Shown here piece by piece: positions 1-64,000 of a stretch of DNA of 64,000 nucleotides; position 1 is the stretch's first letter, and the number at the start of each line of letters is the position of its first letter. Under the pieces are notes generated by a model. The model was not told where the DNA came from. It saw nothing but the letters and a program-made list of their open reading frames with translations, and did not search any database. Source of the DNA: Deltaproteobacteria bacterium. GTDB lineage: Bacteria; Desulfobacterota; Syntrophia; Syntrophales; JACQWR01. Made by a program: the position numbers and the translations under genes. The stretch is taken from positions 132,216-196,215 of the forward strand of contig JACQWR010000011.1 of assembly GCA_016209105.1 (NCBI GenBank). Direction: 5' to 3'.

Positions 1-105
1 TGCGTATATTTATTTATACACATCTTAATTGAGCATTATTTCATATTGTTTATCAAGACTTACCCATCTGCTCGCCCCGTTTTTCGACTCGCGCCTCCCT
101 AATTA

Positions 106-124
106 TGTATAAAAATTTTATACA
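106..124. promoter_or_regulatory. Inverted repeat TGTATA-N7-TATACA, candidate enhancer-binding-protein (UAS) site upstream of fdh
   Basis: Read directly: tgtataaaaattttataca, about 120 bp upstream of the sigma54-like promoter at 241. A looser copy (cgtata-N6-tataca) lies at 3..20. The same half-sites recur at 38386..38404. Confidence 0.3.
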
Positions 125-240
125 TAATCGCCATTGTATAGCCTCCTCCCCTATCCTGTCTTATTACAAAAACAAACCAATTACACCATAAACAAACTAA
201 TTATACCACAATACATCGCAAACAGAGACGCCTCCCTTCA

Positions 241-256
241 TGGCATGTCCATTGCA
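241..256 (+). promoter_or_regulatory. sigma54 (-24/-12) promoter candidate TGGCAT-N5-TTGCA
   Basis: tggcatgtccattgca matches the TGGCAC-N5-TTGCW consensus with GG and GC correctly spaced. It lies about 200 bp upstream of the fdhA start at 454. Confidence 0.5.
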
Positions 257-453
257 CAATGGAAGGCGACATTACAGCGCCCTGCGGAAGGCGCGCACGC
301 TGTCGGATCATGAAAATAGCCAACCGGCAAAAGCTAAGGAGATCGTGGGAATAGAGAGAACCCCCTGTTCTGAATAATACCGATGAAACGAGATTAAATG
401 CTCACAGGAATAATTATCAGTAAATAATTCAATAGTGAAAGGAGGATGTAGTA

Positions 454-3400
454 ATGCGTATTACCAGACGAGGGTTTTTGAAAGTCTCGGGAACAGCATT
501 GGCCGCAAGCGGCATCGGCATAAATCTTAAGCCGGTAGCCGCCTATGCGAAACCGCTAAAAATCAAGTACGCGAAAGAAACCACCACCATCTGCCCATAC
601 TGTTCCGTGGGGTGCAGCATCATTGTGTCCACTACCAATGACGGCAAGGTCATCAACACGGAAGGCGATCCCGACAGCCCCATCAATGCGGGCGCCTTAT
701 GCAGCAAGGGTGGTTCCCTTTACCAGATGAATGTCAATGGCAGCCGCCTGGATAAGCCGCTCTACCGGGCGCCTTACGCAAGCGAATGGAAAGAGGTGTC
801 CTGGGAATGGGCGTTGGATAAAATCGCCAAAAATGTCAAGAAAAACAGGGATGAAAGTTTCCATTTGACAAACGCCAAGGGACAGACGGTTAACCGTACC
901 GAGGGTATCGCGTCCGTGGGAAGCGCGGCCATGGATAATGAAGAATGTTATCTGTATCAAAAATTCTTAAGGGGGTTGGGTCTGGTCTATATTGAACACC
1001 AGGCCCGTATCTGACACAGCGCTACTGTAGCGGCTCTGGCAGAGTCGTTCGGACGCGGCGCAATGACGAATCACTGGGTAGATTTTCAAAATAGTGACTG
1101 CATTTTAATTATGGGCAGCAACCCGGCTTCCAATCACCCCATATCCTTCAAGTGGATAACGAAGGCGGTGGAAAAAGGGGCGAAGCTCATCTGTGTTGAC
1201 CCGAGATTTACACAATCAGCAGCCAAGTCGCATATTTACGCCCCCTTGCGTTCGGGGACGGATATCGCCTTTCTGGGCGGCATGATCAAATACATCCTGG
1301 ATAATAACCTTATCCAAGAAGAATATGTGAAAAATTACACGAACGCCACCTTCCTTGTTAATCCGGCCTTAAAGCTCCCCGGCGACAACAGCGGCGTTTT
1401 TTCCGGACTGAAGGGTGAAGCCTATGACAAAACCACCTGGTCCTATCAAACCGATGCCGATGGCAAGATTAAGAAAGACAGCACCTTGCAGGATGCTAAT
1501 TCCGTGTATCAATTGTTGAAAAAACACTACTCGCGCTATACGCCGGAAATGGTATCCAGGATAACAGGTACGCCCAAGGACAAGTTGCTTGAAGTCTATA
1601 AAGAATTCTCAAAAACAGGCCAGCGCGATAAGGCGGGGAACATCCTCTATGCCATGGGTTGGACACAGCATACCGTAGGCACCCAAAACATCCGGGCAAT
1701 GTCCATTATACAATTGCTGCTCGGAAATATGGGAATGGCCGGCGGCGGCGTTCAGGCGCTGCGCGGCGAAGGAAATGTGCAGGGTTCGACGGATTACGGA
1801 CTCCTCTTCCATATCCTCCCGGGCTATCTGGCAACGCCTCTGGCAACCCAAACGACACTGGCACTCTATAATGAGCAGAAGACACCAAAAACCAAAGAGC
1901 CGAACAGTCTAAACTGGTGGAAAAATTACCCCAAATACAGCGCCAGCTTACTGCGTTCCCACTACGGCATGAATGCCTCCCTGGATGAAGCCTACTCCTA
2001 TTTGCCCAAACTGGACCCCGGCGTCAATTACTCATGGCTTGCGCTCTTTGACCAGATGTACAAAGGCAAGTTCACCGGTTTCTTCGCCTGGGGCATGAAT
2101 CCGGCGGGAAGCGGCGCCAATTCCAATAAAGTACGGCAGGCGCTGGCAAAGGTTGACTGGATGGTCAACGTAAACCTTTTCGACAACGAAACAGGCTCCT
2201 TCTGGCACGGCCCCGGCATGGATCCGAAAAAAATCAAGACCGAAGTTTTTATGCTGCCCTGCGCCGCTTCTCTTGAGAAGGAGGGAAGCATTACCAACAG
2301 TGGACGGCTGATGCAATGGCGTTATAAAGCGGTCAACCCGCCGGGAGAGGCCAAGCCGGATGCTGAGATAATGACAGAGCTTTATTTCAAGATTAGGGAT
2401 TTGTATGAAAAAGAAGGCGGCCCCCTCAAAGAAGCCATTACCAAGTTGACCTGGAATTACGGAGAGGCGGGAAGCGACGGCAGGATAAAGCATCTGGATA
2501 TCCACGCGGTGGCCAAGGAGATCAACGGCTATTTTCTTGAAGACAAGGTTGATCAGGGGAGTAAGCGGGCCTTTAAGAAGGGCGATCCCGTGCCCTCCTT
2601 TGCGTTTCTCCAGGACGACGGTTCCACCTCTTCGGGATGCTGGATCTACTGTAATTCCTATGCCGATAAGAACATGGCCGCCAGAAGAGGCACAAAAGAT
2701 CCCTCCGGGCTTGGTCTTTACTCTGAATGGGCATGGAGCTGGCCCGTGAACCGCAGAATCATCTATAACGGCGCCTCCGTTGATCTCAAGGGCAATCCCT
2801 GGGATCCGAAACGCGCAGTGATCGCCTGGGATGGAACCAAATGGGTGGGCGACGTGCCGGATGGCGTCGGCAACCCCGGTTCGGGGAGGCCCCCCTTCAT
2901 CATGAAGCCCGACGGCGTGGCAAGTATTTTCGGGCCGGGTTTAACTGATGGTCCTTTCCCGGAACATTATGAACCGCTGGAAAGCCCCCTGGCAAAAAAT
3001 TTGATGTCGCCTCAAATGGTCAACCCTGCCGTCAAGCGGTGGGATAAGTCGGGGGTGGGAACGAAACTGGATATCGCACGAAGCGGCGATTCCCGTTTCC
3101 CTATCGTCTGCTCTACCTACCGGGTAAGCGAACATTGGCAAAGCGGTGTCCTTACAAGATGGCAACCCTGGCTGGTGGAAATGCAGCCAGCCCTGTTCGT
3201 GGAGATAGGACCGGAATTGGCCAAGGAAAAGAAAATTAAAAACGGAGAGAAGGTCGTTGTTAAATCCGCCCGGGGCGAGGTAGAGGCCGTGGCCATGGTC
3301 ACAGACAGATTCAAGCCTTTTGCCATAGACGGCAAAAAAGTCCACGAAATCGGACTGCCCTGGCATTTTGGCTGGGCAACGTCAGCCGAAAGGAAATACG

Positions 3401-3540
3401 GGGCTAAAGACAAGAAACCGGAGCTGTTCACCCAGGGTGATTCGGCAAATCTTCTTACCCCGACAATAGGGGATGCCAATACCATGATTCCGGAAAGCAA
3501 GGCCTTCATGGTTAATCTCGTCAGGAAGGGGGTGGCTTAA
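454..3540 (+). CDS. fdhA: Formate dehydrogenase catalytic (alpha) subunit, periplasmic, selenocysteine-containing molybdopterin enzyme. ORFs 454..1014 and 1063..3540 are one gene read through UGA at 1012..1014.
   Basis: Twin-arginine signal (MRITRRGFLK). N-terminal Cys cluster CPYCSVGC. Both ORFs are in the same frame. The stop context translates as HQARI-U-HSATVAALAESFGRGAMTNHW, the classical FdnG/FdhA Sec motif. The rest is a molybdopterin oxidoreductase. Confidence 0.93.
1012..1047 (+). other. UGA selenocysteine recoding site plus candidate SECIS hairpin
   Basis: In-frame TGA at 1012..1014 at the conserved Sec position. Downstream, ggctctggcagagtc (1032..1046) can form a short stem-loop with a G-rich apical loop. 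The fold was assessed by eye only. Confidence 0.55.
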
Positions 3541-4296
3541 ATGGCCGAACAAATTCAGCTCATTGACACATCAAAATGTACGGGTTGCCGGGGTTGCCAA
3601 GTTGCCTGCAAGCAGTGGAACCAGTTATCGGCCCGGCAGACAACCAACAAAGGCTCTTATCAGAATCCGCCAGATCTTCAGGAAAATACCTGGACGCTTG
3701 TCCGCTTCCGGGAAGTTTCGGAGCAAGACGGCAGGGTGAAATGGACCTTCCGAAAAGACGGGTGTCTGCATTGCACCGACGCCACCTGCGTAAAGGTGTG
3801 CCCGGCCGGCGCCAGATTTCGTTTGAGTAATGGGGCGATAGGTACGGATAATGAAAAGTGCGTAGGCTGCCAGGCGTGCGTCGCTTCCTGTCCTTTCGAA
3901 AAATCCCGGTACTCGGAGGCGGCAAATAAGGCTTACAAATGCAACCTCTGCGCAGACAGGGTACAGGACGGCCTTCTCCCTGCCTGTGTTAAGGCCTGCC
4001 CCACGGGAGCGCTGAAATTTGGTGAAAGAGGGGAAATGCTCAAGTTGGCATACGCGCGGGTAAAGGAATTAGGAGGAGACGCCTCCGTTTACGGGGATAA
4101 ATTCTTCGGCGGAACGCATCTCATTTTTGTTCTTGAAGAAAAGGTTAATCTCTACGACGCCCTGCCCGCAAAACCAAAGGTCGCCTCTTCCGTTTTGTTC
4201 TGGAAGGATCTGCTGCAACCCTTTGGCTTGTGGGAGGCAGGCGCCGGAGTGGTGGTATCGTTTCTCTCCCGCAGCAGGATACACAGGACGGGATAG
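3541..4296 (+). CDS. fdhB: Formate dehydrogenase iron-sulfur (beta) subunit, 4x[4Fe-4S] ferredoxin type
   Basis: Start abuts the fdhA stop. Four Cys clusters are present: CTGCRGCQVACK, CLHCTDATCVKVCP, CVGCQACVASCP, CNLCADRV..ACVKACP. Confidence 0.9.
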   Translation: MAEQIQLIDTSKCTGCRGCQVACKQWNQLSARQTTNKGSYQNPPDLQENTWTLVRFREVSEQDGRVKWTFRKDGCLHCTDATCVKVCPAGARFRLSNGAIGTDNEKCVGCQACVASCPFEKSRYSEAANKAYKCNLCADRVQDGLLPACVKACPTGALKFGERGEMLKLAYARVKELGGDASVYGDKFFGGTHLIFVLEEKVNLYDALPAKPKVASSVLFWKDLLQPFGLWEAGAGVVVSFLSRSRIHRTG

Positions 4297-4354
4297 CGTT
4301 ACCGATTTATTGGAACACCCCTTGGGGGTAAGGTAGGAATCAGATACAAGAAGA

Positions 4355-4382
4355 GGGGAACCGGGCAGTAGGCCGGTTCCCC
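4355..4382. terminator. Bidirectional rho-independent terminator between convergent fdhB and the minus-strand operon
   Basis: Perfect 10-bp stem GGGGAACCGG / CCGGTTCCCC with an 8-nt loop. Flanked by an A/G-rich run on the left and tcttctctgtt on the right. Confidence 0.6.
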
Positions 4383-4408
4383 TCTTCTCTGTTGATAACG
4401 GAAGGTAT

Positions 4409-5137
4409 TTACTGCCCTCCGGGGCAGCGGGCGGGAAGAAATAGTTCTCTAATTTGTGCGGCAGGCAGCACCGCACCAAAGGAAGCGGCCATTCGGTTCA
4501 GCATCTCCTTGCATATGGGCTCGGTTCCGCTTGCAACCCCGTCGCTCACGACAATGATATCAAAATCCCGGTTGAAGGCATCCCGTGCTGTTGACTCCAC
4601 ACAAACATCAGCCGCGACACCGGTAAGGATAAGGGTGTCAATCCCCCAGCAGCGCAGACGCATCTCCAGGTCCGTCTGGTAAAAGGCGCTGGTGCGTCTT
4701 TTGTAAACCGTATGGGCGCCCGGACCGGGCTCCAGGATATCAACAATTTCCGCACCCCAGGTCCCGCGCAGGGCATTATAGTCGTGGCCGCGGGCCTCTC
4801 CCGTAATCCGCACCCGCTCCGGCAGTATCCGATGAAAGCGCCAGTGGTTGTCGCTGCCGTCAGGCTCACGGACCGTAACCACGTAGATGACTTTCACCTC
4901 CTCCGGGAGACTTCGCAGCAGTTGCTGGATGTTGGGAATGATAAGCTGCAGGGGGCCGCAGGGACGGCCCTGCCGGTGATGATAACCGCCGGGAGAAACA
5001 AAATCGTTCTGCATGTCAATAATCAGGAGCGCCGAGCGCCTCGGATCCAAGACGATATCCTGTTGTTCCTTCTGTTTGTTTCTTTTCGGAGCAATGGCGC
5101 CCCGTTTTATTTCCGGACGCACCGGTTCTCCCCCCAC
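4409..5137 (-). CDS. Isochorismatase-family (cysteine) hydrolase
   Basis: Family triad context: LLIIDMQNDF (Asp), YKRRTSAF (Lys), LTGVAADVCVEST (Cys). Last gene of the operon. GTG start 3 nt after the UbiD stop; the exact start is uncertain. Confidence 0.8.
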   Translation of the reverse strand: MGGEPVRPEIKRGAIAPKRNKQKEQQDIVLDPRRSALLIIDMQNDFVSPGGYHHRQGRPCGPLQLIIPNIQQLLRSLPEEVKVIYVVTVREPDGSDNHWRFHRILPERVRITGEARGHDYNALRGTWGAEIVDILEPGPGAHTVYKRRTSAFYQTDLEMRLRCWGIDTLILTGVAADVCVESTARDAFNRDFDIIVVSDGVASGTEPICKEMLNRMAASFGAVLPAAQIRELFLPARCPGGQ

Positions 5138-5140
5138 GAC

Positions 5141-6571
5141 TCAAATCTTATCAATGCGCAAAATCTTCTTTCCCCACTTTTTCATGATCTCCGCCTTATA
5201 TTCCGGCGTCCGCTCGGTGACCTTCGGAAATTCCTTCAGCTTTTCCCAAGGACGGCAAGCGTCAATGATGGCCCGGGAATTGAACGTCGGCTCGCCGGGC
5301 GTCACCAGGGGATCCAGGTTTGAACTCCAGCAGCGATCCATGGTCACGATGTTCGTGGCCGGATCACAGCGGGTAGCCATGGCCCAGAGTACGGCATCCG
5401 TGTCAAAGGGGTCCACATCCTCATCCACAACGATGGTAAAGCGGTTCATGTAGGCGGCGGAATGAACCTGCGAGGCGATCATGCCCGCCTGCCGCGAGTG
5501 ACCGGCAAACCGTTGTTTAATGGCAATGATATTGATCAGCCGCGTTGACCCCGCCTCATGACACCAGACCCCCTTGACCTCCGGCACTCCCGCCGCTTCC
5601 AGTTCATCCCAGAGCAAAGCCGAGCGGATGTAGGAACGGTAGAGATGTTCCGCCGGAGGGCGATGCCCCACATAGACATGGAGGATAGGTTTATTGCGGT
5701 GATAGACGGCCTTCACCCGAAAGACCGGGCAGGGCATGGAACCGGAAGCATGGTAGCCCGGCCATTCCCCATAGGGGCCTTCGGGAAGCAGATCCCCGGG
5801 AACGCACTCGCCTTCCAACGCGATCTCCGCCGTCGCCGGGATAGGCAGGCCGGTATACGCGCCTTTGATGACCTCAACCGGCTTTCCCTGAAGCCCACCG
5901 GTAAAATCGTATTCTGAAATACCCCAGGGGATTTCCATACTGGAGGCCAGGTACAGGGTTGGATCCTGCCCCAGGGTAATCACGGCGGGACAGGGCTTCC
6001 CTTTATCGAAATATTTTGCCCGCTGGAGGGTGCCGTGCTTCCCCGGCGAGATATACCAACCGATGGATTGTTTATCAATGAGCTGTCCCCGATAGGTGCC
6101 GATGTTGACCCAGCCCTCATCGGGGTCCCGGGTGATGGACATGGCGCCCGTGGCAATGTAACGTCCTCCGTCCAGGTGATGGACCAGCGGAACGGGAAAC
6201 TTCAGGAGATTGATATCCCCGCCCGTAATGACATTCTCCATGACCGGCCCTGTCTTGACAAATTTCGGGGGGGTCAGCTTCAGTTCCTTGGATACCTTCC
6301 TCCATCGGTTAATAAAGTCTACCGGTTTGTAGTCCACCGGGAATCCCGCGGTGAGACAGAGGCGGGGGAGGGAACCGAGCACATTGCTCACAATCCTGTA
6401 TCCCGGAGGGTAATCCTTGATATTATCAAAGAGCAGAGCGGGGCGTTTCCCCGGCCTCTGGGAAACGACTTCCTCAATGCATCCGATTTCCAGATTCCAA
6501 TCGGCATGTTCCAGAGATAAGAGCTCCCCCATATCCTCGACTTTTTTAATCCACTCTCGTAAATCCTTCAT
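5141..6571 (-). CDS. UbiD-family (prFMN-dependent) reversible decarboxylase, substrate unknown
   Basis: 476 aa with typical UbiD features (DGGRYIATG, DPDEGWVNIGTYR, EGPYGEWPGY). Paralogous to 54392..55855. Confidence 0.9.
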   Translation of the reverse strand: MKDLREWIKKVEDMGELLSLEHADWNLEIGCIEEVVSQRPGKRPALLFDNIKDYPPGYRIVSNVLGSLPRLCLTAGFPVDYKPVDFINRWRKVSKELKLTPPKFVKTGPVMENVITGGDINLLKFPVPLVHHLDGGRYIATGAMSITRDPDEGWVNIGTYRGQLIDKQSIGWYISPGKHGTLQRAKYFDKGKPCPAVITLGQDPTLYLASSMEIPWGISEYDFTGGLQGKPVEVIKGAYTGLPIPATAEIALEGECVPGDLLPEGPYGEWPGYHASGSMPCPVFRVKAVYHRNKPILHVYVGHRPPAEHLYRSYIRSALLWDELEAAGVPEVKGVWCHEAGSTRLINIIAIKQRFAGHSRQAGMIASQVHSAAYMNRFTIVVDEDVDPFDTDAVLWAMATRCDPATNIVTMDRCWSSNLDPLVTPGEPTFNSRAIIDACRPWEKLKEFPKVTERTPEYKAEIMKKWGKKILRIDKI

Positions 6572-6633
6572 CTCACGCTCCTCGACAGCTTCGGAAACAG
6601 TAACGGCTCCGCCCTCTGGGCGGGGTCTTCACA

Positions 6634-6717
6634 TTAAAGCTCTCCGCAGCAAGCTGCGGAGAATCCTTGATTCCTAAGGAACAAGAACAGTTAAGCATGC
6701 GCTCGCTACCGAATTCA
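6634..6717. repeat. Intergenic repeat family A, short variant lacking the second hairpin
   Basis: ttaaagctctccgcagcaagctgcggagaatccttgattcctaaggaac...gcgctcgctaccgaattca. Sits between the ligase stop and the UbiD start. Confidence 0.7.
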
Positions 6718-8295
6718 TTATCCCTTTGCTGAACCCTGCCGATAACGATCCCGCAGTTTTTTCTTCTCGATCTTTCCCGATCCGGTCTTGGGAAGCGACG
6801 CGACAAAATCTATCGTTTTGGGCGATTTATACCTGGCGATCCTTTCCTTGCAAAAGCCGACGAGTCCCTCCTCCGTGGCTTCCTGGCCGGACCTCAATAC
6901 CACAACCGCCTTGACCGCTTCTCCCCATTTCTCGTCCGGCACGCCCACGACCGCGCATTCCAGCACGGCCGGGTGCATGTACAGTATGTTTTCCACCTCG
7001 GTGGAATAGACATTTTCCCCACCGGTTACGATCATGTCTTTCCGACGATCAACAATCGTCACGTACCCCTCTGCATCCATAACGGCCATATCGCCGGTGT
7101 AGAGCCAGCCATTCTTAATCGCCTGCCCTGTTTCTTCAGGCAATTTCCAGTAGCCCGGCGTTACCGTATCCCCCTTGACAATGATTTCGCCCACCTCCCG
7201 CTCGTCCGTTCTGATTTCGCGCCCTTCGTCCGTTACAACCTTCAGTTCCACGGCGATAAATTCCCGGCCCGTCTTGGACTTAAATTGCAACTGCTCATCG
7301 CTTGATTTTTTGAGCAGGTGTTCCTTGAGGAGGGAAAGCGTCAGGTAGGGACTCGTCTCGGTCATCCCATAGGTTTGTATGTAATCACATTTAAACGTCT
7401 CCACGATCCTGCGGACCACCTCCGGGGCTATGGGCGCGCCGCCGGAGAGCAACACCCGTAAGCTGCGGTAATCGAACCCACCGGCCCCCGGATGATTCAC
7501 CAGCATATTGAGCATGGTGGGAATCAGGTTGGTAAGGGTGACCTTTTCCTTTTCTATCGCGGACAGAACCGTCGGCGGATCGAAATCGTTTACCAGCACG
7601 TGGGCGCCGCCTACCCAGGTTATGGCCCAGGTTGCCCAGGCATCGGCAAGATGGAAAAGCGGCGCCGCATGCAGCCATACGTCCCGGTCGGTGAGATGTA
7701 ATTCTGCGATGGCGCCCAGGGCATGGGTCATCACGTTTTTATGCGTAAGCATTACTCCCTTGGGACGGCCGGTGGTGCCGCTCGTATAGTAGATCTGGGC
7801 TATATCGTCCTCCCCAACCGGTATATCGGGAAGCCCGGCGGCGCTGCCGGTCTGTATTGTTTCATAGGAGTAATCGCGGCCCCCTTCCGGAAGTTCGCCG
7901 GTATCCGTCCCCGTCCAGATAATTGTTTCAATCCCCGGAATATCGCGACACACTGGCCGGATAAGTTCCCGGAAACGGGGATGCACAACCAATACCTCTG
8001 CCTCGGCATCCTTCAGAATAAAAGCAATCTCACCGCCGGACAGTCGGTGGTTCAGGGGCACGCAAACCGCCCCGATCCATATGACCGCATAGTAGGTTTC
8101 CAGAAAATAATGGCAGTTTTGGTGGAGGATGGCAACCCGATCGCCCTTGCTTACCCCCCGTTCCCGCAAAAAGCGGGATAGGCGGTACACACGGGTAAAA
8201 AATTCGCCGTAGGTCCATCGCTTCCCGCCACAGACAATCGTTTCCTTGTCGGCAAAGAACTTGTGCGCCTTTTTCAGGGTATCAGCCAGCAGCAT
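6718..8295 (-). CDS. AMP-forming acyl-CoA synthetase/ligase (class I adenylate-forming enzyme)
   Basis: Motifs YTSGTTGRPKGV, TYGMTE, YTGD, GGENVYSTEVE and a C-terminal SGKI lysine. Confidence 0.9.
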   Translation of the reverse strand: MLLADTLKKAHKFFADKETIVCGGKRWTYGEFFTRVYRLSRFLRERGVSKGDRVAILHQNCHYFLETYYAVIWIGAVCVPLNHRLSGGEIAFILKDAEAEVLVVHPRFRELIRPVCRDIPGIETIIWTGTDTGELPEGGRDYSYETIQTGSAAGLPDIPVGEDDIAQIYYTSGTTGRPKGVMLTHKNVMTHALGAIAELHLTDRDVWLHAAPLFHLADAWATWAITWVGGAHVLVNDFDPPTVLSAIEKEKVTLTNLIPTMLNMLVNHPGAGGFDYRSLRVLLSGGAPIAPEVVRRIVETFKCDYIQTYGMTETSPYLTLSLLKEHLLKKSSDEQLQFKSKTGREFIAVELKVVTDEGREIRTDEREVGEIIVKGDTVTPGYWKLPEETGQAIKNGWLYTGDMAVMDAEGYVTIVDRRKDMIVTGGENVYSTEVENILYMHPAVLECAVVGVPDEKWGEAVKAVVVLRSGQEATEEGLVGFCKERIARYKSPKTIDFVASLPKTGSGKIEKKKLRDRYRQGSAKG

Positions 8296-8340
8296 GTCCC
8301 TTCATCCCACCGATACAACAATGACCACCCGCGAAAACCT

Positions 8341-9015
8341 TCAGGCGAAAGGAATTTCTTTCAGATCTCCGCTTACCGTAAACGTCGCTTCCGTGAGCGC
8401 CTGGATTTCCTCCGGCGTATACCCCGGCGCCGTCTCGGTGAGCACAAGTCCCGCCGGTGTCACATCCATGACCGCCAGATCGGTCACAATCATATTGACA
8501 ACGCCGCGGGCGGTCACCGGCAGAAGGCATTCCTTCAACACCTTGGGCTTGCCCTTCTTGGTCGTATGGGTCAGCATCGCAATCAGGCGCTTCGCATGAC
8601 CCGTAATATCCATGGCCCCGCCGATGATGGGGCAGTCTCCCGGCAGGAGCCAGTTGGCAATGTCGCCTTTTTCCGACACCTCAAAGGTGCCCAGGACGGA
8701 AAGGTCAATGTGCCCCCCCCTGAGCATGGTAAACGCCTCCACACTGGAAAAACAGGCCGCACCGGGGATAAGAGACAACGGTCTCCTCCCCAATCCCATG
8801 AGGTCGCGGTCCTTCTGGGCATCCGTGGCCACCGTCCCCACTCCCAGAACGCCGTGTTCGATATGCACCATGGACCAGATATCTCTCGATATGTAATTGG
8901 CCACCGGGAAAGGCATGCCGGCGCCCAGATTGACGCAGTAGCCGTCCTTCACCTCCATCGCCACCCGTTTGCACATTTCATTTTCCGTCAGGGGACGTTT
9001 AGAATCTTGGCGCAT
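8341..9015 (-). CDS. Family I CoA-transferase, subunit B
   Basis: ScoB/AtoA-like sequence with a conserved Glu context (HIEHGVLG). Overlaps the subunit A gene by 17 nt. Confidence 0.85.
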   Translation of the reverse strand: MRQDSKRPLTENEMCKRVAMEVKDGYCVNLGAGMPFPVANYISRDIWSMVHIEHGVLGVGTVATDAQKDRDLMGLGRRPLSLIPGAACFSSVEAFTMLRGGHIDLSVLGTFEVSEKGDIANWLLPGDCPIIGGAMDITGHAKRLIAMLTHTTKKGKPKVLKECLLPVTARGVVNMIVTDLAVMDVTPAGLVLTETAPGYTPEEIQALTEATFTVSGDLKEIPFA

Positions 9016-9682
9016 AGCACCCTCCTTTTACTATTCTATCCACATAGATCCCCGGCGTATGAATTTCGTTGGGATTCAAAGCGCCGACCCCGACAATATT
9101 TTCCACTTCCGCGATGACAACCTTCGCCGCCGTGGCCATGGTGGGGTTGAAGTTTTGCCCCGTATACCGGTATTGCAGGTTCCCCCATCTGTCAGCCACA
9201 AAGGCCTTGATGAAGGCAAAATCAGCCTTGAGCGGCGTCTCAAAAACGCAGGGTTTCCCCTCAATGACCTTTTTTTCCTTTTTCTCCGCCAGCAGCGTTT
9301 CCGCGCCCACGTCCGTATAAAACCCGAACAGGCCGTTTCCGCCATGGCGTATCCTCTCCACGAATATCCCCTGGGAGCACACCTCAAACTCCAGTTCGCC
9401 GGCCTTGAATTGCTTGATGAACTCTTGATTCCAGGAGTGGTAGGAGCCGATGAATTTGCGAATCCGCTTCTCTTTAACGAGCGGGTGGCAGCCGTAGATG
9501 ATCCCGTCACGGTCATTGCCCGGATCGCTGGCAATCGCCGTAATATTTCTTGTCCCCTTCGCAACCAGTTCCCGGATCAGGTTTTCTGGATCACCGGTCG
9601 GCCCCCAGCCGCCAAACATGATCGTCGCCCCGTCGAAGACGTCCGCAATCGCTTCCGCACAACTTGCGTAAATCTTGTTCAT
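8999..9682 (-). CDS. Family I CoA-transferase, subunit A
   Basis: ScoA/AtoD-like N-terminus (IADVFDGATIMFGGWG). Paired with subunit B. Confidence 0.85.
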   Translation of the reverse strand: MNKIYASCAEAIADVFDGATIMFGGWGPTGDPENLIRELVAKGTRNITAIASDPGNDRDGIIYGCHPLVKEKRIRKFIGSYHSWNQEFIKQFKAGELEFEVCSQGIFVERIRHGGNGLFGFYTDVGAETLLAEKKEKKVIEGKPCVFETPLKADFAFIKAFVADRWGNLQYRYTGQNFNPTMATAAKVVIAEVENIVGVGALNPNEIHTPGIYVDRIVKGGCYAPRF

Positions 9683-9718
9683 CTATTACACCTCCCCTTG
9701 TCAGCACCATAGGGTTTT

Positions 9719-9843
9719 GCAGGCTGCTCAAAAAGCCCAGATGCAAGGCCCCCGAAATACTTCGCCATGAGGCGTACTGTTGCGTACGTCGAATGGCGAA
9801 GGATGAGGGAAACGCCGCAGATGGGCATTTTTCAGCAGCCTGC
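9719..9843. repeat. Intergenic repeat family B (MITE/REP-like, terminal inverted repeats)
   Basis: Ends gcaggctgctcaaaaa ... tttttcagcagcctgc are inverted, with an internal palindrome cttcgccatgaggcgtac..gtacgtcgaatggcgaag. Homologous copies lie at 43638..43884 and 62268..62393. Confidence 0.7.
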
Positions 9844-11027
9844 TAATCATTTCTCTCCAGGACCATGACGCCCGCCATCGCGGCGGGTCCGCCCAGGCAA
9901 TGGGCAAGCCCCCGGCGCGCGTTCTTCACCTGCCGCTTGCCCGCCTTCTCCTGAAGCTGCTGCGTCACTTCGTACACCATGCGGATACCCGAAGCGCCCA
10001 GCGGATGACCAAAGGCCTTTAAGCCGCCATCGGTGTTTACCGGCAGCTCCCCTCCCAAGGAGGTCACCCCCTCCTCGATCAGCTTCCATCCCTGGCCCTT
10101 CGGGGCAAACCCCAGGTCTTCATAGTTCAGTATCTCCGTAATCGTAAAACAGTCATGACACTCCGCCATGTCGATCTCCCGGCGGGGGTCCTTCACGCCC
10201 GCCTGTTCATACGCCATCCGGGCGGCCGTCTGGGTTACCTTGAAATTGAGAAAATCAAAGCCCGGCTCAAAAATGTTGCGTTCCGTCCCCACCGCAAACC
10301 CGATGCCCGCCACCTTGACGAAGTCGGGATTGAAGTTCTTCGCCATATCGGCGCGGGTAACGATTGCCGCCGCGGCCCCGTCGCAGCTTGCCGTGGAATC
10401 CAGCACGGAAAGCGGTTCTGCAACCCAGGGCGACTTGAGCACGTCTTTCAGGGTGATTTCCCGCTGCATGTTGGCCTTCGGGCTCAGGGTGCCGTGGTGG
10501 TGATTCTTTACCGCCACCTTGGCCAGCGTTTCCCGGCCGATGCCGTATTCATGGAAATACCGATGGGCGCAGCTGGCAAAAAAACTGGGGGCCGTTCGTC
10601 CCTTGCCGATCAGGGGATGGCCGTCGGTACGGTTGGCGAGCATTAGGCTCCGGGAGCCGGCATCGCGCATCTTCTCCACGCCCACAGCCAGGGCAACATC
10701 ATACATGCCGGAAGACACGGCCAGGCAGGCATTCCTGAGGGCATCAATGCCCGTCGCGCAGATATTGGAAATCAGCGTCACCGGCTTGTAGAGGAAACCC
10801 AGCGCCTCGGCCAGAGGGCTGCCGATGTTCCGTTCTCCCGCAATCCAGGGACGATACGATCCCAGCCATGCCGCTTCCACCTCTTTGTGCAGCTCCACGC
10901 CCGCATCGGCGCAGGCCTCAAAGGTAGCATCCACCACGAGGTCGCCCCAGCTTTTGGTGAAATGCTCGCCGAATTTGGTACAGCCCACACCGATAATGGC
11001 AACCGGTTCTTTCATTACACCCGACAT
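9843..11027 (-). CDS. Thiolase-superfamily protein, SCP-x / archaeal acetoacetyl-CoA thiolase / BbsB type
   Basis: Nucleophile context SNICATG. C-terminal GHPLGASG and CLGGP motifs. Confidence 0.85.
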   Translation of the reverse strand: MSGVMKEPVAIIGVGCTKFGEHFTKSWGDLVVDATFEACADAGVELHKEVEAAWLGSYRPWIAGERNIGSPLAEALGFLYKPVTLISNICATGIDALRNACLAVSSGMYDVALAVGVEKMRDAGSRSLMLANRTDGHPLIGKGRTAPSFFASCAHRYFHEYGIGRETLAKVAVKNHHHGTLSPKANMQREITLKDVLKSPWVAEPLSVLDSTASCDGAAAAIVTRADMAKNFNPDFVKVAGIGFAVGTERNIFEPGFDFLNFKVTQTAARMAYEQAGVKDPRREIDMAECHDCFTITEILNYEDLGFAPKGQGWKLIEEGVTSLGGELPVNTDGGLKAFGHPLGASGIRMVYEVTQQLQEKAGKRQVKNARRGLAHCLGGPAAMAGVMVLERND

Positions 11028-11031
11028 ATTC

Positions 11032-12510
11032 CTACCTCCCTATGGCCGGTCTCGCCTTCCAGAAATAATTAGGCAGCTCCTGCCCGTCATGCAGCTTGCG
11101 GAAGCTGAGCTCCACATCCAGGCCGATACGCATATCCTGGGGATTCACATCAGTCACCTGGCAGAAGATGCGCCCGCCCCCTTCCAGATCAACGGCTGCC
11201 AGAGACTCCGGGGGGTCGGGATTGAGATACAGGTAATCATTCGTATAGGTATACACCCTCCCGCGGCGACTGAGCTTAAAATCTTCCATCTGGTCTTTCG
11301 CGCCGCAATGGTGGCAGACCCGGCGACGGGGGAAGGCAAGGGTGCCGCAGGCGGTGCATTTGACCCCGGTAAGCTTCATATTTTGCTTCTCCTCCCGCCA
11401 CAGCAGGGCCATGGAGGTAAAGGCATCGTAGGAACTCTCGCCGATCACATCGCGGAAGTTCAGATATTTCGCATAGCTGGTTAGTGGCCGCTGCCGCTTC
11501 AGGAATTCCGGGACGCCGCGGCAACCTTCCGCCTTGCCGATATTCTCGGTCACCCGAAGCAAGAACGCCTCGGCGCCGTCTCCGTACCCCGCGACAATCA
11601 GCCGCTCTCCCGGTTTTGCCTTGGCGAGCACTGCCGCGAGGCTCAAGAACACCTGCGCATTGCCGGTATCTCCGATGCTTTTCAGGAGGCCATCGGCCAG
11701 TTGCGTCTCCGGATTGAAACCGGCCTTGCGGGCAAGACGGACCGCCAGACGGGCATTGGGAGCATAGACAATCAGTTTGGCCACATCGCCCGCCGCGATT
11801 CCCGCCTTCTTAAGCAGCCCTTTCAACGCCTCATTCATGAGCGGGATATAGCCGTAATCCTCGACAAACCGCGCATCCGTCGTCTGCACGTAGGGATCCT
11901 GTTCGCGCCGCCAGAAGTGGGGAAAATTGGCATTCACGACAACGTGCGCTTCCACACCGGCCAGGACATTTTCCCGTCCCACAAGCACCGCCGCCGCCCC
12001 GTCCCCGAATGCCTGCTCCTCACCGGAAGCGGGGGCAGCCATCCGACGGTCGCTGGCCACGACCAGGGCCGCATCGGCAGGCGAGCCTTCCTTGAGGGCG
12101 CCAACCGCCATGCCGAGAGCCGTCATGCCGCCCCTGAGACTGCCGTTTATGTCCGTCACCAGCGCCGACCGATTCATATCCAAAACGGCAGCCAAAACGC
12201 TGGACGCGTGCTTTTCCCGATAGGGGGAACTGGCGCTGGCAAAAAAAAGGGCCGCCAAGTTCGTCGCGGCAAACGGAATGCCGAACGAGCGCGCATAATT
12301 ATCCGCACATTCCCAGCAAGCATCCACGCCCATCGTCAGGGCGTCCTCGTCGTACTGGGCCACCGCCCTCCCGCCGCCGGACGCCCGCGCCCCCGTTGCC
12401 TGGGCAATGACCTCACGGGACAGGCGATATGCCGGCACATAAACCCCGAAAGCTGAGATTCCTACCACGTTCTTCACCTCACGTTGCTGTTGATAATCCC
12501 TTGTTGACAC
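11032..12510 (-). CDS. Fusion of an HMG-CoA-synthase/KAS-III-like domain (apparently degenerate active site) with a C-terminal DUF35 zinc-ribbon/OB-fold domain
   Basis: The N-terminal ~350 aa look HMGCS-like. The C-terminus has CTACGTLAFPRRRVCHHCG (rubredoxin-like ribbon) plus an OB fold typical of DUF35. It sits next to a thiolase, as in thiolase/HMGCS/DUF35 and BbsAB-type complexes. Confidence 0.75.
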   Translation of the reverse strand: MSTRDYQQQREVKNVVGISAFGVYVPAYRLSREVIAQATGARASGGGRAVAQYDEDALTMGVDACWECADNYARSFGIPFAATNLAALFFASASSPYREKHASSVLAAVLDMNRSALVTDINGSLRGGMTALGMAVGALKEGSPADAALVVASDRRMAAPASGEEQAFGDGAAAVLVGRENVLAGVEAHVVVNANFPHFWRREQDPYVQTTDARFVEDYGYIPLMNEALKGLLKKAGIAAGDVAKLIVYAPNARLAVRLARKAGFNPETQLADGLLKSIGDTGNAQVFLSLAAVLAKAKPGERLIVAGYGDGAEAFLLRVTENIGKAEGCRGVPEFLKRQRPLTSYAKYLNFRDVIGESSYDAFTSMALLWREEKQNMKLTGVKCTACGTLAFPRRRVCHHCGAKDQMEDFKLSRRGRVYTYTNDYLYLNPDPPESLAAVDLEGGGRIFCQVTDVNPQDMRIGLDVELSFRKLHDGQELPNYFWKARPAIGR

Positions 12511-13872
12511 TCACCCTGCCGCTTTAAACGGTCCTCTCGCCAGCATGGCGTTGACATCCTCCGCCCTCATGGCGTAACGGAGCAGAAACTCCTCATCGTC
12601 CATATCGGCGCCGGCCCCGATTTGCCTGCGCAGTTCCGCAATGGACGGCTGGGGAAATTCCTCTGCCATCATTTTCTTCACCTTGGGAACGCTCGTTATC
12701 TTATCCAGGATCGTGGGATCAATCGGCACCGGGGAAGGGCCGAAGTATCCGGCGACATATTCCATAACGCCGCTCGATATCACTTTATACCGCTCCCCGG
12801 ACATGACGTTCATCGTTGCCTGGCTTCCCACCATTTGCGAAAGGGGCGTCACCATGATGGGCCAGCCCAGTTCCTTGCGCACCCGGATGATCTCTTCCAT
12901 GACTTCCGGCAGACGATCCTCCATCTTCCCCTCTTTCAACTGGCGCTTCATGGTGCTTACCATCCCTCCGGGCAGCTGATGCTCGTAAATGGAGATGTCA
13001 TACTCGAACGGCACGCCCCGCGGCTTGCCCGTTTTTGCCGCCACCTCCTCCAGATAGGAAGCCATCGCGGCAAGCGCCTCGGCATTAATCTTGGCCGTAT
13101 ATCCCATATATTTAATGTTGTTCAGGATGTTATATATGGAGGGCTGGGCGGTGCCGTTGGCCACCGGCGGCACACCGGTGTGGACGATGTGGACGCCCAT
13201 GCGAATGGCCTCAAGATAGACGAGCGGCGCCAAGCCGGTATTGCAGTGGGAATGGATTTCCAGTGTCTTGCCGTTCAGGTGGGCCTGCACCGCCGGAACC
13301 AGCGTCTTGATCCGCTCCGGCGTCAGAAGACCTCCCTGATCCTTGATGTATACCGTATTCACGTCGGGATCATGGGTCAGCTCCCCGGTAAGGCGGCCGA
13401 AAAATTCATCGGTATGGACGGGACTGAGCGAAAAGGAGAGGGCGATAACCGTTTCTTCGATGCCGACTGCCTTGCACATGTGCGCCACCTTGAGCAGCGA
13501 TGAAACCTCATGGGCGGCGTCCAGTATCCATACCCGTCTGATGCCGTTGGCCTTCATACGCTTAATCACCAGTGCGAGGATGGAATCGGGCGTCCGCTTG
13601 AATCCGATGAAGCGCCGGCTCGTCGTCCCAAAGCTCAAGGGGGTGTCCGGCATGGCTTGCACGGCCAGGCGCACCCGCTCCCAAGGATTTTCCCGGTGGT
13701 AGCGGACAGCGGTATCCATACCGGAATTGCTGATAAAATCCACCGCCCGGAACCCCACCTTGTTCACCTGGGGGGCAATGGCCAGAACATCGCCCGTGGT
13801 GATTCCCGTGGCATCCCAGAGCGACTGGTTTCCGTCTCTGAGACTGGTGTCAATGAACTGTATTTCTTGCAT
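12511..13872 (-). CDS. Carboxyltransferase of the pyruvate carboxyltransferase / oxaloacetate decarboxylase alpha / transcarboxylase 5S type, without a biotinyl domain
   Basis: IQFIDTSLRDGNQS, YIKDQGGLL (carbamyl-Lys context) and EIHSHCNTG (HxH). Preferred start is ATG at 13872, preceded by AAGGAGAAAACT; the ORF track start is 13893. Confidence 0.85.
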   Translation of the reverse strand: MQEIQFIDTSLRDGNQSLWDATGITTGDVLAIAPQVNKVGFRAVDFISNSGMDTAVRYHRENPWERVRLAVQAMPDTPLSFGTTSRRFIGFKRTPDSILALVIKRMKANGIRRVWILDAAHEVSSLLKVAHMCKAVGIEETVIALSFSLSPVHTDEFFGRLTGELTHDPDVNTVYIKDQGGLLTPERIKTLVPAVQAHLNGKTLEIHSHCNTGLAPLVYLEAIRMGVHIVHTGVPPVANGTAQPSIYNILNNIKYMGYTAKINAEALAAMASYLEEVAAKTGKPRGVPFEYDISIYEHQLPGGMVSTMKRQLKEGKMEDRLPEVMEEIIRVRKELGWPIMVTPLSQMVGSQATMNVMSGERYKVISSGVMEYVAGYFGPSPVPIDPTILDKITSVPKVKKMMAEEFPQPSIAELRRQIGAGADMDDEEFLLRYAMRAEDVNAMLARGPFKAAG

Positions 13873-14090
13873 AGTTTTCTCCTTGGCGACCAACGTGGAT
13901 GAAAGAAAGGCGGGAACGATACGTGCTTACCCCCTGTGCAAGCGCGTCCTCAATATGCATTGGTAAGCACAACACTCGATTGTTTTAGCTACCACACTTT
14001 GCCAAATCAGGCAAATCCGTTTTAACGGGGAAAACGGAGAAGCTGTCTCCCCGGTGGTCTTCACCGGAAGCTTTCGGAAGGCATTTAGTA

Positions 14091-14106
14091 AGCAATATGC
14101 ATGCCA
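14091..14106 (-). promoter_or_regulatory. sigma54 promoter candidate (minus strand) TGGCAT-N5-TTGCT
   Basis: The reverse complement of agcaatatgcatgcca reads TGGCATGCATATTGCT. It lies about 220 bp upstream of the first operon gene and downstream of the sigma54 activator gene. Confidence 0.5.
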
Positions 14107-14400
14107 GCGCCCCGAAACGAGGGGAGCTCCGTCTCAAACACGGCAGCATTGCGGCAAAGAAGACCTCGCCGCACATGGAAAAGCCCATCGGCCTGTGCTG
14201 AAGGAAAAAATATTCTTACGATGAGAACTCAATACGGAGGAACCGAAAAGGAACCCCCACGACCGCGACGGCCTCACCCTACGCCCTCGGCATGCCCCTG
14301 GGGCACTTCCGCACCCGATGAAGTGGAGTGATGTTCGCTTGTTATGATGGCCATCCGTGCCGGGGAACAGGAATATGGATGTTGAGGATAACAGCAAAAT

Positions 14401-14458
14401 AAACACTTGCCGCCGTGTTTACGCCTCTTCTCTTTTCTGGAATATTCCACGGAAGAGA
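14401..14458 (-). terminator. Hairpin pair downstream of the activator gene, a possible terminator
   Basis: Stem cttctctt/aagagaag encloses the palindrome tggaatattcca. It is followed (minus-strand sense) by an aaacac/gtgttt hairpin and then ATTTTGCTGTT. Confidence 0.35.
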
Positions 14459-14469
14459 AGCGCTGCTGT

Positions 14470-15882
14470 TCAGAAATTGGATGTCTTGATACGCTTATAG
14501 AGGGTAGCAAGGGAAATTCCCAGCGCCTCTGCCGCCGCTCGCTTCCCCTTCAGCGTGGTTCCATAAACGGATAGGGCCCGTTGAATCAAGAGGCGCTCCT
14601 GTTCGGTTAAAGACATTATGCCCTGTTCCCTTCCGTCGTCTGCGGGAAAGGCTTTTTTCGCACGCTCCTTTGCCATCATTCCGCCGGGAGGAACTTCCGG
14701 CAACAGCAGGACCTCCGCCGGAATACGCACCGTATCCACCAGATTGGCGGCCCGCTCAAGGACATTTTCCAACTCCCGGATATTGCCCGGCCAGCGGTAG
14801 GCAAGCAGTTTTTTCATCGCCCCCGGCTCTATCCCCGCCAGTTGCTTCCCCAACTCACGATTGAGCCGCTTGAGAATGTGTTTTGTAAGAAGGGGGATAT
14901 CCTGCATCCGCTCGCGCAAGGACGGTATGGCAATATCCACCACATTCACCCGATAGTACAATTCCTCACGGAAAAGGCCTTCCCGAACCATCCGGGGCAA
15001 ATCCCGGTTCGTTGCCACAATGACCCGCACATCCACCTGTACCGGTTGCCAGCCGCCCAGACGCGTCACCCCGCCATCTTCCAGCACCCGGAGCAGCTTG
15101 CTCTGGAGGGAAAGACTCATGTCGCCGATCTCATCCAGAAAAATCGTCCCGCCGTCGGCGCGCTCGAAGAGGCCCATCTTGCGCGCCACGGCGCCGGTAA
15201 ACGCCCCTTTTTCATGGCCAAAAAACTCGTTCTCCAGCAAATTTTCGGGAATGGCGGCGCAGTTGATCTTCAGGAACGGCTGTCCGGCCCTGGGCCCGGC
15301 ATTGTGCATGGCATGGGCAAACAGCTCTTTTCCCGTACCGCTTTCGCCCGTAAGGAGCACCGTGGAAGCGCCGGCAGCAGCCTTCCTCGCTATTTCCAAC
15401 ACCTTCCGCAATTTCGATGAAGTGCCGATGATATTATCGAAAGAATATCGGGCGCCGCACAGACCGGCAAGCTTCTCCGTCAACGACTCTACGAGAAGAT
15501 TTCTCTGCGACAATTTTCTGGTGAGTTCCAGAACATCGGAAATGTCCTGGCAGAAGGAAACCCCTCCCCTGATTCTTCGCTCCACGATCAGGGGGGAGGC
15601 ATTCACGATCAGCTCTGCTTTCGAGCCTTCCGGCTGATACCGGTAACCGTAGACCGGCTTGCCGGTGCCGATTGCCTGGCGGAGCGGCCCAAAGGGGGGC
15701 TCCGGCTTGAGCAGCCGGCTTATTTCCTTTTTGGCATTCCGGCCGGTCATCTTTACATAAGCCGGGTTTACATAACAGACCATGCAGCCGGCATCCGCAA
15801 TCATGATGCCTTCCAGGGCGCAATCAAGAATGGCCAGGATCTCCGGCGTCAGGCTCTTCAGACTGTTCTTCAGAAGGGACAC
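14470..15882 (-). CDS. sigma54-dependent transcriptional activator (PAS sensor + AAA+ + Fis-type HTH)
   Basis: GESGTGKE Walker A, GAFTGA loop (EKGAFTGA) and a C-terminal HTH (AAEALGISLATLYKRIK). Confidence 0.9.
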   Translation of the reverse strand: MSLLKNSLKSLTPEILAILDCALEGIMIADAGCMVCYVNPAYVKMTGRNAKKEISRLLKPEPPFGPLRQAIGTGKPVYGYRYQPEGSKAELIVNASPLIVERRIRGGVSFCQDISDVLELTRKLSQRNLLVESLTEKLAGLCGARYSFDNIIGTSSKLRKVLEIARKAAAGASTVLLTGESGTGKELFAHAMHNAGPRAGQPFLKINCAAIPENLLENEFFGHEKGAFTGAVARKMGLFERADGGTIFLDEIGDMSLSLQSKLLRVLEDGGVTRLGGWQPVQVDVRVIVATNRDLPRMVREGLFREELYYRVNVVDIAIPSLRERMQDIPLLTKHILKRLNRELGKQLAGIEPGAMKKLLAYRWPGNIRELENVLERAANLVDTVRIPAEVLLLPEVPPGGMMAKERAKKAFPADDGREQGIMSLTEQERLLIQRALSVYGTTLKGKRAAAEALGISLATLYKRIKTSNF

Positions 15883-15930
15883 GGCATCTCCTTCTCCGAA
15901 GCTGCCTTCAAAGTAGAACCCGCAGGGGGA

Positions 15931-17046
15931 TCAGGAAAGCGGCGGCAGGTCGGCTTTTTCGACCTCGTACACCGATTCCATCTTGGGCGTAAGGCCGCGC
16001 TTCGCCAGCTCCGCGGCAAAGGTCTCCCGGATGAAGGCATCCTCATCGGCGTAATCAATCTGGGCTCCGCCAAGGCGCCTGCTGATCCAGCACAGCGGCA
16101 CCCCCTGCTCATTGCGGGCCGATACCCCCGCGAACTTGAACGCCAGATAGCTCGCCGGCGTGGTGCCGGTATTGAAGTGCTGATGGTACCATCCCTCGGG
16201 CGGCACGATCAGGCTGCCCTCTTTCCAATCGTAACGGTTGGGCTTGCCGCCTTCCGGCCACATGAGGCTGTATCCTTCCCCGTTCAAGACCATGACGTGG
16301 GCGCCGGGCCCGTGGGCATGCGCCTTTTTATACGTTGCGACGGGGAACTGGGAGATATGGCTGGGCAGAGACCCCTTGGCCAGGTTGAACCGGATATGGC
16401 CGCCGCCGCCGCCCCGTTCCTTGGTGAACACCAGGGGCAGATTGACGGCATCGGCAACAAAGTTTGTTTCCAGAAGCAGCCCCTTCTGTTCACCCTTTTT
16501 GCTGAAATAGTCCCGTTCGCCGGCGAAACGCTTCGGGAAATCGCGGGCGGTATTGAAGACGAAATCCACGTCATCGTAGAGATTCATCACCTGGGGGGCG
16601 TTCGTCACGCCCACATAGCGGGCCGCCGACTTTCCGGAAACGTTGAAATGCTGGTGCCAGGCATTGAGCGGTATGGCAAACAGCGCCCCCGCCTTCCACT
16701 CGAAGGTCACGCGCTGGCCCGCATCGTTCCATACGGATGTGGACCCGCGCCCGTCCAGGATATAGACCAGCTCTTCAAAGAGCTGCCGCTGCGGTTCGAG
16801 CTGCTTGCCCGCCGGGATCTCACAGATATAGCAGTCATTGGAATAATTCGACGCCTCGTGGTTGATGTAAACGCCGTAACCGCCGCGTCGGGCCCAGGGC
16901 TTCAGCCCCACCGTATGGAGATTCGGGATGTAGTGGCCGCTGATGATATCAAGCCCTTCCCCCCTGACCCAGGCCTTGTAAACGGAGTCTTTCTCCGTGG
17001 CGAATTTTTTTGCGAATTCTTCCGATACGACGATGTTATTTGCCAT
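15931..17046 (-). CDS. Bicupin protein, gentisate-1,2-dioxygenase-like fold family, function unknown
   Basis: Two cupin barrels, each ending in a W(H/Y)HQHFN motif. The C-terminal barrel has HAHGPGAH. Preferred start is ATG at 17046 (MANNIVV) behind GAGGGAGG. Paralog of 18925..20052. Confidence 0.75.
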   Translation of the reverse strand: MANNIVVSEEFAKKFATEKDSVYKAWVRGEGLDIISGHYIPNLHTVGLKPWARRGGYGVYINHEASNYSNDCYICEIPAGKQLEPQRQLFEELVYILDGRGSTSVWNDAGQRVTFEWKAGALFAIPLNAWHQHFNVSGKSAARYVGVTNAPQVMNLYDDVDFVFNTARDFPKRFAGERDYFSKKGEQKGLLLETNFVADAVNLPLVFTKERGGGGGHIRFNLAKGSLPSHISQFPVATYKKAHAHGPGAHVMVLNGEGYSLMWPEGGKPNRYDWKEGSLIVPPEGWYHQHFNTGTTPASYLAFKFAGVSARNEQGVPLCWISRRLGGAQIDYADEDAFIRETFAAELAKRGLTPKMESVYEVEKADLPPLS

Positions 17047-17153
17047 AGAAACAGCCTCCCTCGCTTTCAATAAAGATCGCAGCGGCATCTGTCCTGCCGC
17101 ATACCCTTCCCGGCAGCAATCCCCTTTCTCCGTTATCGCCGGACTCAACCGCC

Positions 17154-18695
17154 CTATCTGAAAACCAGGGACTTGACGGTTACGGGCACTGTTTTTGAAG
17201 GTTCCAGCCTGCGGCCGATATCAATAAAATCGAAGTCTTGCAGAATAATGCCGTCAATAACGAGGAGCTCGCTTCTCACGTCTTGGTCTTCGCTCAAGAG
17301 CGCCCCGACGGTCTGCGCCACGTCACCGTCAAATATGATGAAGAGCGGCTTGCCCTGCCGGATCGTCTCGGACAAGCCCCGCTTCAGACCCTCTACAAAA
17401 GCATGTATCCGCGCAAAGGACGGCAGTCCGTGCCAGCGGAACACCAGGGCCACTTCCGCCTCGCCCTCAACGAGATCAAACATGGCAAAGTGATTCCGGA
17501 TGGACTGGGCCACTTTTTCGGGATTGATAGCCTCTTGCAGCTCATTGGAAGGATGCAACACCTGCAGATTCTTCCGGGGGAGCAGGGAAGACCCGGAGAG
17601 GTAAATGGTGTTGCCGCTCACCTGCAGGCTGTAAGACGATGCGCCGATTACCGTGGCCCTGATGCACTCCCCCGCCGGCAAGAGCGGCCAGGGAACGCTG
17701 TCCTCCCTCATCTTTCTGCGCAAAGCGTGCCCCAGCAGTTTTCCCAGGTCGCCGAAATCGCGCGCTTCCCGGTCATAGACGTACTCGCCGACGCCGCCCG
17801 AAAACATGACGCCGGCGATATGTTCCAGATTTTCGAGCGGCGGCGTAAGGAAGAGTTTTTCAATCTCCGCCGGCAGGGGACGCACCGTAACAGCGGTCAG
17901 AATCGCTTGCGCCATCCAGGCCGTGAGACGCTGCATGTCCTCAGGGCTCACCCTGTCACCCAGTTGCCAGTTTAAACCGATCTGACCGGCGAGGTGCTTT
18001 CCGCCGGGATCGAGCCGCACGATGCGCCGCTCTTCATCAATCACCAGGAGGCGTCCGCCGATGTAAACCGCGGCTGTCTCCAGCACCCGCCCGTTTTCCA
18101 CCACCGCCAGTTTCGTGGTGCCGCCGCCGACGTCTATATTCAGGATACGCTCGCCCCTCTCATAGGACGACAAGGCCGCTCCGGATCCATACGCCGCGAG
18201 CAGCGCTTCCATGTTGTGGCCTGCCGCGGCGCACACGAATTCTCCTCCCTGCACCGCCAGAATATCCGCAATGGCCCTCGCGTTATGCCTGCGGATCGCC
18301 TCTCCTGTGAGAATTACCACACCCGTGTCAATGTCCTCCGGCCGCAATCCCGACAAGCGGTAGGCATCGGCAATGATTTTCCCCACCATCTTATCGTCTA
18401 TGCGCTCCTCATCCAGGTAGGGCGTCAGGGAAACAGGCGAATAGTAGAGCGGTTCCCGCGAAATCACCATGTAGCGGCTCGACAGATCTTCCCCCATGCG
18501 TCTTAACTTCAGAAGCGAAAAGGTTACCTGAGTCCCGGCAGAGCCGATGTCAATGCCCACGCTTTTAAGCGCAATATTGTCCATAATCCAAAGGGCGTTG
18601 TCCTCAAGTTTGCCGATCGGTTCGTCATCGTGGTCGTGGTCTATGCCGTGAATGTTGTAGCGGCCGGAGCCGTGATCGTGGAGAATATCATGCAT
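17154..18695 (-). CDS. EutA-family ASKHA ATPase (ethanolamine ammonia-lyase reactivase-like) with a His/Asp-rich N-terminal tail
   Basis: Collinear with EutA by recall: SVGIDIGSAGTQV, ILTGEA, LNIDVGGGTTK, FSGGVGEY, RATVIGASSYSLQVSG, and a C-terminal PVTVKSLVF. The N-terminus MHDILHDHGSGRYNIHGIDHDHDDE carries 6 His. Confidence 0.8.
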   Translation of the reverse strand: MHDILHDHGSGRYNIHGIDHDHDDEPIGKLEDNALWIMDNIALKSVGIDIGSAGTQVTFSLLKLRRMGEDLSSRYMVISREPLYYSPVSLTPYLDEERIDDKMVGKIIADAYRLSGLRPEDIDTGVVILTGEAIRRHNARAIADILAVQGGEFVCAAAGHNMEALLAAYGSGAALSSYERGERILNIDVGGGTTKLAVVENGRVLETAAVYIGGRLLVIDEERRIVRLDPGGKHLAGQIGLNWQLGDRVSPEDMQRLTAWMAQAILTAVTVRPLPAEIEKLFLTPPLENLEHIAGVMFSGGVGEYVYDREARDFGDLGKLLGHALRRKMREDSVPWPLLPAGECIRATVIGASSYSLQVSGNTIYLSGSSLLPRKNLQVLHPSNELQEAINPEKVAQSIRNHFAMFDLVEGEAEVALVFRWHGLPSFARIHAFVEGLKRGLSETIRQGKPLFIIFDGDVAQTVGALLSEDQDVRSELLVIDGIILQDFDFIDIGRRLEPSKTVPVTVKSLVFR

Positions 18696-18747
18696 GGGGA
18701 GTAAACTCTTTCGTTAAAAAAGTGGTTAGGGGATACCCGAACGCGAC

Positions 18748-18780
18748 AACATCTCACGGGTATCAAGCCCGTGAGATGTT
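18748..18780. other. Perfect 13-bp-stem hairpin in the bicupin/eutA-like intergenic region
   Basis: aacatctcacggg tatcaag cccgtgagatgtt. No U-tract on either strand, so it is probably not a simple terminator. Confidence 0.4.
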
Positions 18781-18813
18781 GGAAAAGCTATCACGCACGG
18801 CAAGCAGTGCCGT

Positions 18814-18927
18814 TTAAAGCTCCCCTTGAGCACGCTGCAAAGAATCTTTGGTTCTTAAGAAACACCATCAGCATTCGCTCGCTTACCCCGCGGCTTGCCG
18901 CGGGGAATGCGCTCGCTGCCGAATTCA
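18814..18927. repeat. Intergenic repeat family A, full-length copy
   Basis: ...attcgctcgcttaccccgcggcttgccgcggggaatgcgctcgctgccgaattca. Abuts the stop codon of bicupin 2. Confidence 0.75.
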
Positions 18928-20052
18928 GGCAGTTTTGCCCGGCAGAGGCGGCAGATCGGCCAGTTCCTGCTCATAGGATTTTTCCATCTCCGGCTTCATG
19001 CCGCGCTTCTGCAATTCTTCCACAAAAAGCTTTCTGATGGAGGGATCCTCGTCGGCATAATCAATTTGATCGCCGCCGATCCGCTTGCTGATCCATGCCT
19101 TCGGAACGCCCTGGGCGTTGCGGATGGATACTACCTCATGCTTAAAGGCCATGTAACGGCCGGGGGTAGTCCCCGTATTGAAATGCTGGTGGTACCACAT
19201 GTTCGGCGGAACTATCATGCTGCCTTCCTGCCAGTCGTATTTCCGCGGGGCATCGCCTTCGGGCCACATCAGGCTGTACCCCTCGCCGCTTAAGATAATG
19301 ACGTGGGCGCCTGGTCCGTGGGCGTGCCCCTTCTTGTACGTTTTGACCGGAAACTGGGAAATATGGCTGTTCATGGACCCCTTTGCCAGACTGAACCGGA
19401 TATGGCCGCCGCCGGCCCCGCGCTCCTTGGCGCTGATGAGCTGGAGATTGACGGCATCGGCGACGAAGTTGGTATCGAGCAGAAGCCCCTTCTGCTCTCC
19501 CTTCTTGCTGAAATAGTCCGGCTCGCCGGAAAAACGACTGGTAAAATCAAAAGACGTGTTGAAAACGAATTCGGGGGACTCGTAGAGGTTTATTACCGGA
19601 GGACCGTTCGTCACCGCCACATAGCGCGCCGGTTCCTTTCCCGAACCGTTGAAATGCTGGTGCCAGGCATTGAGCGGTATGGCAAACAGCGCCCCCGCCT
19701 TCCACTCGAAGGTCACGCGATTGCCCTTATCGTTCCATACGGACGTGGAACCCCGCCCATCCAGAACGTAGATCATCTCCTCGAACAGCTGCCGCTGGGG
19801 CTCCAGCTGTTTGCCTGCCGGAATCTCGCAGACGTAGCAGTCGTTGGACGTTCTTGAGGCCTCATGATTAATGTAAACCCCCAAGCCGCCGCGCCTGCGC
19901 CAGGGCTTCACTTCCACCGTATGCAGATTAGGGATGTAGTGGGCGCTGATAATGTCCAACCCCTCTTTTTTGATCCATGCGTCATAGGGGGTGTCTTTTT
20001 CCGATGCAAACTTTTCTGCAAACTCCTTGGGCACTAGTGCATCTTTTGCCAT
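18925..20052 (-). CDS. Bicupin protein, paralog of 15931..17046
   Basis: Same architecture and motifs. Preferred start is ATG at 20052 (MAKDALV) behind AGGAGAGAAG. Shares a 72-bp stretch of 100 percent identical DNA with its paralog. Confidence 0.75.
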   Translation of the reverse strand: MAKDALVPKEFAEKFASEKDTPYDAWIKKEGLDIISAHYIPNLHTVEVKPWRRRGGLGVYINHEASRTSNDCYVCEIPAGKQLEPQRQLFEEMIYVLDGRGSTSVWNDKGNRVTFEWKAGALFAIPLNAWHQHFNGSGKEPARYVAVTNGPPVINLYESPEFVFNTSFDFTSRFSGEPDYFSKKGEQKGLLLDTNFVADAVNLQLISAKERGAGGGHIRFSLAKGSMNSHISQFPVKTYKKGHAHGPGAHVIILSGEGYSLMWPEGDAPRKYDWQEGSMIVPPNMWYHQHFNTGTTPGRYMAFKHEVVSIRNAQGVPKAWISKRIGGDQIDYADEDPSIRKLFVEELQKRGMKPEMEKSYEQELADLPPLPGKTA

Positions 20053-20296
20053 GTTACTTCTCTCCTTTCTGTTATGCACCACGAAGGGGGCTAACGGGTT
20101 TTACGGTATAGATACGCGGGGTTTCCTCTGCTATTTCCGATCGAGTATGGACATGTCTGCCATTTACTGTCAAGCTCTTTTTTATGCGCCCTCCCTTCCG
20201 TGACGAAACAGGACATCAAGAAGACGCACCGTGAAGCTCCCCGCACACAGGGCGGGGCGTGCAGGTGCGCCCCCGGTCAGAGGCCGAGGCGCAATA

Positions 20297-21046
20297 TCAT
20301 TCTTTACCGTTTGTGAAACGGGCAATGATCCCCTGGCAGAAACGGTCAATTTCGTTCCGATCGGGAAGATCAAGAACGGATGGGTTGACGATCTGCCGGT
20401 GGGCGAGAGATGCGAAGGCGGGAATAACGGCCGCACAGGGAGGCAGTCCGGCTATCTCAGGGAGGGTGAACTCATCCGGGGCGCGGTTGATAACGAGCGC
20501 CTGCCGGGAGAGTCCCATATCCTTTGCGAGGGAACTTATCGTGGCGGCCGTCCGCAGGCTTCTCAGGCTCGGTTCGCTGACCACGATCAGACCGTCTACG
20601 GACTGCACCGTCCCCCGCCCCAGATGTTCCACGCCGGCCTCAAGGTCAACGATGACCCACTGCCCGCCTGCAATGATCAGGTGGGCAAGCAAGGCCTTGA
20701 GCAGGGCGTTGGCGGAACAGGCACAGCCGCCGCCTGCGGCGGCGATGCTCCCCATGACGAGCAGCCTCAGATTACCGACCTTCCTGGCGAGCCGCTCCGG
20801 CAGATCTTTTACCTCCGGATTAAGACGGATAAAGCCTTCGCCCACCCGCTCCCGGATAAGCTCCGTATTCTTTACCAGGGGAACGGGGATATCTTCTTCC
20901 GGCAAGCCGAGTGCCTGGCCCAAAGACAGCGCGGTATCCGCATCTACCAGCCATACATCCTCTCCCCGGCGGGCGAGATAATCTCCCAGCCAGGCCGTGA
21001 CGGACGTCTTTCCCACTCCGCCTTTCCCTGCTACCGCAAGCTTCAT
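20297..21046 (-). CDS. CooC/AcsF-like P-loop NTPase (MinD/ParA superfamily) with a CxC motif
   Basis: Deviant Walker A AGKGGVGKTS. GGGCACSANALL resembles the metal-bridging CxC motif of CooC-type Ni-insertion ATPases. Preferred start is MKLAVAGKGG at 21046. Confidence 0.7.
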   Translation of the reverse strand: MKLAVAGKGGVGKTSVTAWLGDYLARRGEDVWLVDADTALSLGQALGLPEEDIPVPLVKNTELIRERVGEGFIRLNPEVKDLPERLARKVGNLRLLVMGSIAAAGGGCACSANALLKALLAHLIIAGGQWVIVDLEAGVEHLGRGTVQSVDGLIVVSEPSLRSLRTAATISSLAKDMGLSRQALVINRAPDEFTLPEIAGLPPCAAVIPAFASLAHRQIVNPSVLDLPDRNEIDRFCQGIIARFTNGKE

Positions 21047-21140
21047 AGGACAAAGTCTTCCCGATGCCTTAAAAAAGCGGGGGACGGGCACTCGACCCAC
21101 CCCCCTCTTATTACTATAACGTTCCTACGCAGGAATTCGC

Positions 21141-21356
21141 TTATTCAAGAACAAGCAGCACCTGTTCGGAATCCACCTTAGCATCCTTCGCAACTTTGAT
21201 TTCTTTTACGACCCCGTCGGCCGGCGCGTAAATGGGATTTTCCATCTTCATCGCTTCGAGGATTACCAGTTCATCGTCTTCACTGACCTTGTCGCCGACT
21301 TTTACCAGTACGTCCATTATTTTCCCCGGCATCGGGGCCACGACATCTATACTCAT
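21141..21356 (-). CDS. Minimal biotin carboxyl-carrier protein (biotinyl domain only, ~71 aa)
   Basis: The EAMKM biotinylation motif sits in a lipoyl/biotinyl hammerhead sequence. Preferred start is ATG at 21356 behind GGAGGTAAGG. Confidence 0.85.
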   Translation of the reverse strand: MSIDVVAPMPGKIMDVLVKVGDKVSEDDELVILEAMKMENPIYAPADGVVKEIKVAKDAKVDSEQVLLVLE

Positions 21357-21418
21357 TTTCCTTACCTCCATTTTGATTGTAGGATGACACCCGCCCCCCA
21401 TGCAGCAGCAGACGTCAA

Positions 21419-21527
21419 TTGAAGCTCTCCGCAGCGCGCTGCGGAGAAGCTTCGATTCTTAAGGAACATTATCGTTCACCATTCGGTCGCTTACCCCGCG
21501 GCAAGCCACGGGGAATGCGTTCCCGAC
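21419..21527. repeat. Intergenic repeat family A, full-length copy
   Basis: ttgaagctctccgcagcgcgctgcggagaagcttcgattcttaaggaac...cgcttaccccgcggcaagccacggggaatgcg. Confidence 0.75.
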
Positions 21528-21539
21528 AAATACCGCGCC

Positions 21540-23315
21540 TTATTCGGCTTCCTTGGAAGGACGCTCAAGCCCTTTCACGATCTGCGCCCTGATCAGCCGG
21601 GGAAGCATCATGTGATGCTGGGGGCAGATTGACCGCGGATTTTGATAAACGCCGTTGGCAAAGGCAACCATATAGTTTCGGATCGCCTCGTACCGCACCA
21701 CTTCATCCACAAAACCCGTTTTGGCGCAATAGAAGGGACGGGACTTGTCGTAGTATTCCTTGGCAAGCTCGTTCATCTTGTCAATGATGGGGCCGAGTGA
21801 CTTGCCGCCTTCCTTCTCTTTTACCAGTCTGCGGGAGAAACTGGCCGTGGAGGCTGTCTCTCCGTGCATGACGTAGATTTCCGTCGTCGCCGTGCCCAGG
21901 GTAAACGCCGTATGGTTGTTCGCCGTGGGGCCGCCCATGATGTAATGGGCCGCAGCCGTCCCCTTCCTGAGGACAACGAGCATCATGGGAACGTTGGTCT
22001 GCTCGATGGAATAGATGAGGGACTGGCCCAGTCCCAGCAGTTCCGCCTTTTCCGCAATATCTCCCACGTCTATGCCCGACGTATCCTGGAACCAGACGAT
22101 GGGCACGCGGTCGCGGCCGCACTGGGTCACGAACTCGTTCATCTTGATGAGGCCCTGACGGTAGAGCTTGCCGCCGATCCCCGTATATTTACTGGTGTAT
22201 TCCGGATAGTTTGCAAACATCCCCATGCGGTTGCCGATGGCGCCCAGGAGAAAGCCGTCCACCTTGACCAGGCCGGTGTAGACCTCAGGACCGAAGTCGG
22301 GGCGGAATTCCAGGTTTTCCGAATTGTCCACCAGGCGCGCCAGGATATTGTCGAAATCGTACCCGGCCTTCTGATTGAAGGAGATGATGGAAGAAATTTC
22401 CGTGGGCGGATACTTCGGTGCGGCGGGCTCGGCAACACGGAAGAACCGCGGATTGTAGGCCGGCATCTCCGCCATATATTGCTTGAGGGCATCAAGGACT
22501 TCCGTTTCCTTTTCAAAAACGGCCCGGAAAAATCCCGTATGGTTGTAATGAATTCCCACGCTGCCCGGCGGCACTTCCTTAAAATGCTTTGTGGCCTCGA
22601 TGATCTGTTCCGCCCCCTCCTCGTCAAAAAAACCTTTGGGGCTCATGCCGCTGACGATGCCGCCGCCGCCCACGGCAATGTTGGCGTCCTTGTGGGCCAG
22701 AAGAATGGTGGGACTGATGCCCTGATAGCCGCCGCCGGCGGGATTGGTTCCATAAATGCCGGCCAGGATGGGAATGCCCCGCTGTTCCAGTTCAGCGTGG
22801 CGGAAGAAGCAGGTGCCGTTGCCGCGGCGGTTGGCATAGACCTTTTCCTGTTCCGTCAGCTTCACTCCGGAACAGTTGACCAGCCACACAAGCGGCAGGT
22901 TCAGGATTTTTGCCATATCGGTTACCCGGAGATTGTTATCCGCCTGTCCGGCGATCCACGCCCCGGCCATGACCTTGTTGTCAAAACCGACAAGCACGCA
23001 CCACTTGCCGTTGATCCGTGCCAGGCCGTCAATGACGCCGGTCATCCCCTCTTCGTTATCGAGGGGGTTGTACAGGGTGTGCAGCGGACAGAAGGTACCC
23101 GCATCAACGAGATATTCAATCCTGTCCCACACCGTCATCTGACCGCGCTTGCGGACCGTCTCCGCCGGGATGCCGGCCTTCTTAACCCGATCAACCTCAG
23201 CCTCGATGCCTTTCAGCACTTCCTCGATCTGGGCTACGTTTTCCTTCATACGCGCAATCTGGGCAGGCTTCAGCGGCTTGCCCAGATCATCCATTTTTGC
23301 AAAATATTGTTTCAT
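21540..23315 (-). CDS. gcdA: Acyl-CoA carboxyltransferase of the glutaconyl-CoA decarboxylase alpha (GcdA) / transcarboxylase 12S type
   Basis: 591 aa. The length and N-terminal region resemble GcdA, and it has two crotonase-like carboxyltransferase halves. Adjacent to an acyl-CoA dehydrogenase and a biotin carrier. Confidence 0.8.
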   Translation of the reverse strand: MKQYFAKMDDLGKPLKPAQIARMKENVAQIEEVLKGIEAEVDRVKKAGIPAETVRKRGQMTVWDRIEYLVDAGTFCPLHTLYNPLDNEEGMTGVIDGLARINGKWCVLVGFDNKVMAGAWIAGQADNNLRVTDMAKILNLPLVWLVNCSGVKLTEQEKVYANRRGNGTCFFRHAELEQRGIPILAGIYGTNPAGGGYQGISPTILLAHKDANIAVGGGGIVSGMSPKGFFDEEGAEQIIEATKHFKEVPPGSVGIHYNHTGFFRAVFEKETEVLDALKQYMAEMPAYNPRFFRVAEPAAPKYPPTEISSIISFNQKAGYDFDNILARLVDNSENLEFRPDFGPEVYTGLVKVDGFLLGAIGNRMGMFANYPEYTSKYTGIGGKLYRQGLIKMNEFVTQCGRDRVPIVWFQDTSGIDVGDIAEKAELLGLGQSLIYSIEQTNVPMMLVVLRKGTAAAHYIMGGPTANNHTAFTLGTATTEIYVMHGETASTASFSRRLVKEKEGGKSLGPIIDKMNELAKEYYDKSRPFYCAKTGFVDEVVRYEAIRNYMVAFANGVYQNPRSICPQHHMMLPRLIRAQIVKGLERPSKEAE

Positions 23316-23369
23316 AAACTTCTTCCTCCAATCCGTTAACCGCTCCCCATTGTTAGGAACGGCAAGAAA

Positions 23370-23452
23370 TTATCAAGGAATGGTACCGCTTCGGCACCCG
23401 CTCGCTTGCCCCGCAGCAGAGTGCGGGAGAATACGCTCGCCGCCTGATTCAG
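23370..23452. repeat. Intergenic repeat family A, degenerate copy
   Basis: ...caaggaatggtaccgcttcggcacccgctcgcttgccccgcagcagagtgcgggagaatacgctcgccgcc... Confidence 0.5.
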
Positions 23453-23461
23453 CGGTTCTTC

Positions 23462-24613
23462 CTATTTCAGGCCAAGTTGCCCCCGGGCAATGATCCACTT
23501 GCAGATGTTGGCCGATCCCTCCACCATGGGATAGGTGGGGGCATCGCGGTAGTATCTCGCCACGGGATACTCGGTGGAGTACCCGTAAGCGCCCAGGATG
23601 CGCATCGCATACATGCTGCTCTTGACGGCTACTTCCCCGGCCAGATATTTTGCCTGAGCCACTTCCATGTTGTTGTCCAGCTTGCCCTGATCCCTCTGCC
23701 ATGCCGCCCGGTAAACGCACAGGCGCGCCGCTTCGATTTCACACGTCATCTGGGCAATCATGTCCTGGATCATCTGAAACTCGCCGATTGCCTTCCCGAA
23801 CTGTTCCCGCTCCTTCGCGTACTTGATGGAAGCATCCAGACAGGCCTGCGCCACACCAATGCCTCCGGCCGCGGCGGACAGACGCGTCCCGTTCAGGGAG
23901 CCGAAGACGATCTTTGCCCCATCGCCCGGTTTTCCCAGGATGTTCTCCTTGGGGACCTTCGTGTTATCCAGGTATATCTCGCCGGTCGGTGAAGAGCGGC
24001 TGCCCATCTTGTCGAGGTCCGTAGTGCGAACGCCGTTGGCATTCTTCAGTTCCACAACGAACGCGGAGAGTCCCTTGGCCTTCGCGGCGCGGTCCGTGTA
24101 CGCGTAGTAGATGATCACATCGGCGACATTAGCGTTGGAAATCCACGTCTTGGAACCGTTCAGTACCCAGTGATCCCCCTTGTCCTCGGCGGTGGACTTC
24201 ATGGACATGACGTCCGATCCCGCGTTGAATTCGGTGATGCCGAACCCGCCTACTAAGTCCGCGTTCACCAGTTTTTGAACGTACTTTTTCTTTGCCTCCG
24301 CGGTGCCGTATTTAAAGATTGTGTACGCGCAGCCCAGGCCTTGCATGTTTATCTGCACGCGGAGAGAACTGGAGCCGCGGGCAACTTCCTCGGTAAGGAT
24401 GATCGCCGCAAGCCAGCCCATCCCATTTCCGCCGAATTCCTCGGGAAGAAGCGTTCCGAAAAAACCCAGTTCCGCCATGGGTTTTACGGCTTCTTTATAG
24501 GGGAAATAGTGTTTTTCATCCCATTCATCTGCAAAGGGAGCTATCTTCTCCGCTGCAAAATCACGGGCCATGCCTCTCAACATCTCGAGTTCGTCAGATA
24601 GAGCAAAATCCAT
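23462..24613 (-). CDS. Acyl-CoA dehydrogenase. Context suggests a glutaryl-CoA dehydrogenase, possibly the non-decarboxylating type.
   Basis: Typical ACAD length and motifs (catalytic Glu in YPMVEGSANI). The specific assignment is inferred only from gcdA adjacency. Confidence 0.85.
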   Translation of the reverse strand: MDFALSDELEMLRGMARDFAAEKIAPFADEWDEKHYFPYKEAVKPMAELGFFGTLLPEEFGGNGMGWLAAIILTEEVARGSSSLRVQINMQGLGCAYTIFKYGTAEAKKKYVQKLVNADLVGGFGITEFNAGSDVMSMKSTAEDKGDHWVLNGSKTWISNANVADVIIYYAYTDRAAKAKGLSAFVVELKNANGVRTTDLDKMGSRSSPTGEIYLDNTKVPKENILGKPGDGAKIVFGSLNGTRLSAAAGGIGVAQACLDASIKYAKEREQFGKAIGEFQMIQDMIAQMTCEIEAARLCVYRAAWQRDQGKLDNNMEVAQAKYLAGEVAVKSSMYAMRILGAYGYSTEYPVARYYRDAPTYPMVEGSANICKWIIARGQLGLK

Positions 24614-24963
24614 AATAAAACCTCCTTAGTCTATATCTTGCCGGAATGAGGGAACAAAATTCCCACCGGGATCCAATATGCCGTCTTCCTCGCGGGGGAC
24701 GGTCTGTCTGTTCTGCAAAGAAATATGTTTGAGACTCTCCTTCAGCAATCTGATGAATTCAGCCCGCACCTACAGCTTCCACAGGTATGCCATGAGTATG
24801 CATTCCTCCGCACTCTTTCCATCAATATCCAAGATGCGATAGTGAATAACGAAAAAAAGGAAGAAACGTTCAGGCAGAACCTCTTCCACCGCTGTCCTGC
24901 CGTCGTCCGTGATGTATTCTTACGTACAAGAGATGAAGTCATTTACCATATATGCCCAAACCA

Positions 24964-25398
24964 CTATTCGAGGCGCTTGTGGAGATTGATAAAGTTGCTC
25001 CTGCTGAAACCCAGAGTTTTAAAAAACGATAACAGATCCGTCGAATCCCACAAGACGGATGTATAAATATCCTTAATGCCCTGCGCCCGGTAATATTTTA
25101 ACGCTTCTCCCGCCAGCATCTCGCCTATTCCCTGGCCCATGAATTTGGGGTCAACACCGAGCATAGCCACCCAGGCACTCTTCTCAATACCGAAGCTGCC
25201 GGAAAGGATATAGCTTATCAAATATCCCACAATCGCACCCTTGATCTCGGCCACAAAACTGGCGTCATCCTTGCTCTGCGTCTGCTTCGCGATAACCTGT
25301 CCGAAATCGGTCATGCAATGGGCACGGGTTATAGACGCAGATATCCTGCTAATGTCACCCGCGTCGCCCGGTTGCAACTTTCTTATAAGAGCTTTCAC
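24964..25398 (-). CDS. GNAT-family N-acetyltransferase
   Basis: Acetyl-CoA-binding motif MGQGIGEMLAGEAL in a 144-aa GNAT-sized protein. Confidence 0.75.
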   Translation of the reverse strand: MKALIRKLQPGDAGDISRISASITRAHCMTDFGQVIAKQTQSKDDASFVAEIKGAIVGYLISYILSGSFGIEKSAWVAMLGVDPKFMGQGIGEMLAGEALKYYRAQGIKDIYTSVLWDSTDLLSFFKTLGFSRSNFINLHKRLE

Positions 25399-25422
25399 CT
25401 GAAACCCCTTTTCAAAGGACTC

Positions 25423-25608
25423 TTAATCAATTCTCACTATTTTTACATGATGGCCTACCCACATAGGGGGAAGGTAAACCCTGCCGCTATTCCCGCTCAA
25501 CTTGACGCTTTTTTCGATCATCTCCTCGCCGAAGATCTCGAATTTAACCTTGGTCTGGGCGGTCTCAGCCGCAAAATCCCTATTGTTCTTCTTAGTCTTT
25601 TTATCCAC
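25423..25608 (-). CDS. Small DUF2080-like / AbrB-SpoVT-like protein
   Basis: 61 aa. GNSGRVYLPPMWVGHHVKIV resembles the conserved core of DUF2080 (putative transposon-encoded protein). Low-complexity, Lys-rich N-terminus. Confidence 0.4.
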   Translation of the reverse strand: MDKKTKKNNRDFAAETAQTKVKFEIFGEEMIEKSVKLSGNSGRVYLPPMWVGHHVKIVRID

Positions 25609-25890
25609 GGTATCCCAAAAAATCTTTTTTAAATGTCCCTCTCCACTCTATCCGCGGTAAAATTCTTTATCACAGATAGCTTTTTAATACAACAACAATG
25701 AGAGGCTCCTGCCGGGAGACGCTCGGAACCGGAGAACGTTTCCATAAATCCATTTTTTCGCCTCTTCAAGCCCATCGCACCGGGCTTACGACAACTTTCT
25801 CTGTTAGTGAAAGGCGTCTTTGGAAATTGCAAGGAACAAAAATCGCTGAACGATCACGAATGGCTTCAAAGAAACAAACTACAGAGAAAT

Positions 25891-26007
25891 TGAAACGCTC
25901 CTAAGATAATCTGCGGAGGATCTCCGATTCTCAAGGAATCATACCGTTTAAACATTCGCTTGCTTACCCCGTAGTTAGTGCGGGGAATACACTCACTCAT
26001 AGGTTCA
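25891..26007. repeat. Intergenic repeat family A, diverged copy
   Basis: ...ctgcggaggatctccgattctcaaggaatc...attcgcttgcttaccccgtagttagtgcggggaatacactcac. Confidence 0.6.
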
Positions 26008-26171
26008 TAACACGGGAGCTATATGTGGTCAAGGCGTTTCTTTACAACGCCGGGATGATACGATTGATTTTTCGCGCAATAAAAAACGATAGCTGGAACA
26101 CTTATCCACGTAACGGCTACCGCGATGTGTTCGCGGCGCCTCCAGCACCACCGTGTAGACGGACAGGCGTC

Positions 26172-26546
26172 TTACGCTTTCCAGAGGCCATGGAGATTAC
26201 AGTGCTCCCGCGCCGTGATCTGCGCCGCTTCCATGGGGAACGTCGCCTCCGGCGCCTGACCGGGCGCGAGAAACTGGCGGTAGGCCCTGCCGTCGGCAAT
26301 AAGCTCGATCCACTCGATGTAGTGCTTCTCCTCCATGGGATGGGCGACGCTTCCCACCTTCACCTTCACGCCGCCCGGCACCTTCTCCACGACCGGCACA
26401 TGTTTTTCCTTTGCCGCATCCGTCGTATTTTCCCTCATGAGTTTCATGGGTTTGCCGCAGCATACCAGTTCTCCCGCCCCTTCGTGCAGGACTTCCACGA
26501 TATTGCCGCATACCTCGCATTTGTAGACTTCCAATCGCTTTGTCAT
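26172..26546 (-). CDS. dfx: Desulfoferrodoxin (2Fe superoxide reductase)
   Basis: N-terminal desulforedoxin CEVCGN..VCCG and C-terminal neelaredoxin domain ([19 protein letters not shown]). The second ATG (26546) has the better RBS spacing. Confidence 0.9.
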
Positions 26547-26682
26547 ATACATCCTCCCGTACCCATGGTTAAAAAAGTCACCCCTATCAAAGTCCGTATC
26601 GTCACGCTCTTTTTATACAAGTAAAGTGAAAAAAGCATCAAAAAGTTATCACAAAACAAGGAGAACAATAGGGACAAAAAAA

Positions 26683-26706
26683 GGAGGGGCTTTCAAAAGC
26701 CCCTCC
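26683..26706 (-). terminator. Rho-independent terminator after the outer-membrane protein gene
   Basis: GGAGGGGC / GCCCCTCC stem, followed on the minus strand by a T7 run. Confidence 0.7.
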
Positions 26707-26736
26707 CCTCGCTGAAACATTTAGGAAACTTCCGGT

Positions 26737-28902
26737 TTAGAATGTGTAACCGGCCATCACGTAGAACAGGTTCACGTTATAGTTCTGGTCGGTGTATGCG
26801 CCCGTGAACCAGTTGTTGGGCTCGGTACCGCTGTACGTTACGTATTTGTAACCATCCATGCTCGGATCGTGGTAGGCATAGTGTTCATAGGAATACCCGA
26901 AGGTCAGATCGAGGTTCTTCACGGCCTTGTAAATTGCCTTGAGATTGACGCTCTGCTTCCGGTAATCGTTAGACTTGAGGGAATCTATATAGGTTGCCGC
27001 CCCCCAATCGTTCGGCGTGCTGTAATCAACCATCCCGTTTGCCTGCTCATACATCCAAGACGCGATAAAATCGAGCTTGTTCTTGATGACCGGCGCCTGG
27101 AGTCCCAGACCATAGGCATAGTTGTTGTCCCGTTGCTCCATATTGATGTTGTAATTGCTGCTGGTGGAAGTTGTCCAAGGGGTAGGTGACCCCGAAGTGC
27201 TTGACCGAAACAGGGATTCCATTCTTACCGTTTCATAATCGAAGAAGGCCGTTAGCTTGGCGCGCTCGGGGATATCATAGGAGATATCCACATAGTATTC
27301 GTTCCGCTTGTCGTTGGTCCGGCCGAACCATAACTCCTGGTAATCGTTGTGCTTATAGGCATACTCCAGCCCCACGGTAAGATTCTCCAGGGGATCAATA
27401 TCCAGCGCCAGCTTGATGGTATCCTGTACCTTGCTCGCCTGATCGTATTTCCGGAGATACCGCCAAGTCGCATTGTCGGCGTTTGCCCCATCCTGAAAGT
27501 CCGTACTTCTCCAGAGACGCTGGTATTTCACCTTTGCCGTCAGCCAGGACAGGGAGCTGTTTTTCACTTCCGCATAGGCGCTGTTGTCCGTGGTGTTGTC
27601 GGCGTCCACCCTCGTCCGGTCCACCTGTTGGAACTCGTAACCCACGGTCGCCTTGGTTTTCGGGGAAAACTTGTATCCCACATCGGCGCCGAAATTGCTC
27701 TTCCGGTAATTGTAAACTTCGGTGCTGACTGAGGTTGTGTTCGTAAAGGTAATGATGTCGGATTTGTTCTCTTTCCGGAGATAATTATAGTAGACCTTCG
27801 TATCCAGCGCCTTCACGGGCTGAGACGTCAGGGCCACCGACGCCGTCTGGTACGTGATGTCACCGGAGAAGGAAGGCTTGTTCGTCGTCAGGGTCACGCT
27901 GCTGTAGGTCGGGTTGGCCGCGCCGTTATTCGTTGACGTACTGAGGGTCGTGGGAAAATTGACATCGTTTTTGAGTTGCGAATATCCCACCTGCAGCGCC
28001 AGCGCGGAGTTCAAGGGGAGCTGCCGCACCGATCCCTGCGCCGAGAGTTTATAGTAGTCGTTGTCCGCGGCCTCCGAGACGTACTCGCTCCAACTTTCCG
28101 ATGATACATAGGGGTTTCTGAAGGTTACGTAGGGGTTCTTGTTGTCAAATTTGCTGAGCGATCCCCCCAGAGAAAGGGTGTACTTCTTCGTGTTGTAGCC
28201 GGCCTTCAGGTTCAGATTGTTGGTGCGGGAATCAATGGGCATGGGCACATCCAGTTGATTGAAGGTGTTGCCGCTGTTAATTTTATCCGACCTGAGGGCA
28301 CTCCGAACGCCCCAGGGAATGACGCCTTTCGACTCGATCTGGTTCGCATCCAGGCTGACGAAAAAGGGTGTGCCGAAGGAGAAGTCCATGGCCGCCCCCG
28401 TGTCTTTTCGCTTCACGGAGTAATCGAAGGTATTCCAGTCGGCGGCGTTCGTGGGAACGGTCGGCGTGTAGGTCGCATTCGCGTCCGACCCGTTCGCATA
28501 CCCGTAAGACAGATTGCTCGAGCCGGGGTTCGCATAGAAGGTCTTGGCCCCAAAGGACAAATTATGGATGATCTCATTATAGTGAACCGAATAGTCGTAG
28601 GAGCCGTACTGTCCACCCTTCACCTCGAAGAACTGGTCGTCGCGCCCCACATTCTCCCCAGTCATGTTCATGTAGTAGGAGCCGTTGTCCCCGCCGAACC
28701 GCATGTTCGTAAAGACGCCCGTCTTCACGTCCCGGTACTCCTGGAATTTGGCGCTGGCGTCGCCTTCCTGGAGGTTCCGGACGCCCAGATCAACGGCGCC
28801 GGTGATGGGAAAATCCTTTGCGTCCGCGGCATATGCGGAACTGCCGATGCCGATAAAGAGCAAAGCCGTCATTATTGTTATGAGTGGTATTGTGCGTCTC
28901 AT
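26737..28902 (-). CDS. MtrB/PioB-family outer-membrane beta-barrel (porin partner of a decaheme cytochrome)
   Basis: Signal peptide. 721 aa of alternating Tyr/Asn/Ser/Thr-rich amphipathic beta-strand sequence with a C-terminal aromatic (YTF). Lies immediately downstream of a decaheme MtrA/DmsE-like gene. Confidence 0.7.
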   Translation of the reverse strand: MRRTIPLITIMTALLFIGIGSSAYAADAKDFPITGAVDLGVRNLQEGDASAKFQEYRDVKTGVFTNMRFGGDNGSYYMNMTGENVGRDDQFFEVKGGQYGSYDYSVHYNEIIHNLSFGAKTFYANPGSSNLSYGYANGSDANATYTPTVPTNAADWNTFDYSVKRKDTGAAMDFSFGTPFFVSLDANQIESKGVIPWGVRSALRSDKINSGNTFNQLDVPMPIDSRTNNLNLKAGYNTKKYTLSLGGSLSKFDNKNPYVTFRNPYVSSESWSEYVSEAADNDYYKLSAQGSVRQLPLNSALALQVGYSQLKNDVNFPTTLSTSTNNGAANPTYSSVTLTTNKPSFSGDITYQTASVALTSQPVKALDTKVYYNYLRKENKSDIITFTNTTSVSTEVYNYRKSNFGADVGYKFSPKTKATVGYEFQQVDRTRVDADNTTDNSAYAEVKNSSLSWLTAKVKYQRLWRSTDFQDGANADNATWRYLRKYDQASKVQDTIKLALDIDPLENLTVGLEYAYKHNDYQELWFGRTNDKRNEYYVDISYDIPERAKLTAFFDYETVRMESLFRSSTSGSPTPWTTSTSSNYNINMEQRDNNYAYGLGLQAPVIKNKLDFIASWMYEQANGMVDYSTPNDWGAATYIDSLKSNDYRKQSVNLKAIYKAVKNLDLTFGYSYEHYAYHDPSMDGYKYVTYSGTEPNNWFTGAYTDQNYNVNLFYVMAGYTF

Positions 28903-28911
28903 TGTCTCCTC

Positions 28912-29832
28912 CTATCGTACGAAGAATCGGCCGGAAGAGTTCTGATTCTGGGGATCCTCCGGATGGTTGCTGCCGTGAATGGCGCTGTGACAGTTGGTGC
29001 AGGATCGCGCCATCACCCTGTTGGACGGTGAACTGCCTAAAAACCCGCCTCTTCCGATGGCAAACGAGGTCGTATGACCGCCGGCGGTAAAATGACACTC
29101 CGCACAGAGGTTGGGCTGTCTTTCCACGAGCAGCTTGGCCGTCCTGGAACCGTGGGCCGTGTGGCAGGTCTGGCAGTTCTCCTCAACGGGGGCATGTTCC
29201 CAGAGCCAGGGTCCCCTCTTGTCCGCATGGCACTTGTAACAGAGCTGATTGGTATTCTCCGCTGTGATCATGCCGTGCGAGAGGGTACCGTGGGGATTGT
29301 GGCAGTCGCCGCATTTCACCTTCCCCTCGACGATGGGATGATGGGACGCCCGGTTGATATCCCTCTTTATATCCTTGTGACAGCCGGTGCAGGTTTCTAC
29401 CTGAGCAATCTTTTTGCCGTGAATGTTGTGACAGGAGGTACAGGCAACGTCGCTTTTCTTGTGCTTCCCCATGTCCCAGAAGGCGAGCTTCCGGGAGGAA
29501 GCATGGCAAGAAAGACACGCGGCATCCTTCGCAGCGGCAGATACGTTTTTGCCGTTTAAGGCCACAATGCCACCGGCGCCCTTGCCGCCGCCGGCTTCCG
29601 CATGGGCGATGCCTTCCCGGTGGCAGGCCATACAGTCCGACTTATTCGCCGGACTATTCGCAAATCCCTTCTTGCTGTGTTTGGATTTACCATAACTGTT
29701 GTACTGGGCCTCGTGGCAATCCTTACACAACTCCGCTCCGGCGGCTTTCGTCTCTCCCCCTGCAACCTTCAGATGAAACGTGACTGTTGCTACGAGAAAA
29801 ACAACCATTACCAATAGCTTCCCCTTTCCCAT
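28912..29832 (-). CDS. Periplasmic decaheme c-type cytochrome, MtrA/DmsE/PioA family
   Basis: Ten CXXCH motifs counted: CKDCH, CMACH, CLSCH, CTSCH, CTGCH, CGDCH, CYKCH, CQTCH, CAECH, CTNCH. Signal peptide from the preferred start at 29832 (MGKGKLLVMVV) behind AAGGAGGAGAGG. Confidence 0.85.
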   Translation of the reverse strand: MGKGKLLVMVVFLVATVTFHLKVAGGETKAAGAELCKDCHEAQYNSYGKSKHSKKGFANSPANKSDCMACHREGIAHAEAGGGKGAGGIVALNGKNVSAAAKDAACLSCHASSRKLAFWDMGKHKKSDVACTSCHNIHGKKIAQVETCTGCHKDIKRDINRASHHPIVEGKVKCGDCHNPHGTLSHGMITAENTNQLCYKCHADKRGPWLWEHAPVEENCQTCHTAHGSRTAKLLVERQPNLCAECHFTAGGHTTSFAIGRGGFLGSSPSNRVMARSCTNCHSAIHGSNHPEDPQNQNSSGRFFVR

Positions 29833-30053
29833 CACGGTCCTCTCCTCCTTCTTTGTAAAATACATAATAAAACATATCCGACGGCTCCATGCGTACCTAC
29901 TAAGGCGCTCGCCGGTGAAAGACAATAGGAATTAAATAGAAGAACACTGGTAGCTGAAATCTACCATTGACGCACTTGTTAACCTCGTCGTTCGCAGCCG
30001 ATAATTTGGCACTCCCGATTGGTTAACTCATGACTGCAAATCTAAGAAGGGAT

Positions 30054-30069
30054 AGCAATGAACATACCA
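30054..30069 (-). promoter_or_regulatory. Weak sigma54 promoter candidate (minus strand) TGGTAT-N5-TTGCT upstream of the decaheme gene
   Basis: The reverse complement of agcaatgaacatacca reads TGGTATGTTCATTGCT. GG and GC spacing is correct, but position 4 of the -24 box deviates. It lies 75-120 bp downstream (in the sense of transcription) of the tandem palindromes at 30144..30177. Confidence 0.3.
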
Positions 30070-30143
30070 AGGCGGATAAATAAAAATATCCATGAAATCA
30101 GAATAGTTATATTTTGAAGGGAATTGGGGAGGGATCGTTCATT

Positions 30144-30177
30144 GGTGATTTCACCATATACCGATGGTGATTTCACC
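30144..30177. promoter_or_regulatory. Two identical palindromes GGTGATTTCACC spaced 22 bp apart, a candidate activator binding site
   Basis: ggtgatttcacc at 30144..30155 and again at 30166..30177 (two helical turns apart). Located between the NtrC-type regulator stop and the decaheme gene. Confidence 0.45.
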
Positions 30178-30202
30178 GTATTGGGGACTTTTTCCTCAGG
30201 GA

Positions 30203-31600
30203 TCACTTCTCTTCCAGGCCGAACTTCTTCAGTTGATACCGGAAGGAATCGTAGCTGACGTTCAGGAGTTTCGCGGCCTTGGTCTTGTTGTGCGCTGATT
30301 TTTCCAGGGCTTGAATAATCAGATCTTTTTCCAATTCATCGAGGGAAATACCCGCCTCCGGCAATACGAACCGCGCGGACGACGCGCTTTCTTGCTGCGA
30401 GGCCAACCCGCTGATTTCCAGCGGCAAGTGCCCCGGCATGATAAACTTACTGTTTTGCAGCACAATCATCCCCCGAATCACGTTTTTCAATTCCCGCACG
30501 TTGCCGGGCCACCGGTAATTTCTCATCAATTCCTCGGTCTCCGGGGCAAATCCTTCCACCGGCTTGTTATATTCCTTTGCAAAAGCTGATAGAAAATGTC
30601 GGGCTAAGGCGGTGATGTCCTCTTTCCGTTCCCGTAAGGGAGGAATCACCAGGGAAAAGGCATTCAGGCGGTAATACAGGTCCGCACGGAAATCTCCCTT
30701 TTCCATCGCATCGAGCAGATTTCTGTTGGTTATCGCAATAACCGTGACATCAACGGAGATTTCTTCCTGACCGCCGATCCTCCTTACCACCCTCTCTTCC
30801 AGTACGCGAAGAAGCTTGCTCTGCAGGCTCGGCTTCATCTCGCCTATCTCATCGAGAAGCAGCGTTCCCCCGTCGGCCACCTCAAACAGTCCCTTCTTGC
30901 TTTTGTGCGCGTCGGTAAATGAACCCTTCTCGTAACCGAACAGTTCACTCTCCAAAAGGGTGTCGGGAAGAGCGCTGCAGTTCACCGCGATGAAGGGAGC
31001 GGAAACGCTTGCCGCCGCGCCATGCATCATCCGGTGGATGTTGCGGGCGATGACATCCTTGCCGACGCCGCTTTCTCCCGTGATAAGGACGCTTGAAACG
31101 CGGGCTTCCGCTATCCGAGCGACTTTTTCCTTCAACTCTTTCCTGGCGCTTGAGATGCCCAGAAAATCTTTTTCAAAAAGGGATGCGCTGATGTTTCTCA
31201 GGTATTCCAGTTCGTTTTTCAGCTTTACGTTTTCAACGGCATTGGCGATGACAATTCTTATTTCATCTATGTTGAACGGTTTGGTCAGATAATTCCACGC
31301 ACCGATCTTCATGGCTTTCACGGCGGTTCCCGCCGTATCGTCGGCAGTCAGCATAATGACTTCCAGAGGCAGTCCTTCTTTTTTCAATTCTTGAAGCATG
31401 TCCATCCCGTTTTGCCCCGGCAGGCCGATGTCCAGCAAAATCACATCGGGATGCCACTGCCTGATCTTTTCCACGAGGGCGGCCCCGCCGGTTGCAGAGC
31501 GCACCTCGTATCGCTCCTTTTTCAGAACACGCGAAAGCACGTCCAGAATTAATTCATCGTCGTCTACGAGATAGATTCTCCCCCGGTTTTTCACATCCAC
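30203..31600 (-). CDS. sigma54-dependent response regulator (REC + AAA+ + HTH), NtrC family
   Basis: REC domain with [19 protein letters not shown] Walker A, EKGSFTDA (GAFTGA-like loop) and a C-terminal Fis-type HTH. Confidence 0.9.
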
Positions 31601-31610
31601 GCCCCTTAAC

Positions 31611-32459
31611 CTATGTTGTGCCTCCGTAACTGTGAAGTCCCGAAAGGATCAGGTTGACCCCAAGATAACAAAAAATGGTTGCCATAAAACCCACAATGGA
31701 AAGCGCCGCCGCCTTTTTCCCCCGCCACCCCCTGGTGATCCTCGCATGCAGGTACGCCGCATAGATGAACCAGACGATAAGCGACCAGGTCTCCTTGGGG
31801 TCCCAGCTCCAGTATGTCCCCCAGGCCACGTTCGCCCAGAAAGCGCCGGTAATGATGCCGATCGTCAGGAGCGGAAAGCCGATGGCGATGGTTTTATAAC
31901 CCACTTCGTCAAGGAGGTCGGAAGACGGCAGGTGCCCCGAAAAAGCGCCCGCTTGTTTTAAGGACCTGTTTTCGGCGTTAACCTTGAACAGGTAAAGCAC
32001 GCTCACGCCAAAGGATACGGCAAAGGCCGCGTATCCCACAAAGCAGGTCACCACGTGGGAAATCAGCCAGTTGCTCTGGAGCGCCGGCACCAACGGCTGG
32101 ATCTCATTGGGATTCAGCGATGCATAGGCCATGATGATGAACGGGAAGGGCGTCACAAATGCCCCGGCCGTCTTGATCCCGAATTTTCTCTCCATGACGA
32201 GGTAGATGATGGCGATCGTCAAGGCGAAAAAAACGAGCGATTCATAGAGATTGGTAAGAGGCGCCCTGCCAATCCCCATCTGGTACGATTCGTACCATCG
32301 TAGCAGTATCGCCGCGGTCTCGATGATCACCCCCGCGAGAAGCGCAAGGGTGCAAATCTTGCCCAGCGTCTCGGATCTGAACGCCAGGTACGATACGTAA
32401 AGCACCATGGAGAAAAAATACACAAATATGGAAATCCCGAACAGTAATGAATTTGTCAT
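31611..32459 (-). CDS. ccsA: Cytochrome c biogenesis System II heme-handling protein CcsA/ResC
   Basis: Polytopic membrane protein with the Trp-rich WWD-like motif [13 protein letters not shown]. Confidence 0.85.
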
Positions 32460-33848
32460 CTAAGAAACCTCCTCCGAAATCTCCCGTAAACTTCTCACCA
32501 ATCGTTCCATCTCGCTGGAAAAAGCTTGTTTATTTTTATTGGTCGTTCCGCCGGTCGTAACTTCCACACGGCCTTTCTTATCCTTCCCTATCCTGATCCA
32601 GAGCTTTTTATGCGCCATAAAAAAAGCCATCATGATGCCTGCCACGAGCATAACGCACCCTGTCCACACGATCCAGACCCCGGGATCCTTGTTGACCTGC
32701 AATCCCGTATATCTTTTTATCTTCATGTCTTTCACCACGAACGAATGCGTACCGTCGCGGTTCAGCCCCGGCTGCGTTCCCACAATCCATATTCCTTCAG
32801 GCGGGGCGCCGGCGCTGTAGATATTCACGCCGATCGCCGGTCCCCCTTCGGAACCGTCAGGCCGGTGAAAATGCTCCTGGTAATCGGCGACCTCGATCCT
32901 GACAATGCCGCCCGGTATGTCCACCTGCTTCCCAAAGGGGGCAAACACCGTGCCCCGTGAAACGCCGTTCCTATCCCTGATCTCAAATGTAACATCGGGA
33001 AATCCGCCGTAACTTGACTGATAGAAGGTTATGCCCTCGTAGCTTAGAGGGTCATTGACGCGGATCGTTTTCCGTATCGCTTCTTTTCCATCCTTTATGA
33101 TGGCAAGGTCGCTCCGGTAATCCTTCGGGGCACCGGTATCATAAAAATCAACGCTGAAGGAATTGCACTTCACGGAGAACCCCAGGGTTCTGGTTTCTCC
33201 CTTCCTGGTCTGAACGGAAGAGATCATTTCTCCTTCATTTATGTTCACATACCCCTTAAACCCGATGAGGGAACCGGTTATGGCGCCGATAAAAATAACA
33301 ATGACGCTTAAGTGCGTTAAAAAGAAAGAAAGCCGGCTATATTTCCCCTTCTCATAGAAAAAGTGCCTTGCATGTTCTTCCTCGGTCACCACGGGACGGC
33401 CGGTGAAATCTTTCCCGGCTATGGCCTTTACCTGTTTTTCCACCGTTTCGGCGGGAAGGTTATATTTCATCTTCGCCAGGTTGGCTAATCCCGCCTCGAG
33501 TTTTTCATCCAGAACGACCTGTTGCGACTTCATCCCCCTCAGGATGAAAGGATAACGCTCCATCGTACAGGCAATGATGTTTAAGGCCAGCAGGGCCAGG
33601 CAGGAAGTAAACCACCAGCTGTGATACATATCCAGTAAACCGAGTTTACTGAACAGTTCAACCGTTTCCGGCCTGAATAAGTTGTAATATTCCGGCAGTG
33701 GTTTATTCTGTTCAATGATGGTGCCCGCCACTGATAAGAGGGAAAGAACAAGCAAAAGAAAAATAAGCAGTTTGAGGGAAGTAAAAAAATCCCAGACCTT
33801 ATCAATACTATCCCTCCCTTTTTTCTCCTGTTTTATTTCCTCCGACAT
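32460..33848 (-). CDS. resB: Cytochrome c biogenesis System II protein ResB/Ccs1
   Basis: ResB-like topology: N-terminal TM helices, a large periplasmic domain and a C-terminal TM helix. Stop abuts the ccsA start. Confidence 0.85.
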   Translation of the reverse strand: MSEEIKQEKKGRDSIDKVWDFFTSLKLLIFLLLVLSLLSVAGTIIEQNKPLPEYYNLFRPETVELFSKLGLLDMYHSWWFTSCLALLALNIIACTMERYPFILRGMKSQQVVLDEKLEAGLANLAKMKYNLPAETVEKQVKAIAGKDFTGRPVVTEEEHARHFFYEKGKYSRLSFFLTHLSVIVIFIGAITGSLIGFKGYVNINEGEMISSVQTRKGETRTLGFSVKCNSFSVDFYDTGAPKDYRSDLAIIKDGKEAIRKTIRVNDPLSYEGITFYQSSYGGFPDVTFEIRDRNGVSRGTVFAPFGKQVDIPGGIVRIEVADYQEHFHRPDGSEGGPAIGVNIYSAGAPPEGIWIVGTQPGLNRDGTHSFVVKDMKIKRYTGLQVNKDPGVWIVWTGCVMLVAGIMMAFFMAHKKLWIRIGKDKKGRVEVTTGGTTNKNKQAFSSEMERLVRSLREISEEVS

Positions 33849-33873
33849 GATAATCTCCTTAAAATACGTATAG

Positions 33874-33992
33874 TTGAAACTCTCCTCGGCAGACCGTGGA
33901 GGATCCTCGATTCTTAAGGAATAGTAATTTTAAGATTCGCCCGCCTACCCCAAAGCCAAGCTCAAGGGGGAATGCGCTCGCTGCCGAATCGA
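33874..33992. repeat. Intergenic repeat family A, diverged copy
   Basis: ttgaaactctcctcggcagaccgtggaggatcctcgattcttaaggaat...ccccaaagccaagctcaagggggaatgcgctcgctgccgaatc. Confidence 0.65.
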
Positions 33993-34101
33993 AGCCGCCG
34001 TTTATTGCAGCAAGCAACTCCCCCCTGTCCAGGGGAAAGGGAACATAATTTATATGCCAACGAAGCCTTGTCAAGGACAATAGCCGAGAATACCGGCAAG
34101 C

Positions 34102-34150
34102 AAAAAAAAGAAAAGCCCCCCGCCAGCACAAAGGGCATGGTGGAGGGCTT
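34102..34150 (-). terminator. Rho-independent terminator after the triheme cytochrome gene
   Basis: On the minus strand, an imperfect GC-rich stem (AGCCCTCCACC ... GGCGGGGGGCT) is followed by TTTTCTTTTTTTT. Confidence 0.5.
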
Positions 34151-34173
34151 CGATAATTACCGTATTTGCGCGC

Positions 34174-34491
34174 TTATTTCTTATGGCACTTGGCGCATTC
34201 AGCGGTGCCAAAGGCCTTCTTGCCGTCATGGCAGACACCGCAGTTCTTACCCGCTTTCATATCGGCCATAGTGATCTTCATCTCTTTTTTCATCTTGAAT
34301 GGAGCGGGATGACAGGCAGCACACTTCACTGTCGCGGGTGCTTTCCCCGCGTGTATTTTCCCGTCGAACACCACCTTTCCCGAACCGCCGCCAGCGTATT
34401 CCACCTTTTTCCCGGGCCCGGAAGCCAGAGAAACACCGGCAAGACCGAGAACAAAAACGGCTACGACTGCAAAAATCAACACCTTCTTCAT
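34174..34491 (-). CDS. Small periplasmic triheme cytochrome, c7 (PpcA-like) type
   Basis: Signal peptide plus three CXXCH motifs (CAACH, CGVCH, CAKCH). The MADMKAGKNCGVCHDGKKAFG module is shared with the nonaheme protein at 41846..42607. Confidence 0.85.
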   Translation of the reverse strand: MKKVLIFAVVAVFVLGLAGVSLASGPGKKVEYAGGGSGKVVFDGKIHAGKAPATVKCAACHPAPFKMKKEMKITMADMKAGKNCGVCHDGKKAFGTAECAKCHKK

Positions 34492-34668
34492 AAATCCTCC
34501 TTTAAATTTTCCAATTTATCGTGGCACTAAACGGCCGGTTACAAGCTTTCAGGGGAACATACGCGATCAGGTTGCCGACTGTCAAGTAAATTTTAGCGGC
34601 CCTCCTATCTTTCCGCTCAACCGGCGGGGTTTCACTTTTTACGAATGTAGCAGATTTTTCGCGAGATA

Positions 34669-34857
34669 TTAAAGATTCCCGCAGCAAGCGTTCACTTCCT
34701 TACCCCAAAACCAAGCTCAAGGGGGTGCGCTCGCTGCTGAATTGAAGCCCTCCGCAGCACACTGCGGAGGGTCTCCGATTTCCAAGGAACATTATTACTA
34801 TCATTCGCTCGCTTACCCCGCGGCTTGCCGCGGGGTAAGCGCTCGCTGACGAATTCA
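34669..34857. repeat. Intergenic repeat family A, tandem: a partial copy followed by a full copy
   Basis: The first unit runs 34669 to about 34746. The second unit, ttgaagccctccgcagcacactgcggagg...cgcttaccccgcggcttgccgcggggtaagcgctcgctgacgaattca, follows directly. Confidence 0.7.
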
Positions 34858-34954
34858 TCTTGACTATATCCTGTCTCATACCATAAAAGATTTACCGTAT
34901 CTTTATAATCATCCAGCGCTGAACCGCTTATTTTTGAAAACGGAAAGGGAAAAC

Positions 34955-36529
34955 GTGCGACTGAAGCTTATCTCCAAACTGACCATATCCGCCAGCGCAG
35001 TGCTGATTATCTTCATGGCCATTTTTGCCTACGTCAACCTCGCTACCATGCGCAAACTCCTCCTGGAAGAGGCTATTTTGGATGCGGACAAGCTGAGTGA
35101 AACCATCATCAAAACAACCCACTACCAAATGCTGGAGGATGACCGGGAACGAGTTTATCAGATGATAAGCGAAGTCGGGACCCAGGCCGACATCGAGAGG
35201 ATACGCCTGATAACGAAGGAGGGAATCACCATTTTTTCCACAGACAAAAATGAGATCGGCGCCTTCCTCGATAAAAAAGCGGCGGCCTGCAACATGTGTC
35301 ACGCCGGTGAGAAACCCCTGCTGCACGCATCTTCCATGAACAGGAGCCGTGTTTTTCGCGTCGGGGAAAATAAAGAAGTCCTCGGCATGGCCAAGGCAAT
35401 CTACACCGAGAAGAAATGCTATACCGCCCCCTGCCATTTCCACCCCAAAGACGCACGGATTCTGGGGGTGCTTGATGTCATAGTTTCTCTCGACGGCATG
35501 CACCGCCAACTCGCTTCTTACCGCAACAAGATAATCGTAGCCGCCATCATTCTGCTGGGGATCACCTCGCTTTGTCTTTCCCTTTCCTTGCGACAGCTCG
35601 TCAGCAAGCCGGTGAAGCAACTGCTCCGGCAAACGGAGAAGCTTTCCCGGGGCGAGATGGACGACAGCATTAATTTCTCCTCCGCCGATGAACTGGGAGA
35701 ACTGGCTAATTCCTTTAATATTATGACGCAAAAGCTGAAGAATGCGAGGAATGAATTGGAAGAATGGGCAAGGACATTGGAAGTGAGGGTTGAAGAGAGA
35801 GGCAGAAAACTCAAGCAGATACAATCCCAACTCGTGCGCTCGGAAAAGCTTGCCTCCCTGGGCAAGCTGGCGGCGGGCGTCGCCCATGAAATCAACAACC
35901 CGCTCACCGGCATATTGATGTTTGCGTCACTGACACGCAAAAACGAAAATCTTGAGCCGTCCGTTAAAAATGACCTGGATATGATCATCACAGAAACACA
36001 GCGCTGCGCCCAGATTGTCAAGGGTCTACTCGACTTTTCCCGGGAATCGGTGCCCCAGAAGAAACCGTCATCCATAAACGCTATCATGGATGCCACGCTG
36101 GCCCTGATTGAAAATCAGTCCCGCTTTCAAAATATAGCCATCACCCGTGAATATAGCCAGGAAATCCCGCACGTTCTTGTTGACCCCAACCAGATAGAAC
36201 AGGTTTTTGTCAATATGCTCTTAAACGCCAGCGATGCCATGCCCAGTGGAGGCAAAATTCTGATAAAAACGGACACACGGGAAAACCATGTCCGCGTAAC
36301 GATAACCGACACCGGAACCGGGATCAGCGAGGAAAACCTGGAGAAAATATTCGACCCGTTTTTCACCACGAAGGATGCCAGGGGAACCGGTCTTGGTCTA
36401 TCCGTTTCCTACGGAATCATTGAAAGCCATGGCGGAAAGATAGAAGTGGAAAGCGCGGTTGGGATCGGAACAACCGTCACGATCATTCTTCCCCTTCCGG
36501 AGGGGAATACCTATGCGGGAAATCCTTAG
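34955..36529 (+). CDS. Sensor histidine kinase with a periplasmic heme-c-motif sensor domain, HAMP, HisKA and HATPase domains
   Basis: TM - periplasmic domain with CNMCH and CYTAPCH - TM - HAMP - H-box VAHEINNPL - N/G boxes. Preferred start is GTG at 34955; the ORF track start 34934 is TTG. Confidence 0.85.
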   Translation: MRLKLISKLTISASAVLIIFMAIFAYVNLATMRKLLLEEAILDADKLSETIIKTTHYQMLEDDRERVYQMISEVGTQADIERIRLITKEGITIFSTDKNEIGAFLDKKAAACNMCHAGEKPLLHASSMNRSRVFRVGENKEVLGMAKAIYTEKKCYTAPCHFHPKDARILGVLDVIVSLDGMHRQLASYRNKIIVAAIILLGITSLCLSLSLRQLVSKPVKQLLRQTEKLSRGEMDDSINFSSADELGELANSFNIMTQKLKNARNELEEWARTLEVRVEERGRKLKQIQSQLVRSEKLASLGKLAAGVAHEINNPLTGILMFASLTRKNENLEPSVKNDLDMIITETQRCAQIVKGLLDFSRESVPQKKPSSINAIMDATLALIENQSRFQNIAITREYSQEIPHVLVDPNQIEQVFVNMLLNASDAMPSGGKILIKTDTRENHVRVTITDTGTGISEENLEKIFDPFFTTKDARGTGLGLSVSYGIIESHGGKIEVESAVGIGTTVTIILPLPEGNTYAGNP

Positions 36530-36600
36530 CAGTCCCCATCTGCGGCTCGGCATACCATCCAAGACAGAAAAAAACAGACCCGGGTGCCATATACTGAGAT

Positions 36601-38049
36601 TTAGTTGCCGTTATGGTTCCGAACAGATATTCCGAGTTTCTTCAGGAGGGCATGAAAATTCGGCCGAAGCATTCCCGTCTCCTCCGCGGCCTTGGTAATG
36701 TTCCAGTTGTTCCTCTCCAAAGCGCTTAAGACAAAAGCTTTTTCTATGTTTTCCACCGCTTGTTCGCGAATTTGACGCTTTGTCTCCTTCAATTCGTCGA
36801 GGTTTTGGGGAACAAAACCAATGGCCTTGAGTTTTTCAGCGGAAAGGGGCAGTTCCAGATCCTGCTTCTGAATAATATCACCCGTACAAAGCACAACCGC
36901 CCGCTCAATGATATTTTCCAACTCGCGCACATTCCCCGGGAAGGGATACTCTTCCAGCAGAGACAATGCCTCCGGATGCACCCCCCGCAGTTCCTTGCCT
37001 GTTTCTTCCGCATATTTCTTCAGGAAGCGACCAATGAGCAGCGGCAGGTCCCCTTTTCTTTCCCGGAGGGGCGGCAATTGAATGGGTATGACGTTGAGAC
37101 GAAAAAAAAGATCCTCCCGGAAACTGCCTTCCGCAACCTGTGTGCGCAGGTTCCTGTTCGTAGCCGCCACCAGACGTATATCTATGGAAATCAACTTCGT
37201 ATCGCCGATCGGCGTAATTACCCGTTCCTGCAGGACACGCAAAAGTTTCGCCTGGGTAGCCAGGCTGATGTTCGCGATCTCATCCAGGAAGAGGGTGCCG
37301 CCGTCGGCCACCTTGAAGAGACCCATTTTGGTCTGGATGGCGCCGGTGAAAGAACCCTTTACGTGCCCAAAAAGCTCGCTCTCCAGCAGGTTTTCGGCCA
37401 GAGAAGTGCAGTCCACCGCAACAAAGGGCTGTTCGCGCCGGTGACTGTTCTTATGAATGGCACGGGCCACCAATTCTTTTCCCGTGCCGCTTTCGCCGCT
37501 GATCAGTACGGTGCTGTCCGTGGGGGCGACCTGGATGATACGATTATATACCTTCTGCATCTCCGGACTTTCCCCCACAAACAAATCAAATCCGTGATGC
37601 TCAATGACCTCTTGCTTCAGATAGATATTTTCCAGGAGCACGGTCTTCTGGGCAATGGCATTTCGGGCCTTTTCACTGATCTGCTCCGCAGTGAAGGGTT
37701 TGGCGATGTAATCGAAGGCGCCGTTTTTCATGGCTTCCACGGCCGTATCAACCGTGGAGTAGCCGGTAATAAGAATGACGGGAACTTCTGGCTGAAGCAC
37801 CTTTATGGCCTTCAGGACCTCGATGCCGTCCATCCCGGGCATTTTCAGGTCCGTGATAACCAGATCAAAGCTCTTCCCCTGTATTGCCTCGATCGCCACA
37901 TAGCCGCTGGCAGAGGTGTCCACAGCGTACCCGTCCGCCTCAAGGATACGGCGCATGCCTTCCCGTATTACGGCTTCGTCATCCACAACCAGGATATTAA
38001 ACCGGTCTCCTGTCTCTGTAACCATTGTTCCGGCAACCCCTTCCGGCAT
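36601..38049 (-). CDS. sigma54-dependent response regulator (REC + AAA+ + HTH), NtrC family
   Basis: REC domain with DLVITDLKMPG, GESGTGKE, VKGSFTGA and a C-terminal HTH. Convergent with the kinase gene. Confidence 0.9.
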   Translation of the reverse strand: MPEGVAGTMVTETGDRFNILVVDDEAVIREGMRRILEADGYAVDTSASGYVAIEAIQGKSFDLVITDLKMPGMDGIEVLKAIKVLQPEVPVILITGYSTVDTAVEAMKNGAFDYIAKPFTAEQISEKARNAIAQKTVLLENIYLKQEVIEHHGFDLFVGESPEMQKVYNRIIQVAPTDSTVLISGESGTGKELVARAIHKNSHRREQPFVAVDCTSLAENLLESELFGHVKGSFTGAIQTKMGLFKVADGGTLFLDEIANISLATQAKLLRVLQERVITPIGDTKLISIDIRLVAATNRNLRTQVAEGSFREDLFFRLNVIPIQLPPLRERKGDLPLLIGRFLKKYAEETGKELRGVHPEALSLLEEYPFPGNVRELENIIERAVVLCTGDIIQKQDLELPLSAEKLKAIGFVPQNLDELKETKRQIREQAVENIEKAFVLSALERNNWNITKAAEETGMLRPNFHALLKKLGISVRNHNGN

Positions 38050-38385
38050 TAGAGTAGAGATCCTCTCCCCCTTAGAGTCGGGATATTAAACGGTACCACT
38101 GGCAGGGGATTTTAGATGAAAGCCACCGATATATCAAGTTAAATCAGCAACCACTCAACCATCATTGTATTATTCATTATTGGCGGCGTATTGCGGTTCC
38201 GGTGGTTTGGAAAAACAAACTTTAGGTGAACCGTAAATCAGAACCTCAGTGCGTTCTTAACCGGCAAGAAAACCGACCCCAAACGTATTTTTTTTCTATA
38301 CACCTTCCTCCTTATGCTAAAGTATTTATTATTAAAGGTATTATAATCCCCCCACCCTGTATCCTCCCCTCTTCGGCCCCGGCTG

Positions 38386-38404
38386 TGTATAGACTTTCTA
38401 TACG
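38386..38404. promoter_or_regulatory. Inverted repeat TGTATA-N7-TATACG, candidate UAS with the same half-sites as 106..124
   Basis: tgtatagactttctatacg lies about 100 bp upstream of the sigma54 promoter candidate at 38501. A looser copy (cgtat-N8-tataca) lies at 38284..38302. Confidence 0.3.
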
Positions 38405-38500
38405 TTTTTCACTCCGCGGGTAATTGGCAGTCCTGGAACTTACAAATATTAACCATGTAATTTCAATAGGTTAAGTTTTATATCCCTATTGTTATCCCCC

Positions 38501-38516
38501 TGGCACAACCTATGCT
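38501..38516 (+). promoter_or_regulatory. sigma54 promoter candidate TGGCAC-N5-ATGCT
   Basis: tggcacaacctatgct, about 70 bp upstream of the ATG at 38585. Confidence 0.5.
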
Positions 38517-38584
38517 TTGTTAAAGAGATAAAAGGAACACAGAACAAAACCATAAATAAACAACACCAAGAAAGGAGGAGAGCC

Positions 38585-38830
38585 ATGAAAACCATCGCAA
38601 GACACATGGTAATGATACTTTCCATAGCTTCCCCGGCACTTGCTGCCAATGGTATCGAACCGGAAGGAAATGGTCTCTTGGTCATCCTTTTTCTGGGCTT
38701 TGGAGCCCTTATCATCGTCTTCCAACTGATCCCCGGGTTGATGCTGTTCGGGTCCATGGTCAAGGGGCTTTTTTGCAAACCCACGAAAACGACGTTTTGG
38801 GCCGGCAGGAAAACGGCTAAAACCAACTGA
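38585..38830 (+). CDS. 81-aa signal-peptide plus single-TM protein, unknown family (paralog of 39312..39557)
   Basis: Strong RBS (aaaggaggagagcc) before ATG at 38585. Signal peptide ending ALA-AN, TM core ALIIVFQLIPGLMLF, basic tail. Confidence 0.55.
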   Translation: MKTIARHMVMILSIASPALAANGIEPEGNGLLVILFLGFGALIIVFQLIPGLMLFGSMVKGLFCKPTKTTFWAGRKTAKTN

Positions 38831-38879
38831 AAACCAAGACACGCCTGGATCTTTGGGAAAGGAGAGCGATAAAGCCATT

Positions 38880-39284
38880 ATGGACCTTCTCATCGCAGAC
38901 AAAGACGTGGACGCCCGCAACCAGATGGCCGATCTTTTTACGGAAGCGGGGTATGATGTCACCGTTGAAAATTCGGCGCTGAATGTATTGTACGACATTC
39001 TGAAAGGAAAAGCCGAGGTGGTCTTGTTGGGGAGTGAGCTGGATGACCTTAAAGCGGGTGATTTGGTGCCCCTTCTAAAAAAATGCAACCGTCACCTGGT
39101 CATCATTCTCGTAGCGGACGATACCCCGCTCCCCCTCATCAGAAAATTCCGCAAGGAGGGAATCTTTTACCACGCCCTGCGGCCCGTTGAACCGGAAGAT
39201 CGGCAAGAAATTCGCGACGTCGTAGAATGCGCCTTCAAAAATCTCCTGAACGCAAAACCACGACGACGCCCAGGATACAACTAA
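38880..39284 (+). CDS. Stand-alone receiver-like (pseudo-receiver) domain protein
   Basis: CheY-like alternating pattern (LLIADKD..., VVLLGSELDD, VIILVADD, ALRPVEP). By eye the phosphoacceptor Asp position reads Gly and the conserved Lys reads Arg. The start is either ATG at 38880 or TTG at 38853. Confidence 0.55.
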   Translation: MDLLIADKDVDARNQMADLFTEAGYDVTVENSALNVLYDILKGKAEVVLLGSELDDLKAGDLVPLLKKCNRHLVIILVADDTPLPLIRKFRKEGIFYHALRPVEPEDRQEIRDVVECAFKNLLNAKPRRRPGYN

Positions 39285-39311
39285 CGGCAACGTTAAACAA
39301 AGGAGTACGCC

Positions 39312-39557
39312 ATGAAAACAACAATAAACAAAACCATGCTCACCTTAATGATTTGGCAGTGCCTGACGATCCCTGCTTATGCAGCCGCCGGCGCCCGGGA
39401 AGACAACAGCAGCATCTTTGTGTGGATTTTCCTCGCCCTCTGCGCCCTGATCATTGTCGGCCAACTTATCCCAGCCCTCCTGGTACTGACCGGTTTTGCC
39501 AAAGGACTTAAAAAGACGGAACCGAAAGAAGCGGCCCCCAAGAATGCTGCCAATTGA
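39312..39557 (+). CDS. 81-aa signal-peptide plus single-TM protein, paralog of 38585..38830
   Basis: RBS aaaggagtacgcc before the ATG. Signal peptide ending AYA-AAG, TM core ALIIVGQLIPALLVL, Lys-rich tail. Same length as its paralog. Confidence 0.55.
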   Translation: MKTTINKTMLTLMIWQCLTIPAYAAAGAREDNSSIFVWIFLALCALIIVGQLIPALLVLTGFAKGLKKTEPKEAAPKNAAN

Positions 39558-39671
39558 ATTCGCTCGCTTGGCATTCCCCGTAGCTTGCTCAAGGGGTAAG
39601 CGAGTGAATGCTGAACAGTATTGTTCCTTAAGAATCGAAGATTCGCCGCAGCAAGCTGCGGAGAGCTTCAA
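39555..39671. repeat. Intergenic repeat family A, full copy in inverted orientation
   Basis: tgaattcgctcgcttggcattccccgtagcttgctcaaggggtaagcgag...ccttaagaatcgaag...ccgcagcaagctgcggagagcttcaa. Starts on the stop codon of the small ORF. Confidence 0.7.
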
Positions 39672-39967
39672 ATAGTTATCCCCAGGGGGAAATAAAGCTC
39701 CCGCTCACCGCTCCGGGGCGCGCCTTGCCTCTCGAAGAATGACAATCTGCAGGCGCCCCCCTCACCCGCCCGCGCGGGGGGACTTGCTTGCACGCGTTCC
39801 CGGTCGGTTTTTCCCGTCTCCCCTGAGCAGGGGAAGGCCATGCGAGGGGAGTTTCTCACCGGAAGGATTATCCCCAGAACGCCGCCGCATGGATATATTT
39901 CCACCGTCCAATAAGCACGTCTGCCGTTTGTTCCCCCTCATACCACACGAAATTCTCAGAGAATCAG

Positions 39968-40075
39968 TTGAAGTTTTTCGCAGTTTACTGTAAAGAATCT
40001 CCGATCCCAACGTAATAGCGCCACGAAGTATTCGCTTGCTTGCACTGCAACTGCGGGGAATGCGCTCACCGCCGC
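39968..40075. repeat. Intergenic repeat family A, diverged direct-orientation copy
   Basis: ttgaagtttttcgcag...aagaatctccgatcccaa...attcgcttgcttgcactgcaactgcggggaatgcgctcaccgcc. Confidence 0.55.
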
Positions 40076-40133
40076 ATCCTCGCACGAACGGGATCAGCCG
40101 AACAATCATAAATATGACAAGGAGGGACATGTT

Positions 40134-41189
40134 TTGAGAGTGCATACCAAGATGCTCATAGTTCTTGTTCTCGCGGTATTCATGGCAGCGACCGAGATAT
40201 CGGCCTCGACCGGGGGAAATTCCCGATGCATTCAATGCCACGGCAATCACGCCATCATAGCAAAAGGGGGTGGACATCTTTACATAGATCCGGCAAAATT
40301 CACCGGTACTACGCATGAAATTATCGGCTGCACGTCTTGTCATGATAAAGTGGGGAAGCGGCATCCTGACGACCGCATTAGGCCGTCACGGGCAAACTGC
40401 AAAGAATGTCACGCAGCAGTATATGAAGAATATGCCCATAGCCTGCATGGCAATAACGCCCGTTGCGCCGACTGCCACAACCCGCATGCGGCAAAACCGT
40501 TGTTGTCCGTGTCTGGACGCGACATTAATGTCCAGTGCGCCAAATGTCACGATGGCGCAAAAACCCTGGCCAGTCACTCCCAATGGCTGCCCCAGGCGGC
40601 GCTGCATATTGACGCCTTGCCCTGCATAACCTGCCATACGGGATCAAAAAATTACGTTATTACCCTCTATATAGAAAAGCGGGAAAAAGACAAACCACAC
40701 CGTGATTTTGAGCCGGCGCGCTATGAGGATCTGGCCAAGCTGTTGCCGGCCGCTAAAAAAACAGGGGCACTGGTGGATAGCAACGAGGACAATTTCATAT
40801 CTCTCGATGAATTGAAAAAATTTAACCGGGGGGCGCGCTACAAAGGTATGCGTCTCTGGGGCATGATGACTCCGGAAGTGGCGACCCACACCTACCAGAT
40901 CCTGGATAACCGTTGGGACTGCACATTCTGTCATGCATCGGGTCCGGAAGCCATGCAAACAAGCTATGTGGCCTTTCCCGATAAGAACGGCACATTCAAC
41001 CGGATACCCGTGGAAAAAGGCGCCATTCTGGACATCCTGTACGGAACCCCGGATTTTTACATGCTGGGTGCCACAAGAAGCGTCACCCTGAATATCATCG
41101 GAGCGATCATCGTGATCGGCGGGCTTCTGGTACCGATTATTCACGGCACGTTCAGGATACTCACCATAAAGAAGAGAAAGGGGCACTGA
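40134..41189 (+). CDS. Membrane-anchored heptaheme c-type cytochrome
   Basis: Signal peptide and seven CXXCH motifs (CIQCH, CTSCH, CKECH, CADCH, CAKCH, CITCH, CTFCH). C-terminal TM helix ([16 protein letters not shown]). TTG start behind AGGAGGG. Confidence 0.8.
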
Positions 41190-41191
41190 TC

Positions 41192-41827
41192 ATGCAACAC
41201 GAAGAGCAAATCTATCTCACCCCCATGCCGGTCAGGATCTGGCACTGGTTGAATGCTTTGGGAATTGTAACGCTCTGCATTACCGGCCTACAGATCAGGT
41301 TCCCGGAGTACGTAAACATATTCGGAACCTACAAGGCGGCCATACGGCTTCACGACACAGCCGGAATAACCGTTTCCATCTCCTACTTTCTCTGGCTGTT
41401 CTACTATATTTTCGTGGGCGGAAACCTGCTGAAAGTGTATTTTCCCAATTTAGACGATATTAAACATGGATTGGTCGTGCAGGCTTTTTTTTACTTCTTT
41501 AATTATTTTCTGGGTAAGCCGAACCCGCATACGGCAACGCCGGACAACAAGTTTAACGCCGTGCAGAAGCTCAGCTATCTGGCGATAATGCTCGCGCTCC
41601 TCCCGCTGGTCATCGTGAGCGGCATCCTGCTCATGAACGTCGCCCCGTTTCGCGGCTGGATCACCATGATCGGCGGGATAAAATTTCTCGTGGGAGCGCA
41701 TTTCCTGATCGCCTGTTCCTTCGTGGCTTTCCTTTTTGTCCACATCTACATGGCAACCATGGGGCATACCCCCTTCGCCCACTTCAAACCCATGTGGACC
41801 GGCTGGGAAAAAGTAACGCATCAATAA
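41192..41827 (+). CDS. Membrane b-type cytochrome (Ni/Fe-hydrogenase / FdnI / PhsC-like cytochrome b family)
   Basis: Four predicted TM helices with conserved His residues (IWHWLNAL, RLHDTAG, GAHFLI, FVHIYMATMGH). Starts 2 nt after the heptaheme gene stop. Confidence 0.8.
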   Translation: MQHEEQIYLTPMPVRIWHWLNALGIVTLCITGLQIRFPEYVNIFGTYKAAIRLHDTAGITVSISYFLWLFYYIFVGGNLLKVYFPNLDDIKHGLVVQAFFYFFNYFLGKPNPHTATPDNKFNAVQKLSYLAIMLALLPLVIVSGILLMNVAPFRGWITMIGGIKFLVGAHFLIACSFVAFLFVHIYMATMGHTPFAHFKPMWTGWEKVTHQ

Positions 41828-41845
41828 TCCATACAGGAGGAAATC

Positions 41846-42607
41846 ATGAAATCCCGCTGGACCCTTCCCATCATCACACTCGCAATTCTTATTCGTTCTG
41901 CGGCATTTGCCGTGGATATCCCGGATGTAACGTTCAAAACCAGAGAAGTAGGCACGGTAATCTTCAGTCACAAGTTTCACATCAAGCAAAAGGGGCTAAA
42001 GGACAACTGCAAGTCCTGCCACAAGGCCATATATGACCTCAGAAAAAAGGTTCCATTTACCATGGCGGACATGAAAAAAGGAAAATCGTGCGGCGCCTGC
42101 CATGACGGGAAAAAAGCATTCGGCATCGCTCAGTGCGTCAGGTGTCACCCGGCGGGCAACGTTATTTTCAAGGTGAAGGAAACCGGTCCGGTGCTCTTTC
42201 GTCACGACAACCACCTCGCCATCTATGCATGCCGCAGCTGCCATACCAAACTGTACGAGGCGGGACCGAACAAAAGAACAACTATGGCACAAATGGAGAA
42301 GGGCAAATCCTGCGGCGCCTGTCACAACGGTAAAAACGCCTTCAGCGCCGGCGAATGCATAAAGTGCCACCCCGTGAAAGAAATCGAGTTCAAGATCAAA
42401 GAGGTGGGAAATGTCACATTCAGTCATACCGCTCACACGGGCATGTATCCCTGCGGCGAATGTCACGACAAACTGTATCTTCCCTCCTCAGGGAACAAGA
42501 GAATATCCATGAGCGATATGGAAAAGGGGAAGTCATGCGGAGCTTGCCATGATGCCGGCAGCGCATTCACGGTCAAGGAGAACTGTGATAAGTGTCACAA
42601 AATGTGA
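41846..42607 (+). CDS. Periplasmic nonaheme cytochrome built from three c7-type triheme repeats
   Basis: Signal peptide and nine CXXCH motifs in three repeats of the pattern V.F.H..H....C..CH......+..M..M.KGKSCGACH.G..AF....C..CH. Confidence 0.85.
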   Translation: MKSRWTLPIITLAILIRSAAFAVDIPDVTFKTREVGTVIFSHKFHIKQKGLKDNCKSCHKAIYDLRKKVPFTMADMKKGKSCGACHDGKKAFGIAQCVRCHPAGNVIFKVKETGPVLFRHDNHLAIYACRSCHTKLYEAGPNKRTTMAQMEKGKSCGACHNGKNAFSAGECIKCHPVKEIEFKIKEVGNVTFSHTAHTGMYPCGECHDKLYLPSSGNKRISMSDMEKGKSCGACHDAGSAFTVKENCDKCHKM

Positions 42608-42717
42608 AGCTTCCCCTCACGGGAAGAGGAGCAGCATCTTTGATAACGCCCTTACGCCCCGCCGGCGGGGCGGGGCCCACGGGGTTGCCCTCCCGGCAAC
42701 TAAAATAGGAGCCGCCC

Positions 42718-43539
42718 ATGCTTAAATCTATCACTGCCAAGGCCATTATACCGGTAACGGTGGCAATCACCGGTTTCGTTATTGTCGGCTGCATTCTCCT
42801 GTATTCGATTATGAAGGCGGACATGATTGCCGATGCCGTTAAGTACGAAACGAACCTGGCAAACACGATCGTAAAATCAACGCGCCATGCCATGTTAAAG
42901 TCCGATCGTGAGACATTGCGAAATATCATTGACAATATCGGCACCCAGGAGGGAGTGGAACATGTAAGAATTTTCAACAAAAAGGGGCTCATCATGTTCT
43001 CAAACAATACCGGTGAGGTAAACCGCTTCGTGGATAAAAAGACTGCCGGCTGTGTGGAATGCCACACGGGGCCCGTGCCATCGGCCACCCTGGGCAATAT
43101 GAAGCAGGCGCGACGATTCGTCAATGAACACGGAGGCGACGTGCTTGCCATAACCGCGCCGATCTACAATGAGCCCGAGTGCTACAATGCCGCCTGCCAT
43201 ATCCATACAGCGGAGCAGAAAATCCTCGGCACGCTCGATATTGGCCTGGATGCGTCACCCTTGTTGAAAAATCTCTCCGTTATGCGCGGCCGAATGGTTG
43301 TTTTCAGCATCATGATCCTGATCTTGACCGTGGGAGGAGTAGCCGCGCTCTTGAAGCGCAGTGTCTTTGATCCCATAAAACGGCTGACCGAGTTTACCGG
43401 GGAGGTGATGGCGGGCAACATCGAGCGAAGCTTTCCGGAAGGAAGCGGCGATATTGAAAGACTTGCGGTAAACTTTCGCGCGATGGCTGCAAAACTGAAC
43501 AGCGCCTCCGAGGAACTGAGAATGCTCAAAGGGAAATAG
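42718..43539 (+). CDS. TM / heme-c-motif periplasmic sensor / TM / HAMP protein with no output domain
   Basis: The periplasmic domain is homologous to that of the kinase at 34955 (CVECH and CYNAACH at equivalent positions). It ends about 50 aa after the HAMP domain, with no HisKA/HATPase/MCP/GGDEF domain. Confidence 0.65.
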   Translation: MLKSITAKAIIPVTVAITGFVIVGCILLYSIMKADMIADAVKYETNLANTIVKSTRHAMLKSDRETLRNIIDNIGTQEGVEHVRIFNKKGLIMFSNNTGEVNRFVDKKTAGCVECHTGPVPSATLGNMKQARRFVNEHGGDVLAITAPIYNEPECYNAACHIHTAEQKILGTLDIGLDASPLLKNLSVMRGRMVVFSIMILILTVGGVAALLKRSVFDPIKRLTEFTGEVMAGNIERSFPEGSGDIERLAVNFRAMAAKLNSASEELRMLKGK

Positions 43540-43637
43540 GCCCCATCGGATAAAAGAGACCAAAGCCCAGATTGCCGGCACAACCCACCCGATTCCTATA
43601 GGACCGTCCCGCGGTAACGTATGCTTCAGCATTTAGC

Positions 43638-43884
43638 GGGTTGCTGAAAAAGCCGTTTTTACCGGCTGCTCAAAAATGTGAAGCTTCCGCCTTCTGAGCG
43701 GGGATTCCCGGCAAGGAAAAGGCCGATTCCTGTTGCACCACCAAATCCCTCCTCACAGCGGGATTTGGTGATGCGCTCCCGGTCTGATCCATGAGGCGTA
43801 CTTGTGCGTACGACGAGTGGCGAAGGAACAGAGCAGCAGACTCCGTCCCCGCGAAGGCGGGGATGGGTATTTTTCAGCAGCCTG
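43638..43884. repeat. Intergenic repeat family B, long variant (~250 bp) with a replaced or inserted internal segment
   Basis: Left end ccggctgctcaaaaa and right end tttttcagcagcctg. The right half (catgaggcgtacttgtgcgtacg...) matches the other B copies. An extra half-end, ttgctgaaaaa, lies at 43641. Confidence 0.6.
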
Positions 43885-43894
43885 TTAGGAAACT

Positions 43895-44437
43895 ATGAAC
43901 GAGACGACTACTACGCCACCGCCGGAAGGGCAGGAAGCCGATCACGACAGCACTGAGCGGATGCGTGGGAAAATCAGGGAAACTATCAGGAGGCTTCATG
44001 GCCGGTTTGATAGAATGCTCCTGGCAATCGCAGCGTTTACCCTTCTCAGCATTTTCGCACGGAGAGATTTCGCCCCCTTCCCCTCGCTTCCGGAAACCGT
44101 CAGGGAAGTTCTCGGACACCCTCCCTCGGTAAACATGATCAACTCGGCACTCGTTGTCTACAGCTTTTCGGCCATACTGCTCATACTGGCAAGAATGATG
44201 GGGGGATATGGAAGTTACAGCGGACTGGTGCACGTCGGTTATCTGGCCTCCTTTTACGGTTTCTATCACTTCTCCGGCACGCTGAATGAAAACTTTTGGG
44301 CCGTTTTTGCCGCCGGCACGACGATCCTCTGTCTGGAGGCCTATCATGTCTGGCTTTACTGTGTGGAGGAAATAAAAAAAGAACAGGAAACACTGGAGGA
44401 AATGGAAAGGAAGTGCGGCGCAGAGGAAAAACGGTAA
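43895..44437 (+). CDS. Hypothetical integral membrane protein
   Basis: 180-aa ORF with about three hydrophobic helices, a charged N-terminus and a Glu/Lys-rich C-terminus. No family recognised. Confidence 0.45.
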   Translation: MNETTTTPPPEGQEADHDSTERMRGKIRETIRRLHGRFDRMLLAIAAFTLLSIFARRDFAPFPSLPETVREVLGHPPSVNMINSALVVYSFSAILLILARMMGGYGSYSGLVHVGYLASFYGFYHFSGTLNENFWAVFAAGTTILCLEAYHVWLYCVEEIKKEQETLEEMERKCGAEEKR

Positions 44438-44488
44438 CGCATCTTTTCACGCGGAACTGCGTACAAGATAACAGGAAAGAGGCGATGC

Positions 44489-44533
44489 AAAAAAAGCTTC
44501 CCCCAGCCAGGCAGGGGGAAGCTTTTCTGTTTG
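44489..44533. terminator. Bidirectional rho-independent terminator
   Basis: Perfect 11-bp stem AAGCTTCCCCC / GGGGGAAGCTT, flanked by A7 on the left and TTTTCTGTTT on the right. Lies between convergent genes. Confidence 0.7.
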
Positions 44534-44551
44534 CTTCACCGATAAACGTCG

Positions 44552-45235
44552 TTACTTTGAAAAGACCTTAATACTTGCCCTCGCATTGAGTTGCCGGAAC
44601 CACTCTTCACGGCTTAAGCCCTGCTGTGCCGCGCCCTTTTCGACAAGCTTGTTTATCAATGTTTCATTTTCAATGCGTTTCTCAAGATTAGCCATACTCA
44701 TGGCGTGGTTTTTTAAAAAAGCCTCAAAATCCTTGTCGGACAGGTTCATGCCCTTCTTTATAGTATCTATGCGGTCCTGAATATCTTTTTTAGAAACAGT
44801 GATATTTTCCCGTTTCGCTTCAGTCAAAAGCACCTTCTCCTGGATCAGGGCACTCAGAACCTGACGCCTGATGGCCTCCTGCATTTTTTTTCCTTCGGGA
44901 GAGGAGGCGTCAGCGTGTCCACCCCCGCTCTGGGCATAAATCTTGGTGTAAATTTCCACTTTCTGTTCCACCTCTTTCCAAGGGATTTTCTCACCATTAA
45001 CAACCGCCGCCACGCCTCGCCCCACAAAAGGATTGGGGATAACTCCCGTAAACAGCATCAGAGCGGCCCCACCCAGCAACACCAGGAGTATCACCAGAAC
45101 GCCGAATAGTTTGCTTCCGCCCTTCTTATCCCCGGTTTGCACCTCTCCGGTTTCCAGTTTCTTGCCACAGGCACCGCACAGAGTTTCTCCCCCTTCAAGC
45201 TGGGCGTCGCAATGAGGACATTTCAAGATTTCCAT
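44552..45235 (-). CDS. Zinc-ribbon / TM / SurA-N-terminal-like chaperone domain protein
   Basis: N-terminal CPHC...CGAC ribbon, one TM helix, then a periplasmic helical domain resembling the SurA/PpiD N-terminal chaperone domain. Confidence 0.6.
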   Translation of the reverse strand: MEILKCPHCDAQLEGGETLCGACGKKLETGEVQTGDKKGGSKLFGVLVILLVLLGGAALMLFTGVIPNPFVGRGVAAVVNGEKIPWKEVEQKVEIYTKIYAQSGGGHADASSPEGKKMQEAIRRQVLSALIQEKVLLTEAKRENITVSKKDIQDRIDTIKKGMNLSDKDFEAFLKNHAMSMANLEKRIENETLINKLVEKGAAQQGLSREEWFRQLNARASIKVFSK

Positions 45236-45505
45236 TTTCTCACCTTTTCAGTAAAATTTGCGCAGCAGGCACGTGTCATTTGGTATGTCCAGTATGTCAC
45301 AGCGGCAATAGAAAGTAAAGTCCCTAAAACTTTTCTCGCCGCTCACAGACTGTCCCTCCCCTGAGGGGCAGCCCTTCCCATTGCCGTCCGGTTGAAAAAT
45401 CAACAGGACTGATGCCGCCCTATCAACGGGGCCGTGGTTCCCACAGCAGTTCCCGTGCTCCCCTCACCCCGCCTTCGAACCGGCGATTGCGGGCTGCACT
45501 CCCGA

Positions 45506-47287
45506 TCAGCGCTTCTGCGTTATCGTATCCACCAGCGCCGGCTGGCCGGCCTTTACCCGCGCAATGGCCCGCTTGAGCGCCGCCTTGACATCTTTCCCCT
45601 GGTCGATTGGGCCTTCGGCGTACCACCCCATGGATCGGGCAAGCCCGGCAAAATCAGGATCGGGATCGCAGAGATCCATGCCGATGTGGGCGCGATTCAC
45701 GGGCGTCCCCCGCAGTTTCGCCATCCGGATCTGATGGTGCCAGTCGTTGTAGTAGGCGCGGTTATTATACATGACAATCAGCATGGGGATCTTGTGTTTC
45801 GCCGCCACCCAGAGCGCGCCGGCATCGAACATCAGGTCGCCGTCGGGCTGCATATCCACCACCAGCCGGCCCTTGTCCCGGTTCGCCAGGGCCACGCCGA
45901 GGGCAATCCCGATCTGGGTGGACGTGCCCAGCGACTTGCCCGGATGGCGGTAGGGCTTGTCGAAATCCCAGAGCTTGCGCGTCCAGTCCTCAAGCGTACC
46001 CGCGGTCAACACCCAGTCTTCATCCTTGATGACATCCCAGACCTCGCTCGCCAGACGGGGAAGGGTTATGGGGCTTGCGTTCCAGTTTTCCTTCGCCTCT
46101 CTGGCCCACTTCGCCCGGAGGGCCTCATGTTTCTTTTTGGTCGCTTCAAACCGCTTCTTTACCACGGGTTGCAGGCGGGGATTTTTCGCCAGCAGGCCGC
46201 GGCATAATTTGGTCAGTGCCGGAATGGCCGTGGCGGTGTCCGCCAGGATACGCAGATCGACGTGGTGCAGGCGCTGGTAATCCATGGCCCAACTGCTGAT
46301 CTCCAGGTCGCCGAAGCCGATATCTATCCATTTACATCCCGCCGGGGCCAGGCTGGTCACCGTGCGGGTCGTACTCACCAGTTCCGTGGTGGGCTTCTCC
46401 CAGTCCCGCGTATCGAGGCACAGGATCAGGTCCGCGTCCCGGAAGACATCTTTTGACATGCTCAGGTTGAGCGGATGACACCCGGGGAAATTCAAGCGGC
46501 TGTTCACATCGAAGACCGGAGCAGCCACCGTCTCGGCAAGCTTCACCAAGGGCTCATAGCCTATTGGCTGGCGCCCGGCAAACTCTGCGAGGATCACGGG
46601 ATGCTTCGCCCTGACCAGCATCTCGGCCGCCTGCGCCAGGGCGTCGGGATCGGCAGCCATAGGAGTCGGCACCTTCATCGCGTGGGCGGGCGGCAGCGCG
46701 ACGGCATGGTTGAGGGGGGCTTCCTGGAGCCATGCATCGTAGCACATGTAGATCGGCCCCTGGGGTTCGGTCATCATGACCCCGTAGGCGCGGGCGAAGG
46801 ATTCGGGCACCCCATCAATGACGGTTGGCTGGTAGTCCCACTTCGTGAAATTCCGGAATGCCTCTCCCTGGGCATTGGCCGTATGCGTCCAGTCTATGCG
46901 GGGACGTCGCTTGGTCTCGTCCATGGGGCCGGTGGCGCCGACGATGAAGACGGGCGCCCGGTCAATGTAGGCATAGTAAACCGCCATGGTCGCATGCAGC
47001 ATGCCCACCAGGTTGTGGAGGATCGCCACCATGGGTTTCCCCGATGCCTTGGCGTAACCGTGGGCGATCTCCACGGCAATTTCCTCATGCTGGCAGAGCA
47101 TCAGGTAGGGAAAATTCTGGCCGTAATTGACGATTGAATCGTGCAGCCCCCGGTAGCTCGCACCCGGATTCATGGACGCGTAGGGGAGATCGTACCGGTG
47201 CAGCATGTCCACGATCACGTCCGATGCCCACCGTTGCTTCGTAGGAACAACCTTCGATTTTTTTGCAACATTTTTCTTTGCTGCCAT
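45506..47287 (-). CDS. Thiamine-diphosphate-dependent enzyme (acetolactate synthase / benzoylformate decarboxylase / diketone hydrolase superfamily)
   Basis: Three-domain ThDP enzyme with a GDG...N(N) ThDP-binding motif (DMQPDGDLMFDAGALWVAAKHKIPMLIVMYNN). Preferred start MAAKKN at 47287 behind GAAGGAGGGAG. Confidence 0.85.
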   Translation of the reverse strand: MAAKKNVAKKSKVVPTKQRWASDVIVDMLHRYDLPYASMNPGASYRGLHDSIVNYGQNFPYLMLCQHEEIAVEIAHGYAKASGKPMVAILHNLVGMLHATMAVYYAYIDRAPVFIVGATGPMDETKRRPRIDWTHTANAQGEAFRNFTKWDYQPTVIDGVPESFARAYGVMMTEPQGPIYMCYDAWLQEAPLNHAVALPPAHAMKVPTPMAADPDALAQAAEMLVRAKHPVILAEFAGRQPIGYEPLVKLAETVAAPVFDVNSRLNFPGCHPLNLSMSKDVFRDADLILCLDTRDWEKPTTELVSTTRTVTSLAPAGCKWIDIGFGDLEISSWAMDYQRLHHVDLRILADTATAIPALTKLCRGLLAKNPRLQPVVKKRFEATKKKHEALRAKWAREAKENWNASPITLPRLASEVWDVIKDEDWVLTAGTLEDWTRKLWDFDKPYRHPGKSLGTSTQIGIALGVALANRDKGRLVVDMQPDGDLMFDAGALWVAAKHKIPMLIVMYNNRAYYNDWHHQIRMAKLRGTPVNRAHIGMDLCDPDPDFAGLARSMGWYAEGPIDQGKDVKAALKRAIARVKAGQPALVDTITQKR

Positions 47288-47393
47288 AACTCCCTCCTTC
47301 AATAATGCCGTTGTAGGTATGCTGCGGTTCAGAGATCGGGGAACACCGGAAAACAGGTAAAGAGGAAACAATCCCCCTGCCGTATTTCCGGAA

Positions 47394-48107
47394 TTATCTG
47401 CGGATTTTTTTCAGAAAGGCAAGCGCCTCGTCCACGAAAACGACATCGGCGTACTTGCAGTTCATGTCGAACAGATTCACCTTGTGGCTCAGCCAGTTCC
47501 GGTCGAATACACATTCCTCGACCACAGTCACGTTAAAACCATGCATGAAACCCTCGATGACGCTGGCCCGGACGCAACCGCTGGTGGAATTGCCGCAGAT
47601 GATCAGCTGATTGACATCCATCTGGGTGAGGTGCGCAATAAGCGCGGTGCCGAAAAAGGCGCTGGCCCGCGTCTTTCTTATTACCAGTTCATCCTTTTCC
47701 GGGGTGAGTTCCGGGAAAAAAGCATGATCCCAGGCAGGATTCGCATCACGCCGTACCCGCTTCGTAGAAGAAAGGCTGCTTCTCGCCGATTGGCTTACGT
47801 CATCGCGGGTCGTATGGATAACGGGGATACCGGCCGCACGCGCCGCCGCCATCAAGCGTTTCGTGGGTTTGAGCGCCTCCCAGGCCGCCAGCCCGCAACT
47901 GCTGGGGAACCGCTTCATAGACTTGAGCACCGCCTCCGGCCGGTCGCCGAAGACCGCGTTGTAGTTGTCGATGCACAGCAGGGCCGGCCGCCTGCGGAAT
48001 CCCCTGCGGGTTTCATAATTGCCGGCTATCGCCCGGATTTCCTTGTCTATGACGTCTTCCCAGGCATGTTTCCTCTTTCCCTTTTTTACCACCGTTTTGC
48101 CCGACAT
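47394..48107 (-). CDS. Isochorismatase-family (cysteine) hydrolase, second copy
   Basis: LLCIDNYN (Asp), IRKTRASAF (Lys), ICGNSTSGCVRAS (Cys). Preferred start at 48107 behind AAAGGGGGG. Confidence 0.8.
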   Translation of the reverse strand: MSGKTVVKKGKRKHAWEDVIDKEIRAIAGNYETRRGFRRRPALLCIDNYNAVFGDRPEAVLKSMKRFPSSCGLAAWEALKPTKRLMAAARAAGIPVIHTTRDDVSQSARSSLSSTKRVRRDANPAWDHAFFPELTPEKDELVIRKTRASAFFGTALIAHLTQMDVNQLIICGNSTSGCVRASVIEGFMHGFNVTVVEECVFDRNWLSHKVNLFDMNCKYADVVFVDEALAFLKKIRR

Positions 48108-48117
48108 CGTCCCCCCT

Positions 48118-49116
48118 TTAATCGTCATTCTTATGGGAACAGGCCACCAGGGGAGCGGCAAACAGGTCATCCACCGCCATTTTCCGGTCGATGAGTCCCT
48201 GATCGAGCGAGTATTCCAGAAACCGCTCCAGGTTCGCCCTGTTCCTTTTTATTCCCAGCGGCCAGGGGTCATTCCCCAGCACGGCGCCCTCTTCTTCAAA
48301 ATAATGGCGACCCCAGGCCAACTGCGACCAGTTGGGATCGTCGTAGTAGCCCCGGTATATCTTCTTCGCCGCTTCGAAAAGCGAAAGAAGCGCCTTGGCC
48401 ACCCAGGGTTCACGGTCCACCAGCTCCTGTTTCAAAGCCAGGATGTGCATGATGGGATAATAACCGTTCTTCCGGTAATACCTGGTCTCTTCCGCCCTGG
48501 CATCAGGGAAGAGGCGCCGGACGCGGGCTCCCGCCTCCAGAATAGCTTTGGGAGGGTGGGGCATGATGAGGGCGTCGATCTCGCCGTCAAGGAGCATCTG
48601 CCCGATTTTCTTGCCTTCGCCTTTCCTTTCCAGGGAAACGCCCTCTTTAAGTTTGAAAGAGACGTTCTCTTCGCGGTTCACGCACCATTTGATTTTTTCC
48701 CAGGGAACGCCGTATTCCCACTTCATATCCCCCTTGGCCAGGACGGAAAGGGTGGTCTGGAACGAGCTCAATCCCACCTTCCTGCCGATCAGATCCGCGG
48801 GCGACGTTATTGTTGCATCGGCCAAGACCCAGGCCTGGGACTGGCTGAACAGTCTCCGGGGAAATACGGGAATGGCCGTCAGGGGCATACCCCGGTTTTT
48901 TGCCATGATATAGGAAGAGAGGGAAACCTCGGCAGCGTCAAATTCCCTCTCGCGGATCATCCGCTCATGCCTGCTTACGCCGTCCTTGAGCGGGGCAGAT
49001 TGCCCGACCTGCACGGTATGGAGTTCGAGCTCTTCCGGTACCGGCAGCGTCCCGTCAAAAAAGGGAACGTGCCGGTCGTAGTTCGACAACGCCAAGATGA
49101 TCTTCAATTTCCCCAT
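48118..49116 (-). CDS. PhtD-like (4,5-dihydroxyphthalate decarboxylase family, periplasmic-binding-protein-like fold) protein
   Basis: By recall it matches the family pattern: N-terminal ..SNYDR..P..DG, E.SLSSY, IPVFPRR.F, GEIDALI.P, PIMH, DPWP.G...N...LE..L.Y...QGL. Assignment is from memory, not a search. Confidence 0.6.
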   Translation of the reverse strand: MGKLKIILALSNYDRHVPFFDGTLPVPEELELHTVQVGQSAPLKDGVSRHERMIREREFDAAEVSLSSYIMAKNRGMPLTAIPVFPRRLFSQSQAWVLADATITSPADLIGRKVGLSSFQTTLSVLAKGDMKWEYGVPWEKIKWCVNREENVSFKLKEGVSLERKGEGKKIGQMLLDGEIDALIMPHPPKAILEAGARVRRLFPDARAEETRYYRKNGYYPIMHILALKQELVDREPWVAKALLSLFEAAKKIYRGYYDDPNWSQLAWGRHYFEEEGAVLGNDPWPLGIKRNRANLERFLEYSLDQGLIDRKMAVDDLFAAPLVACSHKNDD

Positions 49117-49182
49117 CAGAGAGGACCCTTAGTGTTCGGTGCGCTGCAAACGCAAAACCCTGTAAAAAGCGGCTCCGGCAAT

Positions 49183-49213
49183 TTTACGGGCGGGGATGAT
49201 CCCCGCCCGTAAA
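49183..49213. other. Near-perfect 31-bp palindrome/hairpin between tctB and the PhtD-like gene
   Basis: tttacgggcggggat g atccccgcccgtaaa. No clear U-tract. Confidence 0.35.
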
Positions 49214-49240
49214 GCACCGCTTCTAGAGAATGTATCTCCC

Positions 49241-49774
49241 CTACTCCCCCGTCGCCAGAAGTCTGAAGATCAGGGCATCGTACAGCGAAATCTTCGCAAT
49301 CACCACAAAAACCAGGTAAATCGTCGCCCATAATCCGAACGCGGTAGACACGGACGCCACCCAGCCGTCATCCTGGCTGCGCATAAATATAACGGTGAAA
49401 ACGGGAATGGTGATCAAAAATCCGAAGAGGTAAACCATCAGAACATAAAGCATCACCCACCCGGCAGCCTTCAGCAGAGCGATGGCCTCCTCGCGATCCG
49501 TTCTCTTCACCTTCTTTTCTTCCATCACCTCCACATGGATCTTATCCATGGTCTTTTGAAACATCTCGTCTTCTATCGAAATAACCTTCTTCTTCTTTTT
49601 CCCCCGTAAAACGGAAACAAGCTGAATGGAAGCCATGATGATACAGGGGAAGGCGATCACCAACGGCATGAGCCGCGCCTTGGTATTGTACTGGTAGGCC
49701 CCGATGATCACTGCCAGAAAAAAACAAATCAAAACCGAGCCGAAAAAAATTTCCATTTTATCTTTCGTCTTCAT
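49241..49774 (-). CDS. tctB: Tripartite tricarboxylate transporter small membrane subunit TctB, with an unusually long charged loop
   Basis: Four TM segments. 4-nt overlap with tctA. Lys/Glu-rich insert (RGKKKKKVISIEDEMFQKTMDKIHVEVMEEKKVKRTDREE). Confidence 0.7.
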   Translation of the reverse strand: MKTKDKMEIFFGSVLICFFLAVIIGAYQYNTKARLMPLVIAFPCIIMASIQLVSVLRGKKKKKVISIEDEMFQKTMDKIHVEVMEEKKVKRTDREEAIALLKAAGWVMLYVLMVYLFGFLITIPVFTVIFMRSQDDGWVASVSTAFGLWATIYLVFVVIAKISLYDALIFRLLATGE

Positions 49775-51270
49775 GCTGCACCTCCCGTCTGAGCCGCTTC
49801 TCTCTGCAGTCTTCTCGTTCGCCTCATCTGGAAGAATATCGTTACGACAATAATCGAGAACAGCAGCAGGGTGAGGGGGCGAAAGAGGAATTTAAGCCCG
49901 AAGAGGTTCATGGAAAGATGGAGATAGTTTTCCGTCAAGTCCCCCAGCACCGCGCCCAGCACAAAAGGCGCGCGGGGATATTTAAAAACTTTGAAGCCGT
50001 ATCCGAAGGCGCCGATAATGCAGGTGGCGATAATATCCCCGAAGTTGTTGGTGGCGAGAAACGCGCCGATAAAAGCGAAAACGAAAATGAACGGCACGAT
50101 CATCGAGACCTTGACAAAGGTAAGTTTGGCCAGTGGCATGACAAAGAGGAGGCACAGGATGACCCCGACGACATTGGCAAGGGCCAGAACCCAGACCATG
50201 CTGAAGACGACGTCGAGATGTTTGGTGAGCATCTCCTGCCCCGGCACGATCCCGATGATCATGAAGGCGCCGAGCAGAATGGCCATCGCTCCGGACGAGG
50301 GAACGCCGAAACACACCGTCGGAATAAGCCCGCCCCCTTCCTTGGAGTTATTGGCGCTCTCCGGGGCCAGGACGCCCTCTACCGCCCCCTTGCCGAATCG
50401 GGATGGATCTTTGGCGGTCTGCACGGCATGGCCGTAGCAGATAAATGCGGACGCTTCGCCGCCCAGTCCCGGGACCATGCCGATCATGCTGCCGATGACG
50501 CTGCAACGCAGCGTCAGGTTCCAATGGATGAAGGTATCCTTGATGCCCTGCCAAACCCCTGAGCCCGCGACCTGGTCTGCCTTGGTATGGGCAATGGAGC
50601 CGCCTTCCCTAATCATCGTTATTATTTCGGGAATGGCGAAGATGCCGATAGTGATATTCACGATATTCAAGCCGTCAAACAGATAGAGCTGATTGAAGGC
50701 AAAACGGACAACGCCGGTCTGGGGATCCATGCCGACGAAAGCCAGGGTCATGCCGACACCGCCGGCGACCAGGCCCTTCGTGAGGGAGCCGCCGCTCATC
50801 AGGGAGATGAAGGTGATGCCGACAAGCGTCATCATGAAAAATTCCGGCGGGCCGAAGGCCAGAACGACCGGCCTCACCACGGGAATGGTGAGGGCCATGA
50901 AGACCGCACCCACGACCCCGCCGAAACCGGAGGAGGCAAGCGCGGCGCCCAGCGCCCTTCCCGCCTCCCCCTTCTGCGCCATGGGATAGCCGTCAATAAC
51001 GGTTGCCGCCGCAGGACCATCGGGGGTATTGAAAAGAATTGCAGGAACGGGACTCCCCGTATGGACCACCGCATGCATGCCCAAAAGAAAGGCAAAGGCC
51101 ACGGCAGGCTCCATCCCGAAGCAAAAGGGTATCATTATGGCCAGCCCGACCTTTCCGCCGACCCCCGGAAGAATGCCGAGAATGAGGCCGATGGGGATGG
51201 TCAGCGCCAGAATCCCGAACACCTTCCAGTTCAGTATCAGTAATAAACCGCCATATAAAGCTTCTAACAT
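49771..51270 (-). CDS. tctA: Tripartite tricarboxylate transporter large permease TctA
   Basis: 499-aa polytopic permease with typical TctA sequence (GILPGVGG, GVPSSGAMAILLGA). Confidence 0.9.
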   Translation of the reverse strand: MLEALYGGLLLILNWKVFGILALTIPIGLILGILPGVGGKVGLAIMIPFCFGMEPAVAFAFLLGMHAVVHTGSPVPAILFNTPDGPAAATVIDGYPMAQKGEAGRALGAALASSGFGGVVGAVFMALTIPVVRPVVLAFGPPEFFMMTLVGITFISLMSGGSLTKGLVAGGVGMTLAFVGMDPQTGVVRFAFNQLYLFDGLNIVNITIGIFAIPEIITMIREGGSIAHTKADQVAGSGVWQGIKDTFIHWNLTLRCSVIGSMIGMVPGLGGEASAFICYGHAVQTAKDPSRFGKGAVEGVLAPESANNSKEGGGLIPTVCFGVPSSGAMAILLGAFMIIGIVPGQEMLTKHLDVVFSMVWVLALANVVGVILCLLFVMPLAKLTFVKVSMIVPFIFVFAFIGAFLATNNFGDIIATCIIGAFGYGFKVFKYPRAPFVLGAVLGDLTENYLHLSMNLFGLKFLFRPLTLLLFSIIVVTIFFQMRRTRRLQREAAQTGGAA

Positions 51271-51333
51271 AAATATTCACCTCCCTTTCTCCGTCTGATC
51301 TTGTATCGGGATCACCGATACAAGGATCAAACA

Positions 51334-51789
51334 TCAAATCTTTCCGACCCGTGAATAATCTCGAAAATAAAATAATAAGTCCGTGTCTTTCATAGGAGGG
51401 CTCCGCGCTCCCTGAGGCGTTTTTTCCCGATGGGGCCCTTCCATCAGCGGCAGGAGCGCCTTTCCCGCGTTGAATTCAAAACGACTGACCTCCGCAACCC
51501 TTGATATTCCCGAGAAGATGCACTGAGCGGACAGACGCCTTGCATGGACCTTGGTCTTCCTGAAGCCCGAGGTGACGGCAAACAGCACCCTCTTGGCAAC
51601 GGAGGTACGAAAAAGGTGCGTTCCTTCTTCCCGGACCATCCCGACAGGACAATGCTCCCGCCCCGCTCCTCCGGACACAGCGGTCCCTATGAAAGAGGAA
51701 TTTGCGGCATCCGCTAAGAGATTTGGTAAAACTGCCGCGATGGCAAGCAGGAGCAAAACCAACGATATCCGAGCACTAGGGAAACGCAT
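51334..51789 (-). CDS. Hypothetical secreted protein
   Basis: ORF with a signal-peptide-like N-terminus (ISLVLLLLAIAAVLPNLLADA) and a GGGAGAA RBS. No family recognised, and the coding status is uncertain. Confidence 0.35.
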   Translation of the reverse strand: MRFPSARISLVLLLLAIAAVLPNLLADAANSSFIGTAVSGGAGREHCPVGMVREEGTHLFRTSVAKRVLFAVTSGFRKTKVHARRLSAQCIFSGISRVAEVSRFEFNAGKALLPLMEGPHREKTPQGARSPPMKDTDLLFYFRDYSRVGKI

Positions 51790-51893
51790 TTCTCATTTCT
51801 CCCGAAGGGGATCAAAACAGCATACTCGTGAAGCTTTCCCCCGCTTGTTTTTGCAAGACGGAGGGCCGGCTATCCCTTAAGCAGGATCGCCAA

Positions 51894-52448
51894 TCACTTC
51901 CCCTGGTAACCCGGGGCGTTTTCCACCTGTTCCCACCAGTCAAACCCCAACGCTTTCACCAGGCGGCTTGTTGCCGTCACAAAACGGGCCGGATTGGCCG
52001 GACCGGCGTTGAAATGCTGATGGGTGGTATACGGCGGGATATACACAAAATCCCCTTCCTCCCACTCGTACCTCTTGGGCTCCTTCTCCCAATCCCAATG
52101 ATACTTAACATCGAGCGTGAAGGAAGCGTCCCAGTGCAGATCGTAGCCCTTGCCCTCCAGGACGTAAAAAAGCTCTTCCGCCATGTGGCGGTGTTTCCCC
52201 GAACTGCTTCCCGGCGCTATCTCCTGCATGTACATGTCGAGACAGCATTCCACCGTATCCGTCTCTTCGTTCACCAAATGCTTGATCCGGCCCTGCGGCG
52301 AGTTTTCCCAGGGCATTTCCGCCGGGCTCACGGAACGGGCTTTCTTATCATAGTCTTCGCGAAACTTTTTCGACCGCTCCAGCATCCGCCGGTAGTAATC
52401 CGTCTGCAGGGTTCCCTGGGCGGCTACAATTTTTTCTTCGTACGGCAT
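51894..52448 (-). CDS. Monocupin protein, same family as the bicupin halves
   Basis: Canonical cupin motif 1 GKHRHMAEELFYVLEGKG (HxH...E) and motif 2 YIPPYTTHQHFN. Confidence 0.7.
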   Translation of the reverse strand: MPYEEKIVAAQGTLQTDYYRRMLERSKKFREDYDKKARSVSPAEMPWENSPQGRIKHLVNEETDTVECCLDMYMQEIAPGSSSGKHRHMAEELFYVLEGKGYDLHWDASFTLDVKYHWDWEKEPKRYEWEEGDFVYIPPYTTHQHFNAGPANPARFVTATSRLVKALGFDWWEQVENAPGYQGK

Positions 52449-52469
52449 AATAAACCTCCTTGCGGTAAA

Positions 52470-53009
52470 CTATGGTTCTGGATGAAAATGCTCAAACCCG
52501 GGCTTCGCTTCCTTCGGCGGATATTCGACCGTCCTCTGGAACACCAGATGGAAAAAGAGGAACGTGGGCTTAGCCTTGAAGATAACGTAGCGCGCCGGTT
52601 TATCGGGCTTGTCGTTAAAGTGCTGATGGACGCACATATTTTCCACGATACAGACGTCTCCGGACTTCCAGGGATACTTTACTCCATCGTGCACGTCGTA
52701 TCCCTCCCCTTCCAGGATATAGAACACGGCGCTGTTCATATGCCCATGCCTCTGGCCGAAGCTGCCGGGCGCAAGCACGTCAATATGGGCCTCGACGGCC
52801 TGGGTCACCATCGTCCTCTGGGGATTCACGACATTCTTGCCGAATTTCGTCGGCCCTCCCTTCCAGTTCATCTCCTTGCTCTTGTATACCCGGGGTTGTT
52901 TGAGGAGATTTTGGTATACCTCCCCATACTTCCCGATCACTGCCCGGACAAACGTCCGGTCCTTCTGCCAACGGTCCCACTTTTGGTCAGTTTCTTCTTC
53001 TGGTTTCAT
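52470..53009 (-). CDS. Monocupin protein, partner of 51894..52448
   Basis: Motif 1 GQRHGHMNSAVFYILEGEG (HxH, acidic ligand position not conserved) and motif 2 VENMCVHQHFN. Confidence 0.7.
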   Translation of the reverse strand: MKPEEETDQKWDRWQKDRTFVRAVIGKYGEVYQNLLKQPRVYKSKEMNWKGGPTKFGKNVVNPQRTMVTQAVEAHIDVLAPGSFGQRHGHMNSAVFYILEGEGYDVHDGVKYPWKSGDVCIVENMCVHQHFNDKPDKPARYVIFKAKPTFLFFHLVFQRTVEYPPKEAKPGFEHFHPEP

Positions 53010-53034
53010 GGCAACCTCCTCTTGTTTAATTCGG

Positions 53035-53550
53035 TTATATCTCTATACCAAAACCGTTCGTTATTATCTCAGCCATCAAGCCGGCCAAGGGGGGAAGGAT
53101 CAAGCAGGAAATAATCCTGATTTTTACGAAACGCACACCCATCAGGGGAATCTCATACGCAAGCACCCGATGAACGGCAAAGACCGACCAGGCGGTAACG
53201 AAAGAAATCAAAGCCGGAACCGCCGCGCCGGTTTTTAAAAAAACATAGACAATGGGGAAACAGATAACCGGTCCGCCGGGAGTGAGTCCTCCCACCAAGG
53301 AACCGATCACGATGCCCCTCAGTCCCGCATCCTTCCCCAGCCACTCAGCCACCAGCTCCGTAGGAACAATCTGCGCGAAGAAGCCGGAAACCAGAACGGC
53401 CAAAACAATTTTAGGGACGGTACTAAAGGCCTGTTTCCAGGCAATCTGCAACCCCTGACGGAAGCGTCCATCATGACGTAAATAGGCCATGACGCCCAGT
53501 ATCAGCGCGAGGATCCATATGACCAGCGACGCATAATCCAGAACGTTCAC
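53035..53550 (-). CDS. Half-size permease (DUF318/ArsP-like predicted permease family), second half-gene
   Basis: TM-rich with the GGLTPGGPVICFP motif. GTG start overlaps the upstream TGA (AGGAGGTGA), with the RBS inside the upstream gene. Confidence 0.7.
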   Translation of the reverse strand: MNVLDYASLVIWILALILGVMAYLRHDGRFRQGLQIAWKQAFSTVPKIVLAVLVSGFFAQIVPTELVAEWLGKDAGLRGIVIGSLVGGLTPGGPVICFPIVYVFLKTGAAVPALISFVTAWSVFAVHRVLAYEIPLMGVRFVKIRIISCLILPPLAGLMAEIITNGFGIEI

Positions 53551-54110
53551 CTCCTCTCTGTTAATTTTCCGTCCAGATAAGTTACGAGCTTCTGAGCAAG
53601 GATTCCGGCCAACAAGGGAAAGAAGAGCGAGACGGACACCCGCAATACGGTAAAATTGACGCCCATGAGCGGCAGTTCCCAAATCAGGATACGCTGCATG
53701 CCCATGAGTTCCCAGGAAATCAGGTACGCAATCAGGGTGCTGATCGCCGCGCCCATGGAGGAAAGTGCTGAAATCAGGGGGAAAGAAACGATCGGGCCGC
53801 CCGGCGTAAGCATTCCGGCGAAAGTGGCTATCACGAGCCCCCTGAACCCGGCCCGCTCTCCGATCAATTGCATTACCACTTCCCGGGGTAAGAGAACCTG
53901 GACGAATCCGGCCAGAATAATTGCTCCCGCAATTTTGGGAAGTATCTGCATCATCATGACGAGCGAATCGTCTAATCCCTTATCAAAAACAGCCTCCCCC
54001 CTGCTATAACAGATAGCGGCAGTAATAATCACCAGTGCGGCAAAAATAACGAGGGAAGGGTCAATAACAGGCTTCCTTCTTTTTTCTGCCGGTTGCGCCA
54101 TGCTGATCAA
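53547..54110 (-). CDS. Half-size permease (DUF318/ArsP-like predicted permease family), first half-gene
   Basis: TM-rich with the GMLTPGGPIVSFP motif. Paralogous to the downstream half. The start is ambiguous: TTG at 54110 or ATG at 54101. Confidence 0.7.
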   Translation of the reverse strand: MISMAQPAEKRRKPVIDPSLVIFAALVIITAAICYSRGEAVFDKGLDDSLVMMMQILPKIAGAIILAGFVQVLLPREVVMQLIGERAGFRGLVIATFAGMLTPGGPIVSFPLISALSSMGAAISTLIAYLISWELMGMQRILIWELPLMGVNFTVLRVSVSLFFPLLAGILAQKLVTYLDGKLTERR

Positions 54111-54169
54111 ACCATCCTGTCACATGAGGGATGAAAACCGCCATTGCCCTGTTTCAGGCCATAGGAGGA

Positions 54170-54288
54170 TTGAAGCTTTCCATGAACACGCTGCGTAAGA
54201 ATCTCCGATTCTTAAGGAACGAGAACGTTCGGCATTCGCTCGCTTACCGCGCGGCAAGCCGCGGGGAATGCGCTCGCTGCCGAATTGA
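54170..54288. repeat. Intergenic repeat family A, full-length copy
   Basis: ttgaagctttcc...aagaatctccgattcttaaggaac...attcgctcgcttaccgcgcggcaagccgcggggaatgcgctcgctgccgaattga. Confidence 0.75.
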
Positions 54289-54391
54289 CACCCTTTGCCA
54301 TGTCCAGCTTCCGGAAAAGAAGAAATAGCGGCGGTAGGACAAGGCCGCTATTTCTTCTTCAGTATGTTTTCACTGTTTGAGAGCCGCTCTC

Positions 54392-55855
54392 TTACTTGCT
54401 CCCGAAGCCTTTCAGCAAATACCCGTATTTTTCCCGGGCCTTCCTTGCCCGTGCGGGGCTCGGCATGTTGACCAGGGGGAACTGATCGCGCCAGTCATAG
54501 GGACGCGTTGCGTCAATGATGGCACGGGAGTTGACCAGTTTTCCCTTATGCTTGTCATCGGGGTGGATCCGGGGATCAAGCGCCGTTGACCAGGTATTGT
54601 GGATAATATCAATGGATGTCGCCGGATCGGAACGAGTTACCATGGCCCACATCAGCTCATCAAGATTGGAGACATCAATATCGTCGTCCACGACGATGAC
54701 GTACTTGCCGAGATAGGCGCCCACGTGACACTGCGAGGCTACGTGTCCCACCTGGGTGGCGTGGCCGCCGTAGCGCTGATTGATGGCGATGGCGAGGAGC
54801 AGCCTCGAACTGCCGACCTCATGGGCCCAGACGGACTTGATGCCGACAATTCCCGCCGCCTCCATCTGCTGCCTCAAGAGCGCCGAGCGCATGACGGCCC
54901 GGTAGCGCGCAATCTCATCGGGCGGACGGTTCGGGGGACAACCCAGGATAATGGGATCGTTCCGGTGATAAACCGCCTTCACATCCAGGAACGGCTCTTC
55001 CCGCACATCACTGGCATAATAACCCGTCCATTCGCCGAAGGGGCCTTCCTTCCGCTTCTTCTTGGGGTCAACGAAGCCCTCGAATACGATCTCGGCATTG
55101 GCGGGAATGGGAAGCCCCGTCACCTTTCCTTTAATAACCTGGTATGGTTTTCCCCGTAAGCCTCCGGCGAAATCGTATTCGCTGATCCCGTAGGGAACTT
55201 CATTGCACGCCATCAGGTAGAGGAGCGGATCGCCGCCCACCACAATAGCCAGCGGCATGGGTTTGCCGCTCTTAAAGTACTTGTCCCGGTGGACGCGGCC
55301 GTGTTTTCCCGGCGAGATATAGAAGGCGACGGTTTTCTTGTCATGCACCATAACGCGGTAGGTGCCGAGGTTTACCCAGCCCTCATCGGGATCCTGGGTT
55401 ATGTCGTAACTCCCCGTACCGATGTAGCGTCCCCCGTCGTTCTCATGCCAAAAAGGAGTCGGAAAAGAGAGAACATTAATATCCTTGCCCATTTTGACAT
55501 TTTCCGTTACCGGCCCTTTTTCCACGACTTTGTAGGGGATAGGTTTCGATTCCTGAAACGCCTTGAGAAAGGCGTTGGAAAGTTCGACGCGGGAAAGGTC
55601 CGTGGGGAAGCCAAGCGTCATGTTCATCCGCTTTGCACCGAAGAAATTGACCAGCACCCGGTGTCCCTTCGGGTACCCCGGAATCTTGTCAAACAGTGCG
55701 GCGGGAGCGGGATCGGAGGCGTGAAGAAGTTCCGTCGCCATGCCGATATCTTCCTGCCAGCTCGCCTTTTCCACATCCTTCACCTCGCCCAGTTTGCGGG
55801 CCTGATCCAGCCAGCCTCGCAAATCATCGTAAAGAAATTTCTGTTTCATCTGCAT
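54392..55855 (-). CDS. UbiD-family (prFMN-dependent) reversible decarboxylase, second copy
   Basis: 487 aa, collinear with 5141..6571 (DGGRYIGTG, DPDEGWVNLGTYR, EGPFGEWTGYY). Confidence 0.9.
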   Translation of the reverse strand: MQMKQKFLYDDLRGWLDQARKLGEVKDVEKASWQEDIGMATELLHASDPAPAALFDKIPGYPKGHRVLVNFFGAKRMNMTLGFPTDLSRVELSNAFLKAFQESKPIPYKVVEKGPVTENVKMGKDINVLSFPTPFWHENDGGRYIGTGSYDITQDPDEGWVNLGTYRVMVHDKKTVAFYISPGKHGRVHRDKYFKSGKPMPLAIVVGGDPLLYLMACNEVPYGISEYDFAGGLRGKPYQVIKGKVTGLPIPANAEIVFEGFVDPKKKRKEGPFGEWTGYYASDVREEPFLDVKAVYHRNDPIILGCPPNRPPDEIARYRAVMRSALLRQQMEAAGIVGIKSVWAHEVGSSRLLLAIAINQRYGGHATQVGHVASQCHVGAYLGKYVIVVDDDIDVSNLDELMWAMVTRSDPATSIDIIHNTWSTALDPRIHPDDKHKGKLVNSRAIIDATRPYDWRDQFPLVNMPSPARARKAREKYGYLLKGFGSK

Positions 55856-55905
55856 TCTCCTTCGCTATTGAATTTTGTTTCCAATTTTGTTTCCTCTTAC
55901 GCTTG

Positions 55906-56607
55906 TCAATCCCAGAAAATACCCCGCTTTCGTCCTTTTTCCATGAAGTATGCCCAGCTTTTCTGAATGCTTGATGGCTTGAAGGTGCTGGCCGCCGCCC
56001 TTTTCACTTCCTCTTCGGGAAGGGCAATCGGTTCTCCCACAGCGGATGCTTCCACCACCAGCCGGGCGTTTTCCTCCAGGTGCAGAGCGGCTAAAAAAAC
56101 AGCTTCCACATATGCCTCGGCTACCACCGCCCCATGGCCTTTCATCACCACCGCCCTCCCCATACCGAGGATATCGGCCATGCGGTTCGCCTGCGTGAAG
56201 TTCACGATCTTTTCCGAATCGGGATAGAGGGGCACCGCCTGCCCGAAGATACTGCCGTGGTGACAAACCGTAACCAGTTCCCTGCCCACGATGCTCGGGA
56301 TGATCGCATAGTGCGGGTGCATATGAATAACGCTGTTCACATCCGCCCGTTTCTGATACACAGCGGCATGGATCGGTGTTTCCTCAGGTGTTTTTCCCGT
56401 ACCCGTTACATTCTTCCCGCTTAAATCAACCTCGATCATATCATCGGGCCGCACTTCGCTTCTTGCCGTGCTGCCCGGATGAATAAAAAAGGTCTTTCCA
56501 CCGGGGACGCGACCGGAAATGTGACCGGAGAAATCAATCAACCCCACCATCTCGAGCATACGGCAGGCACGGGCCAGCGTGCCTTTCAGTTCCTTTTCCT
56601 GTTCCAT
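55906..56607 (-). CDS. Class II aldolase/adducin-family protein
   Basis: Metal-binding His pattern (IHAAVY..., VIHMHPHYA) in a 233-aa protein typical of the family. Confidence 0.8.
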   Translation of the reverse strand: MEQEKELKGTLARACRMLEMVGLIDFSGHISGRVPGGKTFFIHPGSTARSEVRPDDMIEVDLSGKNVTGTGKTPEETPIHAAVYQKRADVNSVIHMHPHYAIIPSIVGRELVTVCHHGSIFGQAVPLYPDSEKIVNFTQANRMADILGMGRAVVMKGHGAVVAEAYVEAVFLAALHLEENARLVVEASAVGEPIALPEEEVKRAAASTFKPSSIQKSWAYFMEKGRKRGIFWD

Positions 56608-57049
56608 ACTCTCCTCGCATGAAATCCCGACTCCGGCAGCGCACGCTTGCCCCGCAGTTCCCTGCGGAGCGCTTCAGATGACCGCTCTACCACTTAAGAT
56701 ACACCTTTCCCCCGGCGCTGCTTCTTCCCTGTTCCTGTTTTTGTAACGCTGAACTGTTCGGAAAAACGAATCGCTGCGAAGTGCTCGTTACCAAGACGTG
56801 ATGTTGCGGTTACACCTACCGCACTCTGCCGTGGAGCGGATTATCCGTCAGAATACGTTATCCAGCTGATGTATCAAGATTCCACATCTTTTGAAGCGTC
56901 CGGCGACTCCTACTTACGTGACCGCTTATAATATCCTCCGTGTTTTGTCAAACACTTTTGACGTCTCTGGAAAGCCGAAAATAGAAGAGAATTTCCGCTG
57001 CCAGCAGGCCAACATACCATAGCCGTTCACCCGGTACAAGCTCACAAAC

Positions 57050-57832
57050 CTACCGCTGGCAGGAAGGGCAAAAATAGGCGCCCCGGCCGGCCAATTTAGC
57101 CCGCAGGATATCCGCCCGACAGCGACGGCAGGGTTCGCCCGCACGGGCGTACGCCTGGAGATGATTCTGGTACTCCCCCTCATTGCCGAACAAGTCACGC
57201 CAATCCGATACCGTGGTGCCCCGACAGGCAACGGCTTTTCTGATGATTGATACAGCGGCCTTTTTCACTTCCCGCCATTCGGCGGTGGTGAGACTGCCCG
57301 TTTCCCGCCGGGGATTTATTGCTGCCGCATGCAGGATTTCGCAGGCATAAATATTCCCGATGCCGGCAATCACCCGTTGATCCATAAGGAATGATTTCAC
57401 GGAAAGCCGTTTATTCTCCGCCGCCTCTCTGAGCCGGGTTAATGAAAAATCACGGAGCGGATCCATCGCAACCGGAGCCGACCGGACCGGTGTTGCTTGT
57501 ACGCTCACGGTGGCAAAGCGTCGGGGATCCACCAGGACAAGTTCCCCGGCGGAAAACAATACCATGAAGCGACTGTACGGAAGAAGTAGGGGGGAAGCTC
57601 CCCGCCAGCGGAGGCCGCCCGTCATCCGCAGGTGAATCGCCAGCGTCGCCGCACCGTCAAGCTCTATTGCCACGCTCTTGCCGCGGCGAAATACGGAAGA
57701 GACCTTCCGGCCCGCAAGCGGCGGAACAACACCGAGCCTGGAATCCATGACCCTGCTCTCCAGGATTTCCTCACCCGCTATCGTGCGCCGCAGTTGCAGA
57801 CAGAGTGTTTCTACTTCGGGAAGTTCCGGCAC
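57050..57832 (-). CDS. mutM: Formamidopyrimidine-DNA glycosylase
   Basis: PELPEVE at the N-terminus and a C-terminal zinc finger CRRC...CPSCQ. The GTG start at 57832 behind GAAGGAGG gives the obligatory N-terminal Met-Pro; the ORF track start at 57871 would bury the catalytic Pro. Confidence 0.9.
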   Translation of the reverse strand: MPELPEVETLCLQLRRTIAGEEILESRVMDSRLGVVPPLAGRKVSSVFRRGKSVAIELDGAATLAIHLRMTGGLRWRGASPLLLPYSRFMVLFSAGELVLVDPRRFATVSVQATPVRSAPVAMDPLRDFSLTRLREAAENKRLSVKSFLMDQRVIAGIGNIYACEILHAAAINPRRETGSLTTAEWREVKKAAVSIIRKAVACRGTTVSDWRDLFGNEGEYQNHLQAYARAGEPCRRCRADILRAKLAGRGAYFCPSCQR

Positions 57833-58158
57833 CCGGCCTCCTTCGTTCCTGCGCTGTTCCTCGTTGTTCACCGCCGCCGACCGCAGGATGGCGGCAGCAC
57901 AACGGCGATCTTCCCGCCGTCAAAAAGACTCGAACTGCGGGACACGTTTTCGGTCAAGAAAAGTTTTTTGCACTTTTTTTCATTTTTTGTAAAAAAAATA
58001 TTGACATAGATGTGCAAGAAGTGTAAAGCGAAAAAAAGTGCGGCAGCGAACGTAACTGCTCGTTCCCGCTTAAGGAACCAGGCACGACGGCACCCGAGAA
58101 AAAACGGCTTGGCACAGCCTGTAAAATGAGCGTAGTAAAAATCGCAAGGAGGCGCAAG

Positions 58159-59472
58159 ATGGAAAGTGAATCTCTTTTCAATGAGGAGGTGGAACCTCCA
58201 GGTAGTTTGACCGGTATTATCGGTCCTGAACATCAAACCCCCAATAGTTTCCGCCCCTATAAGAAGCCTTCCCATACGTCCCTGTATCTGGCCAAGCCGG
58301 ACCGCGGCGTATTTCCTTTCAAAGACAGCCCGAGGGCAAAAGCCTTCCGTAAACGTTTTTTCCCGGATATCTCCCGCATCGAGTGGTACGACTGGCACTG
58401 GCAGTTCCGCAACCGAATCCGCGATGTTGATATCCTGTCCCAGATGATTGAACTTTCGGAAAATGAGCACAACGCCCTTGTTTACCACTCAGGGAAAATC
58501 CCCCTATCCATAACCCCCTACTATGCGAGTCTGCTGACCGGCAATGACTGTTCCCGGCCGTTGCGCCGCACGGTAGTGCCTGTCGTTGATGAGTGTTTCC
58601 GCATGGAAAACGAGGAAGACGATCCCCTCGGGGAAGAGCACGACAGCCCCGTGCCGGGGATCGTGCACCGTTATCCGGACCGGGTCCTTTTCCTGGTAAC
58701 CGGCCTCTGTTCAACCTACTGCCGTTACTGCACTCGCTCACGCATGGTAGGACGGGACGGCGAGCAGGGGTTTAGCTCCGACCAGTGGGAACAGGCGCTG
58801 GAATATATCTCCGACCGGCCGGAAATACGGGATGTCCTTCTTTCAGGCGGTGATCCGCTCACCCTTTCCGACGAGCAATTGGAATGGTTGTTGTTTCGAT
58901 TAAGAAAAATACCCCACGTGGAACTTTTGCGCATCGGCACCAAGGCGCCCGTGGTAATGCCCCAGCGTATTACCCCTGCGCTTACGCACATGCTCAAGCG
59001 CTATCATCCCCTCTGGATGAGCATTCACGTGACCCATCCGGACGAGTTGACACCGGAAATGAGTCAGGCCTGTATGCGTCTGGCAGACGCAGGCATTCCC
59101 CTCGGCAGCCAGACCGTCTTGCTTACGGGGATCAACGATGACGTGGAGACCATGAAACAACTCATGCAGGGATTGCTCCGGATCCGGGTAAAACCATACT
59201 ATCTCTATCAGTGCGACCCCATCCCCGGTTCGTCGCACTTCAGAACCTCGGTGTCTAAGGGACTGGAAATCATCCAGGGACTGCGCGGGTACACGACCGG
59301 CTATGCGGTTCCCACCTATGTTATAGATGCGCCGGGCGGCGGCGGCAAAATCCCTCTCCTCCCGGAATATTTGGTGGGGCGGGACGGCGATGATCTCGTC
59401 CTCAGAAACTATGAGGGACAGATCTATCGCTATCCCGACCGTGAGACGCCGACAAACAGCGATGTGCACTGA
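58159..59472 (+). CDS. kamA: Lysine 2,3-aminomutase (radical SAM, KamA/AblA type)
   Basis: CSTYCRYCTRS radical-SAM cluster and KamA-family sequence throughout (SGGDPL, YLYQCD, PTYVIDAPGGGGK). Preferred start is ATG at 58159 behind AAGGAGG. Confidence 0.85.
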   Translation: MESESLFNEEVEPPGSLTGIIGPEHQTPNSFRPYKKPSHTSLYLAKPDRGVFPFKDSPRAKAFRKRFFPDISRIEWYDWHWQFRNRIRDVDILSQMIELSENEHNALVYHSGKIPLSITPYYASLLTGNDCSRPLRRTVVPVVDECFRMENEEDDPLGEEHDSPVPGIVHRYPDRVLFLVTGLCSTYCRYCTRSRMVGRDGEQGFSSDQWEQALEYISDRPEIRDVLLSGGDPLTLSDEQLEWLLFRLRKIPHVELLRIGTKAPVVMPQRITPALTHMLKRYHPLWMSIHVTHPDELTPEMSQACMRLADAGIPLGSQTVLLTGINDDVETMKQLMQGLLRIRVKPYYLYQCDPIPGSSHFRTSVSKGLEIIQGLRGYTTGYAVPTYVIDAPGGGGKIPLLPEYLVGRDGDDLVLRNYEGQIYRYPDRETPTNSDVH

Positions 59473-59592
59473 CCAGGAAGTCTGGTTTTCCGGCAGGTAA
59501 GTGAGTCCTCCGCGCAGAGGCGGGACTTGAGAGATTTGTTTCCGGATCGGAGAGGGCGGAAAGAACCGCAGGACAAGGGGGAAGAAAACTTT

Positions 59593-60591
59593 TTGAAGAT
59601 CGGAATTACCTACGACCTTCGTGACGATTATCTCGCAGAAGGATACGGCGAGGAGGAAACGGCCGAATTCGACCGTCCCGACACGATTGATGCCATTGAA
59701 CAGGCGCTTCGGGATTCCGGTTATGAAACCGATCGTATCGGCAATATCAAGTCCCTGGTAAAGCGGCTGGCGGCCGGCCAGTGCTGGGACCTGGTTTTTA
59801 ACATCGCCGAAGGACTGGCGGGATTCGCCCGTGAGGCCCAGGTGCCCGCCCTGCTCGACGCCTACGGCATCCCCTATACCTTCTCCGACCCCCTTCTTCT
59901 CTCACTTGCCCTGCACAAAGGCTTTACCAAACACATCGTACGCGCTCTGGGCATACCCACGCCGGATTTTGCCGTTGTGGAGAATGCCGCCGACGCGGAA
60001 AAGGTGAAACTGCCGTTTCCGCTCTTCGCAAAACCCATCGCCGAGGGAACCGGCAAAGGCGTCACCCCCGCCTCCAAGATCGCCTCCCAATCCCAACTGG
60101 TCTACGTATGCGAGCAACTGCTCGCCGCCTACCGGCAACCCGTGCTGGTGGAAACGTTTCTCCCCGGACGGGAGTTCACGGTAGGGATTGTGGGGACGGG
60201 AAAAGATGCCGGCACCGTGGGCGTAGCGGAGGTCTACCTGAAGGAAAACGCCGAACTCGACGCCTATTCGTATATGAACAAGGAGCGGTGCGAAGAACTC
60301 GTGGAATACCGCAAGGCCACGGACGGAGTGGCGGCGCGGGCGAAGGAAATAGCCCTGGCCGCTTGGCAGGGGCTGGGATGCAGGGATGCGGGCCGGGTTG
60401 ATCTGCGGACCGACGCGCAGGGAATGCCGAAATTCCTGGAAATAAACCCCCTGGCAGGCCTGCACCCGGAGCATTCCGACCTTCCCATCATCTGCACGTT
60501 AAACGACATTCCCTACCGCGAGCTCATCGCCATAATCGTTGATTCCGCGCTGAAACGACTTCCTCATCATCACCGTGGTGGAACGCCATGA
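59593..60591 (+). CDS. ATP-grasp ligase, D-alanine--D-alanine ligase-like family
   Basis: Ddl-like N-terminal and ATP-grasp domains (KPIAEGTGKGV, EVNPLAGL-type C-terminus). The start is uncertain: TTG at 59593 (MKIGITYDL) or the ORF track start 59527. Confidence 0.75.
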   Translation: MKIGITYDLRDDYLAEGYGEEETAEFDRPDTIDAIEQALRDSGYETDRIGNIKSLVKRLAAGQCWDLVFNIAEGLAGFAREAQVPALLDAYGIPYTFSDPLLLSLALHKGFTKHIVRALGIPTPDFAVVENAADAEKVKLPFPLFAKPIAEGTGKGVTPASKIASQSQLVYVCEQLLAAYRQPVLVETFLPGREFTVGIVGTGKDAGTVGVAEVYLKENAELDAYSYMNKERCEELVEYRKATDGVAARAKEIALAAWQGLGCRDAGRVDLRTDAQGMPKFLEINPLAGLHPEHSDLPIICTLNDIPYRELIAIIVDSALKRLPHHHRGGTP

Positions 60592-61583
60592 AAGCGGTAT
60601 TGCTGCACGGACAGGTCTTGGAGGGAGCCGGATGGGATGAACAAGATGTGTTCATCCAGGCTGCCGCCGTTTCCCAGGCGCTTTCCGACCTCGGCTATGA
60701 ACCGGTTATTATGCCCCTCTCCCTGAATATCGCCGAGACAGTAGATGCCCTGCTCTCCTTGGAACCGGCGTTTGTCTTCAATCTCGTGGAAGCAATAAAC
60801 GGCAAGGGCAACCTGATTCACTTCTCGCCGGCCATTCTGGATTCCTTGTGCATACCGTATACGGGCTCGCAAACGGCGGCCATCTTTCTCACCTCACACA
60901 AAGTTACCGCTAAATCGTTCCTCCATGCCCAGGGGATCGCAACGCCGGCATGGTTCCTTCCCGATGCCTGCCCCGCCTCACCCGTAAAAGAAGGCAGGTA
61001 CATCATCAAATCGCTCTGGGAACACGCATCCATAGGCCTTGATGAAGGTTCCGTCGTCTTCACCGACGACAATTCTTTTCTGGACGGGAAAATGAACGCT
61101 TTCAGGAGAAGTTCCGGCGGAGAGTGCTTCGCCGAGGCCTTTATCGAGGGTCGGGAAATCAACGTTTCCCTGCTGGGGGGTGGGGAGGGGCATGAGGTCC
61201 TGCCCCCGGCCGAGATCATATTTGAAGATTACCCGCCGGAAAAACTGAGAGTGCTCGGCTACCGCGCCAAGTGGGTTGAAGATTCCTTCGAGTACCAACA
61301 TACGCCCCGCACCTTCGAGTTTCCGGACAAAGACGGTCGGCTGCTCAAGCAATTGGCGGACATTGCAACTCGGTGCTGGCAGGTATTCAAGCTGCGGGGC
61401 TATGCCCGTGTTGATTTCCGTGTGGATCAGCGGGGAACGCCGTGGGTGCTGGAAGTAAACGCAAACCCCTGCCTGTCCCCGGAGGGCGGCTTCACCGCCG
61501 CGGCAAAGCAGGCGGGGCTGAGCTACAACGACACAATCGAACGGATCATCCGCGCCGTTCCGGGAATGCCTCCCTATGCCTGA
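60588..61583 (+). CDS. ATP-grasp ligase, D-alanine--D-alanine ligase-like family, second paralog
   Basis: ATGA overlap with the upstream gene. ATP-grasp motifs (YIIKSLWEHASIG, RVDFRVD, VLEVNANPCLSPEGG). Confidence 0.75.
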   Translation: MKAVLLHGQVLEGAGWDEQDVFIQAAAVSQALSDLGYEPVIMPLSLNIAETVDALLSLEPAFVFNLVEAINGKGNLIHFSPAILDSLCIPYTGSQTAAIFLTSHKVTAKSFLHAQGIATPAWFLPDACPASPVKEGRYIIKSLWEHASIGLDEGSVVFTDDNSFLDGKMNAFRRSSGGECFAEAFIEGREINVSLLGGGEGHEVLPPAEIIFEDYPPEKLRVLGYRAKWVEDSFEYQHTPRTFEFPDKDGRLLKQLADIATRCWQVFKLRGYARVDFRVDQRGTPWVLEVNANPCLSPEGGFTAAAKQAGLSYNDTIERIIRAVPGMPPYA

Positions 61584-62100
61584 AAAACCACTTCTGAAAT
61601 CGCGACCGCCCGAAGACGGCACGCTGACCTTTCGCCAGGAGGTCCTGCCGTCCGATAAGGGACAGATACGCACCATTGTTGAATCCACGGGTTTTTTCTC
61701 CCGCATCGAAACGGACATCGCCGTGGAGTTGGTCGAAGAAAATCTTGCCAGAGGCAGCGCTGACAGTGGGTACTACTTTCTGTTTGCTGAGGAGAACGGG
61801 GAAGTTGTCGGTTATGCCTGCTTCGGCCCCATACTCGGCACCCAGATGAGCTACGACCTTTACTGGATCGCCGTTCATCCCCGTTTTCATCGCCGTGGTA
61901 TCGGCGCGGAATTGTTGGCAAGGAGCGAGAAGCTGATTTTTCACCAGGGAGGACGCCGCGTTTATATTGATACTTCCTCGCGGCCCCAGTATGAAGCGAC
62001 CAGGGCATTTTACCGCGCCCGGGGATACCGGGAAGAGGCCTTCCTGCAGGATTTTTATGCCGCCGGAGACGGCAAAACCATTTATACCAAGGCCCTTTGA
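61576..62100 (+). CDS. GNAT-family N-acetyltransferase
   Basis: 8-nt overlap with the upstream gene. Acetyl-CoA motif RRGIGAELLARSE. Confidence 0.75.
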   Translation: MPEKPLLKSRPPEDGTLTFRQEVLPSDKGQIRTIVESTGFFSRIETDIAVELVEENLARGSADSGYYFLFAEENGEVVGYACFGPILGTQMSYDLYWIAVHPRFHRRGIGAELLARSEKLIFHQGGRRVYIDTSSRPQYEATRAFYRARGYREEAFLQDFYAAGDGKTIYTKAL

Positions 62101-62267
62101 CTTTAAATCACCGAGAGCACCTGCCCGGATAATCAATCCCGAAACCTATTGCTTTTTTAACGATGATCTGTTAGAAGACGCGCGGCTTCTTAACTCGGCA
62201 CAATGCCGATCAGGGCAGTTCTGCAAGCAGCCATTACTGCCAACTGGTTGTTAAAGAAATCATTTTT

Positions 62268-62393
62268 GTAGGCTGTTCAAAAATGCCCAGATGCAAGGCC
62301 CCTGAAATACTTCGCCATGAGGCGTACTTGTCCGTACGTTGAATGGAGAAGTATGAGGGAAACACAGGAGATGGGCGTTTTTCAACAGCCTAG
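62268..62393. repeat. Intergenic repeat family B
   Basis: gtaggctgttcaaaaatgcccagatgcaaggcccctgaaatacttcgccatgaggcgtac...gggcgtttttcaacagcctag. Near-identical in organisation to 9719..9843. Confidence 0.7.
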
Positions 62394-62416
62394 CCTACTG
62401 ACGGGAGGGCATCGTC

Positions 62417-63037
62417 ATGCGACTCATACCCAGAGAAGAGAAGTTTTTCGATCTTTTTGAAGAACTGGCCGAAAAAATCGAGGAAGGCTCAAAGTTGTTT
62501 CTCGCAATGGTGAAAGAATACCAATATGCCGCAACAATGATCGCCCGACTTAAAGAAATCGAACATGAGGCGGATATAATCACGCACAGAACCTACGAGA
62601 AGATGCACAAGACCTTCCTCACCCCCCTGGACCGTGAAGACATCTATGACCTGGTAAACAAGATGGACAGCATCCTCGACATGATCGAGGCCTCCGCCAC
62701 GCGGTTGAATCTCTATAAAGTCAAAAAACCAGCGGCGGCGATTATTGAACAGGCGGAGATTCTCTGCAAGGCCATCGCCAAGGTAAAAACCATTATCCAC
62801 GCCATGCGGAACCTGAAAAACAAGAAGATGATCCTGGATGCCTGCGTGGAAATCAACACCCTGGAAAACGACGGAGACTTAGTCTTACGTACGACGATTG
62901 CCGGGTTGTTTGAAAATGAAAAGGATGTCTTTGAGCTCATCAAGTGGAAGGAAATATTCGAACGGCTGGAAGAAGCCATTGACGTCTGTGAGGACGTTTC
63001 CAATATTGTGGAAGGCATTGTCTTAAAACATGGTTGA
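62417..63037 (+). CDS. DUF47 / PhoU-like protein (TIGR00153 type) paired with a PiT transporter
   Basis: MRLIPREEKFFDLFEE... is the typical N-terminus of this family. Overlaps the start of the downstream PiT gene. Confidence 0.8.
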   Translation: MRLIPREEKFFDLFEELAEKIEEGSKLFLAMVKEYQYAATMIARLKEIEHEADIITHRTYEKMHKTFLTPLDREDIYDLVNKMDSILDMIEASATRLNLYKVKKPAAAIIEQAEILCKAIAKVKTIIHAMRNLKNKKMILDACVEINTLENDGDLVLRTTIAGLFENEKDVFELIKWKEIFERLEEAIDVCEDVSNIVEGIVLKHG

Positions 63038-64000
63038 TTCCGTCACATTCGTCATCTTCATCTGCCTCGTGGCGCTGGTCTTCGATTTCATCAACGGCTT
63101 CCACGACTCGGCAAATTCCATTTCAACCGTGGTTTCCACCCGCGTTTTGTCCCCGCGTTACGCCGTCATCTGGGCGGCTTTTTTTAACTTCATCGCCGCG
63201 TTTTTCATCGGGACGCAGGTGGCCAAGACGATCGGAACGGGCATTATCCACCCCGACATTGTGGAAAATCACCTGATTCTTGCCGCCCTGAGCGGCGCCA
63301 TCATCTGGAACCTCATCACCTGGTACTTCGGCCTGCCCAGCAGTTCCTCCCATGCACTGATCGGCGGCCTCATCGGCGTGGGCCTGGTGAAAGGGGGGAC
63401 GGACGTACTCGTTGTCAAGGGCATCACCAAGACCACGCTTTTTATCGTTCTCTCGCCCACGATCGGCCTTTTGCTCGGCCTGGCGCTGATGGTCCTGGTC
63501 CTCAATCTGAGCCGCAACTCGAACATGACAAAATCAGACAAGCTATTCCGGAAGCTGCAGCTTTTCTCCGCGGCCATATACAGCCTCGGACACGGCATGA
63601 ACGACGCGCAGAAAACCATGGGAATCATCGCCATCGTTCTCTACAGCCGGGGGCTTCTGGGACCGACCTTTTATATTCCTTTCTGGATCGTTCTTCTCTG
63701 CCACGCCGTTATTGCCCTGGGAACGCTGACCGGCGGCTGGCGCATCGTCAAGACCATGGGCACCAAGATCACCAAGCTCCGCCCCATGGGGGGGTTCTGC
63801 GCCGAAACAGCGGCAGCAATTACCATCATCGGGGCATCTTTGGGCGGCATCCCCGTCAGCACGACTCACACCATCACCGGCGCCATCGTCGGGGTGGGGG
63901 CAACGAAACGGCTCACCGCCGTGCGCTGGGGGGTTGCGGGAACCATCCTCTGGGCGTGGATCCTGACGATACCGGTATCGGCCTTTCTATCAGCATCCAT
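63030..64000 (+). CDS. pit: Inorganic phosphate transporter, PiT family (3-prime end beyond the window)
   Basis: Own translation from ATG at 63030: MVDSVTFVIFICLVALVFDFINGFHDSANSISTVVSTR... with a second GHGMNDAQKTMG signature. The frame is open to the window end and is not in the supplied ORF track. Confidence 0.85.
   Translation, partial: MVDSVTFVIFICLVALVFDFINGFHDSANSISTVVSTRVLSPRYAVIWAAFFNFIAAFFIGTQVAKTIGTGIIHPDIVENHLILAALSGAIIWNLITWYFGLPSSSSHALIGGLIGVGLVKGGTDVLVVKGITKTTLFIVLSPTIGLLLGLALMVLVLNLSRNSNMTKSDKLFRKLQLFSAAIYSLGHGMNDAQKTMGIIAIVLYSRGLLGPTFYIPFWIVLLCHAVIALGTLTGGWRIVKTMGTKITKLRPMGGFCAETAAAITIIGASLGGIPVSTTHTITGAIVGVGATKRLTAVRWGVAGTILWAWILTIPVSAFLSAS

Follow-up and report, generated by a model that had tools for sequence, protein, structure and literature searches.

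We analysed a 64,000-nt stretch of DNA from a Deltaproteobacteria bacterium (the window), in which three adjacent small genes, here called the trio, encode two 81-residue proteins (mini1 and mini2) and, between them, a receiver-like protein. The features of the locus, in window coordinates, are as follows:

34934..36529, + strand: sensor histidine kinase with Pfam HAMP, HisKA and HATPase_c matches and a periplasmic haem-motif sensor domain
36601..38049, - strand: BccR-like NtrC-family sigma54 activator, divergent from the trio, corresponding to GSU0598 (bccR)
38387..38403, + strand: palindrome GTATAGACTTTCTATAC, possible enhancer (UAS) for the sigma54 activator, ~115 nt 5' of the -24 element
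38501..38516, + strand: sigma54-type -24/-12 element TGGCACAACCTATGCT, one mismatch to TGGCAC-N5-TTGCW, 84 nt before the mini1 start codon
38585..38830, + strand: mini1, predicted precursor of a single-pass membrane peptide, 81 aa; orthologue of GSU0597
38880..39284, + strand: Asp-less (pseudo-)receiver, 134 aa from its ATG; orthologue of GSU0596, a 'response receiver'
39312..39557, + strand: mini2, 81-aa paralogue of mini1 with a CbcBA-type periplasmic stub GAREDNSSIFVW; orthologue of GSU3489
39558..39609, + strand: REP-like palindromic repeat, a 17-bp hairpin directly 3' of the mini2 stop codon
40134..41189, + strand: CbcA-like heptahaem c-type cytochrome, 7 CxxCH motifs, Pfam multihaem families
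41192..41827, + strand: CbcB-like b-type cytochrome (PF01292, 1.9e-27), 70% identical to G. metallireducens
41846..42607, + strand: CbcC-like periplasmic cytochrome, three c7-type trihaem domains, 9 CxxCH motifs
42718..43539, + strand: CbcD-like protein with a periplasmic haem-motif sensor, a transmembrane (TM) segment and HAMP, no kinase domains
43895..44437, + strand: CbcE-like membrane protein, 54% identical to the same-position G. metallireducens gene

A single CxxCH motif (residue 119) and two TM segments were found in the histidine kinase, which has a homologue in 72 of 80 related loci (best 80 of 292). The divergent activator, found in 70 of these 80 loci (best 80 of 292), matches Pfam Sigma54_activat (6.8e-71), Response_reg (3.8e-34, with the Asp intact) and HTH_8, possesses an AAA+ domain, and is 78% identical to its G. 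metallireducens counterpart. Downstream of the trio, the CbcA-like cytochrome (62% identical to G. metallireducens) has a C-terminal TM anchor at about residues 318-336, the CbcB-like protein is presumed to be the quinol-oxidising membrane subunit, and the CbcC-like protein matches Cytochrome_C7 in three stretches (6.1e-52) and TIGR04257 (5.2e-83). The CbcD-like protein, whose Geobacter namesake is annotated as 'HAMP domain-containing' (PMC7894505), shows weak Pfam Cache and HAMP matches and aligns to the N-terminal half of the kinase with 32% identity over 265 aa (E 6e-46); it is evidently a kinase-less paralogue of the histidine kinase, and the locus thus appears to combine a kinase-less sensor with an Asp-less receiver. 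CbcE is present in 56 of 80 loci (best 80 of 292), and its G. metallireducens counterpart has a weak Yip1 match.

The ten-gene cluster is collinear with that of G. metallireducens GS-15 (L082), with 54-78% identity. GS-15 served as a stand-in for the G. sulfurreducens sequence, the equivalence being drawn via the published gene map and other Geobacter genomes; the locus comparison covered the best 80 of 292 loci, and G. sulfurreducens lies outside these. The G. sulfurreducens cbcBA operon consists of GSU0597, GSU0596, GSU3489, cbcA and cbcB (Joshi, Chan and Bond 2021; bioRxiv 10.1101/2021.04.15.440034). According to the same preprint (bioRxiv 10.1101/2021.04.15.440034), the first small gene lies behind a sigma54 promoter, bccR is divergent, the promoter is under the control of this neighbouring activator, and the three small genes are labelled just hypothetical proteins or 'response receiver'; cbcBA is induced late in Fe(III) reduction, is needed below ~-0.21 V, and belongs to the most conserved Geobacter cytochrome regions. 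GSU0597, GSU0596 and GSU3489 also appear in RNA-seq tables as co-regulated genes (PMC10599522). Judged by gene order and identity, the trio opens a low-potential respiratory operon already known from Geobacter, cbcBA (Cbc5). A previous reading of the window from its letters alone (the sequence-only reading) had not recognised the trio as a described system; the genes were in fact already on record in the G. sulfurreducens operon map, but no function has been assigned to them and the mini-proteins have no Pfam or NCBIfam model. Earlier work was aimed at cbcA, cbcB and bccR.

The sequence-only reading had placed the trio behind a sigma54 promoter, in agreement with the position of TGGCACAACCTATGCT 84 nt upstream of mini1. 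Most of 74 loci (best 80 of 292) have an element of the form GGCA[CT]-N5-nTGC[AT] at 58-94 nt 5' of mini1; 49 of these sites were found via a strict regular expression and the rest by eye, with three outliers at 153-180 nt. The palindrome GTATA-N7-9-TATAC occurs in 47 of 71 loci (best 80 of 292) versus 0.56 in shuffles, and its positions relative to the -24 GG peak at -100 to -120 (32 sites) and -180 to -220 (15 sites). On the other side of the trio, a 577-nt non-coding spacer with REP-like hairpins (39558-40133) separates mini2 from cbcA and is barely conserved in the closest relative (best 80 of 292). The hairpin that begins this spacer has a fold energy of -24.1 kcal/mol (z -2.6) and belongs to a repeat family with 13 matches in the window versus 1.8 expected. 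The trio had also been said to lie ahead of heptahaem, cytochrome b and nonahaem genes, whose identities are correct, but the spacer means that it does not lie directly ahead of the heptahaem gene. No second sigma54 promoter was found ahead of cbcA at two or fewer mismatches in 39558-40133, and no terminator-like site was found on the + strand in or around the trio; in two other loci (L014 and L028) a sigma54 promoter is also present before cbcA. No RNA element in or around the trio matched Rfam at the gathering threshold, and the sole sub-threshold match at E<=1, scr4677 (20 bits versus a gathering score of 41), was taken as chance.

Each mini-protein is encoded by an 81-codon frame at exactly the coordinates first reported, and a GGAG-type ribosome-binding site precedes all three starts of the trio; strong sites had been described for the two mini-proteins. 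The layout of mini1 consists of a signal peptide up to ALA/A, an acidic stub, a TM helix with FQLIPG, a KGLF motif and a basic tail. The signal regions (MKTIARH-MVMILSIASP-ALA/A in mini1 and MKTTINK..TIP-AYA/A in mini2) show the predicted Sec/SPase I features, namely a basic n-region, a short h-region of only ~12-14 residues, and small residues at -3 and -1; the -1 Ala of the A-x-A motif is invariant in 60 mini-protein homologues. One strong TM segment was detected in each protein, at residues 31-49 and 35-53, respectively, and contains a conserved polar Gln and a Pro, with a near-invariant Cys in mini2. The tails are net positive, with family means of +2.1 and +2.9. The shared plan of signal peptide, stub, single TM helix and basic tail proposed earlier is therefore borne out by the TM segments, the -1 Ala and the tail charge, and the common core ALIIV(F/G)QLIP(G/A)L is present in both proteins as described.

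The proposed paralogy also holds: the global BLOSUM62 score between mini1 and mini2 is 88, far above the values of 1000 shuffles (-28 +/- 11.6, maximum 10), and phmmer queries with either protein retrieved the same 143 open reading frames (ORFs) in related loci. In 76 of 76 loci (best 80 of 292), the upstream copy resembles mini1 more closely than mini2. Taken together, the sequences of mini1 and mini2 point to paralogues of ancient origin that both combine a Sec-type signal peptide with a single TM helix and a basic tail. Their family is real and conserved and comprises 673 clusters at 50% identity; no Pfam or NCBIfam model matches mini1 or mini2. A scan of the 60 homologues at E<=1 gave only composition-driven or chance TM matches, such as SRTM1 and NEMP, and neither the model searches nor the scan revealed homology to kinase-regulating peptides of the MgrB/SafA type.

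Short, hydrophobic ORFs that lack a Pfam or NCBIfam family could be chance ORFs or an untranslated leader, and GSU0596, GSU0597 and GSU3489 are not among the entries listed in the accessible part of one proteome supplement (PMC7894505), which does list GSU0594 and GSU0598. Such a reading has practically no chance of being right and was rejected on the conservation pattern. Position, length and sequence are kept in at least 65 of 81 loci, which settles the question, raised beforehand, of whether the small ORFs are conserved in related genomes; the order mini1-receiver-mini2 is found in 65 of 81 loci from different species (best 80 of 292). The mini-protein clusters counted above speak against chance as well, and both frames correspond to called genes in G. 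metallireducens (60% identity for mini1 and 64% for mini2). In addition, single-nucleotide codon differences fall mainly at the third position (44140 versus 16605 and 8803) and ~60% of the codon differences are synonymous, substitution patterns that, for the trio genes, show apparent purifying selection.

The receiver-like protein had been described as a CheY fold of 134 residues with an apparently substituted phospho-acceptor Asp and conserved Lys. Its match to Pfam Response_reg (PF00072) scores 24.4 bits, under the gathering score of 30.2, and a precomputed PF00072 match is carried by many of its homologues. The AlphaFold model (pLDDT 74.6) shows a (beta-alpha)5 CheY-like fold, and Foldseek matched it to the REC domains of NtrX, XynC and Spo0F with TM-scores of 0.72-0.83, which supports the fold assignment. 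An in-frame TTG is located at 38853, upstream of the ATG. The family comprises 688 homologous clusters, with relatives in 292 species genomes; a receiver with 90% identity is carried by an uncultured Syntrophales MAG (L001), a relative of the window's source.

In the alignment with Spo0F, Asp10 is replaced by Ala, Asp11 is kept, Asp54 becomes Gly51, Thr82 becomes Ala79 and Lys104 becomes Arg101, so that neither the acceptor Asp nor the Lys is retained in the window; an intact Asp/Lys set had been named as the finding that would speak against the description. Across 81 loci (best 80 of 292), the acceptor position is Gly (52) or Ser (29) in all 81 and never Asp or Glu. The first position of the acidic pair is Ala (63) or Val (18) and the second Asp (73), Glu (7) or His (1), and the Thr position is Ala (37), Ser (34), Thr (7) or Gly (3) (81 loci, best 80 of 292). 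The receiver, as read from these alignments, lacks the phospho-acceptor Asp family-wide and is predicted to be incapable of phosphorylation. The Lys substitution stands only in part: the position is Lys in 61 loci, Arg in 19 and Pro in one (81 loci, best 80 of 292), so the change to Arg is conservative and clade-specific rather than a family trait. Invariant residues are densest in the alpha4-beta5-alpha5 region (RKxRKEGIFYHAL[KR]P..EDxxEIR..V.CAF), a face that is the common partner-binding surface of receivers, and C69, H98 and C117 are invariant throughout the family. An Asp-less domain of this kind is expected to work via protein or ligand binding instead of phosphotransfer. We considered whether the pseudo-receiver is a recent copy of the BccR receiver domain; the two share only 19% identity, so mimicry is not indicated by sequence.

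The genome survey that had been suggested for co-occurrence with multihaem cytochromes showed two settings for the set of trio, kinase, activator, CbcD and CbcE: around CbcBA in 23 loci, and in 44 loci around an NrfCD-like module that is composed of 5-haem, FeS and NrfD-like proteins and unrelated to CbcBA (best 80 of 292). In 63 of 63 loci (best 80 of 292), the type of mini2 sequence agrees with the type of oxidoreductase. The mini2 stub reads G[AG]RED[NS]SG.FVW in 18 of 21 CbcBA loci, with deviations at one or more positions in L001, L022 and L059, and is typically [ST]T.[KR][VT][YF].SG.LV, a loose consensus, in NrfCD loci; the two motif classes never cross module types among the loci compared (best 80 of 292). 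Identities within and between module types are 0.46 and 0.36 for mini2, 0.71 and 0.68 for the receiver, and 0.40 and 0.39 for mini1. On trees built from the best 80 of 292 loci, a single switch of module type is seen for mini2 and for CbcC, but 3-9 switches for mini1, the receiver, the activator, the kinase, CbcD and CbcE. These patterns point to mini2 as a probable follower of the respiratory module, and to mini1 and the receiver as probable followers of the regulatory genes.

Several loci deviate from the common arrangement. L014 and L028 place the activator gene between cbcAB and the trio, which has a sigma54 site to itself, and in four loci the trio, or mini1 and the receiver, is preceded by a sigma54 site with zero cytochromes within 6 kb. 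The receiver gene is directly 3' of the kinase gene in L014, L028, L035, L036, L046 and L056, and no mini-protein matches were found in L035 and L056. In L069, the receiver directly precedes cbcA in the presence of cbcAB and without mini-proteins, and mini1 is missing in L040 and L041.

In two independent lineages, one of them a cluster of 7 sequences from four sources, the receiver and mini2 form a single ORF, which argues for a physical association of the two. These ORFs read through the ribosome-binding site (..KKEKAM..) and may be tolerated stop-codon losses with mini2 still separately translated. The topology of the fusion product is self-consistent. When a natural fusion was modelled with AlphaFold, the relative placement of its domains was not predicted with confidence (pTM 0.47, pLDDT <50 in the linker and signal region). 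Programmed read-through from the receiver into mini2 was also considered, since the two share a frame in the window, but the relative frames are distributed 28/24/19 across loci and therefore show no bias to read-through.

The most likely reading, which we put forward tentatively, is that the trio connects the oxidoreductase with its haem-sensor kinase/BccR circuit, as an adaptor that is tethered to the membrane and works without phosphorylation. The three proteins would be the first products of the BccR/sigma54-controlled Cbc5-type (cbcBA) respiratory cluster. Cleavage of the signal peptides would leave two peptides of ~55-60 aa oriented N-out/C-in in the inner membrane, which may pair via their Gln/Pro-containing helices, and the juxtamembrane KG(L/I)F segments and basic tails would keep the mildly acidic pseudo-receiver at the membrane. 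In this arrangement, mini2 would touch its particular quinol:cytochrome c oxidoreductase, CbcBA in the window, and the alpha4-beta5-alpha5 face of the pseudo-receiver would bind the kinase, the BccR receiver domain or the HAMP domain of CbcD. Through the adaptor, the circuit responsible for inducing the low-potential oxidoreductase could sense whether this enzyme is present or what state it is in. Because the same regulators and trio stand beside two unrelated enzymes, and the trio may form its own sigma54 unit or lie more than 6 kb from any cytochrome gene, the link would be to signalling and not to one enzyme; because the mini2 stub and type follow the module type, mini2 itself would be linked to the enzyme. 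The co-segregation of mini2 with the module could come from adjacency (linkage) instead of contact, and the loci that lack one or both mini-proteins (L069; L040 and L041 without mini1) count against the adaptor. A sharper version, possible but doubtful, is a hitherto unrecognised kind of signalling device in which a mini1/mini2 heterodimer would hold the Asp-less receiver and mini2 would act as an enzyme-swapped plug joining CbcBA or the NrfCD-like module to the kinase, BccR/sigma54 and CbcD circuit. The role first suggested, that of an adaptor for assembly, anchoring or signalling, agrees with the evidence but is not singled out by it; the comparisons between loci divide the trio, with mini2 on the side of the respiratory module and mini1 and the receiver on that of the regulatory genes.

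In a purely structural alternative, the chief competitor of the adaptor, the peptides would be small TM subunits of the quinol:cytochrome c oxidoreductase, and the pseudo-receiver would aid assembly or stability from the cytoplasmic side and have no part in signalling. The genes are co-operonic with the enzyme and just upstream of it in most loci, mini2 differs by module type and moves together with the module and CbcC, and the polar Gln and the Pro in the TM helix suggest helix-helix packing. However, mini1 and the receiver do not follow the enzyme type and accompany two enzymes of unrelated architecture; the trio can form a separate sigma54 unit, either away from the cytochrome genes or with none of them within 6 kb; and L069 retains cbcAB and the receiver without mini-proteins. 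Receiver-fold proteins are signalling modules and not usual assembly factors. We regard this accessory role as somewhat unlikely.

Two other explanations keep the signalling aspect. In one, the peptides would bind the TM or periplasmic part of the kinase or of CbcD, and the Asp-less receiver would be a non-phosphorylatable competitor of BccR at its docking site, so that contact with the oxidoreductase would not be needed. MgrB and SafA, which act on PhoQ, provide the analogy: they are small membrane proteins that inhibit the two-component system responsible for their induction. The trio as the first product of the BccR/sigma54 promoter, with conserved palindrome and -24/-12 element, is consistent with such feedback, as are its constant co-occurrence with the kinase, activator and CbcD and the six loci in which the receiver, with the mini-proteins where present, directly follows the kinase gene. 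Yet feedback leaves unexplained why mini2, and not mini1 or the receiver, segregates with the oxidoreductase type, the peptides have no sequence relation to known kinase-regulating peptides, and the receiver resembles the BccR receiver domain at only the 19% level given above; feedback alone is thus improbable. In the other, to which we assign a slight chance, the pseudo-receiver would bind quinone or react via its invariant Cys and His residues, and the peptides would hold it beside the quinol oxidase as a membrane-tethered redox or quinone sensor. Behaviour of this kind has been reported for the pseudo-receiver domains of the cyanobacterial KaiA and CikA. The invariant C69, H98 and C117, the near-invariant Cys in the TM helix of mini2, and the low-potential quinol oxidoreductase context would fit a sensor of this type, but C69 (alpha3) and C117 (alpha5), reasoned from the helix positions, should face opposite sides of the sheet.

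The three genes transcribed ahead of cbcA and cbcB have until now been passed over as hypothetical. The comparisons show that they form a conserved unit, present in hundreds of species and heading two unrelated quinol oxidoreductases, in which one peptide goes with the enzyme and the other parts go with the regulators. This provides a lead on how cells induce or restrain a respiratory branch of very low energy yield, and adds an unannotated small-membrane-protein family of at least 673 members.

Comparison with Cbc5/cbcBA of G. sulfurreducens indicates the same succession as in the window: a small hypothetical protein, a receiver, a second small hypothetical protein, the 7-haem cbcA and the cytochrome b gene cbcB, behind a sigma54 promoter with a divergent NtrC-type activator, followed by cbcC (a c7-type polymer), cbcD (a HAMP-containing cytochrome) and cbcE (a membrane protein). 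In contrast, CbcC contains 9 haems in the window but 12 in G. sulfurreducens (PMC7894505). The window also has the 577-nt repeat-bearing spacer between mini2 and cbcA, and its host is a Syntrophales relative of L001 instead of a Geobacter.

Asp-less (pseudo-)receiver domains, such as those of KaiA, CikA, AmiR and FrzS, share with the receiver here the (beta-alpha)5 fold without a phospho-acceptor Asp. Unlike them, the receiver of the trio is stand-alone, with 126-140 aa and its own invariant alpha4-beta5-alpha5 motif, and is flanked by two small membrane peptides in 65 of 81 loci. In the case of MgrB, SafA and MzrA, the likeness lies in short single-pass membrane proteins within a neighbouring two-component regulon; however, there is no homology, mini1 and mini2 are paralogues of each other, carry apparently cleavable signal peptides and are accompanied by a pseudo-receiver in the cytoplasm, and mini2 co-varies with a respiratory enzyme. 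CydX-type and small cytochrome b6f subunits resemble the mini-proteins in having ~55-60 aa when mature, one TM helix and a place in a redox-enzyme operon, and the enzyme-type specificity of mini2 adds to the likeness. They differ in showing no homology to the mini-proteins, and further in that neither mini1 nor the receiver depends on the enzyme type and that the trio can be encoded apart from such an enzyme.

The locus around the two 81-residue mini-proteins (mini1 and mini2) and the receiver-like protein between them (together, the trio) is the Geobacter Cbc5 cluster, of which every testable defining feature was found here:

Features of the locus (window coordinates, strand, description)
34934-36529, +, HAMP histidine kinase; periplasmic domain contains a haem motif
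36601-38049, -, NtrC-type sigma54 activator (BccR-like)
38501-38516, +, sigma54-like element TGGCACAACCTATGCT
38585-39557, +, trio mini1-receiver-mini2
38585-38830, +, mini1, 81 aa, GGAG-type ribosome-binding site
38880-39284, +, receiver-like ORF, 134 aa from ATG, GGAG-type ribosome-binding site
39312-39557, +, mini2, 81 aa, GGAG-type ribosome-binding site
40134-41189, +, 7-haem cytochrome, anchored at its C-terminus
41192-41827, +, PF01292 cytochrome b
41846-42607, +, 9-haem protein with three c7 domains
42718-43539, +, sensor and HAMP protein without kinase domains (CbcD)
43895-44437, +, membrane protein in the slot of CbcE

The cbcBA operon of G. sulfurreducens comprises GSU0597 (hypothetical), GSU0596 (response regulator), GSU3489 (hypothetical), cbcA, and cbcB, with a sigma54 promoter upstream of GSU0597 and a divergent bccR (bioRxiv 10.1101/2021.04.15.440034); cbcC, cbcD ("HAMP domain-containing"), and cbcE lie downstream in the same cluster (PMC7894505 among the papers). 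In G. metallireducens GS-15 (complete genome, CP000148.1) the same ten genes stand in the same order, with 54-78% identity to the window, and the two small ORFs are annotated as genes. As genes, the trio is therefore already known, and the sequence-only reading, which did not recognize it as a described system, holds in part: the genes were already mapped in the cbcBA operon, and the operon maps and expression tables in the literature searched name them only "hypothetical protein" or "response receiver". That reading was right about the two 81-aa ORFs, their positions and ribosome-binding sites, and about the 7-haem, cytochrome b, and 9-haem genes that follow.

The two peptides are paralogous, as had been proposed: their global alignment scores 88, against -28 ± 11.6 (maximum 10) in 1000 shuffles, and as queries against the ORFs of related loci they retrieve an identical set of 143 ORFs. 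Both also show the body plan read from the sequence. The basic N-terminus leads into a hydrophobic stretch, only some 12-14 residues long, that ends in A-x-A; a short stub follows, then a single strong TM segment (residues 31-49 in mini1 and 35-53 in mini2) and a positively charged tail. Sixty homologues all keep the Ala at -1 of the putative cleavage site and the TM-helix residues F36, L37, A41, L42, Q47, and P50, and single-nucleotide codon differences fall mostly at third positions, 60% of them being synonymous. A profile search of 1.84 billion representatives returned 673 clusters, 308 of them at E<=1e-10; almost all consist of stand-alone proteins 70-95 aa long, the related clusters listed carry no Pfam domain and no name beyond "hypothetical protein", and relatives among described families were not detectable. 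Because the Cbc5 features are present and the peptides have no described relatives, the window holds a new Syntrophales-related member of a known operon.

A receiver relative is encoded in 292 species-representative genomes, and the best 80 of these 292 loci, plus the window, gave 81 loci for comparison; the closest (L001) belongs to a Syntrophales MAG whose receiver is 90% identical. The small ORFs are conserved in these relatives, with one mini-protein before and one after the receiver in 65 of the 81 loci (plain phmmer). The upstream copy is nearer to mini1 than to mini2 in 76/76 cases and the downstream copy is nearer to mini2 in 65/77, which argues that the duplication is old and that both lines have been kept. 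Four loci of one Geobacter/Geomobilimonas subclade have a third, divergent paralogue between mini2 and cbcA, with ..DLIGIVFWIFVAYCALIIVPHGIRAL.. and without the Q..P motif (L024 6718-6954, L026 6717-6968, L027 6715-6966, and L031 6717-6953).

The middle protein has 688 homologous clusters, the best 120 listed being 61-100% identical to the window protein. It scores 24.4 bits against Pfam Response_reg, under the gathering score of 30.2, and its AlphaFold model (pLDDT 74.6) superimposes on the solved receiver domains of NtrX, XynC, and Spo0F with TM scores of 0.72-0.83. In a profile alignment to Spo0F, the phospho-acceptor position is G51, the acidic pair is A6/D7, the Thr position is A79, and the Lys position is R101. 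Across the 81 loci the acceptor position is G in 52, S in 29, and acidic in none, so its loss is a family trait; the acidic pair begins with A or V, the Thr position varies among A, S, T, and G, and at the Lys position 61 loci have K and 19 have R. Of the two substitutions proposed earlier, that of the Asp thus extends to the whole family (81/81), and that of the Lys reduces to a K-to-R change that is a feature of the window's clade. The receiver fold is present and the phospho-acceptor is lost; hence, the protein should not be filed as a response regulator. Conservation peaks in alpha4-beta5-alpha5 (RKxRKEGIFYHAL[KR]P..EDxxEIR..V.CAF), and C69, H98, and C117 are invariant in the family. A recent origin from the activator's own receiver domain was ruled out by an identity of 19%.

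CbcD aligns with the sensor and HAMP part of the neighboring kinase (32% identity over 265 aa, E 6e-46) and stops after the HAMP domain; it is a kinase-less paralogue of that half, so that the cluster holds a complete kinase/BccR two-component pair, a kinase-less sensor, and an Asp-less receiver. The periplasmic domains of CbcD and the kinase each contain one CxxCH and one CxxxxCH-like motif.

The sigma54 promoter noted directly ahead of the trio is likewise general: most of the 74 mini1-bearing loci have a GGCA[CT]-N5-nTGC[AT] element 58-94 nt before mini1, and in three outliers the distance is 153-180 nt. A palindrome, GTATA-N7-9-TATAC, precedes this element by a further 100-120 nt or so, with a second at about -200; it was found in 47/71 loci against 0.56 in shuffles. 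The window palindrome GTATAGACTTTCTATAC (38387-38403, N7 form) lies ~115 nt upstream of the -24 element and a near-match, GTATT-N7-TATAC, at about 38285-38301, ~217 nt upstream of it; related loci repeat both the motif and its two positions. The palindromes may be BccR binding sites. Together with the -24/-12 element they form the layout expected of an enhancer-dependent sigma54 promoter, in agreement with the report that the operon depends on BccR (bioRxiv 10.1101/2021.04.15.440034). Two further one-mismatch sigma54-like sites occur at 241-256 (+, TGGCATGTCCATTGCA) and 14091-14106 (-, TGGCATGCATATTGCT). Identical sigma54-like 16-mers, TGGCACCAGCATTTCA, at 16644 and 19650 (-) accompany a 300-nt direct repeat (16248-16547 / 19254-19553, 79% identity, 3006 nt apart) that resembles a gene duplicated in tandem together with its promoter.

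Between mini2 and cbcA lies a 577-nt spacer (39558-40133), which measures ~100 nt in Geobacter loci and hardly aligns with that of the closest relative. In the window it holds three copies of a dispersed REP-like palindromic repeat, CATTCGCTCGCTTAC...GGGGAATGCG, which has 13 window matches (<=3 mismatches) against 1.8 expected, others lying at 18872, 21480, 25953, 33934, 34802, and 54233. The copy directly 3' of the mini2 stop codon forms a 17-bp hairpin (-24.1 kcal/mol), which could uncouple the transcript levels of the trio and cbcAB; that at 34795-34860 folds at -32 kcal/mol (z -6). An Rfam match to the Streptomyces sRNA scr4677 at 39709-39845 (+; 20 bits against a gathering score of 41, E 0.012) in this GC-rich spacer is probably due to chance.

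The survey of the trio with multihaem cytochromes, which had been suggested as a check, showed that cbcA/cbcB follow mini2 in only 23/80 loci (CbcBA type), and that in 44/80 (NrfCD type) their place is taken by genes for a 5-haem cytochrome, a Tat-type FeS protein, and an NrfD-like membrane protein. The kinase, activator, mini1, receiver, CbcD, and CbcE are kept with both enzyme types. The mini2 stub after A-x-A reads G[AG]RED[NS]SG.FVW in 18/21 CbcBA-type loci and typically [ST]T.[KR][VT][YF].SG.LV, a looser consensus, in NrfCD-type loci, with 0 crossings between module types.

Mean identity within / between module types, and type changes on the NJ tree
mini2: 0.46 / 0.36; 1 change; nearest neighbor of the same type in 63/63
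CbcC: 0.58 / 0.51; 1 change
receiver: 0.71 / 0.68; 5 changes
mini1: 0.40 / 0.39; 3 changes
activator: 0.68 / 0.67; 3 changes
kinase: 0.42 / 0.41; 9 changes
CbcD: 0.47 / 0.46; 7 changes
CbcE: 0.46 / 0.44; 4 changes

Trees of 80-aa proteins are noisy, but noise should raise the mini2 count too, and yet it is 1. The identity gap and the tree changes thus place mini2 in an exchangeable respiratory cassette, and mini1 and the receiver in the regulatory backbone. In one locus (L015), cbcB and cbcA lie on the opposite strand upstream of the kinase (844-1968, -) and an NrfCD-type module follows the trio downstream of 6001, so that both enzyme types surround one regulatory core. Another (L047) has two module copies in tandem (2898-3815 and 5680-6372), the first with a complete trio and an NrfCD-type mini2, the second with mini1 and the receiver, without mini2, just before the 5-haem cytochrome.

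We tentatively regard as most likely that the trio is an adaptor between enzyme and regulators, since only this model covers both a module-specific mini2 and a module-independent receiver kept with the regulators. The peptides would be cleaved and sit N-out/C-in, mini1 and mini2 would pair via the Gln/Pro helix, and the KG(L/I)F segment and basic tails would tether the receiver to the membrane; mini2 would touch the oxidoreductase, and the conserved face of the receiver would touch the kinase, BccR, or CbcD. That the receiver and mini2 act together at the membrane is modestly supported by two 50%-identity clusters in the representative library, single ORFs of ~220 aa in which a pseudo-receiver is followed by a complete mini2 with its signal-like segment; the 7 members of one cluster lie on different contigs and come from JGI, Logan, ENA, and NCBI. 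At the junction the ribosome-binding site is read as protein (..KKEKAM..), so the fusions are stop-codon losses, and separate translation of mini2 may persist. A fused product would nevertheless have a consistent topology, with a cytoplasmic receiver, the hydrophobic segment in-to-out, the stub outside, and the helix out-to-in; the AlphaFold model of one fusion, with a pTM of 0.47, shows no confident domain arrangement, and no frame bias between the receiver and mini2 genes was seen across loci.

That the trio are accessory subunits of the oxidoreductase, which accounts well for mini2, is somewhat less likely, as it leaves unexplained the receiver, the enzyme-independent conservation, and the separate transcription units. 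In two loci (L014 and L028) the kinase gene is followed by mini1, receiver, and mini2, then by the activator on the other strand, and then by cbcA and cbcB behind a second sigma54-like site. Four others (L060, L065, L067, and L072) have the trio, or mini1 and the receiver, with a sigma54-like site, and genes for cytochromes, the kinase, and the activator are absent within 6 kb. Eight loci have the activator on the strand of the trio, and one or both peptides are missing in some loci, as in L069, where the receiver directly precedes cbcA. Pure feedback on the kinase would account for the position in the regulon and leaves the mini2 pattern unexplained; we consider it improbable. Sensing of redox state or quinones by the pseudo-receiver, a lead from general background, seems more improbable still.

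Compared with the known cbcBA operon, whose first three genes are documented but uncharacterized, the main result is comparative, and no description of it was found in the literature searched. It comprises a pseudo-receiver state shared by the whole family, two lines of orthologous peptides, one trio with two enzyme types, a mini2 that travels with the enzyme, receiver-mini2 fusions, and a conserved upstream palindrome.

Follow-up and report, generated by a model that had tools for sequence, protein, structure and literature searches.

Organization of the gene array

A catabolic array of 11 genes occupies positions 45506-56607 on the minus strand of the 64-kb stretch of DNA analyzed here (the window), and encodes a carboxylate importer, three decarboxylase-type proteins, an amidohydrolase, two cupins, two half-size permeases, and a ThDP-dependent enzyme (Table 1). 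Families were called by comparison with Pfam, NCBIfam, and PDB sequences, with Foldseek used for the cupin fold. An earlier note on this DNA had listed 12 members in the same order; coordinates, strand, and order hold for all of them, and 11 of the 12 are supported by profile or structure-sequence tests. The other is a 151-aa open reading frame described as a secreted hypothetical protein (51334-51789), which has no Pfam or NCBIfam family match and is missing in the syntenic locus L004, where cupin B and tctA are spaced by 13 nt; it is probably not a conserved gene. The surrounding 623-bp gap between cupin B and tctA has no Rfam match and no tctC remnant, and its DNA matches are confined to contigs of the same genome. 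A second gap, of 290 bp, lies between the UbiD and permease genes, and the array, broken at these two points, may form two or three transcription units. The REP-like hairpin in the second gap has no Rfam match and a folding z-score of only -1.1, and with nine copies across the window it appears to be a generic intergenic element rather than a locus-specific one. As the earlier note had observed, oxygenase and reductase components are missing: Pfam and NCBIfam scans of the locus returned no Rieske, flavin-oxygenase, or reductase domains.

Table 1. Features of the array and its intergenic gaps, in order along the minus strand
Feature	Coordinates	Strand	Best supporting evidence
Class II aldolase/adducin-fold protein, 233 aa	55906..56607	-	Pfam Aldolase_II 2.1e-32
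UbiD-family (prFMN) decarboxylase, PhdA-like	54392..55855	-	Pfam UbiD_N, UbiD, UbiD_C
REP-like hairpin repeat, UbiD/permease gap	54170..54290	.	Nine copies across the window
Half-size permease A, 184 aa, ArsP_1/DUF318 family	53547..54101	-	Pfam ArsP_1 2.8e-9
Half-size permease B, 171 aa	53035..53550	-	Pfam ArsP_1 9.7e-9
Monocupin A, 179 aa	52470..53009	-	Pfam Cupin_2 2.7e-10
Monocupin B, 184 aa	51894..52448	-	Pfam Cupin_2 3.1e-14
623-bp gap with 151-aa open reading frame	51271..51893	.	
TctA, large membrane subunit, tripartite tricarboxylate transporter (TTT)	49771..51270	-	Pfam TctA 7e-121
TctB, small membrane subunit	49241..49774	-	Pfam TctB 2.1e-10
PhtD-family (NMT1/THI5-fold) protein	48118..49116	-	PDB 9jp7 6.2e-43, residues 1-320
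Isochorismatase-family cysteine amidohydrolase, 237 aa	47394..48107	-	Pfam Isochorismatase 2.2e-32
ThDP-dependent enzyme, 593 aa	45506..47287	-	Pfam TPP_enzyme_N, M, C

Decarboxylase-type proteins and transporters

The UbiD protein scores 291 bits against TIGR00148 (cutoff, 245), is 49% identical to the UbiD of another locus in the window (5141-6571; the first UbiD locus), and falls in the aromatic-acid clade with PhdA, PpcB, and VdcC. [quoted passage not shown] It is far from phthaloyl-CoA decarboxylase, the match being only 65 bits. No ubiX was found in the window by Pfam scans.

The PhtD-like assignment, on which the earlier note had staked its reading beforehand, is borne out by a full-length match (E, 6e-43) to crystallized PhtD (4,5-dihydroxyphthalate decarboxylase) at 31% identity. 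The sequence shows no signal peptide, and we presume the protein to be a cytoplasmic, cofactor-independent decarboxylase. Its subfamily (55-65% identity, 75 GTDB loci) lacks the partner genes of the array. For the aldolase-fold protein all best NCBIfam matches score under cutoff; the third best, PhtC (3,4-dihydroxyphthalate decarboxylase; 81.9 bits, cutoff 200), is the best-scoring aromatic-acid decarboxylase model. PDB matches are to pyruvic oxime dioxygenase (8ix6, 2e-18) and the pyridine-dicarboxylate decarboxylase HMPDdc (2z7b, 6.5e-17). The sequence has an HxH...H metal motif, and the protein is probably a metal-dependent decarboxylase or lyase.

Of the transport genes, tctA (404 bits) and tctB overlap by 4 nt, and no tctC was found in the window. 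The split permeases reported previously are two half-size ArsP_1 paralogs, 35% identical and with reading frames overlapping by 4 nt; both match the first half of the ArsP_1 profile (positions 12-134 of 294 for permease A), and we presume that they are heterodimer partners. Permease A is also called as a 184-aa gene in locus L001.

The ThDP enzyme and the amidohydrolase

The ThDP enzyme contains the ThDP motif GD...NN, and the cofactor-activating position of the superfamily is occupied by Glu. A placement near cyclohexane-1,2-dione hydrolase (CDH), IolD, or acetolactate synthase (ALS), the comparison suggested in the earlier note, did not emerge: no equivalog cutoff is reached, the top model is PRK08327 (261 bits versus a cutoff of 456), the CDH match is 64 bits over 130 residues, and the top PDB match, BFDC (4q9d, 2.7e-31), covers the N-terminal half only. 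Homologues occur in >500 metagenome stretches, with the best 80 loci at 71-85% identity, and at least 120 listed homologues, Burkholderiales among them, are 75-100% identical; mean column identity in the family alignment is 82%. By these comparisons, the enzyme belongs to a strongly conserved, uncharacterized family of its own.

The neighborhoods of these homologues are informative. Cupin-pair homologues lie near the ThDP gene in 26-27 of 42 loci (downstream on the same strand in 24-25, with monocupin A homologues downstream in 26), a bicupin gene is present in 22 of the 42, and a EutA-like ATPase gene lies upstream in 27 of 36. PhtD-family and aldolase-II genes are less frequent (8/36 and 6/36), the former products being of another clade, 43% identical to PhtD, and the latter distant. 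In aerobes, the operons carry uptake-type transporters, IclR regulators, and phthalate-family Rieske oxygenases, and therefore point to aromatic-acid catabolism. They also have a tartronate-semialdehyde-reductase-like NAD dehydrogenase after the ThDP gene, so that aliphatic keto-acid chemistry would fit too; NicO and ABC transporters of the Fe(III) type are frequent among them. Two homologues at 83-84% identity lie outside such contexts, one alone among housekeeping genes (L176) and the other beside PrpD-family, 2-hydroxyacid dehydrogenase, HGD-D, and BKACE genes (L175); thus, the ThDP gene need not be committed to the pathway of this locus.

These contexts raise the question as to whether the substrate is aromatic at all. 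If the compound were instead a polycarboxylate, keto acid, or amide of aliphatic or alicyclic structure (for example of citrate, sugar-acid, or aminopolycarboxylate type), isomerase activity would be expected of the cupins, true aldolase activity of the aldolase-fold protein, and keto-acid decarboxylase or carboligase activity of the ThDP enzyme. The L175 neighborhood, the reductase-like dehydrogenase, and the Fe(III) and NicO genes of the aerobic operons are in keeping with this, as is the classical role of TTT systems in importing citrate or tricarboxylates. We nonetheless consider it unlikely, given the aromatic-acid clade of the UbiD, the aromatic dicarboxylate on which the sole characterized PhtD-family activity acts, the aromatic or pyridine dicarboxylates used by the nearest decarboxylase relatives of the aldolase-fold protein, and the Rieske oxygenases in the aerobic operons.

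The closest PDB entries to the hydrolase are 3ot4/3uao (6.5e-28), deposited as 'putative isochorismatase' and which we take to be the maleamate amidohydrolase NicF, followed by N-carbamoylsarcosine amidase (4e-24). The Asp (CIDNYN), Lys (IRKTRASAF), and Cys (TSGCVRAS) of a catalytic triad are present; a true isochorismatase (EntB, PhzD) would lack the Cys. Its sequence places it with the Cys amidases of maleamate or carbamoylsarcosine type, and its link is to the ThDP gene rather than to UbiD. The recurring UbiD-isochorismatase pairing suggested previously does not apply to this locus: the hydrolase is only 28% identical over 75 residues to its family member in the first locus, none of its type is present in the UbiD-rich relatives L090 and L091, and in four lineages its gene is instead associated with those for the PhtD-like protein and the ThDP enzyme, adjoining the latter in L004, L007, and L174 at 75-87% identity.

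One specific form of the earlier note's proposal would be the anaerobic breakdown of phthalate isomers, hydroxyphthalates, or benzene tricarboxylates. This reading, which the PhtD-family and PhtC-like assignments, the decarboxylase-rich relatives L090 and L091, and the uptake of terephthalate by TTT systems in Comamonas would all suit, appears very unlikely: the known anaerobic phthalate pathway uses phthaloyl-CoA decarboxylase, which the locus UbiD resembles far less than PhdA (65 versus 379 bits), the PhtD-like protein is distant from PhtD, and neither the Cys amidase nor the ornithine-cyclodeaminase/mu-crystallin genes of related loci would have a role with nitrogen-free phthalates. Of the phthalate/gentisate framing, membership in PhtD- and GDO-like families stands; the specificity does not, with PhtD identity at 31%, a PhdA-like UbiD, and generic cupins (see below).

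Conservation in related loci

L004/L094, from another groundwater lineage, carry all 11 genes without rearrangement, at 57-88% amino acid identity (permease A, 57%; permease B, 61%; aldolase-fold protein, 79%; TctA, 85%; UbiD, 88%). Because gene content and order are the same and the flanking genes are unrelated to those of the window, we judge the array to be more than a chance association, and the conserved synteny argues for a functional unit. The complete array is seen in these two lineages only, and sub-modules occur elsewhere. The PhtD-like, hydrolase, and ThDP genes form an uninterrupted block in four places. In the window, L004, and L007 this block is immediately preceded by tctAB, and the L174 sequence is truncated on that side; L007, with TctA at 69% identity, lacks UbiD, cupins, and permeases. 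The phtD-like gene is directly downstream of tctB in L004, L007, L090, and L091. L090 has the cupin pair, a UbiD (80% identity, as in L010), TctCAB, and the PhtD-like gene, together with three more UbiDs, a tungsten-type aldehyde:ferredoxin oxidoreductase, and an Amidohydro_2 protein, and is without hydrolase, ThDP, and aldolase-fold genes. L091 is similar, with four UbiDs, an aldehyde:ferredoxin oxidoreductase, and an arylmalonate-decarboxylase-family gene, and has no cupin pair. Ornithine-cyclodeaminase/mu-crystallin genes also occur among the related loci.

A plausible objection is that the array is a mosaic of two or three independent modules with different substrates (TTT/PhtD-like/hydrolase/ThDP, the cupin pair, and aldolase/UbiD/permease) that common descent or horizontal transfer has placed side by side. 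The modules do occur apart in L007 and L090, and ThDP alone in L176; the two gaps, one with a generic REP-like element, and the restriction of the full array to two lineages also fit. We assign this a low probability, however, because each of the pairs is also linked elsewhere, independently of the others (cupins near ThDP in aerobes; cupins, UbiD, and PhtD-like in L090; PhtD-like, hydrolase, and ThDP in L007 and L174), because genes for PhtD-family proteins of the other clade and for distant aldolase-II proteins are likewise found with the ThDP gene, and because the full order is held at 57-88% identity despite different flanks. The locus thus reads as a genuine catabolic gene cluster, real and recurrent elsewhere.

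The cupin pair and the anaerobic context

Monocupins A and B are 28% identical and occur as a pair in L004, L090, L093, and most ThDP loci. Matches to gentisate dioxygenase (3bu7) are weak (7.9e-11 for A, 9.8e-9 for B). In monocupin A, H75, H88, H90, H128, and H130 are invariant among 36 homologues and the canonical Glu position is variable. Foldseek gave generic cupin matches, among them 8ch4, a monocupin dioxygenase of like size, and did not separate dioxygenases from isomerases or lyases. We therefore describe the pair, at the level of family, as cupin- or GDO-like without a specific gentisate assignment. The site is of the three-His type found in ring-cleaving dioxygenases, and O2 dependence is thus still conceivable.

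The window as a whole supports an anaerobic host, as previously suggested. It encodes an equivalog of the non-decarboxylating glutaryl-CoA dehydrogenase Acd (734 bits versus a cutoff of 470), a Mo-oxidoreductase with an in-frame TGA (a selenocysteine Mo-enzyme), multihaem cytochromes with an MtrB/PioB porin, and KamA. The first UbiD locus (about 4.4-24.6 kb) contains genes for a CoA ligase, a CoA transferase, a thiolase, Acd, and a GcdA-like protein; Acd and a carboxyltransferase of this locus indicate a predicted glutaryl-CoA end route, which is typical of strict anaerobes. Because bicupin and EutA-like genes, the usual ThDP partners, sit in the first locus (15931-20082), the two loci probably serve one pathway.

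It is against this background that a micro-oxic pathway has to be weighed, in which the cupins would be Fe(II) ring-cleaving dioxygenases (of gentisate, salicylate, or 5-nitrosalicylate type) and the locus a low-O2 version of the Burkholderiales aerobic operon, using O2 traces in groundwater. The retained His-x-His...His site with its variable Glu position, as in three-His dioxygenases, the top though weak matches to gentisate and 5-aminosalicylate dioxygenases, the fold match to 8ch4, and the Rieske oxygenases and reductases in aerobic operons with homologous cupin pairs are all compatible with it. It seems doubtful, given that Acd, the selenocysteine Mo-enzyme, and the extracellular-electron-transfer cytochromes are strict-anaerobe hallmarks, near relatives of the cupin pair adjoin the tungsten-type oxidoreductase and several UbiDs in L090, no hydroxylating oxygenase in the locus would supply a dioxygenase substrate, and the cupin matches do not single out dioxygenases.

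Proposed pathway

The most economical reading is a non-oxidative route for a TTT-imported carboxylated substrate. More specifically, we propose, with a probability of roughly 0.4, that the two UbiD loci together enable a carboxylated aromatic or N-heteroaromatic acid to be degraded without O2; what we infer is the kind of substrate, the sequence of the steps, cupin activity without O2, and the connection to the CoA route. A di- or tricarboxylate would be taken up by TctAB with a TctC encoded elsewhere, and carboxyl groups removed without O2 by up to three decarboxylases that differ in mechanism (the PhdA-like, prFMN-dependent UbiD, the PhtD-family protein, and the class-II-aldolase-fold protein). 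The two His-site cupins and the ThDP enzyme would then isomerize the electron-rich ring or its keto tautomer, or open it, with the ThDP enzyme cleaving a C-C bond beside a carbonyl. The Cys amidohydrolase would split an amide or carbamoyl bond, freeing NH3 if the substrate has nitrogen, and the first-locus CoA ligase, CoA transferase, thiolase, Acd, and GcdA-like proteins would activate and degrade the product. The half-permeases possibly export a decarboxylated product. Catalytic motifs are intact in the UbiD, hydrolase, ThDP enzyme, and cupins. The O2-independent di/tricarboxylate route of the earlier note is therefore retained in part: the families, synteny, and anaerobic context agree with it, but the families are not phthalate- or gentisate-specific, and the ThDP-cupin core also occurs in aerobes, so the pathway is not anaerobe-specific.

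Comparison with known systems

PhdA is the closest structural-sequence relative of the locus UbiD, with catalytic Glu269 and Arg159 shared, but no curated model makes the two orthologs, and PhdA acts on a monocarboxylate and lacks linkage to TTT, cupin, and ThDP genes. The hydrolase resembles NicF/Ami and N-carbamoylsarcosine amidase in closest PDB matches and in its Asp-Lys-Cys triad, whereas good alignment is limited to its C-terminal 160 residues, all NCBIfam scores are far under cutoff, and genes of a nicotinate or creatinine pathway are missing from its vicinity. With the ALS/BFDC superfamily (BFDC, CDH, IolD) the ThDP enzyme shares the three-domain architecture, the ThDP motif, and the Glu position, but it reaches no equivalog cutoff, and BFDC matches its N-terminal half only. 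The importer has the TctA and TctB of TctABC and of the terephthalate system TphC-TpiBA, here with genes overlapping by 4 nt, without the TctC that related L090 and L091 carry.

Both folds of the aerobic o-phthalate decarboxylases PhtD and PhtC stand side by side here in an aromatic-acid context, although at 31% identity to PhtD and 82 bits versus a cutoff of 200 for PhtC; unlike the aerobic pathway, the locus has no phthalate dioxygenase, reductase, or dihydrodiol dehydrogenase, and the host appears anaerobic. The anaerobic phthalate pathway, which uses a CoA transferase or ligase, phthaloyl-CoA decarboxylase, and UbiX, differs in having no counterparts of the PhtD-like, cupin, ThDP, and amidase genes, and its decarboxylase is distant from the locus UbiD (65 bits), which is nearer to free-acid decarboxylases and lies in a window without ubiX. 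Nonetheless, the two are alike in using a UbiD-family enzyme to decarboxylate an aromatic acid without O2, as predicted here, and in CoA ligase and CoA transferase genes, which in this genome lie in the companion locus.

Organization and gene content of the array

The earlier note described an array of minus-strand genes running from a class II aldolase-fold protein to a thiamine diphosphate (ThDP) enzyme, and all of the listed ORFs indeed lie on that strand in the order given, with 11 of the 12 members backed by profile searches (see table). The exception is the 151-aa 'secreted hypothetical', which has no family match and sits in a 623-bp gap seen in no other genome; in L004, a syntenic locus of another groundwater lineage, cupB and tctA are only 13 nt apart, and we find no support for this ORF as an array member. 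We searched by tblastn with ten TctC sequences and found neither a decayed tctC in the gap nor a TctC anywhere in the 64-kb window (best E value, 0.076); TctA and TctB, the membrane subunits of a tripartite tricarboxylate transporter, are both present. Curated family thresholds are reached only by TctA, TctB, and, with a generic model, UbiD, and every protein belongs to a known superfamily.

Rfam returned no RNA family in the whole window at gathering thresholds, nor in the 623-bp gap at E ≤ 1; matches in sigma-70 promoter and terminator scans are not above shuffled expectation, and a sigma-54 consensus search gave 58 matches versus 64 expected, with none convincing upstream of the locus. A REP-like repeat of ~75 to 115 bp, in which a central hairpin (CCCCGCGGC..GCCGCGGGG) is flanked by conserved arms, occurs in nine copies in the 64 kb, all between genes; it has no Rfam match and folds no better than shuffled sequences. 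Directly downstream of the ThDP gene is a gene coding for a zinc-ribbon and SurA_N-like protein, a 50%-identical copy of which occupies the same position in the related loci L007, L008, and L095, but not in L004.

Features of the array and of other parts of the window
Feature	Position	Strand	Evidence or location
Class II aldolase-fold protein	55906-56607	-	Pfam Aldolase_II, 113 bits
UbiD	54392-55855	-	three UbiD domains; TIGR00148 over cutoff
Half-permease A	53547-54101	-	first half of ArsP_1
Half-permease B	53035-53550	-	first half of ArsP_1; 35% identical to half-permease A
Monocupin A (cupA)	52470-53009	-	Cupin_2
Monocupin B (cupB)	51894-52448	-	Cupin_2
'Secreted hypothetical'	51334-51789		151 aa; no family match
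TctA	49771-51270	-	Pfam, 404 bits
TctB	49241-49774	-	Pfam, 41 bits
PhtD-like protein	48118-49116	-	PDB 9jp7 match
Isochorismatase-family hydrolase	47394-48107	-	Pfam, 113 bits
ThDP enzyme	45506-47287	-	Pfam TPP_enzyme_N, M, C: 63, 27, 64 bits
Zinc-ribbon and SurA_N-like protein	44552-45235	-	directly downstream of ThDP gene
Molybdopterin oxidoreductase	454-3540	+	in-frame TGA at 1012-1014
4Fe-4S subunit	3541-4296		right after molybdopterin oxidoreductase
Second Cys hydrolase and first UbiD	4409-6571	-	first locus
Bicupin (405 aa), EutA-like ATPase (513 aa), bicupin (385 aa)	15931-20082	-	first locus
Glutaryl-CoA dehydrogenase (Acd) and carboxyltransferase (591 aa)	21540-24613	-	first locus
MtrB/PioB-type porin and multihaem cytochrome	26737-29925	-	paired CXXCH motifs in cytochrome
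KamA-family aminomutase and ATP-grasp genes	58126-61583	+	lysine 2,3-aminomutase model, 491 bits
REP-like repeat, nine copies	54170-54290, 18814-18925, 21418-21522, 23369-23444, 25917-25997, 33900-33992, 34802-34855, 39571-39644, 40030-40077		intergenic

Predicted decarboxylases and the cysteine hydrolase

The UbiD protein has the full family architecture (UbiD_N, UbiD, and UbiD_C at 231, 100, and 27 bits in Pfam) and scores 291 bits against a cutoff of 245 with TIGR00148. With the UbiD of the first locus it shares 49% identity. [quoted passage not shown] The catalytic Arg (GGRYIG) and Glu (FGEWTGY) are kept and align with PhdA R159 and E269. The next-best matches are 7abo/4ip2 at 204 bits, which we take to be the pyrrole-2-carboxylate decarboxylase HudA/PA0254, and the phenolic acid decarboxylase 7ae4 at 185 bits. 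An identity as phthaloyl-CoA decarboxylase was considered and rejected, the score against 8pmk/8oz5 being merely 65 bits compared with 379 for PhdA. Pfam found no UbiX/flavoprotein domain among the scanned ORFs of the window; ubiX may lie elsewhere in the genome.

The PhtD-like assignment, chosen beforehand as a point on which the earlier note could fail, held: in a phmmer search of the PDB, query residues 1 to 320 match 9jp7, a solved 4,5-dihydroxyphthalate decarboxylase, in a full-length alignment with an E value of 6.2e-43 and 31% identity. The context of a PhtD orthologue (phthalate 4,5-dioxygenase, reductase, and dihydrodiol dehydrogenase) is absent: profile searches of the locus detected neither oxygenase nor dehydrogenase domains, and 75 loci of the protein's own subfamily are likewise without such partners. 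The protein is a PhtD-family member and a presumed decarboxylase. In the aldolase-fold protein, HMHPH and GHG motifs carrying the His metal ligands align with the pyridine-dicarboxylate decarboxylase HMPDdc and with pyruvic oxime dioxygenase, which match it about equally; the model for PhtC (3,4-dihydroxyphthalate decarboxylase) gives 82 bits against a cutoff of 200. The route for phthalate or a benzene tricarboxylate that had been proposed from the sequence could draw on the match to 9jp7 and the likeness to PhtC; with a UbiD so distant from phthaloyl-CoA decarboxylase, and 31% identity to 9jp7, we consider it very unlikely.

The best PDB matches of the hydrolase, 3ot4/3uao and 4l07/4l08, are deposited merely as isochorismatase-family hydrolases and are presumably the maleamate amidohydrolases NicF and Ami; N-carbamoylsarcosine amidases are likewise among the strong matches. 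True isochorismatases lack the catalytic Cys, and because the protein keeps the whole Asp-Lys-Cys triad (CIDNYN, IRKTRASAF, and TSGCVRAS align with 3ot4), it is classed as a cysteine amidohydrolase. It belongs to none of the named equivalogs NicF, CSHase, RutB, BiuH, and PncA (best NCBIfam score, 48 bits versus a cutoff of 370). The gene for a second isochorismatase-family Cys hydrolase is separated by 3 nt from that of the first UbiD; its product resembles BiuH/RutB, at a below-cutoff 100 bits, and its subfamily is unrelated to that of the array hydrolase. The suggestion that UbiD and isochorismatase-family hydrolases form a recurring pair is therefore rejected for this locus, since the two hydrolases are of different subfamilies and the related loci L090 and L091 have no such hydrolase.

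Cupins and the ThDP enzyme

The monocupins, of 179 and 184 aa, do not fit the gentisate 1,2-dioxygenase model, for which a bicupin of ~350 aa is expected; they score 30 and 15 bits with TIGR02272, versus a cutoff of 442, and only weakly resemble gentisate and 5-aminosalicylate dioxygenases. Residues H75, H88, H90, H128, and H130 are invariant in 36 cupin A homologues and the canonical Glu position is variable; cupin A has a three-His metal site, and cupin B has the same HxH...HQH pattern. An AlphaFold model of cupin A has a mean pLDDT of 61 (75 to 90 in the cupin core), and a Foldseek search of the PDB with this model returned generic cupins alone. As these include a 180-aa monocupin dioxygenase, isomerases, and lyases, the fold does not tell the functions apart. 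Profile searches found no oxygenase or reductase domain in the locus, in agreement with the earlier note. A micro-oxic pathway using dioxygenases would be in keeping with the weak dioxygenase likeness of the cupins; with no oxygenase domain in the array, and with an anaerobic host well supported (see below), we regard it as improbable.

The ThDP enzyme has a PDGD...NN binding motif and all three domains of its superfamily, and the start of the 593-aa protein agrees with public gene calls. It exceeds no curated cutoff (the best model, PRK08327, gives 261 bits versus 456), and benzoylformate decarboxylase aligns over its N-terminal half only. None of the three enzymes named for comparison beforehand is close: cyclohexane-1,2-dione hydrolase gives 64 bits over 130 residues, acetolactate synthase models give 50 to 84 bits against cutoffs of 500 to 1000, and IolD is not among the best 25 of 49 matching families. 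The 120 homologues listed are 75 to 100% identical, with Burkholderiales (for instance Telluria beijingensis) among them, mean column identity is 82% in an alignment of 27 sequences, and a metagenome scan gave at least 532 confirmed stretches with the family at 71 to 85% identity. At the level of sequence, the protein is exceptionally conserved.

Neighbours were counted in the best 80 of these at least 532 stretches, the two loci from close relatives being left out, with denominators giving the stretches that had enough flanking DNA. Cupin A/cupin B homologues lie within 6 kb downstream in 26 to 27 of 42 (24 to 25 on the same strand), and a bicupin of ~372 aa, with as much as 80% identity to the product of window positions 18925-20082, is found in 22 of 42. 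An EutA-like ATPase lies within 8 kb upstream in 27 of 36; these counts come from tblastn and not from ORF clustering (with a GC3 filter), because one ORF cluster had merged an ABC permease with EutA-like proteins. PhtD-family and aldolase-II genes are less common (8/36 and 6/36, respectively). A typical locus, mostly from soil, begins with an IclR regulator and continues in one direction with an optional PhtD-family gene, the EutA-like ATPase, ABC permease, ABC ATPase, ThDP enzyme, and a 272-aa tartronate-semialdehyde-reductase-like dehydrogenase, followed by cupins of ~185 and ~204 aa, the bicupin, a porin, and binding proteins; mu-crystallin, an MFS transporter, or a phthalate-family Rieske oxygenase with its reductase are occasional extras. 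The ThDP operons numbered L092 to L173 are stereotyped, with an Fe(III)-type ABC transporter, an NAD dehydrogenase, three cupins, and the EutA-like ATPase. Their PhtD-family proteins form another clade (43% identical to 9jp7, 34 to 37% to the window protein). A literature search found no description of this ThDP-cupin-EutA-like module, nor of a combination of EutA, cupins, ThDP enzyme, UbiD, and tripartite tricarboxylate transporter.

There are counter-examples. In locus L176 the ThDP homologue (83 to 84% identity across L175 and L176) stands alone among housekeeping genes, and in L175 it accompanies PrpD, HGD-D, and BKACE genes. A non-aromatic polycarboxylate or a keto acid as substrate might suit the neighbours in L175; set beside the PhdA-like UbiD and the PhtD-family protein of the array, such a substrate has a low probability in our estimate.

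Conservation of the array in related loci

Synteny in relatives, which the earlier note had proposed to check, is clear: all eleven genes are found in the same order, at 57 to 88% identity, in L004 and also in L094, which comes from another groundwater data set and is apparently of the same lineage. The flanks are unrelated, with an AsmA-like gene upstream and toxin-antitoxin and transposase genes downstream in L004, versus fpg upstream and the SurA_N-like gene downstream in the window. L007, L008, and L095 keep tctA-tctB-PhtD-like-hydrolase-ThDP (67 to 83%) and a distant aldolase-II gene, without UbiD, cupins, or permeases, and in locus L174 genes for a sensor kinase and a sigma-54 response regulator come after those of the PhtD-like protein (75%), hydrolase (87%), and ThDP enzyme (88%). 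L090 and L091 both have TctCAB, an ornithine-cyclodeaminase/mu-crystallin gene, and the PhtD-like protein (67 to 68%), and both are without hydrolase and ThDP genes; L090 additionally has the cupin pair and one UbiD that shares 80% identity with that of the array. On these comparisons, UbiD with cupins and hydrolase with ThDP enzyme are two add-on modules that alternate or combine.

The L090 (1-16926) and L091 (466-19590) regions are 'decarboxylase islands' in Thermodesulfobacteriota-type MAGs, with four UbiD genes each and TctABC sets; they also hold a tungsten-type aldehyde:ferredoxin oxidoreductase, a metallo-beta-lactamase-fold protein, and an Amidohydro_2 or arylmalonate-decarboxylase-family gene.

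The PhtD-like subfamily is more loosely connected. In locus L006 an 81%-identical gene adjoins mu-crystallin and dissimilatory sulfite reductase genes, and the synteny pattern indicates a tight tie to tctAB in the closest clade only. A scan of GTDB species representatives that used the PhtD-like protein as its anchor yielded 80 loci. Just L010 and L011 have partner genes in numbers above one or two, and in three others a TctA or ThDP-like match stands alone; the remaining 75, from the wider subfamily (55 to 65% identity; Binatia, Syntrophobacteraceae, and others), have no partners, and the subfamily as a whole is thus not bound to this pathway. One member is located among Rieske dioxygenases. 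That the array is a mosaic of independent modules is a reading with which the separate occurrence of modules in L007 and L090 would agree; given the complete array in L004, we doubt it and think it unlikely.

The first locus and the probable anaerobic setting

The first locus, the other UbiD cluster of the window, contains two bicupins with 74% identity between them and no solved homologue; proteins encoded beside the ThDP-family gene in soil metagenomes match them at up to 80% identity. The bicupin-EutA-bicupin block has the Acd and carboxyltransferase genes on one side, and on the other CoA ligase, CoA transferase, thiolase, and HMG-CoA-synthase-like genes, the first UbiD, and the second Cys hydrolase. 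Our main argument for one shared pathway is that genes lying side by side elsewhere are distributed over the two loci of the window.

The glutaryl-CoA dehydrogenase passes the non-decarboxylating Acd equivalog of Desulfococcus (734 bits versus a cutoff of 470), and the adjoining carboxyltransferase is like the glutaconyl-CoA decarboxylase alpha subunit. Non-decarboxylating Acd and carboxyltransferase constitute the glutaryl-CoA end route of obligately anaerobic aromatic degraders, and this pair, with other features of the window, argues for an anaerobic lifestyle. The window also codes for multihaem cytochromes, cytochrome c biogenesis proteins, and three sigma-54 activators, and its molybdopterin oxidoreductase is broken by an in-frame TGA (HQARI-U-HSATV) that we read as a probable selenocysteine codon, the motif being typical of formate-dehydrogenase-type selenoenzymes. 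The anaerobic host assumed in the earlier note is well supported, though not proven.

Elsewhere in the window, a 4Fe-4S subunit gene follows the oxidoreductase, and an MtrB/PioB-type outer-membrane porin and the multihaem cytochrome that it adjoins are an extracellular electron-transfer conduit. A KamA-family radical SAM aminomutase, just below the cutoff of 525 bits, is followed by two D-Ala-D-Ala-ligase-like ATP-grasp genes, and these may be a beta-amino-acid ligation system. The exact array proteins are found in groundwater metagenome assemblies and in an NCBI MAG labelled Deltaproteobacteria bacterium; we infer that the runs carrying them come from the same Californian groundwater study (He et al. 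2021) as the nearby run SRR12113421.

A proposed pathway and its relation to known systems

We propose, with a probability of about 0.4, that the array and the first locus together would support the oxygen-independent breakdown of a carboxylated aromatic or N-heteroaromatic acid. A di- or tricarboxylated acid of this kind would be imported via TctAB and lose carboxyl groups, without oxygen, through the PhdA-like UbiD, the PhtD-family protein, and the aldolase-fold protein; the cupins and the ThDP enzyme would then process the activated ring or its keto tautomer, the Cys amidohydrolase would cut an amide or carbamoyl bond, and the CoA and glutaryl-CoA route encoded in the first locus would take up the products. 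The analysis shows family membership, motif integrity, and gene linkage, from which the substrate, order of steps, and oxygen independence are inferred. Within this proposal a nitrogen-containing substrate has roughly even odds on circumstantial grounds: the amidase's best relatives release ammonia, those of UbiD use phenazine and pyrrole acids as substrates, the aldolase-fold protein is similar to an enzyme that decarboxylates pyridine dicarboxylates, and mu-crystallin-type imine reductases recur in related loci. A biosynthetic role was considered and dropped: uptake transporters, IclR and two-component regulators, and oxygenases of related loci speak against it.

A broader extension is that the ThDP enzyme, cupin pair, bicupin, and EutA-like ATPase would be a widespread, uncharacterised pathway core of aerobic soil bacteria and strict anaerobes, joined in the anaerobes to three distinct non-oxidative decarboxylases and a Cys amidase for oxygen-free breakdown of polycarboxylated aromatic or N-heteroaromatic acids (e.g., pyridine, pyrrole, or benzene polycarboxylates), with ring opening by a new ThDP- or cupin-catalysed reaction; in this full form we hold it to be rather unlikely. 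If true, these proposals would reveal that groundwater and soil harbour an undescribed oxygen-independent degradation of aromatic or heteroaromatic acids rich in carboxyl groups, and give a first handle on a highly conserved, metagenome-abundant, unannotated ThDP family whose genes keep company with those of cupins and an EutA-like ATPase. Joint action of PhtD-family, class II aldolase-fold, and UbiD decarboxylases would be of interest for biocatalysis, since reactions of this type are reversible and can serve for carboxylation. The locus itself is solid and conserved and lends itself to testing; the practical gain now is a defined gene list for expression and a short list of substrate classes.

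The gene combination is unlike those of the aerobic phthalate pathway and the anaerobic phthaloyl-CoA pathway, and also unlike those of the nicotinate and inositol pathways. The locus would represent decarboxylase-driven aromatic-acid catabolism, of which the broad kind is already known and the combination of genes is new.

Follow-up and report, generated by a model that had tools for sequence, protein, structure and literature searches.

How a lysine 2,3-aminomutase, two ligases and an acetyltransferase might work together is the question raised by four adjacent + strand genes at positions 58159-62100 of the window, the 64,000-nucleotide stretch of deltaproteobacterial DNA analyzed here. The genes encode a KamA-type lysine 2,3-aminomutase, two ATP-grasp ligases termed AG1 and AG2 that have the fold of D-alanine--D-alanine ligase (Ddl), and a small GNAT. 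A preliminary description had pointed out this row and its overlaps at 60588/60591 and 61576/61583, all of which can be read directly from the sequence. It had proposed that beta-lysine is ligated to further units and then acetylated, with a logic like that of NAGGN synthesis, or alternatively that a macromolecule is modified. It had not been able to match the arrangement to a described pathway, and no description of this four-gene system was found in the literature. The features are as follows.

58147..58153, + strand: Shine-Dalgarno AAGGAGG, read from the sequence, with the kamA ATG 5 nt downstream
58159..59472, + strand: KamA/AblA-type lysine 2,3-aminomutase (radical SAM, PLP), 437 aa, by Pfam, NCBIfam and the match to 2A5H
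59473..59592, + strand: spacer between kamA and AG1; neither a terminator nor a promoter nor structured RNA detected
59593..60591 (TTG start), + strand: AG1, first Ddl-fold ATP-grasp ligase, 332 aa (Dala_Dala_lig_C 82 bits; Ddl catalytic residues kept)
60588..61583, + strand: AG2, second Ddl-fold ATP-grasp ligase, 331 aa (Dala_Dala_lig_C 70 bits; Ddl fold by AlphaFold/Foldseek)
61576..62100, + strand: small GNAT N-acetyltransferase, 174 aa (Acetyltransf_1 59.5 bits; 2R7H aligned over its full length)

These coordinates depart from the mechanical open reading frames (all +: 58126..59472, 448 aa; 59527..60591, 354 aa; 60588..61583, 331 aa; 61576..62100, 174 aa) at two starts. For kamA, ATG 58159 is preferable to 58126: the AAGGAGG motif lies just upstream, and on four public contigs independent gene calling yields a 437-aa product. 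The likely start of AG1 is TTG 59593, preceded by AAGGGGGAAG, and homologs align with the mechanical frame only from residue 23 onward; public gene callers retain 59527. The gap between kamA and AG1 is then 120 nt (54 nt with the 59527 start), and scanning it revealed neither a terminator-like nor a promoter-like site and no significant RNA structure (fold z = −0.54). No terminators were found between any of the operon genes. AG1 and AG2 share an ATGA overlap (...GCC ATG A.., with the AG2 ATG at 60588-60590 and the AG1 TGA at 60589-60591), and AG2 and the GNAT overlap by 8 nt (GNAT ATG at 61576-61578, AG2 TGA at 61581-61583). The apparent translational coupling of AG1, AG2 and GNAT in the window argues for a single pathway.

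What KamA contributes is suggested by its relatives. It has the LAM_C and Radical_SAM domains (Pfam) and exceeds the cut-off of the family model TIGR00238 (357 versus 199). Its top NCBIfam model is AblA (TIGR03820), where it scores 490.7 bits, below the cut-off of 525.4, and this is ahead of the models for EpmB (258 bits, cut-off 369) and for the Glu/Arg aminomutases. The match to Clostridium lysine 2,3-aminomutase (LAM; 2A5H) is 455 bits (E 1.9e-135), with retention of C125/C129/C132 (CxxxCxxC), R134, D293, D330, K337 and every lysine-binding residue. KamA differs from 2A5H in having D at C268, in an N-terminal extension of ~65 aa, and in lacking the C-terminal Zn/tetramerization region. The conserved residues strongly suggest that KamA turns L-lysine into beta-lysine. 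Since KamA groups with LAM/AblA and not with EpmB, the 3S isomer is expected. KamA also opens the lysine fermentation pathway of anaerobes, and the carriers of the cluster are anaerobes, so that KamA might simply begin lysine catabolism beside unrelated neighbors. This is extremely improbable, as kamDE, kdd, kce and kal are absent both from the window neighborhood and from the conserved neighbors, and ATP-consuming ligases are ill-suited to a catabolic route.

A closer parallel is the AblA-AblB pathway of methanogens and some bacteria, in which a LAM-type aminomutase is likewise followed by an acetyltransferase to give an acetylated beta-lysine derivative. The locus might be no different, making N-epsilon-acetyl-beta-lysine, with ordinary D-Ala-D-Ala ligases lying there by accident. 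KamA is almost AblA by score, a GNAT lies downstream, ligases of the AG1/AG2 type are publicly annotated as D-alanine--D-alanine ligase, and a 2010 paper appears to file the Syntrophus LAM gene as ablA, clustered with ablB (PMC2821294). The ligases themselves do not fit. AG1 and AG2 score 143 and 112 bits, respectively, against the top Ddl model, falling short of its cut-off of 243 by about two-fold. All of the ATP, Mg and transition-state residues of DdlB are kept in both, and AG1 conserves K97, K144, E180, E187, K215, R255, D257, E270, N272 and S281, with an invariant Asp in place of L282, but the residues that contact the Ddl substrate are altered (S150 to T or A, Y216 to a gap or W, and S281/L282 to S/D or G/G). 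The two ligases also share family-specific acidic/basic substitutions not present in Ddl. The top Foldseek matches of the AG2 AlphaFold model (pLDDT 89.7) are Ddl enzymes (TM ~0.75, 20-25% identity). Hence the fold, the catalytic residues and presumably the acyl-phosphate mechanism are shared with the Ddl/VanA family, whereas the scores lie far under all Ddl, Van and equivalog cut-offs, the substrate pocket differs, and two paralogs occur with KamA and a GNAT in no cell-wall gene context. AG1 and AG2 therefore look functional but not Ddl. They are 24-30% identical in cross-hits and are therefore old paralogs, as the paralogy proposed beforehand would have it; homologs of AG1 are 67-98% identical to it.

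Comparison of neighborhoods demonstrated that the ligases and KamA belong together. Of the loci that could be evaluated, KamA lies upstream of the AG2 homolog in 70 of 73 from genomes and 48 of 51 from metagenomes (~95%), across about eight phylum labels (Syntrophales, Desulfobacterales, Planctomycetota, Spirochaetota, Aminicenantes, Sumerlaeota, Krumholzibacteriia and others among the carriers), and this linkage is beyond chance. The preliminary description had reasoned that an AG1-AG2-GNAT trio widespread without KamA would speak against the pathway, and this holds for only ~5% of loci. The full gene order repeats at 56 of the 80 genome loci and 38 of the 80 metagenome loci, the remainder being mostly interrupted by contig ends, and the four-gene cluster is conserved across hundreds of anaerobic bacteria. 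Among the neighbors compared, no further flanking gene is conserved across phyla, the ligases have no mur or fts neighbors, and no conserved small ORF, carrier protein or precursor peptide was found inside the cluster. The four genes are thus suggested to be a self-contained, horizontally mobile biosynthetic module.

Gene fusions connect the remaining parts. At least 1,113 cluster representatives (50% identity clusters) in the representative library match AG2 at E<=1e-30, and the best 150 of these include 26 AG2-GNAT and 12 AG1-AG2 fusions; P0005 and P0095 are additional examples. Such fusions link both ligases to the acetyltransferase in a single pathway, and those of AG2 with GNAT imply the same bifunctional logic as in NAGGN synthase. 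In NAGGN synthesis, Ngg is a bifunctional GNAT and ATP-grasp enzyme that acts with the amidotransferase AsnO. Both systems couple, and often fuse, an ATP-grasp peptide ligase to a GNAT, which in NAGGN synthesis yields an N-acetylated dipeptide solute. Unlike Ngg, the ligases here are of the Ddl fold and have no such NCBIfam match, their fusions are ordered ligase then GNAT, which presumably differs from Ngg, no amidotransferase is linked, and the building block is beta-lysine from a dedicated radical SAM enzyme.

The GNAT is, by sequence models, not AblB-like. When it was set against AblB, as had been recommended, the AblB model TIGR03827 gave no match at E<=0.001; the closest NCBIfam model is RimI (46 bits versus a cut-off of 86), with YpeA also among the closest families. 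The closest solved structure, 2R7H, belongs to the same family (full-length alignment, 149.5 bits, E 7.7e-43, roughly 50% identity) and is presumably from a Desulfovibrio. This structural-genomics entry is titled 'putative D-alanine N-acetyltransferase of GNAT family', a name that appears context-derived, and no functional study of it was found in the literature. The plain AblA-AblB pathway is consequently barely credible for this locus: two ligases with altered Ddl substrate residues are inserted in obligatory linkage, are fused to each other and to GNAT, and accompany KamA across phyla, while the 174-aa GNAT is of the RimI/YpeA type and KamA falls just under the AblA cut-off and is without the Zn/C-terminal domain.

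Most enzymes in the families closest to the GNAT (RimI, YpeA, NatB-type) acetylate the N-alpha amine of peptides or proteins, which sits somewhat awkwardly with N-epsilon acetylation and counts against an acetylated beta-lysine compound. ATP-grasp enzymes such as RimK, moreover, modify proteins. The ligases might then place beta-lysine on a protein such as EF-P or a ribosomal protein, independently of EpmA, with the GNAT acetylating the same target. In the EpmA/EpmB system a KamA-family aminomutase likewise provides beta-lysine for amide-bond joining, to EF-P, and three loci (L043, L047 and L105) have neither KamA nor AG1 but an AG2-GNAT pair at 0.9-1.8 kb from efp. A protein target is nevertheless very unlikely. 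These three loci are from one lineage, the only one among 160 loci with efp nearby, and their EF-P sequences are 92-100% identical and so not independent; efp is not a conserved neighbor. EpmB is another subfamily, whose cut-off KamA does not reach, and EpmA is a class II aminoacyl-tRNA-synthetase paralog rather than an ATP-grasp enzyme. For Syntrophus aciditrophicus, a yjeK that clusters with efp and is distinct from the LAM-type gene is reported (PMC2821294), and the cluster discussed here contains no conserved target or carrier ORF.

An accessory deacetylase present in 30 of 160 loci (~19%), although not in the window, also bears on the nature of the product. Among solved structures it is closest to acetylpolyamine amidohydrolases (6PHR, 258 bits; 9GKZ; 3Q9B, 219 bits), with 6PHR and 3Q9B matched over its full length; the protein deacetylase HDAC6 is also a strong match (212 bits), which counts against a small-molecule product. 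Unlike the acetylpolyamine amidohydrolases, it carries a divergent N-terminal GNAT domain of its own, and frequent fusion to the terminal GNAT produces GNAT-HDAC-GNAT proteins of ~750 aa. A deacetylase of the acetylpolyamine-amidohydrolase type would fit a small N-acetylated amine better than a macromolecule, and the macromolecule proposed as an alternative at the outset is disfavored.

A larger product could arise if AG1 and AG2 alternated repeatedly, as backbone and side-chain sites, to build a cyanophycin-like oligomer or polymer of beta-lysine that is capped or primed by the GNAT and mobilized with help from the deacetylase. The two intact ATP-grasp sites are sometimes in one polypeptide, AG1 weakly resembles the ATP-grasp region of cyanophycin synthetase (E ~3e-9), and the module requires no partner genes. 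We consider a polymer unlikely, since both ligases have a compact Ddl architecture (~330 aa) without the N or M domains that CphA has in addition, no hydrolase resembling cyanophycinase is linked, and the accessory enzyme resembles deacetylases of small molecules. KamA-family aminomutases and ATP-grasp ligases also occur in antibiotic pathways, and acetylation paired with deacetylation is a common self-resistance logic, so that an exported bioactive beta-lysine peptide, an antimetabolite or signal that is protected and activated in this way, has to be weighed. One large contig has a YitT-type membrane protein within the cluster and two MFS transporters adjoining it; transporters are, however, not among the conserved neighbors. 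The fixed synteny in many Syntrophales genomes (fpg ... DUF47-PiT), together with the large number of AG2 clusters, looks more like a part of core physiology than like a secondary metabolite confined to a niche, and a bioactive peptide is improbable.

The cluster thus probably makes an acetylated beta-lysine compound, as judged from the sequences compared. The specific scheme, a self-contained pathway from lysine to beta-lysine followed by one or two ATP-dependent amide bonds and N-acetylation, we give an even chance of being correct. Given their fold and intact catalytic residues, AG1 and AG2 would each use ATP to form an acyl-phosphate and then one amide bond, yielding a beta-lysine-containing dipeptide, tripeptide or amide. 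AG2 is probably the core ligase, handling beta-lysine or passing the product to the GNAT, because AG2-GNAT pairs and fusions without AG1 exist, as do KamA-AG2-GNAT clusters; AG1 would add one more unit in most lineages. The GNAT would then acetylate a free amine of the product, with loss of its positive charge, and in about one-fifth of clusters the acetylpolyamine-amidohydrolase-type enzyme could undo an acetylation, which suggests that the acetylated amine is terminal on an aliphatic chain, as in N-epsilon-acetyl-beta-lysine. The preliminary proposal of ligated and acetylated beta-lysine therefore holds in its general logic, with KamA linkage, the GNAT being no AblB, fusions and deacetylase in its favor, but not as a uniform scheme: some lineages are without AG1, and seven genome loci from close relatives have KamA-AG1-AG2 and no GNAT despite contig room for it, so that acetylation is evidently optional.

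A small molecule of the cytoplasm is the most likely product, and it may serve as a compatible solute, a charge-buffering solute or a polyamine-like compound. Many carriers live in freshwater, peat or sludge, habitats that give no obvious reason for an osmolyte, and a search for a salt-related regulator or riboswitch found none. For the anaerobes that carry it, the module would extend the known pathway logic of AblAB and NAGGN.

The aminomutase gene (kamA), the genes for the two Ddl-fold ATP-grasp ligases (AG1 and AG2) and the gene for the small acetyltransferase (GNAT) follow one another in the window and are delimited in the ORF listing as follows.

58126/58159 to 59472, plus strand: KamA ORF, with alternative starts
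59527/59593 to 60591, plus strand: AG1 ORF, with alternative starts
60588 to 61583, plus strand: AG2 ORF
61576 to 62100, plus strand: GNAT ORF

The better start of kamA is 58159, the one chosen in the preliminary description, which has AAGGAGG 5 nt upstream and gives the 437-aa product found in the gene calls of four public contigs with an identical locus. AG1 most likely begins at the TTG at 59593, preceded by AAGGGGGAAG, and homologue alignments to AG1 begin at residue 23 of the mechanical ORF. Both overlaps on which translational coupling had been proposed are present, as an ATGA at 60588-60591 for AG1 and AG2 and as a GNAT ATG at 61576, giving an 8-nt overlap with the end of AG2. The 120-nt spacer between kamA and AG1 contains no terminator-like or promoter-like site and folds no better than shuffled sequence (z = −0.54), and an Rfam search of 57000-63000 gave nothing above noise, so that kamA is likely to be co-transcribed with the downstream genes. 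With MBI4633145.1, from a metagenome-assembled genome (MAG) labeled 'Deltaproteobacteria bacterium,' the AG2 protein shares 98% identity.

The arrangement is conserved far beyond this genome. Eighty loci were collected from species-representative genomes by AG2 homologue alignment, and the four proteins were located in them by tblastn.

Arrangement of the cluster at the 80 genome loci
KamA-AG1-AG2-GNAT, in this order: 56 loci
KamA-AG1-AG2, GNAT absent although the contig has room: 7 loci
KamA-AG1-AG2, contig ending soon after AG2: 4 loci
KamA-AG2-GNAT, without AG1: 3 loci
AG2-GNAT alone: 3 loci
cut upstream by the contig end: 7 loci

Whether this ligase clade is generally linked to KamA had been left to a neighborhood check, which found the linkage in 70 of 73 evaluable genome loci. 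In a second, independent sample of metagenome contigs, whose seeds were more distant representatives (41-44% identical to the window protein), KamA was again present, at 48 of the 51 evaluable loci. Two ATP-grasp genes between the aminomutase and the acetyltransferase are conserved in about 95% of loci. By record title, the carriers include Syntrophales/Smithella, Desulfobacterales, Desulfobulbaceae and Syntrophobacterales, as well as Planctomycetota/Phycisphaerae, Spirochaetota, Aminicenantes, Sumerlaeota and Krumholzibacteriia, with a few bins labeled otherwise. A HMMER scan of 1.84 billion representatives returned 1,113 clusters at E ≤ 1e-30, and among the best 150 of these there are 26 AG2-GNAT fusions and 12 AG1-AG2 fusions, which are direct Rosetta-stone evidence that AG1, AG2 and GNAT work together. 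AG2 appears to be the core ligase, since its pairing with GNAT is the tightest and some clusters lack AG1. The sequences show one unit, inherited together, fused and translationally coupled, of a lysine-type 2,3-aminomutase, two intact ligases that form acyl-phosphates and an acetyltransferase.

Some loci depart from this pattern. The seven genome loci in which GNAT is absent and the contig continues (KamA-AG1-AG2 in L001, L003, L012, L014, L027, L048 and L059) include the three nearest to the window by AG2 identity, and a DUF47 gene directly follows AG2 in L001, L003 and L012. In L076, a 315-aa ORF (3985-4932) located 181 nt upstream of kamA has no Pfam match and carries an ATP-grasp-like motif, FVMKPSQTTGGGIGV; it may encode a third, divergent ligase in that bin.

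The flanks of the cluster in the window are unrelated to the four genes and comprise the following.

upstream, divergent: fpg, class II aldolase, UbiD-family decarboxylase, two half-size ArsP-type permease ORFs, two cupins and TctAB
62417 to 64000, directly downstream of the cluster: DUF47 (PhoU_div) and PiT/PHO4 phosphate transporter pair

The DUF47-PiT pair directly follows the cluster in 20 of the 80 genome loci, and its synteny, like that of fpg, is confined to Syntrophales-type loci. ORF clustering and flank comparison revealed no additional gene conserved across phyla. With conserved neighbors limited to the Syntrophales-type synteny, the four-gene module is self-contained. Part of the upstream flank is a minus-strand cluster (49241-56607) of TctB, TctA, a 151-aa ORF without a Pfam match, two cupins, the permease pair, a 487-aa UbiD-family decarboxylase and the class II aldolase, and this looks like an uptake and decarboxylation module for an aromatic or organic acid. 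Its tandem half-size ArsP_1 'predicted permease' ORFs (53035-54110, minus strand; 215 and 187 aa) overlap by 136 nt as listed and could form a split or heterodimeric permease; alternatively, the downstream ORF (53035-53682), whose TTG start falls within the upstream one, may be shorter than called.

KamA consists of LAM_C and Radical_SAM domains (Pfam) and matches the lysine 2,3-aminomutase (LAM) structure of Clostridium subterminale (2A5H) with 455 bits (E 1.9e-135). Its CSTYCRYC sequence provides the radical SAM CxxxCxxC motif and aligns with C125/C129/C132 of 2A5H. Alignment also shows that R134 and K337 of 2A5H are both kept, and that the YQCD and VIDAPGGGGK segments of KamA align with D293 and D330. 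In the published LAM structure, Lys337 binds PLP, Arg134 the carboxylate of lysine, and Asp293 and Asp330 its epsilon-ammonium group, the last two being Lys and Asn in glutamate 2,3-aminomutase. Among the NCBIfam models, AblA is the best match to KamA (TIGR03820, 490.7 bits, below the equivalog cut-off of 525.4), followed by glutamate 2,3-aminomutase (434.9), arginine 2,3-aminomutase (407.2) and EpmB (258.3). KamA is well under the cut-off of each of the latter three, that of the EpmB subfamily being 369.3, and is above that of the generic KamA family (TIGR00238, 357 versus 199). Because the AblA model outscores the glutamate, arginine and EpmB models, lysine is the expected substrate. KamA differs from the Clostridium enzyme at both ends. 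Its N-terminus is extended by ~65 aa that match no Pfam family (window 58159-58360) and are kept only among Syntrophales-type homologues, while at the other end (59400-59472) the protein stops near LAM residue 379 and is missing the C-terminal Zn/multimerization region. The Zn site (C268 with C375/C377/C380) is absent, C268 being replaced by Asp.

Databases label AG1 and AG2 'D-alanine--D-alanine ligase,' and both match Dala_Dala_lig_C, with scores for the best Ddl models (142.9 bits for AG1 and 111.6 for AG2) below the cut-off of 243. A structure search with the AlphaFold model of AG2 (pLDDT 89.7) gave nothing but Ddl, the best hits having a TM of about 0.75 and 20-25% identity. The two families were aligned jointly with E. 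coli DdlB, whose numbering agrees with the E15, H63 and R255 motifs. K97, K144, E180, E187, K215, R255, D257, E270 and N272 of DdlB are all kept in both families, and hence AG1 and AG2 look catalytically competent. The substrate residues of Ddl (the E15-S150-Y216 triad and S281/L282) are largely altered, although an acidic residue is retained at or adjacent to the E15 position. AG1 has T for S150, a gap at Y216 and an invariant Asp for L282; AG2 has A for S150, W for Y216 and Gly-Gly for S281/L282. AG1 and AG2 have in common, and not with Ddl, an acid at I60 and R202 and an Arg at P186 and M259. By sequence comparison they are sister paralogues, and the split from Ddl preceded their duplication. 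Mapping onto DdlB reveals changed positions and gained acidic residues, by which the substrates are not identifiable. No cell-wall (mur/fts) neighbors were seen, either in the window or among related loci.

The small GNAT belongs to the RimI/YpeA type, RimI being its nearest model (46 bits). Its nearest solved relative over the full length is 2R7H (149.5 bits), an uncharacterized structural-genomics entry titled 'putative D-alanine N-acetyltransferase.' It has no match at E ≤ 0.001 to the model of AblB (TIGR03827), the acetyltransferase of the AblA-AblB pathway. That pathway consists of two genes without ligases and uses an AblB-family acetyltransferase, whereas this cluster has two ATP-grasp genes between the aminomutase and a GNAT of another family. 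The model scores, together with the altered substrate residues, the fusion proteins, the observed linkage and a GNAT that is not of the AblB family, effectively rule out a plain AblAB pair with ordinary Ddl genes. Lysine fermentation was also considered and rejected, as all of its downstream genes are absent.

Additional genes occur within some of the clusters. Of the 160 genome and metagenome loci, 30 have a gene of ~600 aa inserted between AG2 and GNAT. Its product combines a Hist_deacetyl domain with a divergent GNAT domain at the N-terminus, and in-frame fusion to the terminal GNAT is frequent, giving a GNAT-HDAC-GNAT protein of about 750 aa. The best relatives of the deacetylase domain are acetylpolyamine amidohydrolases (6PHR, 258 bits; 9GKZ, 240; 3Q9B, 219). 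Examples of GNAT-HDAC(-GNAT) are found in L015 (9036-11285), L040, L051, L055, L062, L078, L080 and 14 metagenome loci. A deacetylase of the acetylpolyamine type argues for a small-molecule product with an N-acetylated aminoalkyl chain, which might be acetylated at the N-epsilon of beta-lysine, for example, and it argues that the acetylation would be reversible. In roughly a dozen loci, a CxxCxxCC (PF03692, YkgJ-like) protein is encoded between KamA and AG1 (160-225 aa, PF03692 26.7 bits; L064 1615-2127, L040, L059, L062, L078, L066 and six metagenome loci), and clusters bearing it usually also have the HDAC gene. An NCBIfam search with the accessory HDAC and CxxCxxCC proteins gave no family match. 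On a 6.56-Mb metagenomic contig (L085), a YitT_membrane/DUF2179 protein is encoded within the cluster, its gene (7266-8168) separating AG2 from the HDAC gene, and two MFS transporters are located divergently upstream of kamA (235-2897). No conserved small ORF that might encode a carrier protein or a precursor peptide was found in the intra-cluster gaps of the 160 loci. ORFs having an N-terminal membrane/signal segment and a very acidic tail lie between KamA and AG1 in L029 (6469-6825) and L013 (6013-6612); these are sporadic, have no conserved counterpart in other loci and could be spurious.

In the most radical reading, beta-lysine might instead be attached to a protein such as EF-P by the ATP-grasp pair, independently of EpmA. 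The EpmA/EpmB system involves an EpmB-subfamily aminomutase, while the KamA of this cluster falls outside that subfamily, and no EpmA-like gene (a LysRS paralogue) was seen. Among the 160 loci, linkage to efp is confined to one deltaproteobacterial lineage (L047 6549-7109, L043 5602-6216 and L105 5942-6499), where AG2-GNAT occurs with neither KamA nor AG1 within 8 kb. An EF-P gene with the tip loop KPGKGQA is located 0.9-1.8 kb upstream of AG2-GNAT, and tgt is downstream. This adjacency, the one point in favor of EF-P modification, counts as a single observation because the EF-P sequences are 92-100% identical. Syntrophus aciditrophicus, moreover, is described in PMC2821294, a 2010 EF-P paper (Biol Direct, text on Fig. 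2A), as having a yjeK clustered with efp in addition to a separate LAM-type ablA clustered with 'ablB.' EF-P modification by the cluster is accordingly highly improbable. An S. aciditrophicus MAG locus (L041) carries the four-gene arrangement of the window, and the 'ablA/ablB' cluster of that article is probably this same cluster with its two ligases overlooked. The Pelobacter genome paper has a plain ablA/ablB pair, and the Desulfovibrio alaskensis G20 fitness paper makes no mention of the cluster genes. Searches of a full-text literature library did not find a cluster of KamA, two ATP-grasp ligases and a GNAT, an arrangement that the preliminary description, too, could not match to a described pathway.

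A parallel in logic, rather than in sequence, is NAGGN synthesis (Ngg), where a GNAT and an ATP-grasp enzyme are likewise coupled, as in the overlapping genes of the window and the AG2-GNAT fusions. None of the cluster proteins matches the Ngg or AsnO families and no amidotransferase is present among the conserved neighbors. In the pathway that we propose, KamA would convert lysine to beta-lysine, AG2, usually together with AG1, would make one or two amide bonds involving beta-lysine, and the GNAT would acetylate a leftover amine. It is quite possible, and is put forward tentatively, that the module produces a new class of metabolite that is widespread in anaerobes, namely a beta-lysine peptide, amide or short oligomer that changes its charge through reversible N-acetylation. 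The enzymes are of known families and the pathway logic resembles those of AblAB and NAGGN; the product is probably new. Two other products can be envisaged. One is a cyanophycin-like oligomer containing beta-lysine, which we regard as unlikely. The other, of similarly low probability, is an exported bioactive beta-lysine peptide; a family this broad, with a chromosomal position that is fixed in Syntrophales, speaks for core physiology over a niche antibiotic. For the proposed N-acetylated beta-lysine compound, a role as an osmolyte is plausible, given the analogy to AblAB and NAGGN, yet many of the carriers are from freshwater and peat.

To our knowledge, few roles of beta-lysine are known in bacteria and archaea, and this cluster couples its predicted synthesis to two dedicated amide-bond ligases. 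The sequence clusters (50% identity) that represent it number at least about 1,100 and come from several phyla of environmentally important anaerobes, including syntrophs, sulfate reducers and Planctomycetota. Databases mask it under the name 'D-alanine--D-alanine ligase,' and earlier comparative work appears to have masked it as 'ablA/ablB.' If its product were identified, a new beta-amino-acid metabolite would be gained, a systematic mis-annotation would be put right, and biocatalysis would obtain two new ATP-grasp ligases that are probably specific for beta-amino or diamino acids. If the proposal is correct, such a compound could serve Desulfobacterota, Planctomycetota and Spirochaetota as a polyamine-like cation or solute.
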